Shown in pieces: positions 1-64,000 of a stretch of DNA of 64,000 nt. Where the stretch lies: the NCBI GenBank assembly GCA_977017645.1, contig OZ360242.1, forward strand, positions 28,644,001-28,708,000, in the 5' to 3' direction. This DNA comes from Torpedo marmorata. Its lineage: Eukaryota. Every line of letters starts with the position of its first letter. The stretch's first letter is position 1. Under the pieces are notes generated by a model that saw only the letters and a list, made by a program, of their open reading frames with translations, searched no databases and was not told the origin of the DNA. A program made the position numbers and the translations under genes.

Positions 1-231
1 CCTGATGCAGAGACTCATCCTGAAATATCAGTGATTTCTTTACCCCACAGATGCTGAGAACCCCCAGCAATTTTTTGCTTCACATTCCAACATGTGCAGC
101 CTTACATCTTGACTCATTTCTTTGAATAATCTGTGTAAAATGTATTTATTACAACTGTTAAAATGACATCATAATACAGAAATGCCTAAACTTACGGTTT
201 TGTGTGAAAGACTGACTGATGAGAAGCTTAC

Positions 232-313
232 CTCAGCACATGCATAGTCAGTAACGTTGAAGTTGCAGAGCTGACTCACATTAATATTGAGCAGGAAAGT
301 CTTCAAAGCTGAA
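232..313 (-). CDS. Unit exon 1 of the next unit ([28 protein letters not shown])
   Basis: tag|TTCAGC...GAG|gtaagc; phase 2 to 0; 82 nt; twin at 48333-48414. Confidence 0.75.
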
Positions 314-3300
314 CTACAGGGAGAAAAGGTGATCTATTCTTAGGAAAGATGTTACTGTGAGTAACAAATAGTCAAACAGATTCTTTCCGACCATTTATAT
401 CTCACAATTTGAGGTTAATAATATGTGATTTAAGTATTCAATATTACTAAGTAATACACAACAAAATATTTTGAATATCTGCCATGTCAGGAGATATCAT
501 TCACTGACGCATTGACAGAATCTGTGAAACTGCACAGAAAAGATGTATTGAATTCTTACCTGTCTATTGCTCTACACAATGTAGTTTCTGTATGAGGAAT
601 TAAAAAGAAATAATTTTATTACATTGGAATTAAAATACTAGAACTAGTCAAGTTATAAAATAATGTAGAAAATACACTTACCATTAACTGTGGTATTACC
701 AGGCTAAGGAATAGAAATAATAAGAACTTTAATGCCGAATCATCTTAAATTAACACACAATGGTGGTAACATTCAAATATTGTTGGAAGTATTGAGTAAT
801 TATTTAATCAATTACTTTTCCTTAATCTACAACATTTAAAAAATATCGGCTATATAGATAAGAATTATAAAAATTAAACGCTGCAAAAACAAACAAGAAA
901 GTATACTGAAAATTGACATTCGGAAAATATAGTGTTGAGATTTTCTTACTTTGTTGTCAATTTCAGGTTCTGTAAAAAAAAAAAAGAAGCACAACAATGT
1001 CAGAAGATGCTCGAGCTGGCATGTTATTAAACTTAATCAAATCACATCATTGTAATAAATTACACTCACAATTATGACTTAAATCAATATTGGAATCAAC
1101 ATTTGTTTTGATAAGATCATCTTGTCCCACAGTACAATCTGTTCACAACTGAATTTTGACCTGTACTGTTCCCTACAACTGTGGAATTTAGCCTGTTAAA
1201 GCATCCATTACCACCCTGAGGATAAAGGCACCAATCTTTCATCTAACATCAAATTGTGCAATGCACACAAAGTAGCAGCAGAGCCAAAACTCCAGAACTA
1301 TGAGTTATCAGCTGGAGACTATATTGAAGGATTTGAAGACAAAATTTGACTGATATTGAACACTTTGGCAAGAAATTACCTGATGAATTATTTGGAATAC
1401 CTCCTGTCAGGCCAAGTTTGCTCACTTCAGACTCACTGTGTGAGGCCACCCAAACCCTGACTACAGTTTCATTCTCTCCACTTTGCAAAGCGCGAAGGTG
1501 ATATCCAAGCAAATTGATTAGAGTTTCAGCACTCAGTTTCTGAAAATAAATAAACATTTAATGAACGACAACCACAGCAAAATATTTTGTACTTTATCTT
1601 GACTTTCATTTCATCTGGATAAATGGATAGAGATTAAAAAAATGGGATGTTGGATTTGAATAAGCTTTCAGGATGCAATATTTTGAGTCGCTCAGCAAAA
1701 GGCTCACATCGGGCACCAGAAACGGGGAGAACATCCCCCGTTGAGAAGGAGAAGCATAGGAGATGACCCTACAGAAAGGTGACCATGGCAGCGGACCAGC
1801 GAGGGGCTCAGTGGCTGTAGGACCCACATAGGCTATGGGCCGCTGGAGACTTGCGGTCAAAGTATCCACACAGGCTGGGGGCTGCTGGTGACTTGCGTCG
1901 AAGGACCCACACAAGCTGGGGGCTGCTGGGGACTGGTTCCAAGGAACCAGGCATTAGAACCTGGATTCGGGAGGGTGCTGAAGCCAAGAAGAGCCCCCGA
2001 AGTGCCCCGGGTGCTGAAAGGTTCCTGATTTCTTTGTAGATTTGGATCTGAATTGCTTGAACAGAAGTCTGTGAGGTTGCAGAAGCACTGGAGGCGAATC
2101 CACTGACACTCAATGTCTCTGAAGGGAATCTCCTTTGCTTCTCTTTCTCCTATTGTTAGGGACGCAGGGCAATGGTCATGGCCACTCTTTTGTTTGCCTT
2201 ATAGCAGACAAAATCTGAAGTGCTGTATATCATGCATATTACATTTTTATGATTTTAACGTGACAATAAAAGGAACTTTGAACCTTAAGTTACAAAATAC
2301 AAAAGTACAAGACAAGTCGGCATAGGTTAAAGGAAATGACTAAGAGGTTTAGAAAGGATCCGAGGAAGATCTTTTTTTATATAAGGGGGTGCCTATTCTA
2401 AAAATACGAGAAGAATTTTTTTCACCTCAAGGGCGGTGAATATTTGGAATTTGCTGCCCTTGATGGTTATGCAGGAATCACCACTGAGCATATTTGAAGC
2501 AGAGATCAATAGGTTTTAAGAGAAACAAATGGATATAGAGTTTGCACAAGAAAGTAGCCAAAAGACAAGCCATGATCTAATTCAACAGCTCAATCAAGAA
2601 CATTATTTAAGATTCAGAGAGGGTATTTAATGAGCTGAGATTGAAACAAGAAGTTAAGAAATTGTAACCATGACAATGTTAATGAAATAAGGAAACATTT
2701 GGTCTCTATATACCTTTACTTCTTCAGGATCCAATCGTCTGAAGGTTGAAAAATCCATGTTGACGCTGTTGTTTGCAAGAAACTTCAGATCATCAGCTTG
2801 GGCACCACCTGAAGAAAAGAGAGATATTTTCTATCTTTATGTGGAGGGTTGAGTAAAGGCACAAAACCAAATGTTACTGCAGGTGAAGGAAGCAGACACA
2901 GGGACAAAAAAGGGGATGTATTTTTAGGGTACCCTGTTTACGACATGGAATAATTTTGAAAGGTGAAACATCTGTTGGTCCATTCCATATTCAAGATTAT
3001 CTGAGACCTGCCAAGAAATTTAAACTATGCCCCTCACCTCCTGTGCATGCTTGGGTTTTGCACTGGGATTCTTCGGGTTCCCTGTGATCGAAAAGGATCC
3101 GATCTCATTGATGCAAGAGTGCATCTATTTTATCCACTGAATTTGGAGTATTAGTCATACTGACGAATTATTGGGACAGGGACATTTGTGGTCACTTTAC
3201 AGACTTGGGTGCCCATCCAATTGTTGGACAATTGTTAAGACTTGAGCCTAATTCAGTTTCATGTTCACACATGAGTTCTGCTTCAATAGTGGTGGTCTGG

Positions 3301-6300
3301 ATTGAACAGAGTCAAACAGGATCAATATCTCTGAATGCTTCACAACTTGAAGGTTCTTAAGATTTCATCATCTTACAACTGAACCTTTGTAAGCTGATTG
3401 CATCTTAACACTGACAATTGACAAAATCCTGACTCGGCAGATTTCAAATCTGATTTTGGCAGTTTCTGCAGTTCAGTTCAAAAACCAATGCAAAAAGGAA
3501 GTTGTGATTAATTCAGACAATTGGCCAAATTAAAAAAAGAATTAACTTACCAACATATGACTTTATCAGCTGAAAATAGGGGATTGGGCTGTTTCGTTGA
3601 GAGCTGAGAGCAGTGACAGCCAAATCATAAAGCAAACGTTGCTTTCCCCGTGCACACGCAGAAAGATCCAGAGCTCCGGCATCCCTGAGGAAAGAAGCCA
3701 CAAATAAATCCTACCAAGTGTCTCTGCAATTACACCAGGTCAAGGGACCGGAATGTGTACCTTGCAGCTCAAGAAATATACCCAATCTGTTGACTGTATC
3801 TGGGAGAGTGATAGAAATTTCAAACTCAAAAACACAATTACCAGCATAATTCATACTATAGATAACACCAGATCAGAAACTGAAATAATATATAACTGCA
3901 GGCATTTTCACCTTGACAAGTCCGAATGGCTACAGCCATCAACTGAGTGAATGGCTGCACACTCAGCATCAAGGTTGACAAGAAGAACAGGTTCCTGGAA
4001 GAAGCTGTCCCAATACAAATACATTGAAGAAAAAACTCTCAATAATTAAGTTATCATTATGACTCCAGCTATAAGAGACTTTCCTCTACATATTGGAGAA
4101 AATTGGAATTACTTTAGACACACTGGAAAGTGCAGATGCTGGAATTTGAAGCTAAACACAATCTGCTGGAGCAACTCATCGGTGGAGCAGTGTCACCAAG
4201 AGAAAAGGTATGGTCAATGTTAAGCCAAAAAACTTCATCAAGACTGGAGGTGTGGAGAATTTAGTGTAAAGAGATCAAGGTGTGAAGGGTAGGACAGAGG
4301 CCCATGTGGGATTGGTGAAGTGAACCATGACAGACAGTAGCAGTAGGTTGGCAGAGGCCAGTAAAAGGGGAGGAAGAGGCAAGAAAACCAAAGGGGTCAG
4401 GTGGAGGAAAATGAGTCATACAGGGTGGAGAGGGTAATTAGGAGAGAAAGGCTGCCAGTTTTGTGATTTGATCAGAAGAGAAGGTGACAATGGTGGTTTA
4501 AAGAGAGACCAGGAAGAACCAAAGAGGATGGTGGGAAAAGAGTGGAAGAATCCACTCTTTTCCCACCAGACAGCAGACAGAATCAAAGAGGAAGGGGAAT
4601 GAGAATAGGTAGGAACCAGGTGAGGTTGAGTGGGAAACGTGACAAAAATAAGGATGGAAAGTGAAGGGGAGAGGGGGAAGAGCAGAAGTGGCACTGAAGA
4701 AGAAAGGGGACTGATTACCTGAAATTAGAAAATTCTGCGTTCATACATTTGGGCTGATGTTGGACTGCCCAGGCTGAATATCAAGTGTTGTTCCTCTAGT
4801 TTGCTTTGGGCCCCACACATATTAAATTAAAACACTGCCACAAAATGGCAAAGATCAATAAGATGGAGGTCATATTGATGCTGATAATCACCAAGCTGTC
4901 AGTTCATGTCTCAACCAAATTCCTTAGAGAAGGAATAACCTAACTGTGAGCTGTAAAGTTGGTTTACAAAATGGCTCATTGCTGCACAATTACTTGGACT
5001 GAGTGAGTTCAAAGACTGATACTTTGTTCCTCAGGAAATCAGATAATTTTACCAGAAAACTAGTAATTGAAAGATGTATACTTACGTCAATTTGGAAATT
5101 GTCTTCAGTTGTTCTTGATTCAAAGTGCACAAATTGGCTCCACCAATGCCTTTCAAAGAAACTGCATTGAGGTTACCGCCTGACTGCAGAAATTGTGTAA
5201 TAATGAAGGTCACCTGTTGAAAGATATTTGAAGAGCAGATGATTATTCATTGTCAAATGGTGATCTTTTATTCTTGTTTTCTTACATTTTTGAAATATTA
5301 TTTTTTTTTAGTATGGAATTCTTTTAAACTATACATCGTTAAATGGTTATCAATAACTCCCATCCATTGCACCCCATGTAGAATTTTCACTTTACCATTT
5401 TGGCCACTTCTTCTAATCACCAACTGTACCTCATCGTGCGAAGCTAATTACAAATCACTTCAAATAACAACGCCCCATGTATATCACGTTTTGCAAAGGA
5501 AATTCCAGATTACATCACCATATGCCTGCAGATAGCAAACTGTTTGCATTTATCTTTTCTTAGTGTCAGTACCGTTATGTTATCCAGCTGTTGCTTCATC
5601 AATGCAGAAAGTGTCTCAACCCGAGTGATATTCCAGCTGCTGACTTCTGTTGCATTAAATACAGTGGATATGTTGCCCAACAGTTGAATCTGGTTTTCTG
5701 GGAGCCCCTTGGGATAAATCTATTTCAGGAAATACAACATCATAAAACTCAGTCATTTTGTTAGAAGAGGTTTTCTCTATTCATGGTCTACCTGGCTCTT
5801 TAAACTTGTCTTGAATTCAACTGGATCAAGAATGATCTGATCAGTGGCTTCAACTGTCGGATTCCCGAATCATTGCTGACCCCATTATCCAAAATCTACC
5901 TGAACTTTGAATATACTGTACAAAATGTCACGGCAAGCACAGCACTCAAAGGTTTAAAGAGAATTAAGAAGGCACAACATCAAGCTTAAATGGGAAATCC
6001 TTTATCCTATGACTGGCCACAATTCGAGATTCCCTCCTGTATCCACCCTGTTAAGCCACCTCTGAATATTTTAGGTTTTTATTGCAAAAACTTTTATTCT
6101 TCTAACCTCCAGAGACCTTAGGCCCGTTTCACTCAACTTATCCTCACAACCCAACCCCTTCATTTGATGAATCACTTTAATGAAGTTCCCAACACTGCAA
6201 GAAAGCTAAATACACCTATCTATAAATGAAGAGATCAAAATTATACATACTGCTCTGCACATGGTTTCATCAAAGCACTGTACAGTTGAAGAAAGATTTC

Positions 6301-9300
6301 CCAACTTTTTTGCACCATGTCTTTTGTAATAAAAGCACGCTAAATGTACGGTTAGCGCAGCACTAATACAGTGCTGAAAGGAGTTTGTACGTTGTACCTG
6401 TCCCTGCGTGTGTTTCCTCTGGTGCCCCAGTTTCCTCCCACCATTCAAAATTGGACAGGGTTTGGAGGTTAATTGGTGTATTTGGGTGGCACGGTCTCTT
6501 GAGCCAGAAGGGCCAATTACTGTCCTGTTTATATTTAAAACATATATTCTATCTGATTTTTTTCTATTGTGAAGATTCACCACCCATTTCTGAACACCAG
6601 TCATTAGTTATGCACTATATAAATAATATTCTTTTTTACACTTGCTACCAACATAATTTATTATCCTCACCTTATCCTCTATCAGTGAGCTTTATATTCA
6701 CTTAACTGCTGTCCTCCTAATAACTTACTTCTGGCATACAATACATCCAGTCCTTCTTCAAAGTTATGAACACAAATTCTAAATAACTGGAGATTCCTTC
6801 AACACCTCCCCAGTTTGAATTTGACATTGACTTAGTAACCCCTTCTTTCTTACTGAGCAAGTTCTCTGTTATCAAAGGAGCTGACTTTGGGATTAGACAT
6901 TAAACAGAGACCTCAGCTGACATTTCAGGATTTGGTTAAAAATAATCATGACTCTATATGTAAAACAGGCACAGAGTTCCCTGTGCTCCTGCCCCAAGTG
7001 AATTCCTTCAGCAAGTGATGACATATTTTTTAATGTAATAATTACCATTTTCTGCATCATCTTGTCAACACAAGACATTTGCTGTGAACCAATGCAGGAG
7101 GTCACATGGAGGGAGGTGGGTACATGCAACAAACTGCTAAAGGAACTGGTAGAGGCAGGGATAATTGCAATACTTCAAAGACATTTGGACAGGAAATATT
7201 GAGAGGTATATGGGCTGAACAAAGGCAAATGGGACGACATTGGTCAGTATGGGCAAGTTGGTCAAAGGTCGTGTGCCCTTGCAGTAAAACTATGATTCCA
7301 TTTCCTGAGGCAACGAAAAGCAACACAACAATACTGCATTTGTATAAGGAAATAAATAAGAAGTTTGCAGATACTGGGGTCCAGTGCAGTACAAAAAAAG
7401 TGGTGGAGAAACTCAGCAGGTCACGCAGCATCCATTGTAAGGAAAAAGGCAATTGAGATTTTGACATCAGGAAGACTGGATGCAAATTGGGGGGGGGGTC
7501 GCTTCGTCAAGCCCCTTCACTCTGCCCGCTGCCACAGTGAGGATCTATCAGTGGCCAACCAACCACTTCAATTCCACACTCCATTGCCACACTGATCTAT
7601 CTGTCCATGGCCTCATGTACTGCCAGATTGAGGACACTTGTAAACCTCGTATTCAGTCTCAGCAGTCTCCAACCAGGTGGCATCAACATCGACTTCCCCA
7701 ATTTCTGTTCACCCCCTCCCAACATTCTCCTGATTTCCCTTCTCCTCTGTCTCCTTTCCTTCAGCTCGCCGGTCCCTTCCCTTCCTTCTCCGATCGGAGA
7801 ACTATCTTTCTCAGCCTCCCCTTACTACCCCTCAGCTCCTTTCTCTTTTTCACCCTCTAACCCGTGTCCATTATCACCTGCTCGGCTTCCTCCCCCCGCC
7901 CTCTTATTCGGACGTCTGCCTGATTTTCGACACACCTTGAGAAGGGCTCAGGCCTGAAACATCGACTGACTTTTGCTTTCCATGGATGCTGTATGGCCTG
8001 CTGAGTTTCTCCAGCACGGTTATGTACTATATTTTTACAAAGCTTACTTACACGCAGAAGTTTATTTTTCAGAACTTTCAGCTGAGTTGGATCAAAGGCT
8101 AGTGATCCCAGCTGGAGAACACCATCTTTCAGCACAGCATCACTCAAACAAAGGTCCAACTGGGTCGCATCATACTTTGCAGGAGTCAGGTCATTGATGT
8201 CTTCCGGTGCTATTTCTCCCTCTGTACAGGCTGGCAATACAAAATTCCATTGGGTGAAAGAGAGACAGGAGTGGCAGGTTAATACTGATGGCGGCTGGGT
8301 TTTTAGATTGGCTGAAGGGAGTCAAAAAGGAGAGTGGTATGACAGGCAATAGAAAAGTTGATGTGTTGGAAAGACCAAATCAAAATATAGGAGAATGGAA
8401 ATGGGTCAGTCACACTTCTGGGAATGCAATACAGAACTGCAGCCTCAGAGTGAGGTTGAAGAGAAAATCCGAAAGGAAATTTCCGTCATGTACGCAGACA
8501 ACTGGGCATTAAGAGTGGAAGATTTCAATTTCCCTAATTGGGATACAATCAGAATAACACCCCCCCCTCCCCCCCCCCCCACCGAAACCTAACCCAAGAG
8601 AGATTCCAGGTGGAAAGTGGGTGGCATCAGGAAGAGGTCGCAAGCGTGGGAGACTTCAGGATGAGAGCTCCTCTCAAACAGGGATCCACAATTGGAGATT
8701 GCTGCAAGTGATGACGCCTGAAGTGATACGTATCACTTCCAGGTGTCATCATCTTGGCGTCGATGAGTGTACCGCAGCACAGAGGCCAATAATAACGAAT
8801 ATTTATGCCGATGATATGGGAGTTAGTCAAGAAGTAGAAAGTGATTTCAGGAATATTCCCAGTACCATGTGCAAGTGAGAACAGAAATGAATGGAAGTGA
8901 ACATTTTAAATAGGGAGGAACTTGAGGAAAGGTGCATGAAGAGAACACGGTGATCTTTGGGGCATTGGAATTGGTTCTGGGTCATGAGACAACTTTTCAA
9001 CAGGACAGGATGGTCTTCAACAGGACTGTCGCCGGTGCTCTCTCAGAGAAGTACACAGGTGCAGGGAGGAAAAAAATAAATTCTTCCAATTATAATTCAA
9101 AATGTTGTGACGGATCCTGTAGGGAGATATGTAATGATACATTGCCAGATATATTCAGAATTTTTGACTTTATTGAATATATATGCTCCCAATATGGATG
9201 ATGATAAGTTCATTCAAGAGACTTTTCTTAATAGAGCGGAAGCACATGAGAATATTATAATAGGAGGAGACTTCAACTTTTGTTTAGATCCGGTCTTTGA

Positions 9301-12300
9301 TAAGTCTACAAGAGGAGTGAAGAGAACTAAGGCAGCGAAAGCTACGCTGGTATTAATGAAAGACTTAAATTTAATAGACGCCTGGAGAAGAATTCATCCT
9401 TGGGATGAAGATTTTTTATTTTATTCCAGTAGGCATGATTCCTATTCCAGAATTGATTTATTTTTAGTTTCAGCTCAACTGCAAGACAGAATTCTAGAAG
9501 TAGAATATAAAGCAAGGATTTTGTCTGACCATTCACCTTTATTGATGACAATTGTCGTACCTGATAAAGAAAAATCAATATACAGATGGAGATTGAATCC
9601 TTTGTTATTAAAAAGAACAGATTTTTGTGATTTTATAAGGAGGCAAATTCAGATATTTTGTGAAACAAATGTAAACTCCGTGCCTGATAAATTTGTAATA
9701 TGGGAAAGTTTGAAAGTATATTTAAGAGGTCAAATTATGTTATTCTTCAAAAATTAAAAAGGAATATATGAGAGAAATAGACCAATTAGAAAAAGAAATA
9801 ACAATTTTAGATAAAGATTTACAAAAGAGGAGCTCTGTCGATAAATGCAGACAACTAATAAATAAAAAACTTCAATATAACGTATTACAGACTAATAGAA
9901 CGGAGAAGACTATTATAAGAAACAAGCAAAGATATTATGAGCTAGGTGAACATTCACATAAAGTACTTGCAAGGCAATTGAAAACAGAACAGGCATCAAG
10001 AACAATTAATGCAGTTAAAAGCGAGGCTGATGTTATTAGCTATAAACCCCAAATAATAAATGATTCTTTTGAAAAATTTTATTCTGATTTATATAAATCA
10101 GAGTCTTTGCAAGATGACAGTAAAATTGATGGATATTTATCACAGATAAATTTACCAAGATTAAATATGCAAGAGCAATTAGAATTGAGTACCCTGTTTA
10201 CGCAGAAAGAAGTGAAAGATGCAATGAGTTCATTACAAAGTAATAAAGTACCGGAGAGGATGGTTTTCCGCCAGAGTTTTATAAAGAGTTTAAGGAATTA
10301 TTAATTCCTGTCTTTATGGATTTGTTACAGCAGGCGTCTGTGACTCATACACTTCCAGAATCTTTTTCTACAGCAATAATTACAGTAATACTAAAAAAAG
10401 ATAGAGACCCATTGAAACCTTCATCATATTGACCAATTTCATTACTGAATGCAGACCATAAAATTGTAGCGAAAATCTTGGCCAATAGGATAACAAAACT
10501 TTTGCCAAAATTAGTAAATATGGATCAAACAGGCTTTATAAAAAAAAGACAAGCAGCTGACAATGTAGCAAGGTTACTTAGTATTGTTCATTTAGCTCAA
10601 AAAAGAAAAGTATTAAGTGTCGCGGTGGCACTAGATGCAGAAAAAGCTTTTGAGAGATTGGAGTGGGACTTTTTGTTTAAAGTATTGGAGAAATTTGGAT
10701 TTGGACAGACTTATATAGATTGGATTAAAGCATTATATAACGCTCCAAAAGCTAAAGTAGTGACTAATGGACAAATATCAACTTCGTTTTGCTTGACAAG
10801 ATCTAGTCGACAAGGGTGCCCATTGTCACCAGCTTTATTTATATTAGCTATAGAACCACTTGCAGAGGCAATTAGAAGTGACTCGGCAATTAAGGCAGTT
10901 AGTCAAGAGCAACATAAAATCATCTTATTTGCAGATGATGTTTTAATATATTTGAAAGAGCCTGAGACTCTCTGCAAAGATTGTATTTTAAATTGGAAGA
11001 ATATGGGAAAGTTTCAGGTTTTTAGATAAACTGGGATAAAAGTGAAATTATGCCTCTTACAGAGGGAAATTATACTATATGTAAAAGAAGTACTCAGTTT
11101 AAATGGCCACATAATGGGATAAAATATCTAGGGATTCGAACAGACAATAATTTTAAAAATCGATATAAACGGAATTATCTACCATTACTTAAAAAGATTA
11201 AAGAAGATTTGGAAAAATGGATTAATTTACCTATTACACTGATAGGAAGAGTTGATAGTATTAAAATGAATATATTTCCAAGGATACAATATTTGTATCA
11301 AACTATACCTATTTTACTACCACAGGTTTTTTCCCAGGATTTAAATAAACAAGTGCGAAAATTTCTTTGGAAAGGTAAAATGTCAAGAGTTTCTATGGAA
11401 CGTTTAACATGGAAATATGAATTGGGAGGTTTACAACTCCCTAATTTTAAAAATTATTATCGATGGGCACAAATGAGATTTGTTACTTCTTTTTTTGAAA
11501 GTGAAGGAAGACCTGCATGGGTTGGAATAGAGCTAGGAGAAATAGGAGAGAAAGTACCAGAAGAATTTATATATAAATGGAACTCAAAATTATTGATAGG
11601 AGTTAAAGAAACATCATTACTAAAACATTTGATTATTGCATGGAACAAGATTAATGATGAGATAGGGATGAAAGGAACTATATCACCTAAAATGTCATTG
11701 ATACAGAATAATCTTATACCGTTTACAAAAGATAATCAATTTTTAAATATATGGTCACAGAAAGGAATAAAGAAGATAGAAGATTGTTATGAAGGGAATC
11801 AATTGATGTCGTTTGTACAGCTAAAAAACAAATATGGAATACCGAATAACACTCTTTTTTGTTATTTTCAATTAAGAGGTTATTTAAGGGAAAAATTTGG
11901 TCCGGATATGTTGTTACAAAATTGTAGTGAGGTAGAAACCCTTATTAGGAAAGGAAATATTAAAAAATTTACTTCTATAATATATTCCTTGTTACAAAGG
12001 GGAGCCTTAAAACAAGGACTTTATAAATCTAGACAGAGATGGGAACAAGATCTTAATGTTATAATTGATGAAAAAATATGGTCGGATTTATGTCAAGATA
12101 GTATCACCAACACTATTAATGTAAGATATAGATTAGTACAGTATAATTTTTTACATCAATTATATCTTACACCACAAAAATTGAATAAGATAAAATCTAC
12201 ATTATCAAATAAGTGTTTTAGATGTGGTGAAGAGGAGGGAACTTTTTTACATTCAACATGGTTATGCTCTTAGGTAAAAAAAAGTTTGGATGGAGTTAGG

Positions 12301-15300
12301 GAATCTGTTAAAACAAATTACAGGTGTCACATTTCCACAGAATCCTGATTTATTTTTATTAGGGAATGTGGAAGGAACTAGAACAAAGTTGAAGTTATCA
12401 ACATATCAACTGAAATTTGTAAAAAATTGCTTTAGCAGTAGCAAGGAAGTGTATAGCAGTAACTTGGAAATCAGATACAAATTTAGGCATGGATAGATGG
12501 AATATAGAGATGCGGAGTTGTATTCCATTGGAAAAAATAACATATGAGAAATAAATATGGGGTCTTCTTGCAAATTTGGCGTCCATATATCCAATCATTA
12601 GGTATGAATATTTAAATGTGTTGTTCTACATCCTAGACCCTGCTGACTCTCTCAAATTTAAATAATGAAAAAACTGTTGAATACCATGCTGTGGACCCAG
12701 CAGCGATCCGTACAGATGTTTTAATAAGTAATACTATAATGCCTTCTTTTCTGTTTTCTTTTTAGTTTTTAGTAAGGGGAAGGAATTAAAGGGAGGGGAA
12801 GGGTGGAGGGTGGGGTAGAAACATTTAATACTTAATACTAAGTAATAATTTTAATTGAAATGTTTGGAAGATATAAGGGGTTGGGGGAGTTAAGGTAGGG
12901 TTAGATACACTATGTAATACAAATTATGGTTTTTTTATTTACTGGAATTAATAATGTATATTATATACGTTGTATTACTGTGTGAAAAATAAAAAAGATT
13001 AAAATAAAATATTCAAAAAAACAAAATAAAAGTAGAAAATGATTTCAGGAATATTCCCAGTACTAACCATGTGCAAGTGAGAACAGAAATGAATGGACGT
13101 GAACAGTTTAAATAGGGAGGAACTTGAGGAAAGGTGCATGAAGAGAACACGGAGATCTTTGGGGCATTGGAATTGGTTCTGGGTCATGAGACAACTTTTC
13201 AACAGGACAGGATGGTCTTCAACAGGACTGTCACCGGTGCTCTCTCAGAGAAGTACACAGGCACAGGGATGAAAAAAATAAATTCAACTGAAGGGGGATG
13301 AACATCAGCAAATAGAAGTAGAAAAGAGGTACACAGTGCACAAAGATGTGAGATTGTTAGATAATATTAGGGAATGAATGAACACTATTATATATTAGTA
13401 GTTCTGGAAGGAATACAGAGGCAAGTTTCGAGTACATGTACATAAGATTTGTGAACTGTCCACATGTGAACTGCAAAGGCATTTCAGAGAGCAGCTGACA
13501 GTCAACCACATCCATGGTTCTGGAGTCAAATGAAGGCCTGGTTGGCAAGTGCAGAAAATTTTCTTCCCCAAAAGTCATTCGCGGACTAAATGAGTGTTTA
13601 TGGCAAGCAGCCAATTCATGGTCACCATTACAACCGATTGCATGTTTATATTTCTCATTTATTTAATCAAATGAATTATCAAAGCATCTGAATTTACATT
13701 TCAGGATTATTAATTCTTATCAAACCAGCAATACATCATTACCCAAGTCTAACCCATAACGTTGATTATTTAGCACAGAATGAAATTAATTTCATACTTG
13801 CGGTATTGTTGGATATTCCTCGTAATTGGAGCTGACTAATAAATATCAAGACTTCCCCAGGAGGTCTCAATCTTTTGATTTTCTTGATAAATCTTGGCAG
13901 AGCTTCATAAAGGGTAGGCTGTATGGGGTAAATTGGAAAAGGTAGAGATTGCCATCAAATTTCTAACTGAACATATATCCTGAAATGCCAGGAAGAGGAT
14001 CATAAAACATTTATTCATTAATGAAAACACTTAGCACGTCATTAGCAATTCCTCCCATCAAAAATCCAAAACCAATGTCATCTGCAAGTGACAAACATGT
14101 TGGAACAAAAGGAATACAATGACTGGTAAAAGTAATGCAGCATTTCTCCATCCCAACTTGGGAATGTATCAATTTGGGTTTCACCAAATCATACTGACAC
14201 AGAACATAGAACACAGAAACAGGCTACAGCCAGTAGAGTGGGAGTGTGCAGCCTCAGTCAGAGGCTGAGCAGGGTGCTGGGACCAGACCAAAGTTGTGGA
14301 ACCAGGGGTGGAGTGAAGAATGAGATGGTTGGGAAACGGGGTGCTCATATTGTGGTAACAGAGGAGAAGGAGCAGAGGTGGCAGTCGAACCAGGGAAATA
14401 ACAACGATTACAATGTCTCAAATTCAGCTACTTCAATCAACTTCCATTCTAGTAAACTATACCTTGTTTATTTGATTCCATGTGTGAGTCAACGCCAAAG
14501 GAAGATTTCCAAGGGTTTGTATTGTAGATGATGACCACGATGAAGGAAAACTACAGACAGAGAAGAATGTCTCTGAGTTAGTAATGCACTGCAATAAACT
14601 GTATCAATTTTATTCAAGGTTTTTCATACCTGAGGTTCAATCAGAACAGTGAAAATTAAACTGTAAGATTTAACTTCCAAAGTCAAAAACACAAAAGATA
14701 GGTCGCTGTCAAAATGATTCCCAATTGGACTTTTGAAGGAAGATAGCAAAATGAAGAAAAGCCCTCTTCACTTTTAGTGTAAGTCCACCATTTCAGAATA
14801 TGTACCATTGGAACAAACAATAGAATGCCAAGGAATATTCGATACTGAGAAAGAAAATAACCAAGGGAAGACGAGAACCGCAGATCCAGTAATCCTGATC
14901 AAAATAACCTCTATCATTTCATCTCCAATACACAAGGAAGGGATGTTCCATGCACAAGAATGGCTTGGGCTAACATACATTGATCCCAGACCTTCGTTAA
15001 AAGGTGCCATGTTTCAGGAATAAGAGTGCTGTTGTTTAAAGGCACCTGCTTCCGTGGCAGTTAAATAGTTTGTTGTGCAGACAAAGTGCACATTCTCCAA
15101 AGATAGTGCCCAGCAATACAAGTTGTCATGAGATATGAAATTCAGACATTCTGGTGTGATCTGTTTTGTAATTTGTGAACATTTCACACTCACCCATATT
15201 TGCTGGCTCCACTTTGAAGGCGATATTCAATTGCACGTTTCTGATCATCTCGATACGTGACACATTTCTTTAATTCATCCAGAACAGATATATCAGATCC

Positions 15301-18300
15301 CATTATTGTGGATGCATCAAGGTCACAGACCAATCCACCTAGTACTGTCAAGCTCTCCTTTGTCAGGTTCTTGTTGTTGGTAACTCCCTGAATTGTTATG
15401 AAAAGAGCAACATTAATTCTGCAGTACGTATATCATCATGCACAAATTAAACTCTGTTCATCATTCCTACTTTAAGACCACCCTCATTGTGTGGATGAAC
15501 ATTGCTACAATTTATCGGCACATCGAGAACATGGAAGAATATCAGCTGGTTTTGAATTCCACCTCCAATTCCCAACGCAGCTTCAGCTCAGCGGGTCTCC
15601 AACATTTATCACACTGATTAACAACGTTTAAAACTTCTCCTGACTTTAGGTGTCATAGTTACATATTCGTTAGAAATTTAAATTGTGTGATCAGCTGTAT
15701 GAACTCAGGTTTTTCACTCTATTCAGTGTGTCCAAGATATCAGTTTAATCAACCCCGAGTTTACTCTTAATACTTACCAAACACGTTTTGGCATCTTTAA
15801 GAATATTTTGTTCTCTTGCTGAGACTTTTCTTAAAATATTTATATTTGATTTCCCGACTAATTTGAAGAATTCCCGACAGTTGGATAAAGTCCTGAAGTA
15901 TTGATAACTATAAAGTGAAACAGAAAATACACACAGGTTATATTGACGATATGAAGTTATTTGTACTTTTCCCAACCCTAATTAATATGCTTTAATCTCC
16001 ACTCCACTCTGTCCCTCTCAAAAGACTCCCTTGCTATTCTCAATTTATTGCCACATGAAAGAAAATGTACAGTAAAACCCCTGGTATCTGGCACCTATGG
16101 GGACTGGTAGATGCCAGATAAGTGAATTTTCTGGTTGCTTGAGGTTGCGTGTTGCATCATGAGCGAACTAACCACTAGGGGCGCCAATTTTAAACTTCCA
16201 TATTTTTTACCTATTTATTTTCCGTGATTGTTTTGCCAGTTGCTTGAGGATGCCGGTTGATTGAATTCCTGATAACTTGGGTTTTAATGTACATATTCCT
16301 GAAGTGACTCGGAGGAAATTGAACTAGCATTTCTTGGCACGAGGTATAATTTTTGTGTGTCGGATGCACAGGAAGTGACATTATTCCCTGACTGGACCAA
16401 TGCCCTGGGCATTGATTCAGTCTTGTTGGCACGGCAGACCTATGATCATGCAGCACATCTAACGTGGTGCACGACAATTTCTGTGTCCTACTTCCCAGAT
16501 GAAATGTAGTGTGGGATCCCTGAGTTTGCCATTCCCTGCTCCCCCATTGCCCTTGGGCACTGTGGAAAACTGCCACATTCAGGAGTAAGCAAAATGCTTT
16601 TGGTCAACATGCTCAGGTTATATCCCTATGGAAGTTACTACTTCAAGTACTTTAGGTTACTGCAGATTTGGAAAACGTATCAATGGTCTATTCAACAAAA
16701 TAAATGGAAAATTCCAAAGAAAATGTAACATACTTGAATAGCAGAACATCCCTGGGTAAGACGTCCAAGTTGATTTCAGTTCTATTAGAAGAGAGTCTAC
16801 CAGACAGACACTCAAGCTAAAAATAAAACAGGACATAATGTCACATTGGGAACAGAAGCAGAGACAAATTGATCTCCCAGTTATTTCCTCACAATGTCCA
16901 GCTATTTTTTGATGCAGGAGAAGGTTAACTGTGGAGCTTCTTCAAGACTCTGAGCACCAGGACAGGGACAATTTGTCCAACTTAAAAAATGCAACATTTA
17001 GCATGAATCAACTTCATTAAGAATACATATTATTCACATTTCGGTTGTTGGGAAATGAGTATGTCTCCGTGAAAGCCTTTGGTGCTCACAGCTCAGCTCA
17101 ATTCTTAGGTCACACATGATTGTCCTTTCATTGGAATTTATTGACAAAGTAAACAGCTTTGAATTTGTATTCAAACCAGTCCATCAATGACACTGAATGG
17201 CTACGATTTCAAACTTTCATTTCTGTGGATGTTCTCACCTGACTTTCATCCAGTGCAACCTCTTTAACCTTCAATGCTTGAACAAGCTTCAGAAATGTCG
17301 GGAAACTTAGGGTTTTCGTTGCACCACAAGTAAAGCCTTGCAGGACAGAGGGTGAAAATCTGGAACAAGTCATGGCATTATTAATTTCTAAACCGCACAG
17401 TATTTCCAGAACTTTTAAACCTATCATCGCAAACTCCATCCACATCACTGCATCTCTAGCACACATCTAATGATTGTCTGAATTGCGCCATGATTATTTT
17501 ATTTCTATGAACGAGCAACAATCATGAGGGACTAAACTGTTGAATAAGCCCTACCCGTGATGTTTCTTTTATTGCAATAAAGAAACTTGGGTTCTTTTAA
17601 AACTATACTTTATTAGCTATAGAACATGACCATGTGGAGGCATCCATCTTGAATCCAACCCAAGCTGCAAACAAATTAGTCTCCGACTCCCTCTTGTGGT
17701 CAGGAGTCTCACTAACACTCTATCACAACATCCCCTATCCTTGAGATGTTTAATCTAACAACATGACACACTAATACAGTATTCATTTCAATTTACAGTT
17801 CAACACAAACATAAACATCAGCAGCACAAACTTAAACATCAGCAGCACAAACTTTTTAAGTGTGCAGTTCTTTTTCTTTTAGAGATTCAGTCTGTCAGGT
17901 GCTTTGATAACACATGTGGATCTTCTTAACACAGGTGCTTGTGACGGCTCTGCTGGTCCACTACCGTTTCCTCTGTTGCTGTGCAGGCTGGATCTTCTGC
18001 ATTTGTCTGTTCCTGCAGTGTCTCTTGCGTTTTCAGACGCTTTTGTTTACGTTTGATATCATCGATATCTCTGTTCTTGTTTGGGTCTGTAGAGTAGGCA
18101 AGTGTGGTGTGTAGTCTACGTCCCATCAGAAGCTCAGCGGGTTACATGCCATGTTCAAGTGGCGAAGGTCTGTTACTCAATAGAGCTAGATACGGATCTG
18201 AGCCACTGTCTTGTGCTTTCTAGAGCAACTGTTTAACTATGTGAACTCCTTTCTCTGCTTTACCGTTTGACTGTGGATGCAGAGGACTTGACGTTACATG

Positions 18301-21300
18301 TCAAAAATCATACTCTTCTGCAAAGTTCTGGAATTCTCTACAGCTGTAGCATGGTCCATTGTCACTGTAGACAATTTGAGGAATTCCATATCTTGCAAAG
18401 ATCGATTTCATATATTTGATCACACAAGCAGCAGACATATTAGGAAGCAGCACAATCTTTGGATAGTTCGATAGATAATCAATAACCAGCAAGTAATTAT
18501 TTCCATCCATGTGGAACAGATCAGTCCCAACTTTCTGCCACGGTTCTGCTGGTAAGTCAGTTATGATCATGGGTTCCTTTGTCTGCTTTGCGTGATGTTT
18601 CAAACCGGTCTCACAGCTTGAAACCATCCTGTCAATGTCAGCATTTATCCCTGGCCAATAAACAGCAGTTTTGGCCCTCCTTTTGCATTTTTCCATTCCA
18701 AGGTGCCCCTCATGCACCCTTTTCAGCATCTCTTGTCACAGTGATTGAGGAATGATAATTCTGCTCTGTCTGAGTAGAAGCCCATTGACAACACTCAGCT
18801 CAGCTCTGATATTGTAGTATGGCTGACATTCACCTCTCGACCATCCTTCATTCAGATTCTTGATGACCTTCTGTAGAACTGTGTCCTTTTCTGTTTCAGC
18901 TGCAATCTGCTTGGATTTCATGTCAGATACGGGAAGAGATTCAGTGATCAGATTTACGTGGAGATTCATATCTGTCTCTGTGGAACTCTTATTGTGTGCT
19001 TCATTCTGCGTCGTTGCCCTGGATAACGCATCAGCTAACACAATAGTTTTCCCTGCTGTGTACACCCTCTTGACTAGGCTAAAGTTTTCACATGCTTTGT
19101 CACCCAGCAGTGATTCAAGTCTATCTAGGACTACTGTGAACCTGAGGTGGTGCTCTTTATCTTTAACTTTCACTTTGAATTTACATGTACCTTTCGTGTC
19201 GATGCTCTGTCCATTGTAGGCTTTGAGCTGTACAGGATTTGCGTGGATGTATGGCTTTATCTTCATTGCCCTGATGTCGTGCTCACAGATCAAATTGACC
19301 TTTGCCCCTGTGTCCAGCTTGAAAGAAATATTTGTTCCATTTGTATGTAATGACACAGTCCACTTGTCCTGCTCGACTCTGTTTATGCTTGGCTGTTCAG
19401 TGTCTGTTTGGTTTATAATCTTCCTGCACTACCATGCCAATGAAAAGTGTATCACTGAGGGCAGTTTCTTCTATTGTGTGTACAGTGTGCACGCTTTCAC
19501 TTCTGTGTTATTTCCCTTTGGAAAAACATTGCTTTGCATAATGATTCTGCCCTTTGCACTTATTACAGACTTTTCCATAGGCTGAGCATGGTTTTGGTGC
19601 ATGTTGAGTGCCACATCGTTTACAATTGAATGTCTCTCCACCTTTTGGTTGTTTCCTATATTTCATTTTTTTGCTTGTGTGTGTGAACACACACTGTGGC
19701 TACGGCTCTGCCTTCGTTTTCACTGGCTTTTGCACTCTCACCGAACTTTTTCGCGTGCTGCAGAGCTTATTCACTGGCATGGCATATCTTCACAGCTCCA
19801 GCTAAGGTAAGCTCTGTCTCTCGCAGCAACCTCACTCTCACTTTCTTATCAATAATCCCGAACACAATTTGACCACGGATCATTGAATCTTGCAGCGATC
19901 CAAAATTGCACGTTCTTGCTTTTAATTTCAAGTTCGTTAAAAAAGTATCAAAGCTCTCTCCCTGCAACTGCGTGCACGAGCGAAACACGTACCCCTCGAA
20001 CGTTTCAATTTTCTTTGGTGAACAGTGTTCATCAAACATCTCGATAACCTTGTCGAACTTGCCCTGGTCTTCTGCCTCGGCAAAAACAAATGTATTGAAA
20101 ACTTCTAGTGCTTGAGGTCCCGCCACGGTAAGTAGTAGTGCAATCTTCCGTGCATCAGGTTTGCTATCGAGTCCAATGGCTTGCAGGTACAGCATGAATC
20201 TTTGTTTGAACAGCCTCCACTCGTGGTTGACATTTCCAGTTCAATTTTCAACATCAGGAGCCTTCACACTTTCCCTTTCTGCTGATATCGACTGATCCTC
20301 ATTCTGCACACTCCTGGTGTTTCTTCCACTCCTGGTACCATGTGATGTTTCTTTTATTGTAATAAAGAAACTTGGGTTCTTTTAAAATAACTATACTTTA
20401 TTAGCTAAAGAACATGATCGTGTGGAGGCATCCATCTTGAATCCAACCCAAGCTGCAAACAAACTAGTCTCCGACACCCTCTTGTGGTCAGGAGTATCAC
20501 TAGCACTCTATCATGACACGACTGCTCAACTTGACATGAATGGTCTCTTGGTCCAATCCGTTCAATAATTTAATTATTTCAGTTAATGCTGCATTCTGAT
20601 GCAGCTTACTCTCACTTAAATCTCGTTCATTTGTATGGTTTAAAGATTGATTTTTCAGCATGCAACAGGAAAGAACAGGAAGGTTAGGATTTTATGTGTT
20701 GCAGGAGAGAAGCTGATAAACTGGAAAATCGACATTCAGAGAAAATTAGAGAATAAAAATAAAAAACAAAAATCTGGCAATACTCAGCAGGCCATGCAAC
20801 ATCAGTGGTGAGAGAAAGAGAGTTCAGATTTTAGGTCGACATCTTTAATTATGCTCTGGACTAAATATTCAGTTTGGGGGCAAACATGAAATTCTGCAGA
20901 CACTGTTTCTTGAAAAGAGTTCAGGCCCGAAATGTCAGTGATATATCTTTACCTCCTGTGGATGCTGCGAGACCTCCAGAATTTCTGTGCTTTTAAACAT
21001 TGGTAACTCAATAAAAGTCAACAAGAGCCCTCCTTCACAGCCGATTAAATAATAATGTAAACTGACCACTATAAAAAATCACTGAAATAAATGTGCCCGC
21101 TTTAGAAACTATGCATGAAAGCTCAAGCTAAAGTGGATGTCACGAACCATGACATCAACAGAGAGTCAAAAGATAACAAACGAAAAAAAGGCAGAAATTA
21201 AAAGAGCATTGCTCACGTCTCAAAATTGGTGCTTCTGATCACATTTGGAAAGAACACGGCAGACTGTGGAACAAAACCAATAACATTGTTAACTGATGCA

Positions 21301-24300
21301 ACAGGGTTATAAAAAATTTATACACAAATAACACACAAATGGGATGACATTCCTGACATCACTAAAATAATAAGCAAAAAATAGTTGGAGGAAATCAGCA
21401 GGTCAGACAGCATCCTCGAGTAGCTATAGTCAGTCAAAGTTTCGAGTGGAAACCCTTTATCAAGATTTTATAAAGGGTTTCAAATCGATGGACCATTTCA
21501 GCTCGTGGACGCTGTCTGACCTGCTGAGTGCCTCCAGCACTTCTTTGTGCAAGATTCCAGCACCTACAGCTTTGGTGTTTCTCTACTGCTAAATTAATGC
21601 ACATTTGCCAACAACATGGGGTAGGGTGGGTTTAATACTTTTTTTTATGAAGTAATATGGGTCGGCACAACATCGAGGGACGAAGGGCCTGCACTGTGCT
21701 GTACTATTCTATGTTCCAACAGCTGATTTTCTTTACAGACATGGTCAGTGCTTGTAAACAACAGGGTAATTTACCTGACTAGGCGTCCACTCTTTATTGT
21801 TTACATCATTGAGGCTCAGGTTGGAATTTAACAGCACAGGTGGAACCTCCGAGGCAAGAACAGATGGAATGTTCTTTACTGTTGCCACTGGGTTGTTAAC
21901 ATTCCTCAACACCTGATTTACAATGAAACAGAACATGATTTAATGGAAGATGAAAATAAGAATATGATAGCATTAACTTTGAAAATATAAATAGAGAGCA
22001 GGAAACCACTGACATATTACAACACTCACCTGAAGAACACAGATCGCTCGTATAGATCGTGGTGCTTGTCCAATGTTCTGAACAAATCTTACATTTGAGA
22101 TTACATTAATGAATATCTCAGGATTAATACTTCGGAACACGTCACTGGGAATACCGGACACCAGGGTTCCCACACCCAACAAACCATTTGTGTTATTCAC
22201 CTTGTTGTGAAGGGAAAGACAAATGAAGAGTTAATTTGCAAGCGGTGTTGTATAACAATATGATTTCCTCCTCATTTCACATGGCAGAGAATTGTTAGTG
22301 AGACAAAAGTGAAAATATTTCTTGTTACTCCAGTTGGTTTCACCTTTCTACATTTGGCTTCAAGATCAATTATACTGCATAAAAAAACAGTTTCACAAGG
22401 ACCATTTCACAGTGGGGAGGTTAATTGGAATTTGTGAATTAGGAAAATGATAGAAATGGTAGAAGAAATATCCTGAAACACTCAAAAGATCTTCAATTGA
22501 CAAAATTCAGCAGATTAAGCAGTTTTGTGGGGGCAAAAGAATGGTTGTCCATCAGAAGTGAGACTGGAGAGAGAGGACAACCAGAATAAAGTAATGTAGG
22601 AGGTAGGCTGGTAGCTGATAGGTGGAACCAGGTGAGAGGGGGATGAGGAGCAGTCAAACCAGATGACCCCATTGGTATGTGGGTTGATGGGCAGATGGAA
22701 CCAGATGAGAGACCCAGGGAGCAACACCGGTCCCGAACGCTGGCGCTGTAACAGAGTTGCGCTAACCACTACGCAAACCGTGCTGCCCAGTTCCAGAGAC
22801 GCTAGAGATAATACTATCACTAACTTTATTCACCCGTTGATAATTTTTTTATTACTGATTGGTTCATTGCTTACCTGGTAACCGCTTCTCAGTAACTTGT
22901 CTACTATGGAATTAGCCTGACCAACATTCCAGCCTTCGACGTTGCCCAGGCTTGGCAGGGCTTGCTCCAGAGTGTTCCCATCAATATTGTCAACCTGTGA
23001 CGATGATAGTCCGACGGCAGTTTGGCCCAAACTATTCAAAGTGCTGACTGAAAAGTTGTCGATTTTGCCCACTAAAACTATCGCCAGCTGAAAGAACCAC
23101 AAAGGTACATTATGACTTCTATCTTTTCAGGAGAACAGCTATCTTTCCAAGAGAAGACTTCACATGAACTCAACATGAATATATTTTACCTTGAGTTGTT
23201 CATCTGTTGGCTGCTCGGGAGGTAATGCACCATCAGTAGATGTGTTGGTTGTCACATTAAGCCCACATACATTATTTATCCTTCCAATTAAAGCCAACGT
23301 TTGCTGTGCAGTCAAGTTCTGAAGTAGATTAGTATTGGCAATGAAGCACAGCAGAGAGTTTGGCACACTGTAAAAGAATGCCAGTCAGGGTTAGCATCAG
23401 CATATCTTCCACTACTCCAGCCCTCCACACCCTACAGCTCTCGGAAGGATTGTTACCAATATCGCCAATAAAGATTTTCTTCAAAGATCGGCAAATTAAA
23501 TATTTATGAGGAACATATGTGGTGGCACAGACCCAAATATCATTGGATTAAATGGTATCAGTTGACGTACAATTTGATGCACAATTTCCCCCACAATATT
23601 AAATTCTTCAATTCTGAGAATATTTTCTTTTTTTTCAAAATCCATAAAGATGGGGCGGCACGGTTAGCGTAGTGATTAGCGCAACTCTGTTACAGCGCCA
23701 GCGATCGGGACCGGTATTCGAATCCCGCGCTGTCTCTGAGGAGTTTGTACGTTCTCCACGTGTCTGCGTGGGTTTCCTCTGGGGGCTCCAGTTTCCTCCC
23801 ACCGTTGCAAAAGTACCCGGGCTTGTAGGTTAATTGTGTGTAATTGGACACCACGGGCCCGTGGGCCGAAATGGCCTAATACCATGCTGTATGTCTAAAA
23901 AAAATAAAACTTAGGAAGTTGTGTCAGTAGAGGATCTACACTTCTGAATATCTAGTCTGTCATCCAAGACATTATTCATTGTATTCATGGATTTTCAAAT
24001 CTTTGTTGGTTTATTGTTACAGTCTCCGCATCTTGGTCATCTTTTATTCATTGCCACCAATCAAATTAAGCAAAAACTTCACTAAATTGATTTATTTTTA
24101 CTTATTATCATTATCAGAATTTATTGTTATGAACAAGTCATGAAATTCGGTGTTTTGCGGCAGCATCATAGTGCAAACATTCATATTACAACCATCTTAC
24201 GACATTACTATAAAAAAAGTATAAATAATAGTGCAGGAAAAGTAAGGCAGTGTCTTTGGTTCATTGATTATTCAGGAATCTGATGGCAGCGGGGAAGAAG

Positions 24301-27300
24301 CTGTCCTTATGCCGTTGAGTGCTCGCTTTAGGCTCCTGTACCTTTTTCCCGATGGCAGCAGAGTGAAGAGGGCATGGCCTGCGTGGTGGGGGTCTTTGAG
24401 GACAGAGGCTGCTTTTTTAAGACACTGCCTCATGCAGATGTCCTCGATGGAGTGAAGTCTGGTGCCTGTGACGTCACAGGCTGAGTTAACAACCCTCTGG
24501 AGTTTATTCTTGTCCTGAGAGTTGGCGCCTCCATACCAGGCAGTGATGCAGCCAGCCAGAATGCTCTCCATGGTACACCTGTAGAGGTTTACGACAGTCT
24601 TCGGTGACACACTGAATCTCCTCAGACACCTCACAAAGTATAGCCGCTGACGAGCCTTCTTTGTGATTGCATCAACGTGAAGGCTCCAGGACAGATCCTC
24701 TGAGATGTTGACACCCAGGAATTTGAAGTTCTTGACCCTCTCCACTACTGAGCCCTCGATGAGGACTAGATCGTGTTCCCCTGACTTCCTCCTGAAGTCC
24801 ACAATCATCTCCATGGTTTTGCAGACATTGCGCGCAAGGTTGTTGTCGTTACACCATTCAACGAGCTGATCTACCTCCCTCCTGTACGCTTCCTCATTGC
24901 CGTTTGTGATTCTGCCAACAACTGTGGTGTCATCGGCAAACTTGTGGATGGCATTGGAATTATGCCTGGCCACACAGTCATGGGTGTATAACGAGTAGAG
25001 CAGTGGACTAAGCACGCATCCTTGGGGTGCGCCTGTGTTGATAATCAGTGAGGAGGAGACGTTGTTTCCAATTCGTACTGACTGTGGTCTTCCGATGAGA
25101 AAGTCAAGGATCCAGTTGCAGAGGGGGGTACAGAGGCCTAGAGTTTGTAGCTTCTTGACCAGCACTGAGGGAATAATGGTATTGAAGGCCAAGCTGTAGT
25201 CGATGAAGAGCAGCCGTATGTATGAATTGCTATTTTCGAGGTGATCCAGAGCTGAGTGGAGAGCCAGCAATATTGTATCTGCTGTGGAGCGATTGTGACG
25301 ATAGGCAAATTGCAGTGGTTCCAGATCTTTGCTTAGGTACGTGTTAATTCTGGCCATGGCCAGCCTCTCAAAGCATTTCATCGCAGTAGAAGTTAGTGCT
25401 ACTGGGCGGTAGTCATTGAGGCAGCTCATACTACTATCTAGAATCTAGTTTTTCAACTGAATAAAGTGCTTCTGAAATAAATGCGACCAATCAAATTCTA
25501 CTGCCACAATGTAACACTCACATCATCCAAAGAAAATCTCTCCAAATTCTACTCCCAAAATATCTACATTATTGAAACCTACAAATTATATCAATCAAAT
25601 GTTACCAAATGAATCAAATTCGATATACCGTATATATATTTTTTAAATTTAGACATTCAGCACGGTAACAGGCCATTTCTGCCCATGAGCCCGTGCCGCC
25701 CAATTACACACAATTAACCTACAACCCCCAGCACATTTCGAACAGTGGGAGGAAAAAAAGCCCCCGGGGAAAACTCACACAAACACGGGGAGAACGTACC
25801 AACTCCTTACAGATAGCGCGGGATTCGAACCCTGGCCCTGATCGCTGGCTTGTAACAGTGTTGCGCTAACAGCTACGCTAACCGTGTCACCCCTGGAAGA
25901 TCATTAGACAGAATCTAATCGTGTTCGACTGCAAAATTTCATCTAATCAATTTCCACGCATGATAAAGTGTTACAACTTAGCTGTAAACGTGAATCCATC
26001 AAGTTCCCTACCCCTCTTCAATGGAAAACATGATGCACCCTTGCCTTTGAACATCCTGGACTTTGGATATCCTGCTCCAGCCCCTGCATCATTTGATTAC
26101 ATCCATAGTACAATACATGTCACAATATCACACGATATAAAAGCAGAAGTAGGCCAATCGGCCCGTCAGGTCTGCTCTGCCATTTAATCATGAGCTAATC
26201 CTTATCTCTCAGCTCCACTCCCTGGCCTTCTCCCTGTAATTCTTGATGCCCTGACTAATTAAATACCTGTCAATTTCTGTCTTAAATACACCCAACGAAC
26301 TCCCTTCCTCTGCCGCCTGTGGCAACAGGTTCCACAGACTCATGACCCTCTGCCTAAGAAATTTCTCGCCATTTCTGTTTTAAATTGACACCCTTTTAAA
26401 TTGTGGCCTCTTGTCCTAGACTCCCCTACCATGGGAAACAACTTTGTCACATCTACTCTGTCCAGGCCTTTCAGCATTCAAAATGTCTCTATGAGATCCC
26501 CTCATCCTTCTGTACTCCAACGAGTGCAGTCCAAGAGCCGATAAAACATTCCTCCTACGCTAACCCTTTCATTCCTGATATCTTTCTTGTAAATCTTCTC
26601 TGAACCCTCTCCAATGCTTGCACATCCTTTCCCAAATAAGGCGCACAAAACTGTACACAGTACTCCAAGTGAGGTCTCACCAGCGCCCTATAGAGTCTCA
26701 TCATTACATCCCTGCTCTTGTATGCTATTCCTCTAGAAACGAATGCCAACATTGCATTCGCTTTCTTCACTGCCGACACAACCTGGAGGTTAACTTTTAG
26801 GGTATCCTGCATGAGAACTCCCAAGTCCCTTTGTACCTCCGAATTTTGAATTTTCTCCTCATCTAAATAATAGCCAGCCCTTCTATTACTTGTACCAAAG
26901 TGTATGACTGTACACTTCCCAACATTGTATTTCATCTGCCATCTCTTTGACCATTCTCCTCATCTATCCAAGTCTCTCTGCATCCTTTCCGTGTCCTCAG
27001 CACCACCAGCTCTACCACCTATTTTGGTGTCATCTGCAAACATAGCCACAAAGCTATCTATTCCATTATCCAAATCATTTGTACAGAATGCAAAAAGAAG
27101 TGGCCCCAACACTGACCCCTGTGGAACACCACTAGTAACAGGCAACCAACCCGAATAGGATCCCCTTATTCCCACTCTGTTTCCTGCCTATTACCCAATG
27201 CTCTACCCATGCTAGTATCTGTCCTGTAATTCCATGAGCTCTTATCTTGTTAAGCAGTCTCATATGTGGCACCTTATCGAAGGCCTTCTGAAAGTCCAAG

Positions 27301-30300
27301 TACACAATATCCACTGCTTCTCTCCTGTCTATCCTGTTTGTTATCTCCTCAAAGATTTGTAGTAGGTTTGTCAGACATGATTTTCCTTTAAGGAATCCAT
27401 GCTGATTTGGACCTATCTTGTGATGCTCCTCTAGGTGCACTGTAACCTCATCTTTGACAATTGATGCCAACATCTTCTCAACCACCGACGTCAGACTAAT
27501 AGGTCTATAGTTTCCTTTCTGCTGCCTCCTTCCCAAACAGCGGAGTGATATTCGCGATTCTCCAGTCCTCTGGAACCATGCCAGAATCCATTGATTCCTG
27601 GAAGATCATTACCAATGCCTCCACAATCTCTGCAGCAACCTCCTTCAGAACTCGAGGGTGCATTCCATCCGGTCCGGGAGACCTATCTATCCTTAGACCA
27701 TTTAGCTTCCCAAGTACCTTCTCTCTCGTGATCTTGACAGCACTCACTTCACTTCCCATAAACCCTTGAGAGTCCGGTGAGCTACTAATGTCTTCTACTG
27801 TGAAGACTGATCCAAAATATTCATTCAGTTCCTCTACCATCTCCTTGACTCCCATTACAATCTCTCCATTTTCTAATGGTCCTATGTCTACTCTTGTCTT
27901 TCTTTTGCTCTTTATATACTTAAAAAAGCTTTTATACTACAATTCCCTGAAGTCACATTGTACCCGAAAGTTACTAATGTTTGAAAATACACAAAATGTT
28001 TACACATACAAAATGTGGACACATACCTTGAAGCATTAAAATTTGGATTGTTTTTAACCAGTAGGTTAATATAGGCCGTTGAGACTTCATCCATTAATGT
28101 CACGTTTTCTAGAAGTTCCAGGGTTTCTGGATTTGCTGCAAACTCTTGAAGCTATTGAGAGGTTGAGAGAAATTAGAAATATTTACCTCACGTGGTTTGT
28201 GAAATGAAATTTAAATTCACACAGCCATCAGTAAGGAGACAGCTAGAAGGTTGACACACGTCAGATATAAAACATTTTGGTGCTCGGCTCTGCACCTTCC
28301 TGGCAACACCTACACAAACATGTGAATCATCATTCTCTGATATCAAATCATCCAGCAAACAGCTACAATGTCATCCTGGCAATTCCTGGACCAAAAAAGG
28401 GGCTTCCTATAAATTTGCACATTTGCTTTGTGGAATCAAGAGGACCATGTGTATGCATGCAATGGATTGTTTTGGAACAGCTATTCTCAATGGGGACCAT
28501 ACACTGGGGACCACAGCATATTTAAGTGGGGCCGTGGAGTGAAATCATAAAATATTTTTTACATTTTTTTATGTAATCGGTAGGCGAGAAGTATGGAAAA
28601 GCCAAGTAAATGTGACTGCTTCACAGAGAATGGGGCTCATAAACTATGAGCATGAGCAGAGTCCTTAGGGGGCCATAGCCAAAAACAAGGTTTAAAATGG
28701 TTGGTTTAGAGCACAACAACCAGTTTTCGTATTATATAATTTCTTGCAGGTTTGCTGCCGATAGAGTTGGTGAAGAGCTCCTTATTCACCTCAAGATTCT
28801 TTTAAGCAGAAGTAGTGGCTGATAGGTGCCACATATTAAAATTCACTGCTCATTAGGTTGCCTTCACAGAGGCAATCTACTCAGGGAATTCATCTCCTTT
28901 TGAGTTGGGAGGTAAAAGCATCATTTGCACATGGATTAATTTACGGAGGAGACCTCCTGATGTTCAGGAAGTGAAAATATGGATACAAGTCATGATCACT
29001 GCTCTTTCTATAGGGATGGATGTGACTTCGATCACAGCCAGTTACACTCAGTTGGTGCCAAGGACTCCTCGTCTATCTCACACAGATCACCCGCACAATT
29101 CCAGCATACATTTCAAGCACTCGCAAATTTCCAAGTCAAGATTCTTCTTTCAATTTACTTGAATGCTAATTCTAAAATCATAATAAAAAGTATTTACCAG
29201 TGCTTCATTATCAGAGAACGATTGAAGATCAGAGAGTGATGCTTGACTCAAATACAGTCCCAGATATTGAGAAAACCAAGCAGTGGAGTTCAGGACGGGA
29301 TCGCTTGCATTGTAACATTTTGGTTTGGGATCTGTAATGCAATGTGGGTAAAACACTTTAGTGATAGGAAGGTACTTACCATAAAATGTAATGGACCTTA
29401 TGTCTCAACTTAACTGTTTCATTTACCAGCCTATCTATCTTTATAACCCTAGCATCTGATATTCCCTTCACTGTCATGAAAGCCACTTGGGGTAGAAAAC
29501 ATCAATAATCCTTTAATAGCTGTCCAGCTGCTCTCTGCACATCGCGTTTGACTAAGGATAAGAAATAGGAACGGAGAAATCTATGACAATAATAAAAATA
29601 TGGTTTGAGATGCACTTTCAGAATACATTTTAATTGATAATAGAATATTCACATGGAATTCTTATTACAAATGCTGTTTCTATTCTGAATGTTGAGAACT
29701 AAAAATGACGACATGGGAAATGGATTTTGTGGAGTAGCTTTCTGTCAATTCCAAAACTTTTAACATTTCGTGGAAACGGATTCAAATAAATTCAAGCGGT
29801 GATTTGCCAACAACTGACATGCAGTTTATTCCACTTTCAACCGGAAACATCCAAACACCTGACTATTCAAAAATCTTTCCTCACAAAACAGAACTTACAT
29901 GGTGAATTAATGCAATTAGATGTCCCAACTATCCTTCATATTCCATGCCATTCGCCACAGGAAATCTAAAACATTGTGCTATCTTAACTATCTTTTTTAA
30001 CAAAATGGATTACTCAAACATGACCACCATTAGATCTGCTGCTTACCATTTTTCCAAGTTTCTCGCCTCTTTAAAGAAATATCCTTTCTTGGGATGTAAT
30101 TTCCAAGATCCAAGAGCCTTTGTATGTTGAGCATCAACGAATGATTCAACCACAGACTGCATTGCAGTTATCTTTCAACCTGCATCTACCAGTCATCTAC
30201 TCATGAAGCAATTCTATCGCAGCGTAGGCACCATTTTACATTCTCCCTCTTCTCATCTAAAAAACTCACATTAACTGCAAGCCTACTTTTGTAACTTTAG

Positions 30301-33300
30301 AATAAAACAAATTACTCCACCTTGCAGCAGGTAAGTTCTGATCCCATTGTAGATTTCGGTCTGTTTTTCTGAGCTCAACTTCGGGTAATGGACATTCAGT
30401 GCTTTCACACTAAAGGTGAAATTAAATAATAAATTATTCCTTTTGATATCAAATTAAATTGCAGTGAAGCTGACTTAAAACAAAATCATTTAAGTGGGGA
30501 AAATGATAAAGTACACACTCATACAGTCAAGAATACCCGCACATATTCATTCTTGCACGCTCATGCACACTTATGTGCACATACAATAAGGAGATATACT
30601 CACACTGAGGAAACACACAATGCTAATCACACACAGAACTGATGCACTACAGCAAATTAAGAAGTCTGGCCTTAAATTCATCTCAAAAATTTGTTTCAGT
30701 TTGCGATATTGAAATCTTACCACAGCAAGTAATTGTAGAAGTATTACGGTGTTATGACAATGGATAATTTATTTCAAAAATTAATTATCCACGCACTCAC
30801 TCATTTAACAATTGGAAAGGACGATTTAATTCATTAATGCAATAACATGCTTGGGCCAATGTGGGATATATTGGAAATATATGTGGAAATAATTGATTGA
30901 CGTTGAGCCAAATTCAAGCAGCAGTAAGTCTGAGGAATAGATCAGATGAAACCATAATAATAAATAATAAACTACTGCTCGGTAACAAAGGATTAATGGT
31001 GGTTTAGGAAACATTAGCCTCATAATTATTCATTAACCTTGCACAATTGGTGTTGTGGGAAAAAATAACCTTGAGTCAGCATAATATGGGTATTTTCCCA
31101 GCTCTAATGAGAAGTACCATAAGTTCTATTCATCCTTCCACAGAAAATGAATTTCATCTGCATTTTCTGCTTTTATGTTTTGATTTTTTGCGGGTGACTT
31201 TAGAAACATTACGATAAAACTAAACCAGGAGATCGCTCATTTTTCTGTGGATACCTTTCAAGGTGAGCAGTGAAACGTTTAGGGGAGTTGTCAGAGGCAA
31301 GTTTTATTTTTAAACAGAGAGAGTGGTGGGTGCCTGGAATGCATTGCCAGGGGTAATGGTGGAAGCTGATACAATGGGGACATTTAAAAGACTAAGACAC
31401 ATGGATGTCAGAAAAAGAGCGGATTATGGGTATGAGGTAGGGAAGGATTAGATTGTTGTGGAGTAGTTTTACATGAGTCGGCACAACATTGTGGGCCAAA
31501 GGGCCTGTGTTGTGATGTTCTTTGTTCTCTACCTGCATGTCTATTTTTGCTGCTGAACATTGCTGTGATGTCTTTTCTGATAAAATGTGGCGTGCTATCG
31601 TGTGTCCTGTATGGCTTTGAATAACTGAATTTAACAGGAAATAGCCTGAAATTCTAGACATTTTCATTCAGTTTAGAAATATACATACATTCTTCTGTAG
31701 GGAAGGCAGGAGACACTGAGGGTGCGATTGGAAACCAAAAGGCGTGTGGTAATAAATGGCAGATATGGGGCCAGTCTGACATTAAGCCATTCATCCACCT
31801 CTGCATCTGTGAGTTCAGAGAGACCTTCAGTAAACCAAATCCACACACCCTCCAGAACAGCAGCCAAAAGATTCCTCTGAAAAAGGAAAAGGAAATGTTG
31901 TTGATTTAAAACGATATACCCGATATCTTATCCGTTTACATCAATTCCCACAGCCTGGCCTCTGGCATTTCTGAAACAATTAGACTCAACAGTGAACATC
32001 ACAGTACGACTTGGAGGGGATAAAGCTGGCAATCTCTGATACTGATTAACAATTGTAATCTAGAACCCCATCCTTGCAACACTGGTGAATTATCTTGTAC
32101 AGTTGTAAACCCACTATTATTATTGATCAGTTATAGGACTAAATGTAGATATGACAAAGTCAGGCAAAAGATTTGAAAACTCATTAGATGGGATATAGGC
32201 ATTTCAATGATTATTGTTGTAATGCTTCAGTGTTTAATCACTGGAAGAGCTTATGAATGTGAAATGAACAAGCAATAGACAATAGGTGCAGGAGTAGGCC
32301 ATTTGGCCCTTCGAGCCAGCACCGCCATTCACTGTGATTATGGCTGATCATCCACTATCAGTACCCCGTTCCTGCCTTCTCCCCATATCCCTTGACTCTG
32401 CTATCTTTAAGAGCTCTATCTCACTCTTTCTTGAAAGCATTCAGAGAATTGGCCTCCACTGCCTTCTGAGGCAGAGCATTCCACAGATCCACAACTCTCT
32501 GGGTGAAAAAGTTTTTCCTCAACTCCGTTCTAAATGGCCTACCCCTTATTCTTAAACTGTGGCCTCTGGTTCTCGACTCCCCCAACATCGGGAACATGTT
32601 TCTTGCCTCTAGTGTGTCCAATCCCTTAACAATCTTATATGTTTCAATCAGATCCCCTCTCATCCTTCTAAATTGCAGTGTATACAAGCCCAATCACTCC
32701 AATCTTTCAACATAGGACAGTCCTGCCATCCTGGGAATTAACCTCGTGAAGCAGTAAATTTAACAACCGTGCTCCATTATATTTACAATTTCCTTGCTAT
32801 ACATATTGCTCTGTTTATTATGGTCGTGCTGTCCCATTAATGAAGCACTTTGACATCATGAAACTACTCGAATGGTACAGAATACTTGCACAATGTTCTG
32901 TTACATTGAACACATTTTGGGACAACACTTTAGGAACTGAGAAAAGGAAATAACAGTTGCAACTTACATCTCGGGTTGCATTGGCGAAAGCATCTAAAAA
33001 CCTCGTTAGATTTTGGACGGGTTTAATTTTGAGCACCACCTTTGTTAAAATATCGCGGTCATCAACGAATCCCGGAGTACTCAGTAGGTTGGCCAATTCA
33101 TTTAGATCAATACTATTCAGCACCTGAAAAGACACAAAGGGGAATTTCTGAATTCTACAGGAATAACTGAACACAAACGAGGCAAAACAAATGAAAGCGT
33201 GCTCAACACCCATGCCAAAAATCTTTTGCTTTTGTTTGATTTTCTGTAGTAGTCATGTTACATCATGAACAACTTGGAATTTCACCTGAAAGAGAATCAG

Positions 33301-36300
33301 AAATGATTCAACTCCATTCCTGCTTTTCCCACATACCCCTAGATCTCTTTAGCCTTCAGAACCAGATTTAACTCTTTCTTAAATTATATTAATGATTTAG
33401 CTTTAACTGCTCTTTGCAATAGAGAATTCCACAGATTCATTGCGATCCTCAACTCAATTTTAAGTGGCCTTCTCCATTTTCCTCAATCTTAAGTTACAGG
33501 TTCTGGAGTTCTCACCATTGGGAACATCCTTCCTGCATCTAGACTGTCCACTGCAGGCAGGAGTTTAGTTATGTCTCTCCGAAGTGTATTCATTATTTCA
33601 TTGTGAGCACAGCCACCACCAATGTGTTTTTTTTCCAATCCTCTCTGCAATCACTCTTCCATTCTCCAAAAGAGTCCTTCTGTCACTCTATTGCCCACTT
33701 TGTCTCTCTCTATGAGTTTAGTCTGGAGCTTTACCTGCTGTCTTTCTATCTTATCATCTGGTGATTCAAAACCAATGAATGAGCATCACCCTTGTTACCT
33801 TAAATAAATATTTCTCATCTCTATTTACTCTGCAGAAGGTCATGGATGCAAGGAAATTCAAGGAAGTGAACAATGAAGTCCTGAAACATTGATGTTATGA
33901 AAGAGGAGGTGCTGGCCGTCTCAAGATGCGTAAAGGTGGATTATTCCCTGAGGCCTGACAAACTGGATCGTATGTCCTTGTGGGAAGCAAGGCAAGAAAT
34001 ACCAAGGGGCTGGTGGATATATTTATATGCTCTTTAGCCATAGTTGAGCTACTGAAAGTCTGGATGATGGCCAATGCTGTGCCTTTATACAAGAAGAACT
34101 GCAAGGACTGTAATGATAGAGTGCTAGTGATAATCCTGACCACAAGAGGGAGTCGGAGACGAGTTATTGCAGCTCGGAGTAGATTCAAAATGGATCCCTC
34201 CACGAGGTCGTGAGTATTATAGCTAATAAAGTATAGTTGTTATAAAAGAACCCAAGTTTCTTTATGACAATAAAAGAAACATCACATGGTACCAGGAGTG
34301 GGGTAAACACTAGGAGTGTGCAGAGTGAGAATCAGTCAATAGCAGCAGAAAACATGGAGAGTGTAAAGGCTCCTGACGCTGTCAATTGGACTGGAAATGT
34401 CGATCACGAGTGGAGGTTGTTCAAACAGTGATTTATGCTGTACCTGTAAGCCATTGGACTCGATAGCAAACCTGATGCACGGAAGAATGCACTGCTACTT
34501 ACCGTGGCGGGACCTCAAGCACTAGAGGTTTTCAACACATTTGTTTTTGCCGAGGCAGCTGACCAGGGCAAGTTCGACAAGGTTACCTCTTGAACGTTTC
34601 ATTTTTCTTTTACTGTTCACCAGAGAAAAATTAAACGTTCAAGAGGTAAGTGTTTCGCTTGCGCACTCAGCTGCAGGGAGAAAGCTTTGATACTTTTTTA
34701 ACGGACTTGAAATTAAAAGCAGGAACATGCAATTTTGGACAGCTGCAAGATTGAATGATCCGTGATCAAATTGTGTTCAGGATTATTGATAAGTGAGAGA
34801 GAGGTTGCTGTGAGAGACAGAGCTTACCTTAGATGGAGCCGTGAAGATATGCCACGCCAGTGAAATAGCTCAGCAGCACGTGAGAAAGTTTGGTTATAGT
34901 GCAAAAGCCAGTGCAAATGAAGGCACAGCCGTAGCCACAGTGTCTGGACACACACAGAAACAAAAAACGAGAAATAGGAAACAACAAAAAGGTGGAGAGA
35001 CATTCAATTGTAAACGATGTGGCACTCAGCATGTACCAAAACAATGCCCAGCCTATGGAAAAGTCTGTAATAAGTGCAAAGGGCAGAATCATTACGCAAA
35101 GCAATGTTTTTCCAAAGGGAAACAAAACAGAAGTGAAAGTGTGCACACTATACACACTATAGAAGAAACTGCTCTCAGTGATGCACTCTTCTTTTGCATG
35201 GTAGTGCAGAAAGACTATAAACCAACAGACACTGAACAGCCAAGCATGAACAGAGTCGAGCAGGATAAGTGGACTGTGTCATTACATACAAATGGAACAA
35301 ATATTCCTTTCAAGCTGGACATAGGGGCAAAGGTCAATTTGATCTGTGAGAGCGATAAAAGGGCAATGAAGATAAAGCCATACATCCATGCAAATCCTGT
35401 ACAGCTCAAAGCCTACAATGGACAGAGCATCGACACGAAAGGTACATGTAAACTCAAGGTGAAAGTTCAAGATAAAGAGCACCACCTCAGGTTCACAGTA
35501 GCCCCAGATGGACATGAATCATTGCTTGGTGACAAAGCATGTGAAAACTTAAGCCTAGTCAAGAGGGTGTACCACAATAACAGCGACAATGCACGGAACA
35601 GCATAGAGGAAATACTGGATCAATTTCCAGACATCTTCAAGGGGTTTGGAGTTCTACCATTCACCTATAAGATACAGTTAAAAGACGACACACAGCCAGA
35701 AGGGCATGCCACGAGGCGGGTTCCAGCGCTACTAAAAGAAAAGCTCAAGCAGGAACTCGACCGAATGACAGCATGAGGGGTCATAAAGAAAGTGGAAGAG
35801 CCCACAGAATGAGTGAATTCAATGGTGTGTGTCAAAAAGAAGAACGGTGACCTACGCGTGTACATGGACCCAAAAGACTTGAATGCCAATATAAAGAGAG
35901 AACATTATCAGATTCCAACCAGGGATGAAATTACAAGGAAAATGGGCAGTGCAAAGTTTTTCACTAAATTGGATGCATCCCAGGGCTCCTGGCAAATAAA
36001 ACTGCACGAAGATAGCACAAAATACTGTACATTTAAAACATCGTTTGGCCGATACTCCTGTCTGAGGATACCTTTTGGAATTTCCTCAGCTCTGCAAGTG
36101 TTCCACAGAACAATGGGGCACATCATAGAAGGCATAAATGGGTTAGGTGTGTACATTGATGACATGATCCTATGGGGTCCACACAAGAACAACACAATGA
36201 GAGGCTCATCAAAGTGCTACAACGCATCCAGAAGTATGGGTTAAAGCTAAACAGAGCAAAATGTCAGTTTGGTGTGAAGGAAATCACCTTTTTGGGAGAT

Positions 36301-39300
36301 AAACTGTCAGAGGCTGGTGTGGAGCCTGCTGAAAACACAAGAAACACTGCAGGAACAGACAAATGCAGAGGATCCAGCCTGCACAGCAACAGAGGTAACA
36401 CCACCAGTGCTCGACAGTAGTGGACCAGCAGAGCCGACACAAGCACCTGTGCTAAGAAGATCCACATGCGTTATCAAAGCACCTGACAGACTGAATCTCT
36501 CAAAGAAAATGAAATGCACACTCAAAAAGTATGTTCTGCTGATGTTTGTGTTTACGTTTGTGTTGAACTTTAACTTGAAATGAATACTGTATTAGTGTGT
36601 CATGTTGTTAGATTAAACATCTCAAGGAAAGGGGATGTAATGATAGAGTGCTAGTGATAATCCTAACCACTAGAGGGAGTCGGAGATGAGTTGTTGCAGC
36701 GAGGAGTAGATTCAAGATGGATGCCTCCACGAGGTTGTGAGTACCATAGCCAATAAAGTATAGTTGTTATAAAAGAACCCAATTTTCTTTATTACAATAA
36801 AAGAAACATCACAAGGACAAGTCAGGGAACTACACACTGATCAGCCTAGCATCAGTGGTGGAAAGGTTCCTGGAGAGGATTCTGAGAAATGGGAATATCT
36901 GGATTCAGGATTTAGTGCACCCTTCCATATCCACATCGCAGTTATCATATGGTTTGCTAAGTCACTTCAGAGTCAACAACAGTGGGCATGGAGTCACATA
37001 AAGATGTCCTCACTTGAAGGGTCAAAGAGAAGAGAGGTAAACAGGAGATTTCTAACTGTCAATTCATCATTATTGTGTCTTTTTTCAACAAGATAATTGA
37101 CTGGAGGTGAATTTAAACAACCTCGGGGTGAGTAGACCAGGGAAGAACTGCTGCACCTTTTGCATCACACTTAAATTATGGGGTGGTGGATGAGATGAAA
37201 TTTTGCAGGACACTTGCTCGAATCTGGTTTGGGGTTGTTGACAACGTTGAGGTGCTCCCTTAACAATCCTTCCCCCTGCATTAAAAATAACAATCTTGAA
37301 TTACACCACACTCAGAAGAGAGTTTGCGTGACAATGTTTGGCAGTTAAGCTTTGGTTTGTGGTAATATTCCTGTCTCTGACATGGAAATTCTAAGATTCA
37401 CACACATGTCCATACAGTCCCAGTGAGTGGAATCAAATTATTTGAAAACTTTAATGGAATTCTCTTGCCTGATAAGGATGGGTGGTCCTCGCCCATTTTT
37501 TGGGTTGTAGACGACTTTTAAACAATTTTGCTGCCTGAGAGAAATACTACCATCAGCTGGTGTTGAGATGCTTCGTCCATGCAAGGATCGGAGAATTTTG
37601 GTTTGGCCCACCAGCTTGTGAACCTATTTGGATGTTTACACAGTTCTCAAAGGAGAGAGTAATTTTACTATTTGTTGAATATCATGCGAACAAATTGCCT
37701 TTGAGAGCATGGAGAATTAGATGTCAATTAGAAATAGAATAAACCTGGTTATCAAAGAAGATGCTCTTTGGATAGCTGGTACATCTGAGATTGTAGGGAA
37801 AATAACAGAAAAGATTTGTGCTTCACCTGATGACACTTTACATGGTCACCTGGGCAAGCTCTTACCCAAATCCCAAGAAACTCAGCCATTTGTGTAAGAA
37901 AATCATACATTAAATATATCAGAAAGAGCTTTTACCAAATAACTTTTTTTTCTTTTTACCTCGGTTTCCCGATGAGGAGGAATCAGGGAAACTGCATCCT
38001 TCAGAGTTAGAAAGTTGAAGTAATTTTGGAAATAGCTCTTCAGGTATTCAATAAAACTGTTGTTTTCATAACACTGAAGAGGAAATGCTGAAAAACAATA
38101 AATATTCCATTTCTTTTCCATAACCCTATTAACTTAATGGAGATATTAACTATCATAATCATCTCAAATGTCAATTATGCAATGCAGTCTCCAATTCAAA
38201 CAGGCAAGGCTAGAAATTCCAAAACTAAAGAGGCATGTTAAAGGGAAGGCCCATACCAGTTTAGTGCAAGGTGCCTCTTTTACAACATTTTATCAAGCAC
38301 GCAGATCAAGTTGGGTGGGGTGGGGGTTGGGGGAAATAGGCGTTGTGACCCTCACTGATCTTGATATTTAGCCCTGAACAAGGAAATCAGTTGGCAGACT
38401 CAACCAGGAGATTGAAGGTCAGGAAAAATGGGAGGAGTGGTTGGTACTGGAACACCCAAATGTGAAGACATGTGTTTGGAGTGATGGAAAGATCAGATTT
38501 CTCCAGGAGGTCTACAGCTGTTGCTACATAGCTCTGAAACAAGTGCTAATTCCCTTATTTAATTTTTTTTTTTAGAGATACAACACGGTAACAGGCTCTT
38601 CCAACCCATGATCCCGTGCCGCCCAAATGCACCAGTTATCCTAAAAAATCCACGTTTCTGGAATGTGAGAGGAAACGGGGCACCCGGAGGAATTTCACTG
38701 GGAGAACGTACAAACTCCTTACAGACAGCACCAGATTCAAACCCTTCTTGCAGTTGTGGATAAGCCTTGCTTCCTGTTTGTCCAATATGGTGGATTGCAA
38801 ACTTGCAGTTGGAAGTCACATTCCCTGCCCTTCTTTTTAGAAGTGTTAGTGGCTGCAGAGCCTTTTAAAAATGTGACCTGCGTGATGGAATTTAACCCAT
38901 TGGTTCTGAGGAGTGCCGAGAAGAATAAACACACATGATCGATATTACAGTATAATACTGAGGACTGAGAGCATTATTAGAGAGTTAGAACATAGGAAAA
39001 ACACCTGAGTTCAAACTACCATGAAGACAAACAATGTTCATACCTTCCGAGTTAATCAATATGGCTTCATATACATCTTCCTGAACACTCCTGTTCAGCT
39101 GGTTTTTGACTGTGCTCAGTGCTGAAATTCTACAAAAAAAAAATAAATGGATGAGATACATGGATCACTATTATGTATTGCAATGTTCACATAACAACAG
39201 ACATTTCACAGATTTGAAGTTCTGGTTAGGGTTCATGCAATAGGAACAATGACTGGGAATTTTTACTTGGAGGTCATCAGGTATCAGAGGACAATTCTGT

Positions 39301-42300
39301 TCATTAATTTTATTGCATGGAAAATCCAGCAGGCACTAGCACACACACATCAATGCCAACAGCAAAATAATCACTAAATCCATCAGTTCACACAGAACTG
39401 GCTCATTTCTCTGAATATTTTCATTCTTAGCAAAGCAATCTTCTATCGATACAAGCAAAACTCCAAGCTGTCTGATGCGCCCATCAATAACTTCAAAAGA
39501 CTAGAAGTTGTACTTGAACTGAAAGGCTTTTTATTAGCAATAGAATGGAGCCACGTCCATGTTGGTTATCTGTCCTGGACTGGGGGAGGAGCAGTGGCAC
39601 AATCGCCTTTATTCAGGGGGTCTGTGGGAGGAGCTACAGGAACAGTCAGCAGAGGGCATGTCCTGACATCTTACCAAGCCACAACCTATATACAGTGGTT
39701 TACCACACTGTCCGTACATTCACACATCTGGTACAATCAGACCCCTTATGGCTTTCAACACTTCAACACCAGTATCTTGTCATGTAAATGCTACGTGACA
39801 ATCTGGACCATTCCCAACTGAGCCTCGTGCTGCAGTGATTTGAGAGCTTAATTTTTCTAATTGTCAGGAGCAACAATGCAATTGCAATGGAGCACAGGCT
39901 TCAAGGCTGCCTTTGAATCTGACTGAGTGCAAAACATTGTGGAGCTGAATCCATCTTTTTCCAAACAGGAAGCAACCAGGACCAGACAATGCAAGGAAAA
40001 GACCAAAGTCTTTAATTTCAGATACTCTTCACTGCAACAAAAAGACTTGGTATTCCATTTGATAATTCCCTAGCAATTCAAAACTTACATGATTTGAAGC
40101 CCTTCACAGTTCTCGGTGACAAAGATTAAGGGCAATGTGTTTTCTGTGAGCCCTGGAAGTAAATCCTGCAACCTTCTGTCAAACCAGACTTGAAGTTCAG
40201 TGTCATTGGCATTTGAAAGAATTGGCTGTGTGCGGTTCAGAATTTCTTGCAGTAATGTTGTTCTGACATCAGGAGTGAAAGTCACATTATTCTGAAAAAA
40301 AAAGTTCCAGGGGTGAGTGATTGTGGTTGGGTGAAGGAAGGGGATATGGGGGCAGGAAGGGGAGTGGTGGCGTGGGGAAACATATGACTCCAACACAATA
40401 ACATCAGTAGTGATGAAAACAGTTTTCACATTAGCCTACTTTGCAGCAAATATATTCTGCAGAAAATGCAACGTACTCTACATTGAGAATTTTCTGAACA
40501 CAGCTTGAAGATCTTAATTTTATTGAAAGAAAGGCAATAATTCTCTGACGCAATGAACAAACTAGTAGAATCAAGATTACTGAAGTTTCTCTGACATGCT
40601 TGGTACTCATGTGATGAATTCAATGTCAGCCTAATGTGAAGTGAAGCAGTGTCCTACCTTGCGGCTCGCTATGTTAAACCTTTCGATGAACTGGACCACA
40701 GTGTCAGTGGTGATGCTGTTGAAAATCTTCTGAACATCATCAGCATTACGCAATGTTCCATTCTTACCAGCAAAATCGCCCAGTTGGGAAGGTGTCAATA
40801 ATTCCGCTGCATCAAGCTGTTGAAACAATATTATAACTTCACCCTCTGCTAAGATCAATGCAAGTACAAACTGTTCGGTACTTATTTACATTTCATGTTA
40901 TCTTCTACCCATTTGGAATCAGTTGTTTTTAACTGCAAGATCATTTTGGTAGAAAATTCATTTTGGACCAAAGTTCACTGCGAACAAATCAATGAAAAAT
41001 TAACCAACGAGAGGTTGGAGGAACTCAGCAGGTCAGGCAACATCCGTGGAGAGAAATAGTCAGTTGCACCTCCATTAGTAACTAATAATTCCAATTCAGT
41101 CTGTCTTGGTAAGATCAAACCGCGGCCCAACCTTTCCCCTAAAAACGCCCTAATTTGATAATAAGCAAAGATTGTATTATTTGCTACACTAAATTTATCT
41201 TCCATTCTCTGAAACGTAATAAATTTACCAGCTTCAAAACAATCATTTATTTCCTTAATTCCCTTTTGGTACCAAATTTTAAATAGTTGATTATCAACAG
41301 TAAATGGAATAAGTTCATTTTGATATGGAGGCATTCTTCGAGAAATTGATCCTTTCGCTCCTATTTCTCTATCCACTCTATTCCATATTTCTAACAAGTG
41401 CCTAAAAATAGGAGAATTTTTCCCTCTTGTTAATAATAATTTAGAATTCCATTTATAAATGACTTCTTCTTTCAAATCCTCTCCTATATTATTTAATTCT
41501 ATTCTCATCCAAGCAGAGAGCTTCCCTAAATCAAACAATTCGTTAATCAATTTTAGTTGGGCTGCTTTATAATAATATTGAAAATTAGGAAGCTTTAGAC
41601 CACCCATTTCGTAGTTCCAGGTTAATTTCTCCAATCCTACTCTCGCCAACTTTCCTTTCCACAAAAATGTCCTAATAATTAAATTTAAATCCTTAAAAAA
41701 CTTCTGAGGGATTTCATAGGGAATTGATTGAAAAAGATACTGAATTCTTGGAAAAACGTTCATTTTAATACAATTTACCCTTCCCATTAAAGTTATAGGC
41801 AAATCCTTCCATCTCTCCAAATCCATTTTTATATTCACACATGGTTTTGTCCAAAAGTTTATGATTTTTGGTTGAAAGTTAAAAAATTTTTAGATAAAGT
41901 ATTAGGAACTGCACTTCCAATGGATCCGATGATATTTTTGTTTGGAGATATTGAAGGAACCAGTGTTGGAGAGAAATTGAATATGTACCAGACGGAGTTT
42001 TTGCGTGTTTCTTTGGCCGTTTCTAAGAAATGTATTGCCACTACATGGAAGTCGGATGTAGATTTGGGGATGGAAAGATGGCACGCAGAATTGCGTTCTT
42101 GCATACCACTCGAAAAAATTACATATAATTTACGTGATAAGTATCATTTCTTTTTGGAAGTATGGAGCCCATATATAAAAATTGTGGGTTTAAGGATTTG
42201 AAGATCTCTGGACATCGGGTCTGGCTGGCGAGCCTATCCTCCACAATAAGATCAGTTTATAGTTGTTCTTTTTAGATTGACATTCTCCTTACCCTATCCT

Positions 42301-45300
42301 TTTCTTCTTCTTTCTTTCTTTTCGGGAGGGTTAGGGAGGGGAGGGTGGGGGGGAGGTGAAAATGTATCACATGTAATTTGAGAAATTTGCGTTTTAAACT
42401 GTGTATTGTGTGATTTAAAAATTTTAAATAAAATATATTAAAAAAAAAAAAAAGAAATAGTCAGTTGATGGTCAGGACCCTTTATGAAAGATGAAAATGG
42501 GCCATAGAGCAAAATGGGATGGTAATTATACACAAACTGTTTACAAATACCTTCCTGAACAAACTTTGAACCAAATGAATTAACTGAAGCTTCTATTTAA
42601 AATAATACTCTTAATGTCAAGTTTCAATTTATTTTCCATCCACTCTCTGGTTTTTGCTAAATATGTCCAAATCAACATGGGCAAACTGTCTTATTATTGT
42701 GGAAATCCAATTCATTTGGTGATATTTGGTGCACAGGAAGCAGTTTAGTTAACGTAACATTGAGACAGTTCACAAAGCACGAGCAGTATCCATATGTAAC
42801 TGTATCTCTGATTTAAAGTCAAATTTAAGACTCCAAAAAATAAATGCATCACAGGAATATAACAAAACACTAAAAATTTGGCATGGGGACACAGTGAGGT
42901 ATGATAGAGATCAATAAAGGTTCAGCTGAAGAAGTAAATGTCTTGACAGAAAAAAGCCAGATACACACATGTAGAAATTCACGAAGGTAATGCCAGTGCT
43001 TTGTGCCTTGACAGATGAAGGCAAGGCACAACTATGAATGATCCAGCAGTTCCATTAAGGAAAGTCCAGCGACAGTGGCCACCTCAGAGAGCTCCATATG
43101 GAAGAAGGGAGGGACAAGACCATGGAGTTTGAACAAAAAGAACAATAATTCTGGGATCGAGCCAGTTCAGAAGAGCAAGCACAGGACTGACATGAATTTA
43201 ACAAGATTGATGATGTAGCGTGGATAAACAAGTTTACAAAAGTAGAATGAGGAAAGCCAGTGTACTGAAACAGCTGTCTGGAGTTAACAGAGGCAAGGAG
43301 GTGAGGCAAGGCTGGAAATGGGTGGTGTTATGAAGGTGGAAATGAGCGGTCTCAGTGCTGGCATGAGTATGAAGTTTAAAACTCAACGTGCGATCAAATG
43401 TGACAGGAAGATTGCAAACAATCTGGTTTGGTTTCAGGTGGTTTCCAGGAAGAGGGATCAAATTAATAACTGAGGAATGGAGGTTGAAATTAGCATCAGA
43501 GAGGAAGGAGATAAGTTAAGCAAACTTTTGCTTGCTCACTCCAAGATGTCAGACAATAAGATGCAAAATCAAGAGAGGTCATGGTGAACTAGTCAGTTTG
43601 CACATTGAAAGAAAAATTGCACGTACAAATGTTGTTGCCAGCGCACCAAATAGATGAAAAAACAAGTTACAAGAGAATAAACATTTGGACACCAGAAATA
43701 ACAGCTGGAAGAGAAGTTAGTCTCTCGCCATAATAAGAATGGAACCAGACAAGTGGTGTCCAGAGTAGAGAGGTGATGAAAGAACATGAAGCCGTTAACC
43801 ACATTACATTGTCCAGACAGGTTGAGATAGGCAAGGAGGGGTACGCTACCTTTTCCCACAATCACATGGAGTGTTCCCTGGTATGGCAGGAAGGGCATAA
43901 ACGTAACTGGAAAGATTGTAATTTGTTCCTTTACTCAGAGATTGAAGGGCTTTTGGACAATTGATTGGTATATGTTTTATAAATTAGCATTCAATCTTTT
44001 GAAGCAGATAAACGTCGTAACAAAATTGTGTAAAATGTATTTAAAGTTGGGTTTTGATTGAAGATGATGAATCAAACACCAACACAAAAGGTATAAAAAT
44101 AATGGAGTATTTATCTGTAATTTTTCTCTACATTAAAGGACAGACCAACACATTTTATCTTATTACATCAAACTCTGGTCAGAAATATTGTATTTTCACC
44201 ATTTTAGAAGGCCTGGACCAATTCTATAACTTACTGGGTTGAAGTCTGGATTCCTCCTGGTTAACATCTCTATCTGAACAAGGGCACTGAACATTCCCCA
44301 GTTCTTCAAAAGCCAATCTCTGGATCCATTAGTATTCCTGATACAACCAGAACCTAGAGGAAAAGGAGATTGCAGATTAGCCATCAATGGCATTTACCAG
44401 GAATAGTTCACAGCATCAAACTATTTTTATTCTGGAATACTGAGATCAGAAGATGTTTCAATGTTTTGAGGTTACATGATTGAATTTCTCAGCCTTTTAA
44501 CTTTCAATCCAAATTATTCTTAGTTCAATACATTAAGACTTTAATCAAGAACTTCTGTCGCTCTCATGTCAGTGGATGTAAATCTATTTTTTCCACCAAA
44601 AGCCTTTGTAGCTTACCTGTGGTGTCAAGGTAATGAAGGATCCATATGTTTAGCACAGTCTCTCTTGTCTCCTGTTGCATCTCTCTGAATCCATTACTCA
44701 GACCTTTTACACTAAGTAGATAAATAGTAACAAAATTATTCATCTGACTTCTAATCAATGGTATAGTTTCATCTGCTGGAGAACAAGTGAGGGAATCTTC
44801 ATTCAACATGCCTAGCAATCAGCTCCTGTGTACAAGACATAAAATTGATCTAAACTTTTCTCCCATTTTGATGAATGGTTCACAAAGATAAATCCACCAT
44901 CAACAGTGATGCCCCTTGAGAATTGAAATCTATATAGCAGTATTCAGTGGCCTCTTTATTGGGTGCCTCTCTTCCATTTAGCTTTTCCAAGATCAATAGG
45001 AATATATCTAATCCAATACTCAAACATACATTACGAATCTGGTTCCAATTTAGGAAATATTTTAATTTAAAAAACTTTGTCTTATCTAGTGCTATCTCTC
45101 ATAACTATTTTTTTCGACCATCAATAAATGATCAATTTTTCTCTATATGGAACATCAAAGGTATTGTTTCTTTTGCAAATTTATTTAAGGAAGGTTGTTT
45201 AATGTCTTTTGAACAGCTTGCAAGTAAATATGACTTACCAAATACTCATTTTTTAAAGATATTTACAGATTAGAAATTTCTTAAATATCATATTACGGGA

Positions 45301-48300
45301 TTTTCTATTTATATATCCACCAGATTTAGTTGATAATATTTTTCAATTGAATCCTTCTTAGAAAAGATTAATTGGAATTATATATGATAGATTATTAAAA
45401 TTACGTCCAGTACTCCATGATAAGATTAAAAAGGCTTGGGAACTGGAATCTATGGGACAAGATTTTTAAATTGGTAAATACATCTTCTATATGTGCCCGA
45501 CATTCATTAATCCAATTCAAAGTGGTGCATCGTGTTCACATGTCCAAAGATAAATTGGCTAGTATTTTTTCTAATATTAACCCTATTTGTGACAAATGCA
45601 AATCTGAAATTTCTACATTGACACATATGTTTTGGTCTTGTTCATCGTTAGAAAACTATTGGAAAGAAATTTTTAATATCTTTTCAACTATACTCCAGGT
45701 GAAGCTACGACCCAATCCAGTAACTGCTCTTTTCGGGGTTATTGACCCAGACATAGGAAGTTTTTCTGTACCTGTTCAACGGGTTGTGGCTTTCTCTACA
45801 TTGTTGGCTAGAAGAGCCATACTATTCAAATGGAAAGACTGGACCTCCAACAGTGTTTCAATGGTTTTCTCATATTATGTCTTGTTTAAGCTTAGAAAAA
45901 ATTAGATATCATGCACTTGATTCATCGGTGAAATTTGAAGATACGTGGCGACCTTTTATGTCTTATTTTCATATGATGTATGTGTTTCTAATGTGATTAG
46001 ATGTATTTACTCTTCCTTCGTTTTTTGATTTACGGTAGGAACCAAAAATTACAAAATATATATAACTTTCAGGATAAGCTGCTCAGCTGTTTTTTGTTAG
46101 TTGTTTTTTTTTATTAGAGTAGGTTAGGTGTTTTTTTTAAAATATATATATATAAAACACTTTTGATGTTTTTTTGTCATTGCCACCTATTGCAGTGGAG
46201 GGGGAATCTAATTTATACTGTTTGAAGTTTTATTTTAATATATATACATATGTGATATTGTATTTTCAATTTTGTTCCCTTTTCTTCATTGTATTGTATT
46301 TCTTATAAAAATCAATAAAAAAGATTGAAAAAGAAAAAGAACAGTGATGCCCCATTGATCTCGCATCAAATTTTGATGTGGAACTTTGTTGAGTCTGTAC
46401 AGGGCACTTCGTCTCCAGTCTGCTTTCTGATTTTATGCTTCTATGTTTTGATGCTGCCTTTCCAATTCAAACTGTAGAAGAGGATTATTCTGAAAGAGAA
46501 TCCTTCACTTACATTGCCTGGTAACCATCACAAGTAATGTTCCTTGTCTGCAAAGGTTTTAGCACGAACTGGGAAATGCCAGCAATGAATGTCCTGAATC
46601 GCTCCTGGAACCACATTCTCAGGAAGGTGACACTCGTTAAGTTTTCAAAGGTCTTCACAGTCTCCCAAAGTGCATTCATAAACGTGATCTTTGTCATCAG
46701 GGGAATTGATGATCGGTTTGGAAACTGAAAAAAAAAAGGATTGTGTTTAAACTCAGTAAACAAAGAGCTGTTTTGTCACCACAGATTTCAAACGTGATCC
46801 TTCCCTTTATAAGAGAACTCAGTAAATTGTAAAAAATGAAATTATGAAGGAAAATCAATGGCCTACACCTGTTACTGTTTATGTCTTCAGTGGAATCATA
46901 CAAGTGTAAGAAACAAAGCGCATATTCAGCCAGTACATTGTATGATGGCTAATATTTTGTGATGAGCAAATGCCAATGGTACGGCATTCGGTGACGGGTT
47001 GTTTTGGAATGGTACGGTGACCCATTCCAAAACTAATTCCCATATTGGTTCAAGAATACTTTGTTGGCTGAAATGTGCCTTGGGATGGGATGTTGTGAAG
47101 TTATTAAAGATCACTTTTCCCTTATTTTAGTTCCTGCCAAAGAAATGGCACATATTTAGTGGGTAATTTTTGCGCACTATTCAAGGCAAAAAAAAAACTC
47201 TCAATTGGATGGATAGTTAATTTATTTCCTGACCAATTTTGTTCTTTATGTCAATAGAAAGTGTGAAGTGATGCATGTTGGGAAGTTAAAACAGAGCACG
47301 ACATACACAGTGAATGGCATGGCCCTGGGGATTGTTGTTAGAGATGCTTTGGGATACAAGTACATTATTCCTTGAAAGTGGCAACACAGGGAGACAAGGT
47401 GACGTAGAAAGTTTATGGCCTCCTTGCCTTCATTGACTGAGGCATTTAATGTTGGGACATCATGCTCCAATTGTACAAAATGTTCGTTAGGCTGCTCTTG
47501 GAGTAGTGTGTCCGGTTCTGGTCACCACACCAAAGGTAGGATGTGATTAAGTTGGAGACGGTGCAAAAAAGATTCACAAAGATGTCGCCTGGATTTAAAG
47601 GTTTGAGTTATCAGGATAGGCTAGGTCTGTTTTCGCTGGATTAAAGGAGGCCGAAAGGTGACTCGAGAGAGGTAAATAAAATTATGTGAGGCATAGATAG
47701 TCAGATTATGTTTCCCATGGAAGGTGTGTCAAAAAATAAGTAGTTACCTGGTTGTTGAATTTGTCGAGGGCCTCGGTCAGGGTGGTTCTGTTAAGTTTCC
47801 GAACAAAAATGGTCAGTGCACTTTCATCTGACCTGTTCAAAGCTTTTGGACCAGTGAAACAATGAAACACATCTGCCAGGTCATCACTGCTTAAACTGGA
47901 GATGAGTCGATCAGCCTGAAAAGAAATTCATATCAAAAGATATTTGTTAGCTTGAAGCACTCCATTATTTTGATGTAAAATATTGGCAAGTGTCTCAATT
48001 CTTTTAGCCATAAAAAAAAACAGCTGGAGAAACTTTGTGAGCTGTGCAGCATCCATGGGGGAAAGGATGTGTCGACGTTTTGGACCGATTTCCTGCATCA
48101 GCACCTGATGCAGAGACTCATCCTGAAATATCAGTGATTTCTTTACCCCACAGATGCTGAGAACCCCCAGCAATTTTTTGCTTCACATTCCAACGTGTAG
48201 CCTTACATCTTGACTCATTTCTTTGAATAATCTGTGTAAAATGTATTTATTACAACTGTTAAAATGACATCATAATACAGAAATGCCTAAACTTACGGTT

Positions 48301-51300
48301 TTGTGTGAAAGACTGACTGATGAGAAGCTTACCTCAGCACATGCATAGTCAGTAACGTTGAAGTTGCAGAGCTGACTCACATTAATATTGAGCAGGAAAG
48401 TCTTCAAAGCTGAACTACAGGGAGAAAAGGTGATCTATTCTTAGGAAAGATGTTACTGTGAGTAACAAATAGTCAAACAGATTCTTTCCGACCATTTACA
48501 TCTCACAATTTGAGGTTAATAATATGTGATTTAAGAATTCAATATTACTAAATAATACACAACAAAATATTTTGAATATCTGCTATGTCAGGAGATATCA
48601 TTCACTGACGCATTGACAGAATCTGTGAAACTACACAGAAAAGATGTATTGAATTCTTACCTGTCTATTGCTCTACACAATGTAGTTTCTGTATGAGGAA
48701 TTAAAAAGAAATAATTATTACATTGGAATTAAAATACTAGAACTGGTCAAGTTATAAAATAATGCAGAAAATACACTTACCATTAACTGTGGTATTACCA
48801 GGCTAAGGAATAGAAATAATAAGAACTTTAATGCCGAATCATCTTAAATTAACACACAATGGTGGTAACATTCAAATATTGTTGGAAGTAATGAGTAATT
48901 ATTTAATCAATTACTTTTCCTTAATCTACAACATTTAAAAAATATCGGCTATGTAGATAAGAATTATAAAAATTAAACGCTGCAAAAACAAACAAGAAAG
49001 TATACTGAAAATTGACATTCGGAAAATATAGTGTTGAGATTTTCTTACTTTGTTGTCAATTTCAGGTTCTGTAAAAAAAAAAGAAGCACAACAATGTCAG
49101 AAGATGCTCGAGTTGGCATGTTATTAAACTTAATCAAATATGAATTATGAATTAAGTCAATATTGGAATCAACATTTGTTTTGATAAGATCATCTTGTCC
49201 CACAGTACAATCTGTTCACAACTGAATTTTGACCTGTACTGTTCCCTACAATTGTGGAATTTAGCATGTTAAAGCATCCATTACCACCCTGAGGATAAAG
49301 GCACCAATCTTTCATCTAACATCAAATTGTGCAATGCACACAAAGTAGCAGCAGAGCCAAAACTACAGAACTATGAGTTATCAGCTGGAGACTATATTGA
49401 AGGATTTCAAGACAAAATTTGACTGATATTGAACACTTTGGCAAGAAATTACCTGATGAATTATTTGGAATACCTCCTGTCAGGCCAAGTTTGCTCACTT
49501 CAGACTCACTGTGTGAGGCCACCCAAACCCTGACTACAGTTTCATTCTCTCCACTTTGCAAAGCGCGAAGGTGATATCCAAGCAAATTGATCAGAGTTTC
49601 AGCACTCAGTTTCTGAAAATAAATAAACATTTAATGAACGACAACCACAGCAAAATATTTTGTACTTTATCTTGACTTTCATTTCATCTGGATAAATGGA
49701 TAGAGATTAAAAAAATGGGATGTTGGATTTGAATAAGGTTTCAGGATGCAATATTTTGAGTCGCTCAGCAAAAGGCTCACATTGGGCACCAGAAACGTGG
49801 AGAACATCCCCCGTTGAGAAGGAGAAGCATAGGAGATGACCCTACAGAAAGGTGACCATGGCAGCGGACCAGCGAGGGGCTCAGTGGCTGTAGGACCCAC
49901 ACAGGCTGTGGGCCGCTGGCGACTTGCGGTCAAAGTATCCACACAGGCTGTGGGCTGCTGGTGACTTGCGTCGAAGGACCCACACAAGCTGGGGGCTGCT
50001 GGGGACTGGTTCCAAGGAACCAGGCATTAGAACCTGGATTCGGGAGGGTGCTGAAGCCAAGAAGAGCCCCCGAAGTGCCCCGGGTGCTGAAAGGTTCCTG
50101 ATTTCTTTGTAGATTTGGATCTGAATTGCTTGAACAGAAGTCTGTGAGGTTGCAGAAGCACTGGAGGCGAATCCACTGACACTCAATGTCTCTGAAGGGA
50201 CTCTCCTTTGCTTCTCTTTCTCCTATTGTTAGGGACGCAGGACAATGCTCATGGCCACTCTTTTGTTTGCCTTATAACAGACAAAATCTGAAGTGCTGTA
50301 TATCATGCATATTACATTTTTATGATTTTAACGTGACAATAAAAGGAACTTTGAACCTTAAGTTACAAAATACAAAAGTACAAGACAAGTCGGCATAGGT
50401 TAAAGGAAATGACTTAGAGGTTTAGAAAGGATCGGAGGAAGATCTTTTTTTATATAAGGGGGTGCCCATTCTAAAAATACGAGAAGAAATTTTTTCACCT
50501 CAAGGGCGGTGAATATTTGGAATTTGCTGCCCTTGATGGTTATGCAGGAGTCACCACTGAGCATATTTGAAGCAGAGATCAATAGGTTTTAAGAGAAACA
50601 AATGGATATAGAGATTGCACAAGAAAGTAGCCAAAAGACAAGCCATGATCTAATTCAACAGCTCAATCAAGAACATTATGTAAGATTCAGAGAGGGTATT
50701 TAATGAGCTGAGATTGAAACAAGAAGTTAAGAAATTGTAACCATGACAATGTTAATGAAATAAGGAAACATTTGGTCTCTATATACCTTTACTTCTTCAG
50801 GATCCAATCGTCTGAAGGTTGAAAAATCCATGTTGACGCTGTTGTTTGCAAGAAACTTCAGATCATCAGCTTGGGCACCACCTGAAGAAAAGAGAGATAT
50901 TTTCTATCTTTATGTGGAGGGTTGAGTAAAGGCACAAAACCAAATGTTACTGCAGGTGAAGGAAGCAGACACAGGGACAAAAAAGGGGATGTATTTTTAG
51001 GGTACTCTGTTTACGACATGGAATAATTTTGAAAGGCAAAACATCTGTTGGTCTATTCAGTATTCAAGATTATCCGAGACCTGCCAAGAAATTTAAACTA
51101 TGCCCCTCACCTCCTGTGCATGCTTGGGTTTTGCACTGGGATTCTTCGGGTTCCCTGTGATCGAAAAGGATCCGATCTCATTGATGCAAGAGTGCATCTA
51201 TTTTATCCACTGAATTTGGAGTATTAGTCATACTGACGAATTATTGGGACAGGGACATTTGTGGTCACTTTACAGACTTGGGTGCCCATCCAATTGTTGG

Positions 51301-54300
51301 ACAATTGTTAAGACTTGAGCCTAATTCAGTTTCATGTTCACACAGGAGTTCTGCTTCAATAGTGGTGGTCTGGATTGAACAGAGTTAAACAGGATCAATA
51401 TCTCTGAATGCTTCACAACTTGAAGGTTCTTAAGATTTCATCATCTTACAACTGAACCTTTGTAAGCTGATTGCATCTTAACACTGACAATTGACAAAAT
51501 CCTGACTCGGCAGATTTCAAATCTGATTTTGGCAGTTTCTGCAGTTCAGTTCAAAAACCAATGCAAAAAGGAAGTTGTGATTAATTCAGACAATTGGCCA
51601 AATTAAAAAAAGAATTAACGTACCAACATATGACTTTATCAGCTGAAAATAGGGGATTGGGCTGTTTCGTTGAGAGCTGAGAGCAGTGACAGCCAAATCA
51701 TAAAGCAAACGTTGCTTTTCCCGTGCACACGCAGAAAGATCCAGAGCTCCGGCATCCCTGAGGAAAGAAGTCACAAATAAATCCTACCAAGTGTCTCTGC
51801 AATTACACCAGGTCAAGGGACCGGAATGTGTACCTTGCAGCTCAAGAAATATACCCAATCTGTTGACTGTATCTGGGAGAGTGTTAGAAGTTCCAAACTC
51901 AAAATCACATTTACCAGCACAATTCATACTATTGATAACACCAGATCAGAAACTGAAATAAAATATAACTGCAGGCATTTTCACCTTGACAAGTCCGAAT
52001 GGCTACAGCCATCAACTGAGTGAATGGCTGCACACTCAGCATCAAGGTTGACAAGAAGAACAGGTTCCTGGAAGAAGCTGTCCCAATACAAATACATTGA
52101 AGAAAAAACTCTCAATAATTAAGTTATCATTATGACTCCAGCTATAAGAGACTTTCCTCTACATATTGGAGAAAATTGGAATTACTTTAGACACACTGGA
52201 AAGTGCAGATGCTGGAATTTGAAGCTAAACACAATCTGCTGGAGCAACTCATCGGTGGAGCAGTGTCACCAAGAGAAAAGGTATGGTCAATGTTAAGCCA
52301 AAAAACTTCATCAAGACTGGAGGTGTGGAGAATTTAGTGTAAAGAGATCAAGGTGTGAAGGGTAGGACAGAGGCCCATGTGGGATTGGTGAAGTGAACCA
52401 TGACAGACAGTAGCAGTAGGTTGGCAGAGGCCAGTAAAAGGGGAGGAAGAGGCAAGAAAACCAAAGGGGTCAGGTGGAGGAAAATGAGTCATACAGGGTG
52501 GAGAGGGTAATTAGGAGAGAAAGGCTGCCAGTTTTGTGATTTGATCAGTAGAGAAGGTGACAATGGTGGTATAAAGAGAGACCAGGAAGAACCAAAGAGG
52601 ATGGTGGGAAAAGAGTGGAAGAATCCACTCTTTTCCCACCAGACAGCAGACAGAATCAAAGAGGAGGGGGAATGAGAATAGGTAGGAACCAGGTGAGGTT
52701 GAGTGGGAAACGTGACAAAAATAAGGATGGAAAGTGAAGGGGAGAGGGGGAAGAGCAGAAGTGGCACTGAAGAAGAAAGGGGACTGATTACCTGAAATTA
52801 GAAAATTCTGCGTTCATACATTTGGGCTGATGTTGGACTGCCCAGGCTGAATATCAAGTGTTTTTCCTCTAGTTTGCTTTGGGCCCCACACATATTAAAT
52901 TAAAACACTGCCACAAAATGGCAAAGATCAATAAGACGGAGGTCATATTGATGCTTATAATCACCAAGCTGTCAGTTTATGTCTCAACCAAATTCCTTAG
53001 AGAAGGAATAACCTAACTGTGAGCTGTAAAGTTGGTTTACAAAATGGCTCATTGCTGCACAATTACTTGGACTGAGTGAGTTCAAAGACTGATACTTTGT
53101 TCCTCAGGAAATCAGATAATTTTACCAGAAAACTAGTAATTGAAAGATGTATACTTACGTCAATTTGGAAATTGTCTTCAGTTGTTCTTGATTCAAAGTG
53201 CACAAATTGGCTCCACCAATGCCTTTCAAAGAAACTGCATTGAGGTTACCGCCTGACTGCAGAAATTGTGTAATGAATGTCACCTGTTGAAAGATATTTG
53301 AAGAGCAGATGATTATTCATTGTCAAATGGTGATCTTTTATTCTTGTTTTCTTACATTTTTGAAATATTATTTTGGTTTAGTATGGAATTCTTTTAAACT
53401 ATACATCAGTAAATGGTTATCAATATCTCCCATCCATTGCACCCCATGTAGAATTTTCACTTTACCATTTTGGCCACTTCTTCTAATCACCAACTCTACC
53501 TCATCGTGCGAAGCTAATTACAAATCACTTCAAATAACAACGCCCCATGTATATCACGTTTTGCAAAGGAAATTCCAGATTACATCACCATATGCCTGCA
53601 GATAGCAAACTGTTTGCATTTATCTTTTCTTAGTGTCAGTACCGTTATGTTATCCAGCTGTTGCTTCATCAATGCAGAAAGTGTCTCAACCCGAGTGATA
53701 TTCCAGCTGCTGACTTCTGTTGCATTAAATACAGTGGATATGTTGCCCAACAGTTGAATCTGGTTTTCTGGGAGCCCCTTGGGATAAATCTATTTCAGGA
53801 AATACAACATCATAAAACTCAGTCATTTTGTTAGAAGAGGTTTTCTCTATTCATGGTCTACCTGGCTCTTTAAACTTGTCTTGAATTCAACTGGATCAAG
53901 AATGATCTGATCAGTGGCTTCAACTGTCGGATTCCCGAATCATTGCTGACCCCATTATCCAAAATCTACCTGAACCTTGAATATACTGTACAAAATGTCA
54001 CGGCAAGCACAGCACTCAAAGGTTTAAAGAGAATTAAGAAGGCACAACATCAAGCTTAAATGGGAAATCCTTTATCCTATAACTGGCCACAATTCGAGAT
54101 TCCCTCCTGTATCCACCCTGTTAAGCCACCTCTGAATATTTTAGGTTTTTATTGGAAAAACTTTTATTCTTCTAACCTCCAGAGACCTTAGGCCCGTTTC
54201 ACTCAACTTATCCTCACAACCCAACCCCTTCATTTGATGAATCACTTTAATGAAGTTCCCAACACTGCCAGAAAGCTAAATACACCTATCTATAAATGAA

Positions 54301-57300
54301 GAGGTCAAAATTATACATACTGCTCTGCACATGGTTTCATCAAAGCACTGTACAGTTGAAGAAAGATTTCCCAACTTTTTTGCACCATGTCTTTTGTAAT
54401 AAAAGCACGCTAAATGTACGGTTAGCGCAGCGCTAATACAGTGCTGAAAGGAGTTTGTACGTTGTACCTGTCCCTGCGTGTGTTTCCTCTGGTGCCCCAG
54501 TTTCCTCCCACCATTCAAAATTGGACAGGGTTTGGAAGTTAATTGGTGTATTTGGGTGGCACGGTCTCTTGAGCCAGAAGGGCCAATTACTGTCCTGTTT
54601 ATATTTAAAACATATATTCTATCTGATTTTTTTCTATTGTGAAGATTCACCACCCATTTCTGAACACCAGTCATTAGTTATGCACTATATAAATAATATT
54701 CTTTTTTACACTTGCTACCAACATAATTTATTATCCTCACCTTATCCTCTATCAGTGAGCTTTATATTCACTTAACTGCTGTCCTCCTAATAACTTACTT
54801 CTGGCATACAATACATCCAGTCCTTCTTCAAAGTTATGAACACAAATTCTAAATAACTGGAGATTCCTTCAACACCTCCCCAGTTAGAATTTGACATTGA
54901 CTAAGTAACCCCTTCTTTCTTACTGAGCAAGTTCTCTGTTATCAAAGGAGCTGACTTTGGGATTAGACATTAAACAGAGACCTCAGCTGACATTTCAGGA
55001 TTTGGTTAAAAATAATCATGACTCTATATGTAAAACAGGCACAGAGTTCCCTGTGCTCCTGCCCCAAGTGAATTCCTTCAGCAAGTGATGACATATTTTT
55101 TAATGTAATAATTACCATTCTCTGCATCATCTTGTCAACACAAGACATTTGCTGTGAACCAATGCAGGAGGTCACATGGAGGGAGGTGGGTACATGCAAC
55201 AAACTGCTAAAGGAACTGGTAGAGGCAGGGATAATTGCAATACTTCAAAGACATTTGGACAGGAAATATTGAGAGGTATATGGGCTGAACAAAGGCAAAT
55301 GGGACAACATTGGTCAGTATGGGCAAGTTGGTCAAAGGTCGTGTGCCCTTGCAGTAAAACTATGATTCCATTTCCTGAGGCAACGAAAGGCATCGCAACA
55401 ATACTGCATTTGTATAAGGAAATAAATAAGAAGTTTGCAGATACTGGGGTCCAGTGCAGTACAAAAAAAGTGGTGGAGAAACTTAGCAGGTCACGCAGCA
55501 TCCATTGTAAGGAAAAAGGCAATTGATATTTTGACATCAGGAAGACTGGATGCAAATTGGGGGGGGGGGGGACGCTTCGTCAAGCCCCTTCGCTCTGCCC
55601 GCTGCCACAGTGAGGATCTATCAGTGGCCAACCACCACTTCAATTCCACACTCCATTGCCACACTGATCTATCTGTCCATGGCCTCATGTACTGCCAGAT
55701 TGAGGACACTTGTAAACCTCGTATTCAGTCTCAGCAGTCTCCAACCAGGTGGCATCAACATTGACTTCCCCAATTTCTGTTCACCCCCTCCCAACATTCT
55801 CCTGATTTCCCTTCTCCTCTGTCTCCTTTCCTTCAGCTCGCCGGTCCCTTCCCTTCCTTCTCCGATCGGAGAACTATCTTTCTCAGCCTCCCCTTACTAC
55901 CCCTCAGCTCCTTTCTCTTTTTCACCCTCTAACCCGTGTCCATTATCACCTGCTCGGCTTCCTCCCCCCGCCCTCTTATTCAGACGTCTGCCTGATTTTC
56001 GACACACCTTGAGAAGGGCTCAGGCCTGAAACATCGACTGACTTTTGCTTTCCATGGATGCTGTATGGCCTGCTGAGTTTCTCCAGCACGGTTATGTACT
56101 ATATTTTTACAAAGCTTACTTACACGCAGAAGTTTATTTTTCAGAACTTTCAGCTGAGTTGGATCAAAGGCTAGTGATCCCAGCTTGAGAACACCATCTT
56201 TCAGCACAGCATCACTCAAACAAAGGTCCAACTGGGTCGCATCATACTTTGCAGGAGTCAGGTCATTGATGTCTTCCGGTGCTATTTCTCCCTCTGTACA
56301 GGCTGGCAATACAAAATTCCATTGGGTGAAAGAGAGACAGGAGTGGCAGGTTAATACTGATGGCGGCTGGGTTTTTAGATTGGCTGAAGGGAGTCAAAAA
56401 GGAGAGTGGTATGACAGGCAATAGAAAAGTTGATGTGTTGGAAAGACCAAATCAAAATATAGGAGAATGGAAATGGGTCAGTCACACTTCTGGGAATGCA
56501 ATACAGAACTGCAGCCTCAGAGTGAGGTAGAAGAGAAAATCCGAAAGGAAATTTCCGTCATGTACGCAGACAACTGGGCATTAAGAGTGGAAGATTTCAA
56601 TTTCCCTAATTGGGATACAATCAGAATAACACCCCCCCTCTCCCCCCCACCGAAACCTAACACAAGAGAGATTCCAGGTGGAAAGTGGGTGGCATCAGGA
56701 AGAGGTCGCAAGTGTGGGAGACTTCAGGATGAGAGCTCCTCTCAAACAGGGATCCACAATTGGAGATTGCTGCAAGTGATGACGCCTGAAGAGATACGTA
56801 TCACTTCCAGGTGTCATCATCTTGGCGTCGATGAGTGTACCGCAGCACAGAGGCCAATAATAACGAATATTTATGCCGATGATATGGGAGTTAGTCAAGA
56901 AGTAGAAAGTGATTTCAGGAATATTACCAGTACCATGTGCAAGTGAGAACAGAAATGAATGGAAGTGAACATTTTAAATAGGGAGGAACTTGAGGAAAGG
57001 TGCATGAAGAGAACACGGTGATCTTTGGGGCATTGGAATTGGTTCTGGGTCATGAGACAACTTTTCAACAGGACAGGATGGTCTTCAACAGGACTGTCGG
57101 CGGTGCTCTCTCAGAGAAGTACACAGGTGCAGGGAGGAAAAAAATAAATTCTTCCAATTATAATTCAAAATGTTGTGACGGATCCTGTAGGGAGATATGC
57201 AATGACACATTGCCAGATATATTCAGAATTTTTGACTTTATTGAATATATATGCTCCCAATATGGATGATGATAAGTTCATTCAAGAGACTTTTCTTAAT

Positions 57301-60300
57301 AGAGCGGAAGCACATGAGAATATTATAATAGGAGGAGACTTCAACTTTTGTTTAGATCCGGTCTTTGATAAGTCTACAAGAGGAGTGAAGAGAACTAAGG
57401 CAGCGAAAGCTACGCTGGTATTAATGAAAGACTTAAATTTAATAGACGCCTGGAGAAGAATTCATCCTTGGGATGAAGATTTTTTATTTTATTCCAGTAG
57501 GCATGATTCCTATTCCAGAATTGATTTATTTTTAGTTTCAGCTCAACTGCAAGACAGAATTCTAGAAGTAGAATATAAAGCAAGGATTTTGTCTGACCAT
57601 TCACCTTTATTGATGACAATTGTCGTACCTGATAAAGAAAAATCAATATACAGATGGAGATTGAATCCTTTGTTATTAAAAAGAACAGATTTTTGTGATT
57701 TTATAAGGAGGCAAATTCAGATATTTTGTGAAACAAATTTAAACTCCGTGCCTGATAAATTTGTAACATGGGAAAGTTTGAAAGTATATTTAAGAGGTCA
57801 AATTATGTTATTCTTCAAAAATTAAAAAGGAATATATGAGAGAAATAGACCAATTAGAAAAAGAAATAACAATTTTAGATAAAGATTTACAAAAGAGGAG
57901 CTCTGTCGATAAATGTAGACAACTAATAAATAAAAAACTTCAATATAACGTATTACAGACTAATAGAACGGAGAAGACTATTATAAGAAACAAGCAAAGA
58001 TATTATGAGCTAGGTGAACATTCACATAAAGTACTTGCAAGGCAATTAAAAACAGAACAGGCATCAAGAACAATTAATGCAGTTAAAAGCGAGGCTGATG
58101 TTATTAGCTATAAACCCCAAATAATAAATGATTCTTTTGAAAAATTTTATTCTGATTTATATAAATCAGAGTCTTTGCAAGATGACAGTAAAATTGATGG
58201 ATATTTATCACAGATAAATTTACCAAGATTAAATATGCAAGAGCAATTAGAATTGAGTACCCTGTTTACGCAGAAAGAAGTGAAAGATGCAATGAGTTCA
58301 TTACAAAGTAATAAAGTACCGGAGAGGATGGTTTTCCGCCAGAGTTTTATAAAGAGTTTAAGGAATTATTAATTCCTGTCTTTATGGATTTGTTACAGCA
58401 GGCGTCTGTGACTCATACACTTCCAGAATCTTTTTCTACAGCAATAATTACAGTAATACTAAAAAAGATAGAGACCCATTGAAACCTTCATCATATTGAC
58501 CAATTTCATTACTGAATGCAGACCATAAAATTGTAGCGAAAATCTTGGCCAATAGGATAACAAAACTTTTGCCAAATTAGTAAATATGGATCAAACAGAC
58601 TTTATAAAAAAAAGACAAGCAGCTGACAATGTCGCAAGGTTACTTAGTATTGTTCATTTAGCTCAAAAAAGAAAAGTATTAAGTGTCGCGGTGGCACTAG
58701 ATGCAGAAAAAGCTTTTGAGAGATTGGAGTGGGACTTTTTGTTTAAAGTATTGGAGAAATTTGGATTTGGACAGACTTATATAGATTGGATTAAAGCATT
58801 ATATAACGCTCCAAAAGCTAAAGTAGTGACTAATGGACAAATATCAACTTCGTTTTGCTTGACAAGATCTAGTCGACAAGGGTGCCCATTGTCACCAGCT
58901 TTATTTATATTAGCTATAGAACCACTTGCAGAGGCAATTAGAAGTGACTCGGCAATTAACGGATTTACAGTTAGTCAAGAGCAACATAAAATCATCTTAT
59001 TTGCGGATGATGTTTTAATATATTTGACAGAGCCTGAGACTCTCTGCAAAGATTGTATTTTAAATTGGAAGAATATGGGAAAGTTTCAGGTTTTTAGATA
59101 AACTGGGATAAAAGTGAAATTATGCCTCTTACAGAGGGAAATTATACTATATGTAAAAGAAGTACTCAGTTTAAATGGCCACATAATGGGATAAAATATC
59201 TAGGGATTCGAACAGACAATAATTTTAAAAATCGATATAAACGGAATTATCTACCATTACTTAAAAAGATTAAAGAAGATTTGGAAAAATGGATTAATTT
59301 ACCTATTACACTGATAGGAAGAGTTAATAGTATTAAAATGAATATATTTCCAAGGATACAATATTTGTATCAAACTATACCTATTTTACAACCGCAGGTT
59401 TTTTCCCAGGATTTAAATAAACAAGTGCGAAAATTTCTTTGGAAAGGTAAAATGTCAAGAGTTTCTATGGAACGTTTAACATGGAAATATGAATTGGGAG
59501 GTTTACAACTCCCTAATTTTAAAAATTATTATCGATGGGCACAAATGAGATTTGTTACTTCTTTTTTTGAAAGTGAAGGAAGACCTGCATGGGTTGGAAT
59601 AGAGCTAGGAGAAATAGGAGAGAAAGTACCAGAAGAATTTATATATAAATGGAACTCAAAATTATTGATAGGAGTTAAAGAAACATCATTACTAAAACAT
59701 TTGATTATTGCATGGAACAAGATTAATGATGAGATAGGGATGAAAGGAACTATATCACCATAAATGTCATTGATACAGAATAATCTTATACCGTTTACAA
59801 AAGATAATCAATTTTTAAATATATGGTCACAGAAAGGAATAAAGAAGATAGAAGATTGTTATGAAGGGAATCAATTGATGTCGTTTGTACAGCTAAAAAA
59901 CAAATATGGAATACCGAATAACACTCTTTTTTGTTATTTTCAATTAAGAGGTTATTTAAGGGAAAAATTAGGTCCGGATATGTTGTTACAAAATTGTAGT
60001 GAGGTAGAAACCCTTATTAGGAAAGGAAATATTAAAAAATTTACTTCTATAATATATTCCTTGTTACAAAGGGGAGCCTTAAAACAAGGACTTCATAAAT
60101 CTAGACAGAGATGGGAACAAGATCTTAATGTTATAATTGATGAAAAAAGATGGTCGGATTTATGTCAAGATAGTATCACCAACACTATTAATGTAAGATA
60201 TAGATTAGTACAGTATAATTTTTTACATCAATTATATCTTACACCACAAAAATTGAATAAGATAAAATCTACATTATCAAATAAGTGTTTTAGATGTGGT

Positions 60301-63300
60301 GAAGAGGAGGGAACTTTTTTACATTCAACATGGTTATGCTCTTAGGTAAAAAAAAGTTTGGATGGAGTTAGGGAATCTGTTAAAACAAATTACAGGTGTC
60401 ACATTTCCACAGAATCCTGATTTATTTTTATTAGGGAATGTGGAAGGAACTAGACCAAAGTTGAAGTTATCAACATATCAACTGAAATTTGTAAAAAATT
60501 GCTTTAGCAGTAGCAAGGAAGTGTATAGCAGTAACTTGGAAATCAGATACAAATTTAGGCATGGATAGATGGAATATAGAGATGCGGAGTTGTATTCCAT
60601 TGGAAAAAATAACATATGAGAAATAAATATGGGGACTTCTTGCAAATTTGGCGTCCATATATCCAATCATTAGGTATGAATATTTAAATGTGTTGTTCTA
60701 CATCCTAGACCCTGTTGACTCTCTCAAATTTAAATAATGAAAAAACTGTTGAATACCATGCGTCGAGCTGTGGACCCAGCAGCGATCCGTACAGATGTTT
60801 TAATAAGTAATACTATAATGCCTTCTTTTGTTTTCTTTTTAGTAAGGGGAGGGAATTAAAGGGAGGGGAAGGGTGGAGGGTGGGGTAGAAACATTTAATA
60901 CTTAATACTAAGTAATAATTTTAATTGAAATGTTTGGAAGATATAAGGGGTTGGGGGAGTTAAGGTAGGGTTAGATACACTATGTAATACAAATTATGGT
61001 TTTTTTATTTACTGGAATTGATAATGTATATTATATACGTTGTATTACTGTGTGAAAAATTAAAAAGATTAAAATAAAATATTCAAAAAAACAAAATAAA
61101 AGTAGAAAATGATTTCAGGAATATTCCCAGTACTACCATGTGCAAGTGAGAACAGAAATGAATGGACGTGAACAGTTTAAATAGGGAGGAACTTGAGGAA
61201 AGGTGCATGAAGAGAACACGGAGATCTTTGGGGCATTGGAATTGGTTCTGGGTCATGAGACAACTTTTCAACAGGACAGGATGGTCTTCAACAGGACTGT
61301 CACCGGTGCTCTCTCAGAGAAGAACACAGGCACAGGGATGAAAAAAATAAATTCAACTGAAGGGGGATGAACATCAGCAAATAGAAGTAGAAAAGAGGTA
61401 CACAGTGCACAAAGATGTGAGATTGTTAGATAATATTAGGGAATGAATGAACACTATTATATATTAGTAGTTCTGGAAGGAATACAGAGGCAAGTTTCGA
61501 GTACATGTACATAAGATTTGTGAACTGTCCACATGTGAACTGCAAAGGCATTTCAGAGAGCAGCTGACAGTCAACCACATCCATGGTTCTGGAGTCAAAT
61601 GAAGGCCTGGTTGGCAAGTGCAGAAAATTTTCTTCCCCAAAAGTCATTCGCGGACTAAATGAGTGTTTATGGCAAGCAGCCAATTTATGGTCACCATTAC
61701 AACCGATTGCATGTTTATATTTCTCATTTATTTAATCAAATGAATTATCAAAGCATCTGAATTTACATCTCAGGATTATTAATTCTTATCAAACCAGCAA
61801 TACATCATTACCCAAGTCTAACCCATAACGTTGATTATTTAGCACAGAATGAAATTAATTTCATACTTGCGGTATTGTTGGATATTCCTCGTAATTGGAG
61901 CTGACTAATAAATATCAAGACTTCCCCAGGAGGTCTCAATCTTTTGATTTTCTTGATAAATCTTGGCAGAGCTTCATAAAGGGTAGGCTGTATGGGGTAA
62001 ATTGGAAAAGGTAGAGATTGCCATCAAATTTCTAACTGAACATATATCCTGAAATGCCAGGAAGAGGATCATAAAACATTTATTCATTAATGAAAACACT
62101 TAGCACGTCATTAGCAATTCCTCCCATCAAAAATCCAAAACCAATGTCATCTGCAAGTGACAAACATGTTGGAACAAAAGGAATACAATGACTGGTAAAA
62201 GTAATGCAGCATTTCTCCATCCCAACTTGGGAATGTATCAATTTGGGTTTCACCAAATCATACTGTCACAGAACATAGAACACAGAAACAGGCTACAGCC
62301 AGTAGAGTGGGAGTGTGCAGCCTCAGTCAGAGGCTGAGCAGGGTGCTGGGACCAGACCAAAGTTGTGGAACCAGGGGTGGAGTGAAGAATGAGATGGTTG
62401 GGAAACGGGGTGCTCATATTGTGGTAACAGAGGAGAAGGAGCAGAGGTGGCAGTCGAACCAGGGAAATAACAACGATTACAATGTCTCAAATTCAGCTAC
62501 TTCAATCAACTTCCATTCTAGTAAACTATACCTTGTTTATTTGATTCCATGTGTGAGTCAACGCCAAAGGAAGATTTCCAAGGGTTTGTATTGTAGATGA
62601 TGACCACGATGAAGGAAAACTACAGACAGAGAAGAATGTCTCTGAGTTAGTAATGCACTGCAATAAACTGTATCAATTTTATTCAAGGTTTTTCATACCT
62701 GAGGTTCAATCAGAACAGTGAAAATTAAACTGTAAGATTTAACTTCCAAAGTCAAAAACACAAAAGATAGGTCGCTGTCAAAATGATTCCCAATTGGACT
62801 TTTGAAGGAAGATAGCAAAATGAAGAAAAGCCCTCTTCACTTTTAGTGTAACTCCACCATTTCAGAATATGTACCATTGGAACAAACAATAGAATGCCAA
62901 GGAATATTCGATACTGAGAAAGAAAATAACCAAGGGAAGACGAGAACCGCAGATCCAGTAATCCTGATCAAAATAACCTCTATCATTTCATCTCCAATAC
63001 ACAAGGAAGGGATGTTCCATGCACAAGAATGGCTTGGGCTAACATACATTGATCCCAGACCTTCGTTAAAAGGTGCCATGTTTCAGGAATAAGAGTGCTG
63101 TTGTTTAAAGGCACCTGCTTCCGTGGCAGTTAAATAGTTTGTTGTGCAGACAAAGTGCACATTCTCCAAAGATAGTGCCCAGCAATACAAGTTGTCATGA
63201 GATATGAAATTCAGACATTCTGGTGTGATCTGTTTTGTAATTTGTGAACATTTCACACTCACCCATATTTGCTGGCTCCACTTTGAAGGCGATATTCAAT

Positions 63301-63976
63301 TGCACGTTTCTGATCATCTCGATACGTGACACATTTCTTTAATTCATCCAGAACAGATATATCAGATCCCATTATTGTGGATGCATCAAGGTCACAGACC
63401 AATCCACCTAGTACTGTCAAGCTCTCCTTTGTCAGGTTCTTGTTGTTGGTAACTCCCTGAATTGTTATGAAAAGAGCAACATTAATTCTGCAGTACGTAT
63501 ATCATCATGCACAAATTAAACTCTGTTCATCATTCCTACTTTAAGACCACCCTCATTGTGTGGATGAACATTGCTACAATTTATCGGCACATCGAGAACA
63601 TGGAAGAATATCAGCTGGTTTTGAATTCCACCTCCAATTCCCAACGCAGCTTCAGCTCAGCGGGTCTCCAACTTTTATCACACTGATTAACAACGTTTAA
63701 AACTTCTCCTGACTTTAGGTGTCATAGTTACATATTCGTTAGAAATTTAAATTGTGTGATCAGCTGTATGAACTCAGGTTTTTCACTCTATTCAGTGTGT
63801 CCAAGATGTCAGTTTCATCAACCCCGAGTTTACTCTTAATACTTACCAAACACGTTTTGGCATCTTTAAGAATATTTTGTTCTCTTGCTGAGACTTTTCT
63901 TAAAATATTTATATTTGATTTCCCGACTAATTTGAAGAATTCCCGACAGTTGGATAAAGTCCTGAAGTATTGATAA
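232..63976 (-). CDS. Multi-exon mesothelin-like (mesothelin/otoancorin/stereocilin superfamily) gene, incomplete at both window edges; 48 exons traced, built from tandem 34-exon units
   Basis: All exons have AG/GT boundaries, compatible phases and no stop. Motifs recalled from mesothelin: [60 protein letters not shown]. Confidence 0.85.
560..587 (-). CDS. Micro-exon 34 (ETTLCRAID)
   Basis: cag|AAACTA...ACAG|gtaaga; 28 nt; phase 1 to 2. Confidence 0.65.
682..703 (-). CDS. Micro-exon 33 (PGNTTVN)
   Basis: ttccttag|CCTGGT...AATG|gtaagt; 22 nt; phase 0 to 1. Confidence 0.65.
950..969 (-). CDS. Micro-exon 32 (EPEIDNK)
   Basis: Long poly-T tract then acag|AACCTG...AAA|gtaaga; 20 nt; phase 1 to 0. 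Confidence 0.65.
1380..1539 (-). CDS. Exon 31, mesothelin C-terminal-like ([12 protein letters not shown]...WV...[12 protein letters not shown]); read-through extends to a stop at 1249
   Basis: Resembles mesothelin LTVAEVQKLLG...DWI...LGLGLQGGIPN; ttttcag acceptor; TCAG|gtaatt donor; phase 0 to 1. Confidence 0.85.
1810..1935. repeat. Short imperfect ~36-bp tandem repeat inside an unclassified GC-richer interspersed element (~1700-2285)
   Basis: About three copies of acccacacaggctgggggctgctgg.gact; twin near 49883-50008. Confidence 0.55.
2714..2808 (-). CDS. Exon 30 ([32 protein letters not shown])
   Basis: Resembles mesothelin GAPTEDLKALSQQNVSMDLATFMKL; phase 1 to 0; 95 nt. Confidence 0.88.
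3551..3684 (-). CDS. Exon 29 ([22 protein letters not shown]...YFQLIKSYV)
   Basis: Within ORF 3513-3701; resembles mesothelin LDTC...LYPKA...YFVKIQSFLG; phase 2 to 1. Confidence 0.88.
5086..5213 (-). CDS. Exon 28 ([42 protein letters not shown])
   Basis: cag|GTG...AC|gtaagt; phase 0 to 2; 128 nt. Confidence 0.85.
5573..5719 (-). CDS. Exon 27 ([15 protein letters not shown]...[13 protein letters not shown])
   Basis: Resembles mesothelin LYPQGYPESVIQHLG...WNVTSLETLKAL; phase 0 to 0; 147 nt. Confidence 0.88.
6346..6515 (+). mobile_element. Degenerate, internally deleted tRNA-derived V-SINE-like copy (twin near 54416-54585)
   Basis: Shares acggttagcg and gagtttgtacgtt...gtttcctctgg...gtttcctcccacc with the SINE at 23651. 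Confidence 0.6.
7500..8015 (+). mobile_element. Decayed Penelope-like retroelement 3' portion (twin near 55572-56088)
   Basis: Remnant similar to GIY-YIG C-terminal coding sequence, a pyrimidine-rich tail, and a ggatgctg..tg.cctgctgagttt end motif that recurs elsewhere in the window. Confidence 0.45.
8052..8230 (-). CDS. Exon 26 ([28 protein letters not shown]...[15 protein letters not shown])
   Basis: Resembles the mature mesothelin N-terminus (ACPSG...LEACV...FTYEQLDVLKHKL); phase 1 to 0; 179 nt. Confidence 0.88.
8832..9083. repeat. ~250-bp direct repeat, left flank of L1
   Basis: aagtagaaa...aaaaaaataaattc recurs at 13030-13285. Confidence 0.9.
9084..13029 (+). mobile_element. 5'-truncated L1/Tx1-clade LINE with a frameshifted ORF2 pseudogene (APE endonuclease, RT, C-terminal Cys/His region)
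   Basis: Motifs [43 protein letters not shown] and CFRC; G-rich 3' UTR; A-rich end. Confidence 0.95.
13030..13285. repeat. ~250-bp direct repeat, right flank of L1
   Basis: Matches 8832-9083 with several substitutions and a small indel. Confidence 0.9.
13798..13918 (-). CDS. Exon 25 ([40 protein letters not shown])
   Basis: cag|CCT...A|gtatga; phase 0 to 1; 121 nt; bridges exons 24 and 26 in frame. Confidence 0.75.
14463..14550 (-). CDS. Exon 24 ([29 protein letters not shown])
   Basis: Resembles mesothelin PPSTWSVSTMDAL; phase 2 to 0; 88 nt. Confidence 0.85.
15194..15387 (-). CDS. Exon 23 ([23 protein letters not shown]...LKKC...SGASKYG)
   Basis: Resembles mesothelin LGGLACDL...GGPPYG; phase 0 to 2; 194 nt. 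Confidence 0.88.
15778..15907 (-). CDS. Exon 22 ([25 protein letters not shown]...AKTCL)
   Basis: Resembles mesothelin CTRFFSRITKANVDLL...ALAC; phase 2 to 0; 130 nt. Confidence 0.87.
16070..16289. mobile_element. Tc1/mariner (pogo/Tigger-like) MITE
   Basis: ta|cagtaaaaccc ... gggttttaatg|ta: imperfect terminal inverted repeats with a TA target duplication. Confidence 0.65.
16734..16816 (-). CDS. Exon 21 ([27 protein letters not shown])
   Basis: Resembles mesothelin LRCLAHRL...LPLDLLLF; phase 0 to 2; 83 nt. Confidence 0.85.
17239..17359 (-). CDS. Exon 20 ([17 protein letters not shown]...VALDESQ)
   Basis: Resembles mesothelin LSPRQLLGFPC...LSTEQ; phase 2 to 0; 121 nt. Confidence 0.86.
17556..20518 (-). 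mobile_element. Gypsy LTR retrotransposon, internally deleted (gag with CCHC, protease, integrase; RT absent)
   Basis: LTRs at 17556-17730 and 20341-20518; PBS TGGTACCAGG; polypurine tract; motifs [30 protein letters not shown] and SDNGP. Confidence 0.93.
21217..21263 (-). CDS. Exon 19 ([15 protein letters not shown])
   Basis: cag|TCT...AC|gtgagc; 47 nt; phase 0 to 2, which is needed to join exons 18 and 20. Confidence 0.7.
21775..21912 (-). CDS. Exon 18 (VLRNVNNPV...[10 protein letters not shown])
   Basis: Within ORF 21745-21936; phase 0 to 0; 138 nt. Confidence 0.8.
22030..22200 (-). CDS. Exon 17 ([19 protein letters not shown]...ICVLQ)
   Basis: aag|GTG...CAG|gtgagt; phase 0 to 0; 171 nt. 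Confidence 0.82.
22875..23087 (-). CDS. Exon 16 (LAIVLVGKI...LGQTAVGLS...VEGWNVGQ...SGYQ)
   Basis: Family-type LG..AVGLS and W..GQ motifs; phase 0 to 0; 213 nt. Confidence 0.85.
23190..23367 (-). CDS. Exon 15 (VPNSLLCF...NNVCG...PTDEQLK)
   Basis: cag|TGTG...AAG|gtaaaa; phase 2 to 0; 178 nt. Confidence 0.8.
23652..23909 (+). mobile_element. tRNA-derived V-SINE-like element, full length
   Basis: A-box-like (ggcacggttagcgtagtg), B-box-like (gtattcgaatccc), conserved gtttcctc core and A-rich end. Confidence 0.8.
24090..25432 (-). mobile_element. 5'-truncated Rex1/Babar-type LINE with an open RT domain
   Basis: ORF 24272-25429 has [38 protein letters not shown] and FKFLG. Confidence 0.92.
25638..25893 (-). 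mobile_element. V-SINE-like element, same family as 23652
   Basis: Reverse complement carries the acggttagcgtag and ggttcgaatccc boxes and the same core. Confidence 0.78.
26138..27935 (-). mobile_element. 5'-truncated CR1 LINE with frameshifted RT
   Basis: Motifs [45 protein letters not shown] and [10 protein letters not shown]. Confidence 0.93.
28027..28151 (-). CDS. Exon 14 ([19 protein letters not shown]...NPNFNAS)
   Basis: tag|CTT...AG|gtatgt; phase 0 to 2; 125 nt. Confidence 0.8.
29198..29331 (-). CDS. Exon 13 ([25 protein letters not shown]...)
   Basis: Phase 1 to 0; 134 nt; fourth exon of internal module 3. Confidence 0.83.
30321..30409 (-). CDS. Exon 12 ([30 protein letters not shown])
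   Basis: tag|TGTG...G|gtggag; phase 2 to 1; 89 nt. Confidence 0.75.
31689..31876 (-). CDS. Exon 11 (RNLLAAVL...[13 protein letters not shown]...SCLPYRR)
   Basis: Phase 0 to 2; 188 nt. Confidence 0.8.
32270..32750 (-). mobile_element. CR1 LINE 3' fragment
   Basis: [12 protein letters not shown]...SRTRGHSL...FFTQRVV; terminal caatagacaatag repeat. Confidence 0.9.
32968..33123 (-). CDS. Exon 10 ([18 protein letters not shown]...FANATRD)
   Basis: Phase 0 to 0; 156 nt. Confidence 0.8.
34109..36813 (+). mobile_element. Gypsy LTR retrotransposon, same family as 17556, internally deleted (gag, protease, RT; RNase H and integrase absent), nested in a CR1 remnant
   Basis: TG..CA LTRs at 34109-34286 and 36636-36813; AGGAC target duplication; PBS tggtaccagg; RT motifs KLDASQG and YIDD. 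Confidence 0.95.
37960..38087 (-). CDS. Exon 9 ([24 protein letters not shown]...HRETE)
   Basis: Phase 1 to 0; 128 nt. Confidence 0.8.
38560..38745 (-). mobile_element. V-SINE-like fragment
   Basis: Same core and tail as the SINE at 25638-25893. Confidence 0.65.
39044..39129 (-). CDS. Exon 8 ([29 protein letters not shown])
   Basis: Poly-T tract then tag acceptor; phase 2 to 1; 86 nt. Confidence 0.78.
39473..39707 (-). mobile_element. Solo LTR
   Basis: TG...CA ends, CTGTC 5-bp target duplication on both sides, AATAAA on the minus strand. Confidence 0.7.
40089..40291 (-). CDS. Exon 7 ([10 protein letters not shown]...[13 protein letters not shown]...NCEGLQI)
   Basis: Phase 0 to 2; 203 nt. 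Confidence 0.83.
40658..40816 (-). CDS. Exon 6 ([15 protein letters not shown]...FNIASRK)
   Basis: Phase 0 to 0; 159 nt. Confidence 0.82.
41067..42452 (+). mobile_element. L1/Tx1 LINE 3' fragment with a 5' inversion (41067-~41835 on the minus strand, remainder on plus)
   Basis: ORF2 pieces on opposite strands (40975-41838 minus, 41872-42201 plus), poly(A), and a 15-bp TSD agaaatagtcagttg at 41052 and 42453. Confidence 0.92.
43050..43900 (-). mobile_element. Highly decayed L2-like LINE remnant
   Basis: [15 protein letters not shown]....AHFHLHN resembles the L2 RT C-terminus; boundaries are approximate. Confidence 0.4.
44235..44353 (-). CDS. Exon 5 ([23 protein letters not shown]...NPDFNP)
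   Basis: Phase 1 to 0; 119 nt. Confidence 0.83.
44617..44711 (-). CDS. Exon 4 ([32 protein letters not shown])
   Basis: Phase 2 to 1; 95 nt. Confidence 0.8.
44916..46339 (+). mobile_element. 5'-truncated L1/Tx1 LINE of a different subfamily
   Basis: ORF2 C-terminus ([19 protein letters not shown]), aataaa and A-rich tail, 14-bp TSD aacagtgatgcccc at 44902 and 46340. Confidence 0.9.
46513..46724 (-). CDS. Exon 3 (FPNRSSIPL...[13 protein letters not shown]...TCDGYQA)
   Basis: Phase 0 to 2; 212 nt. Confidence 0.83.
47250..47735 (+). mobile_element. Decayed CR1 RT 3' fragment
   Basis: KCEVMH.G and LE.CV.FWSP-like remnants. Confidence 0.65.
47748..47915 (-). CDS. Exon 2 ([20 protein letters not shown]...LDKFNNQ)
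   Basis: tttcag|GCT...CAG|gtaact; phase 0 to 0; 168 nt. Confidence 0.8.
48333..48414 (-). CDS. Exon 1 of the complete unit
   Basis: Matches 232-313; phase 2 to 0. Confidence 0.75.
48661..48688 (-). CDS. Micro-exon 34, upstream unit
   Basis: Matches 560-587. Confidence 0.65.
48781..48802 (-). CDS. Micro-exon 33, upstream unit
   Basis: Matches 682-703. Confidence 0.65.
49049..49068 (-). CDS. Micro-exon 32, upstream unit
   Basis: Matches 950-969. Confidence 0.65.
49453..49612 (-). CDS. Exon 31, upstream unit (read-through stop at 49322)
   Basis: Twin of 1380-1539; a synonymous CTA/CTG difference is visible. Confidence 0.85.
50787..50881 (-). CDS. Exon 30, upstream unit
   Basis: Twin of 2714-2808. 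Confidence 0.88.
51624..51757 (-). CDS. Exon 29, upstream unit
   Basis: Twin of 3551-3684; G to E substitution; donor gtacgt instead of gtaagt. Confidence 0.86.
53159..53283 (-). CDS. Exon 28, upstream unit (3 nt shorter)
   Basis: VTFITQ versus VTFIITQ, an in-frame indel. Confidence 0.85.
53643..53789 (-). CDS. Exon 27, upstream unit
   Basis: Twin of 5573-5719. Confidence 0.88.
56124..56302 (-). CDS. Exon 26, upstream unit
   Basis: Twin of 8052-8230; Q to K substitution. Confidence 0.88.
57152..61099 (+). mobile_element. Duplicated copy of the L1/Tx1 LINE, flanked by the same ~250-bp direct repeats (56900-57151 and 61100-61354)
   Basis: Twin of 9084-13029 with private lesions, including a TAA at 59761. 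Confidence 0.95.
61867..61987 (-). CDS. Exon 25, upstream unit
   Basis: Twin of 13798-13918. Confidence 0.75.
62532..62619 (-). CDS. Exon 24, upstream unit
   Basis: Twin of 14463-14550. Confidence 0.85.
63263..63456 (-). CDS. Exon 23, upstream unit
   Basis: Twin of 15194-15387. Confidence 0.88.
63847..63976 (-). CDS. Exon 22, upstream unit
   Basis: Twin of 15778-15907. Confidence 0.87.
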
Positions 63977-64000
63977 CTATAAAGTGAAACAGAAAATACA

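What the first reader, a model, noticed from the sequence alone, without database searches (positions are those of the whole stretch)
560..969. Three consecutive micro-exons (20, 22, 28 nt) form the in-frame linker between units
Each micro-exon has a pyrimidine-rich AG acceptor and a GTAAG donor. None is a multiple of 3, yet their phases chain exactly (1>0>1>2) from exon 31 to exon 1 and encode [23 protein letters not shown]. They appear identical in both copies (48661-49068), while nearby intron sequence has indels (around 1040-1075 versus 49139-49150). Inference: this is the junction that fused the ancestral C-terminus to an N-terminal portion. Skipping any single micro-exon would shift the frame, though skipping 32 and 33 together (42 nt) would not. 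Automated annotation would probably miss them and split the gene.
Basis: partly seen in the sequence, partly recalled or inferred. Interest (0 to 1): 0.72.

Follow-up and report, generated by a model that had tools for sequence, protein, structure and literature searches.

The report
Micro-exon joints of giant mesothelin gene
Three tiny segments (20, 22 and 28 bases) in a shark- or ray-type genome are very likely real exons that join repeated modules of one giant mesothelin-family gene (predicted at about 11,300 amino acids); they match the small exons at the start of the same gene, which were likely reused each time the gene was fused head-to-tail with a copy of itself.

Summary
Observation confirmed on the minus strand: exons 969-950, 703-682 and 587-560 chain phases 1>0>1>2 inside an intact 34-exon, 1,447-aa unit. 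They belong to a cartilaginous-fish mesothelin-family gene (mslna orthologue) of about 469 kb, modelled as one frame of about 258 exons and 11,300-11,400 aa with seven mesothelin modules. The same micro-exon set recurs at an old paralogous junction (20/22/28), as the 28-nt exon alone at another, and right after the gene's predicted signal-peptide exon (23/22/28). So the triplet is the ancestral N-terminal exon set, spliced in where the GPI-signal exon would be. It is not the breakpoint of the recent 48-kb repeat, which falls between exons 8 and 9. Of 25 internal junctions in 15 database proteins of sharks, rays and a chimaera, 17 carry the triplet-type peptide and 8 the third exon only, so annotation often finds them. 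The 28-nt exon supplies an invariant cysteine of a folded domain; the first two form a dispensable 42-nt spacer. No RNA from this species was available.

The parts
950..969 (-). micro-exon m1 (exon 32), 20 nt, phase 1>0
   Evidence: same size and phase at old junction J6
682..703 (-). micro-exon m2 (exon 33), 22 nt, phase 0>1; carries N-glycosylation sequons; Cys in the ancestral type, Pro here
560..587 (-). micro-exon m3 (exon 34), 28 nt, phase 1>2; codes the invariant first Cys of the next module's N-terminal domain
1380..1539 (-). exon 31, 160 nt, end of a mesothelin-like module (GGIP motif = end of the folded part of human mesothelin)
232..313 (-). exon 1 of the next module, 82 nt, phase 2>0
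1249..1380 (-). in-frame read-through of the exon-31 donor: 43 aa ending in an uncharged hydrophobic run and a stop (possible alternative GPI tail; unproven)
48661..49068 (-). second copy of the triplet (49068-49049, 48802-48781, 48688-48661)
49453..49612 (-). exon 31 of the preceding module
560..48414 (-). one complete 34-exon module, 4,341 nt = 1,447 aa, no stop, all AG/GT sites
38088..39043 (-). intron between exons 8 and 9 (phase 1): register boundary of the recent 48-kb duplication
   Evidence: (copy lists change register here)
48415..64000 (-). exons 22-34 of the preceding near-identical module (98.75% to 1-15931)

Best explanation
The three segments are very likely coding exons of one giant mesothelin-family gene (mslna orthologue) of a cartilaginous fish, and they are copies of the small exons found at the gene's 5' end, likely recruited when whole gene copies fused head-to-tail. 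Mechanism: the ancestral gene ran signal-peptide exon (ends phase 1) - three micro-exons - cysteine-capped helical domain - helical repeats - mesothelin module - last exon with GPI signal (entered in phase 1). Because both ends are phase 1 (shown), the last mesothelin exon of an upstream copy can splice straight to the first micro-exon of the downstream copy, dropping GPI signal and signal peptide and keeping the frame (inferred). m3 is obligatory: it fixes the phase (1>2) and codes an invariant Cys at the start of the next folded domain; m1+m2 (42 nt) add an optional, likely flexible and glycosylated 14-residue spacer. Later unequal crossing-over between exons 8 and 9 (inferred) made four near-identical 48-kb copies that carry the old junction along. 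The predicted product is a secreted, GPI-anchored, heavily N-glycosylated helical-solenoid chain of about 11,300 aa with seven mesothelin modules, likely acting as a very long surface tether for mucin-type glycoproteins, as mesothelin does for MUC16 (inferred by analogy, about 0.5).
For: Intact 34-exon unit, 4,341 nt, 0 stops; three complete copies all open, one with an in-frame 3-nt deletion; 19 synonymous vs 16 non-synonymous variable codons among them, omega about 0.25, binomial P 6e-5. Same 20/22/28 set with the same phases at J6 (window coordinates -107674, -109553, -109658), where the introns do not align (one 38-nt hit on m2 only); 28-nt exon alone at J1 (167273-167246); 23/22/28 set at 276322-275873 after a hydrophobic ATG exon 277976-277913. 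Single-module relatives in caecilian, toad, ostrich, paddlefish and axolotl begin with signal peptide + the same Cys pattern. 25 internal junctions in 15 chondrichthyan database proteins all contain the m3 peptide, 17 also m1+m2. Two Logan contigs (1,111 nt and 10,469 nt, the latter holding a 3,067-aa frame, so likely spliced RNA) read through a junction via m3, and the long one also matches the 5' micro-exons. Model of P0003: pLDDT about 90 from m3 onward, under 50 just before it. Seven copies of exon 31 in the genome, all in this array. The catshark orthologue scyTo_0003439 (P0009) is listed in a catshark semen proteome table (PMC11083954).
Against: No RNA from this species was laid on the locus. 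Both transcript-like contigs show internal junctions without m1+m2, so internal use of m1+m2 rests on splice signals, conservation and database models whose RNA support I did not see. The longest database model is 7,628 aa; no single sequence covers all seven modules. The whole-gene model is a home-made dynamic-programming chain with the 19 micro-exons forced in and some wrong boundaries; only the window module was curated by hand. The signal peptide and GPI signal rest on hydropathy, not on a dedicated predictor. The low pLDDT before m3 may reflect thin alignment depth there. Ligand and tissue are untested.
Confidence: 0.85

Rival explanations
1. Only m3 is used in mRNA at these junctions; m1 and m2 are skipped most of the time (alternative 42-nt cassette or relic).
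For: Logan contig P0003 and the Leucoraja model P0157 lack m1+m2 at the orthologous junction while the Amblyraja model P0161 has them; skipping keeps the frame; my unforced exon chain dropped them at 2 junctions shown.
Against: Strong splice sites (acceptor+donor scores 14.5 and 8.8); sizes and phases kept at J6 and in chimaera-to-ray proteins; the m2 Cys co-occurs with a partner Cys about 155 residues downstream in 9 of 9 internal junctions that have it (these are one clade, not independent).
Confidence: 0.15
2. Each 48-kb unit is a separate gene; the micro-exons are the start of a downstream gene rather than a linker.
For: They are N-terminal exons by origin; annotation splits the locus into several LOC genes in skates; read-through of exon 31 gives a hydrophobic tail and stop at four junctions.
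Against: Only 287-1,338 nt separate exon 31 from the first micro-exon; no signal-peptide-like ATG exon in 5 of 6 of these introns, and 1 candidate at J1 that is 17 aa and overlaps the m3 polypyrimidine region upstream; transcript-like contigs and 25 protein junctions read through.
Confidence: 0.05
3. One reading: a linker created at the breakpoint of the 48-kb duplication.
For: The triplet separates the two visible copies in the window.
Against: Copy register changes between exons 8 and 9, not at the triplet; the triplet also exists at the 5' end, at J6 and in Callorhinchus.
Confidence: 0.03
4. The near-identical 48-kb copies are partly an assembly artefact (haplotypes placed in tandem), so the real gene has fewer modules; the micro-exons are still real.
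For: Copies differ by only 0.85-1.2% of aligned bases; other species' models show at most five modules.
Against: Three complete copies all differ from each other, with 47-74 gap openings per pair and private insertions of about 1.4 and 2.5 kb; two haplotypes cannot give three versions; no N gap within the gene span.
Confidence: 0.08

Closest known systems
Fish mslna / 'mesothelin-like' uncharacterised proteins (Leucoraja mslna XP_055507061, Amblyraja XP_032896963 7,628 aa, Rhincodon LOC109913006 4,700 aa, Scyliorhinus scyTo_0003439)
   Same: Orthologous; same N-terminus, junction peptides and hydrophobic C-terminus; 53-72% identity over long stretches.
   Different: Seven modules here, four of them recent near-identical copies; database models are partial or split and carry no description of the junction's origin.
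Human mesothelin precursor (MSLN; Pfam PF06060; PDB 7UED)
   Same: Each module ends in a mesothelin-like region with both disulfide pairs and the GGIP end of the folded part.
   Different: 622 aa, one module, furin-cleaved and GPI-anchored; here about 800 extra N-terminal residues per module, seven modules, and furin-type motifs only in the last two.
Otoancorin and stereocilin
   Same: Long GPI-anchored members of the same superfamily, predicted superhelical tethers to glycoprotein matrix (PMC2628672).
   Different: Single mesothelin-like region; only a weak Stereocilin hit on one exon (E 0.24).
Head-to-tail multi-module mesothelin proteins in axolotl (XP_069503376, 6,351 aa) and catfish (XP_060716102)
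   Same: C-terminal module joined directly to an N-terminal Cys domain.
   Different: Different junction peptides, likely independent fusions (not tested on a tree); exon structure not seen.
Neural SRRM4-regulated microexons (recalled, no call)
   Same: Size range for m1 and m2.
   Different: Those are mostly single, frame-preserving and alternatively spliced; these are three in a row, none a multiple of 3, in a secreted protein.

Membership tests
Mesothelin family (PF06060) | Pfam Mesothelin match above the curated cut-off | tested here: met
   5 of 6 homologues scanned pass (39.6-443.8 bits vs 25.8). Single window exons: 2 of 8 hit at E 9e-5 and 2e-4, below cut-off. The spliced window protein itself was not scanned.
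Mesothelin family (PF06060) | Two disulfide pairs C302/C326 and C442/C468 | tested here: met
   Aligned Cys in P0005 vs 7UED (pairs from PMC10035497); the same four Cys are in window exons 26, 28, 29.
Mesothelin family (PF06060) | N-terminal signal peptide and C-terminal GPI signal | tested here: inconclusive
   Hydrophobic ATG exon matching P0010/P0156, and a hydrophobic terminal exon matching other species; hydropathy only, no dedicated predictor.
Mesothelin family (PF06060) | Furin site before the mature domain | tested here: not met
   Absent in the window module; basic motifs only in modules 6 and 7 of the model. So the window module is mesothelin-like but likely not processed like human MSLN.
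Mesothelin family (PF06060) | ARM/HEAT-like solenoid fold | tested here: inconclusive
   Sequence match of P0005 to solved mesothelin, E 1.4e-31; the junction model is all-helical but had no PDB match at E<=0.001.
Mesothelin family (PF06060) | Binding to MUC16/CA-125 | not testable with these tools
   Known for human MSLN only (PMC2628672, PMC10035497).
Constitutive coding micro-exons | Canonical AG/GT sites, open phase chain, conservation of size and phase | tested here: met
Constitutive coding micro-exons | Inclusion in transcripts of this species | not testable with these tools
   No run was listed, so no reads could be laid.
Neural SRRM4-type microexons (definition recalled) | Length a multiple of 3, individually skippable | tested here: not met
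   20, 22, 28 nt; any single skip closes the frame.

The most novel reading that the evidence does not exclude
Cartilaginous fishes make a megadalton GPI-anchored mesothelin polymer of variable module number, and this species can also set its length by RNA processing: at the four recent junctions, not using the exon-31 donor yields a 43-aa GPI-like tail and stop, so one gene would give a ladder of anchored tethers of two to seven modules, with the micro-exon triplet as the switch for 'continue'.
Probability: 0.12. Interest if true: 0.7.

Novelty: new variant of a known kind. Interest (0 to 1): 0.42.

Why it matters
Mesothelin's normal function is unclear and it is studied almost only as a small mammalian tumour antigen. 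This locus shows the family in cartilaginous fishes as a very long multi-module chain and gives a clean, datable example of how whole-gene head-to-tail fusion works at exon level: matching phase-1 ends let N-terminal micro-exons replace the GPI exon, the cysteine-bearing one is always kept and the spacer pair comes and goes. It also explains why the locus is split into several anonymous LOC genes. The micro-exons themselves are ordinary constitutive exons already present in many database models, which limits surprise.

Tried and rejected
The look-up of sequencing runs on window 200-3800: no RNA holder listed. Single-sequence fold of P0003 was poor (pLDDT 59.5); the alignment-based model gave no PDB fold match at E<=0.001. 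Identity between the recent copies as proof of exon status: rejected, micro-exons vary at the intron rate. First dN/dS run was distorted by a 3-nt deletion in exon 28 of one copy; exon 28 was dropped and the count redone. Homology of the read-through tail to the true terminal tail: not significant against 7 tails (633-1,678 of 2,000 shuffles scored as high); the tail is absent at J1 and J6 and one copy has Leu>Arg in it, although only 15 of 9,000 random read-throughs give such a tail. The first protein search was limited to 2,000 aa; the second to 3,480-5,000 aa. Eight paper searches gave no paper on fish or shark multi-module mesothelin; subscription papers and supplements were not seen. Three look-ups in earlier scan notes gave nothing relevant.

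Full report
Observation. The three segments lie on the minus strand at 969-950, 703-682 and 587-560, each with a pyrimidine-rich AG acceptor and a GTAAG donor. They chain in phase 1>0>1>2 from exon 1539-1380 to exon 313-232. The window holds a direct repeat of 1-15931 at 48104-64000 with 98.75% identity, with the same triplet at 49068-48661. Of the 8 ways to keep or drop the three exons, only all three or m3 alone leave the frame open. A scan of 664 kb for 10-40 nt exon candidates at least as strong as the weakest of the three found no triplet on the control strand; on the gene strand the open, independent triplets were the four recent junction copies and one at the gene's 5' end (thresholds were set after seeing the exons). 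The sequence identity of the copies is not itself evidence: 2 of 70 micro-exon columns and 30 of 968 intron columns vary among four copies.

The gene. Single exons hit Pfam Mesothelin weakly (2 of 8), and protein searches returned only cartilaginous-fish proteins at the top, with 53-72% identity to my model, highest for skate and ray proteins. A hand-curated module in the window has 34 exons, 4,341 nt, 1,447 aa, no stop, 40 N-glycosylation sequons. I fetched 600 kb of flanking DNA. A homology-guided exon chain with the 19 micro-exons forced in runs from an ATG at window coordinate 277,976 to a stop near -191,290 in one frame of 258 exons and 11,436 aa; it has a few wrong boundaries, so I give 11,300-11,400 aa. 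It has seven mesothelin-type ends, and a genome search finds exactly seven copies of exon 31, all here. The cluster of the closest full N-terminus includes Leucoraja 'mslna' and a 7,628-aa Amblyraja model. Three complete recent copies are all open, one with an in-frame 3-nt deletion, and differ at 19 synonymous and 16 non-synonymous codons with exon 28 left out (omega about 0.25).

What the micro-exons are. At the old junction J6 the exons are again 20, 22 and 28 nt with the same phases but only 9/20, 15/22 and 17/28 identical bases and unalignable introns. At J1 only a 28-nt exon is present. At the 5' end, a hydrophobic ATG exon ending in phase 1 is followed by 23-, 22- and 28-nt exons and then the homologue of exon 1; the skate contig protein P0010 has the matching N-terminus. 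A profile-free search with the junction protein P0003 found 182 relatives at E<=0.001, 150 listed; in many, the part after the junction begins 17-70 residues from a hydrophobic N-terminus, including caecilian and ostrich proteins named mesothelin. The terminal module uses a 187-nt form of exon 31 ending in phase 1 and then a short hydrophobic last exon. So the junction is the last mesothelin exon spliced to the first exons after the signal peptide. That the fusion happened this way is inference; the matching phases and homologies are shown.

Age and relation to the 48-kb repeat. Both junction types occur in the chimaera Callorhinchus (P0168/P0169 triplet, P0014 m3 only), so they predate the split of chimaeras from sharks and rays (about 400 million years, recalled). 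Copy lists show exons 1-8 and exons 9-34 in different registers, four copies each, so the recent repeat unit starts at exon 9 and ends at exon 8; the outer copies are more diverged (89-93%), as expected from unequal crossing-over (inferred). The triplet is a passenger in the middle of that unit.

Role of each exon. In 25 internal junctions counted by eye in 15 chondrichthyan database proteins (P0168 and P0169 are the same locus, the duplicate P0164 was left out) the m3 peptide with its Cys is always present; 17 have m1+m2 peptides and 8 do not. In an AlphaFold model of P0003 with a 26-sequence alignment, confidence rises from under 50 to about 90 at the first m3 residue, placing m3 in the next folded domain; the low values before it may partly reflect thin alignment. 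Human mesothelin is ordered only up to the Gly of the same GGIP motif region (G585; PMC10035497 passages; alignment). Where m2 has Cys, a further Cys about 155 residues downstream is present in 9 of 9 internal junctions and absent in all listed ones without it; these 9 are one clade, and the shark N-terminus has another partner candidate, so the disulfide is a prediction. In the window copy m2 has Pro and the partner is absent, which leaves m1+m2 as a glycosylated spacer.

Annotation.

Function. By family, the product would be a GPI-anchored helical solenoid binding glycoproteins (PMC2628672, first of five parts of the text read; PMC10035497 passages). The catshark orthologue is listed in a semen proteome table (PMC11083954, one table passage), and salmon mslna among skin genes changed by sea lice (PMC12339338, one passage). 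Furin-type motifs occur only in the last two modules, so most of the chain is likely not cut up. A long mucosal or mesothelial tether is my best guess; it is untested.

A side lead. Reading through the exon-31 donor gives 43 residues ending in an uncharged hydrophobic run and a stop at the four recent junctions. Only 15 of 9,000 random read-throughs do so, but the four copies are one event, the tail is missing at J1 and J6, one copy has a charged substitution and it is not significantly similar to true tails. I rate it a 0.12 lead.

Literature and verdict. Eight searches (listings and abstract starts only, apart from the four papers named) found no description of multi-module mesothelin in fishes or of this junction; supplements were not read. 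Earlier scan notes held nothing on it. Verdict: real exons, reader partly right, a new variant of a known family; interest 0.42. No RNA evidence from this species was obtained.

Noticed in passing
window 1380-1249 (-), and 49453-49322: Read-through of the exon-31 donor gives a 43-aa GPI-signal-like tail and stop at the four recent junctions only.
   Followed up: partly
window coordinates about 262,000-231,500 (G000:C56, upstream of the window): The first module holds about six tandem four-exon repeats (209/104/119-128/168 nt) of a helical unit, a second level of internal duplication; teleost relatives have up to 11 copies of the N-terminal domain.
   Followed up: partly
window 53283-53159 (-): Exon 28 of one copy is 125 nt, a 3-nt in-frame deletion relative to the other copies.
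   Followed up: yes
window 17557-20518 and 34109-36816: Inverted pair of related intronic elements with LTR-retrotransposon-like open pieces, 84-94% alike.
   Followed up: no
window 24300-26800: Intronic pieces resembling LINE reverse transcriptase (label recalled, no family scan).
   Followed up: no
window 41066-42453: About 1.4-kb insertion present in two of the recent copies and absent from the third; another copy has a private 2.5-kb insertion.
   Followed up: partly
model modules 6 and 7 (window coordinates about -100,000 and -164,200): Basic furin-type motifs are kept only in the last two modules, as in most other species' models, suggesting a very large shed N-terminal piece.
   Followed up: partly
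P0012 (axolotl), P0015/P0040 (catfish), P0037 (moray): Head-to-tail mesothelin fusions with different junction peptides, likely independent origins.
   Followed up: no
window coordinates 138,111-139,471: Intronic minisatellite of about 40-nt period in the second module.
   Followed up: no
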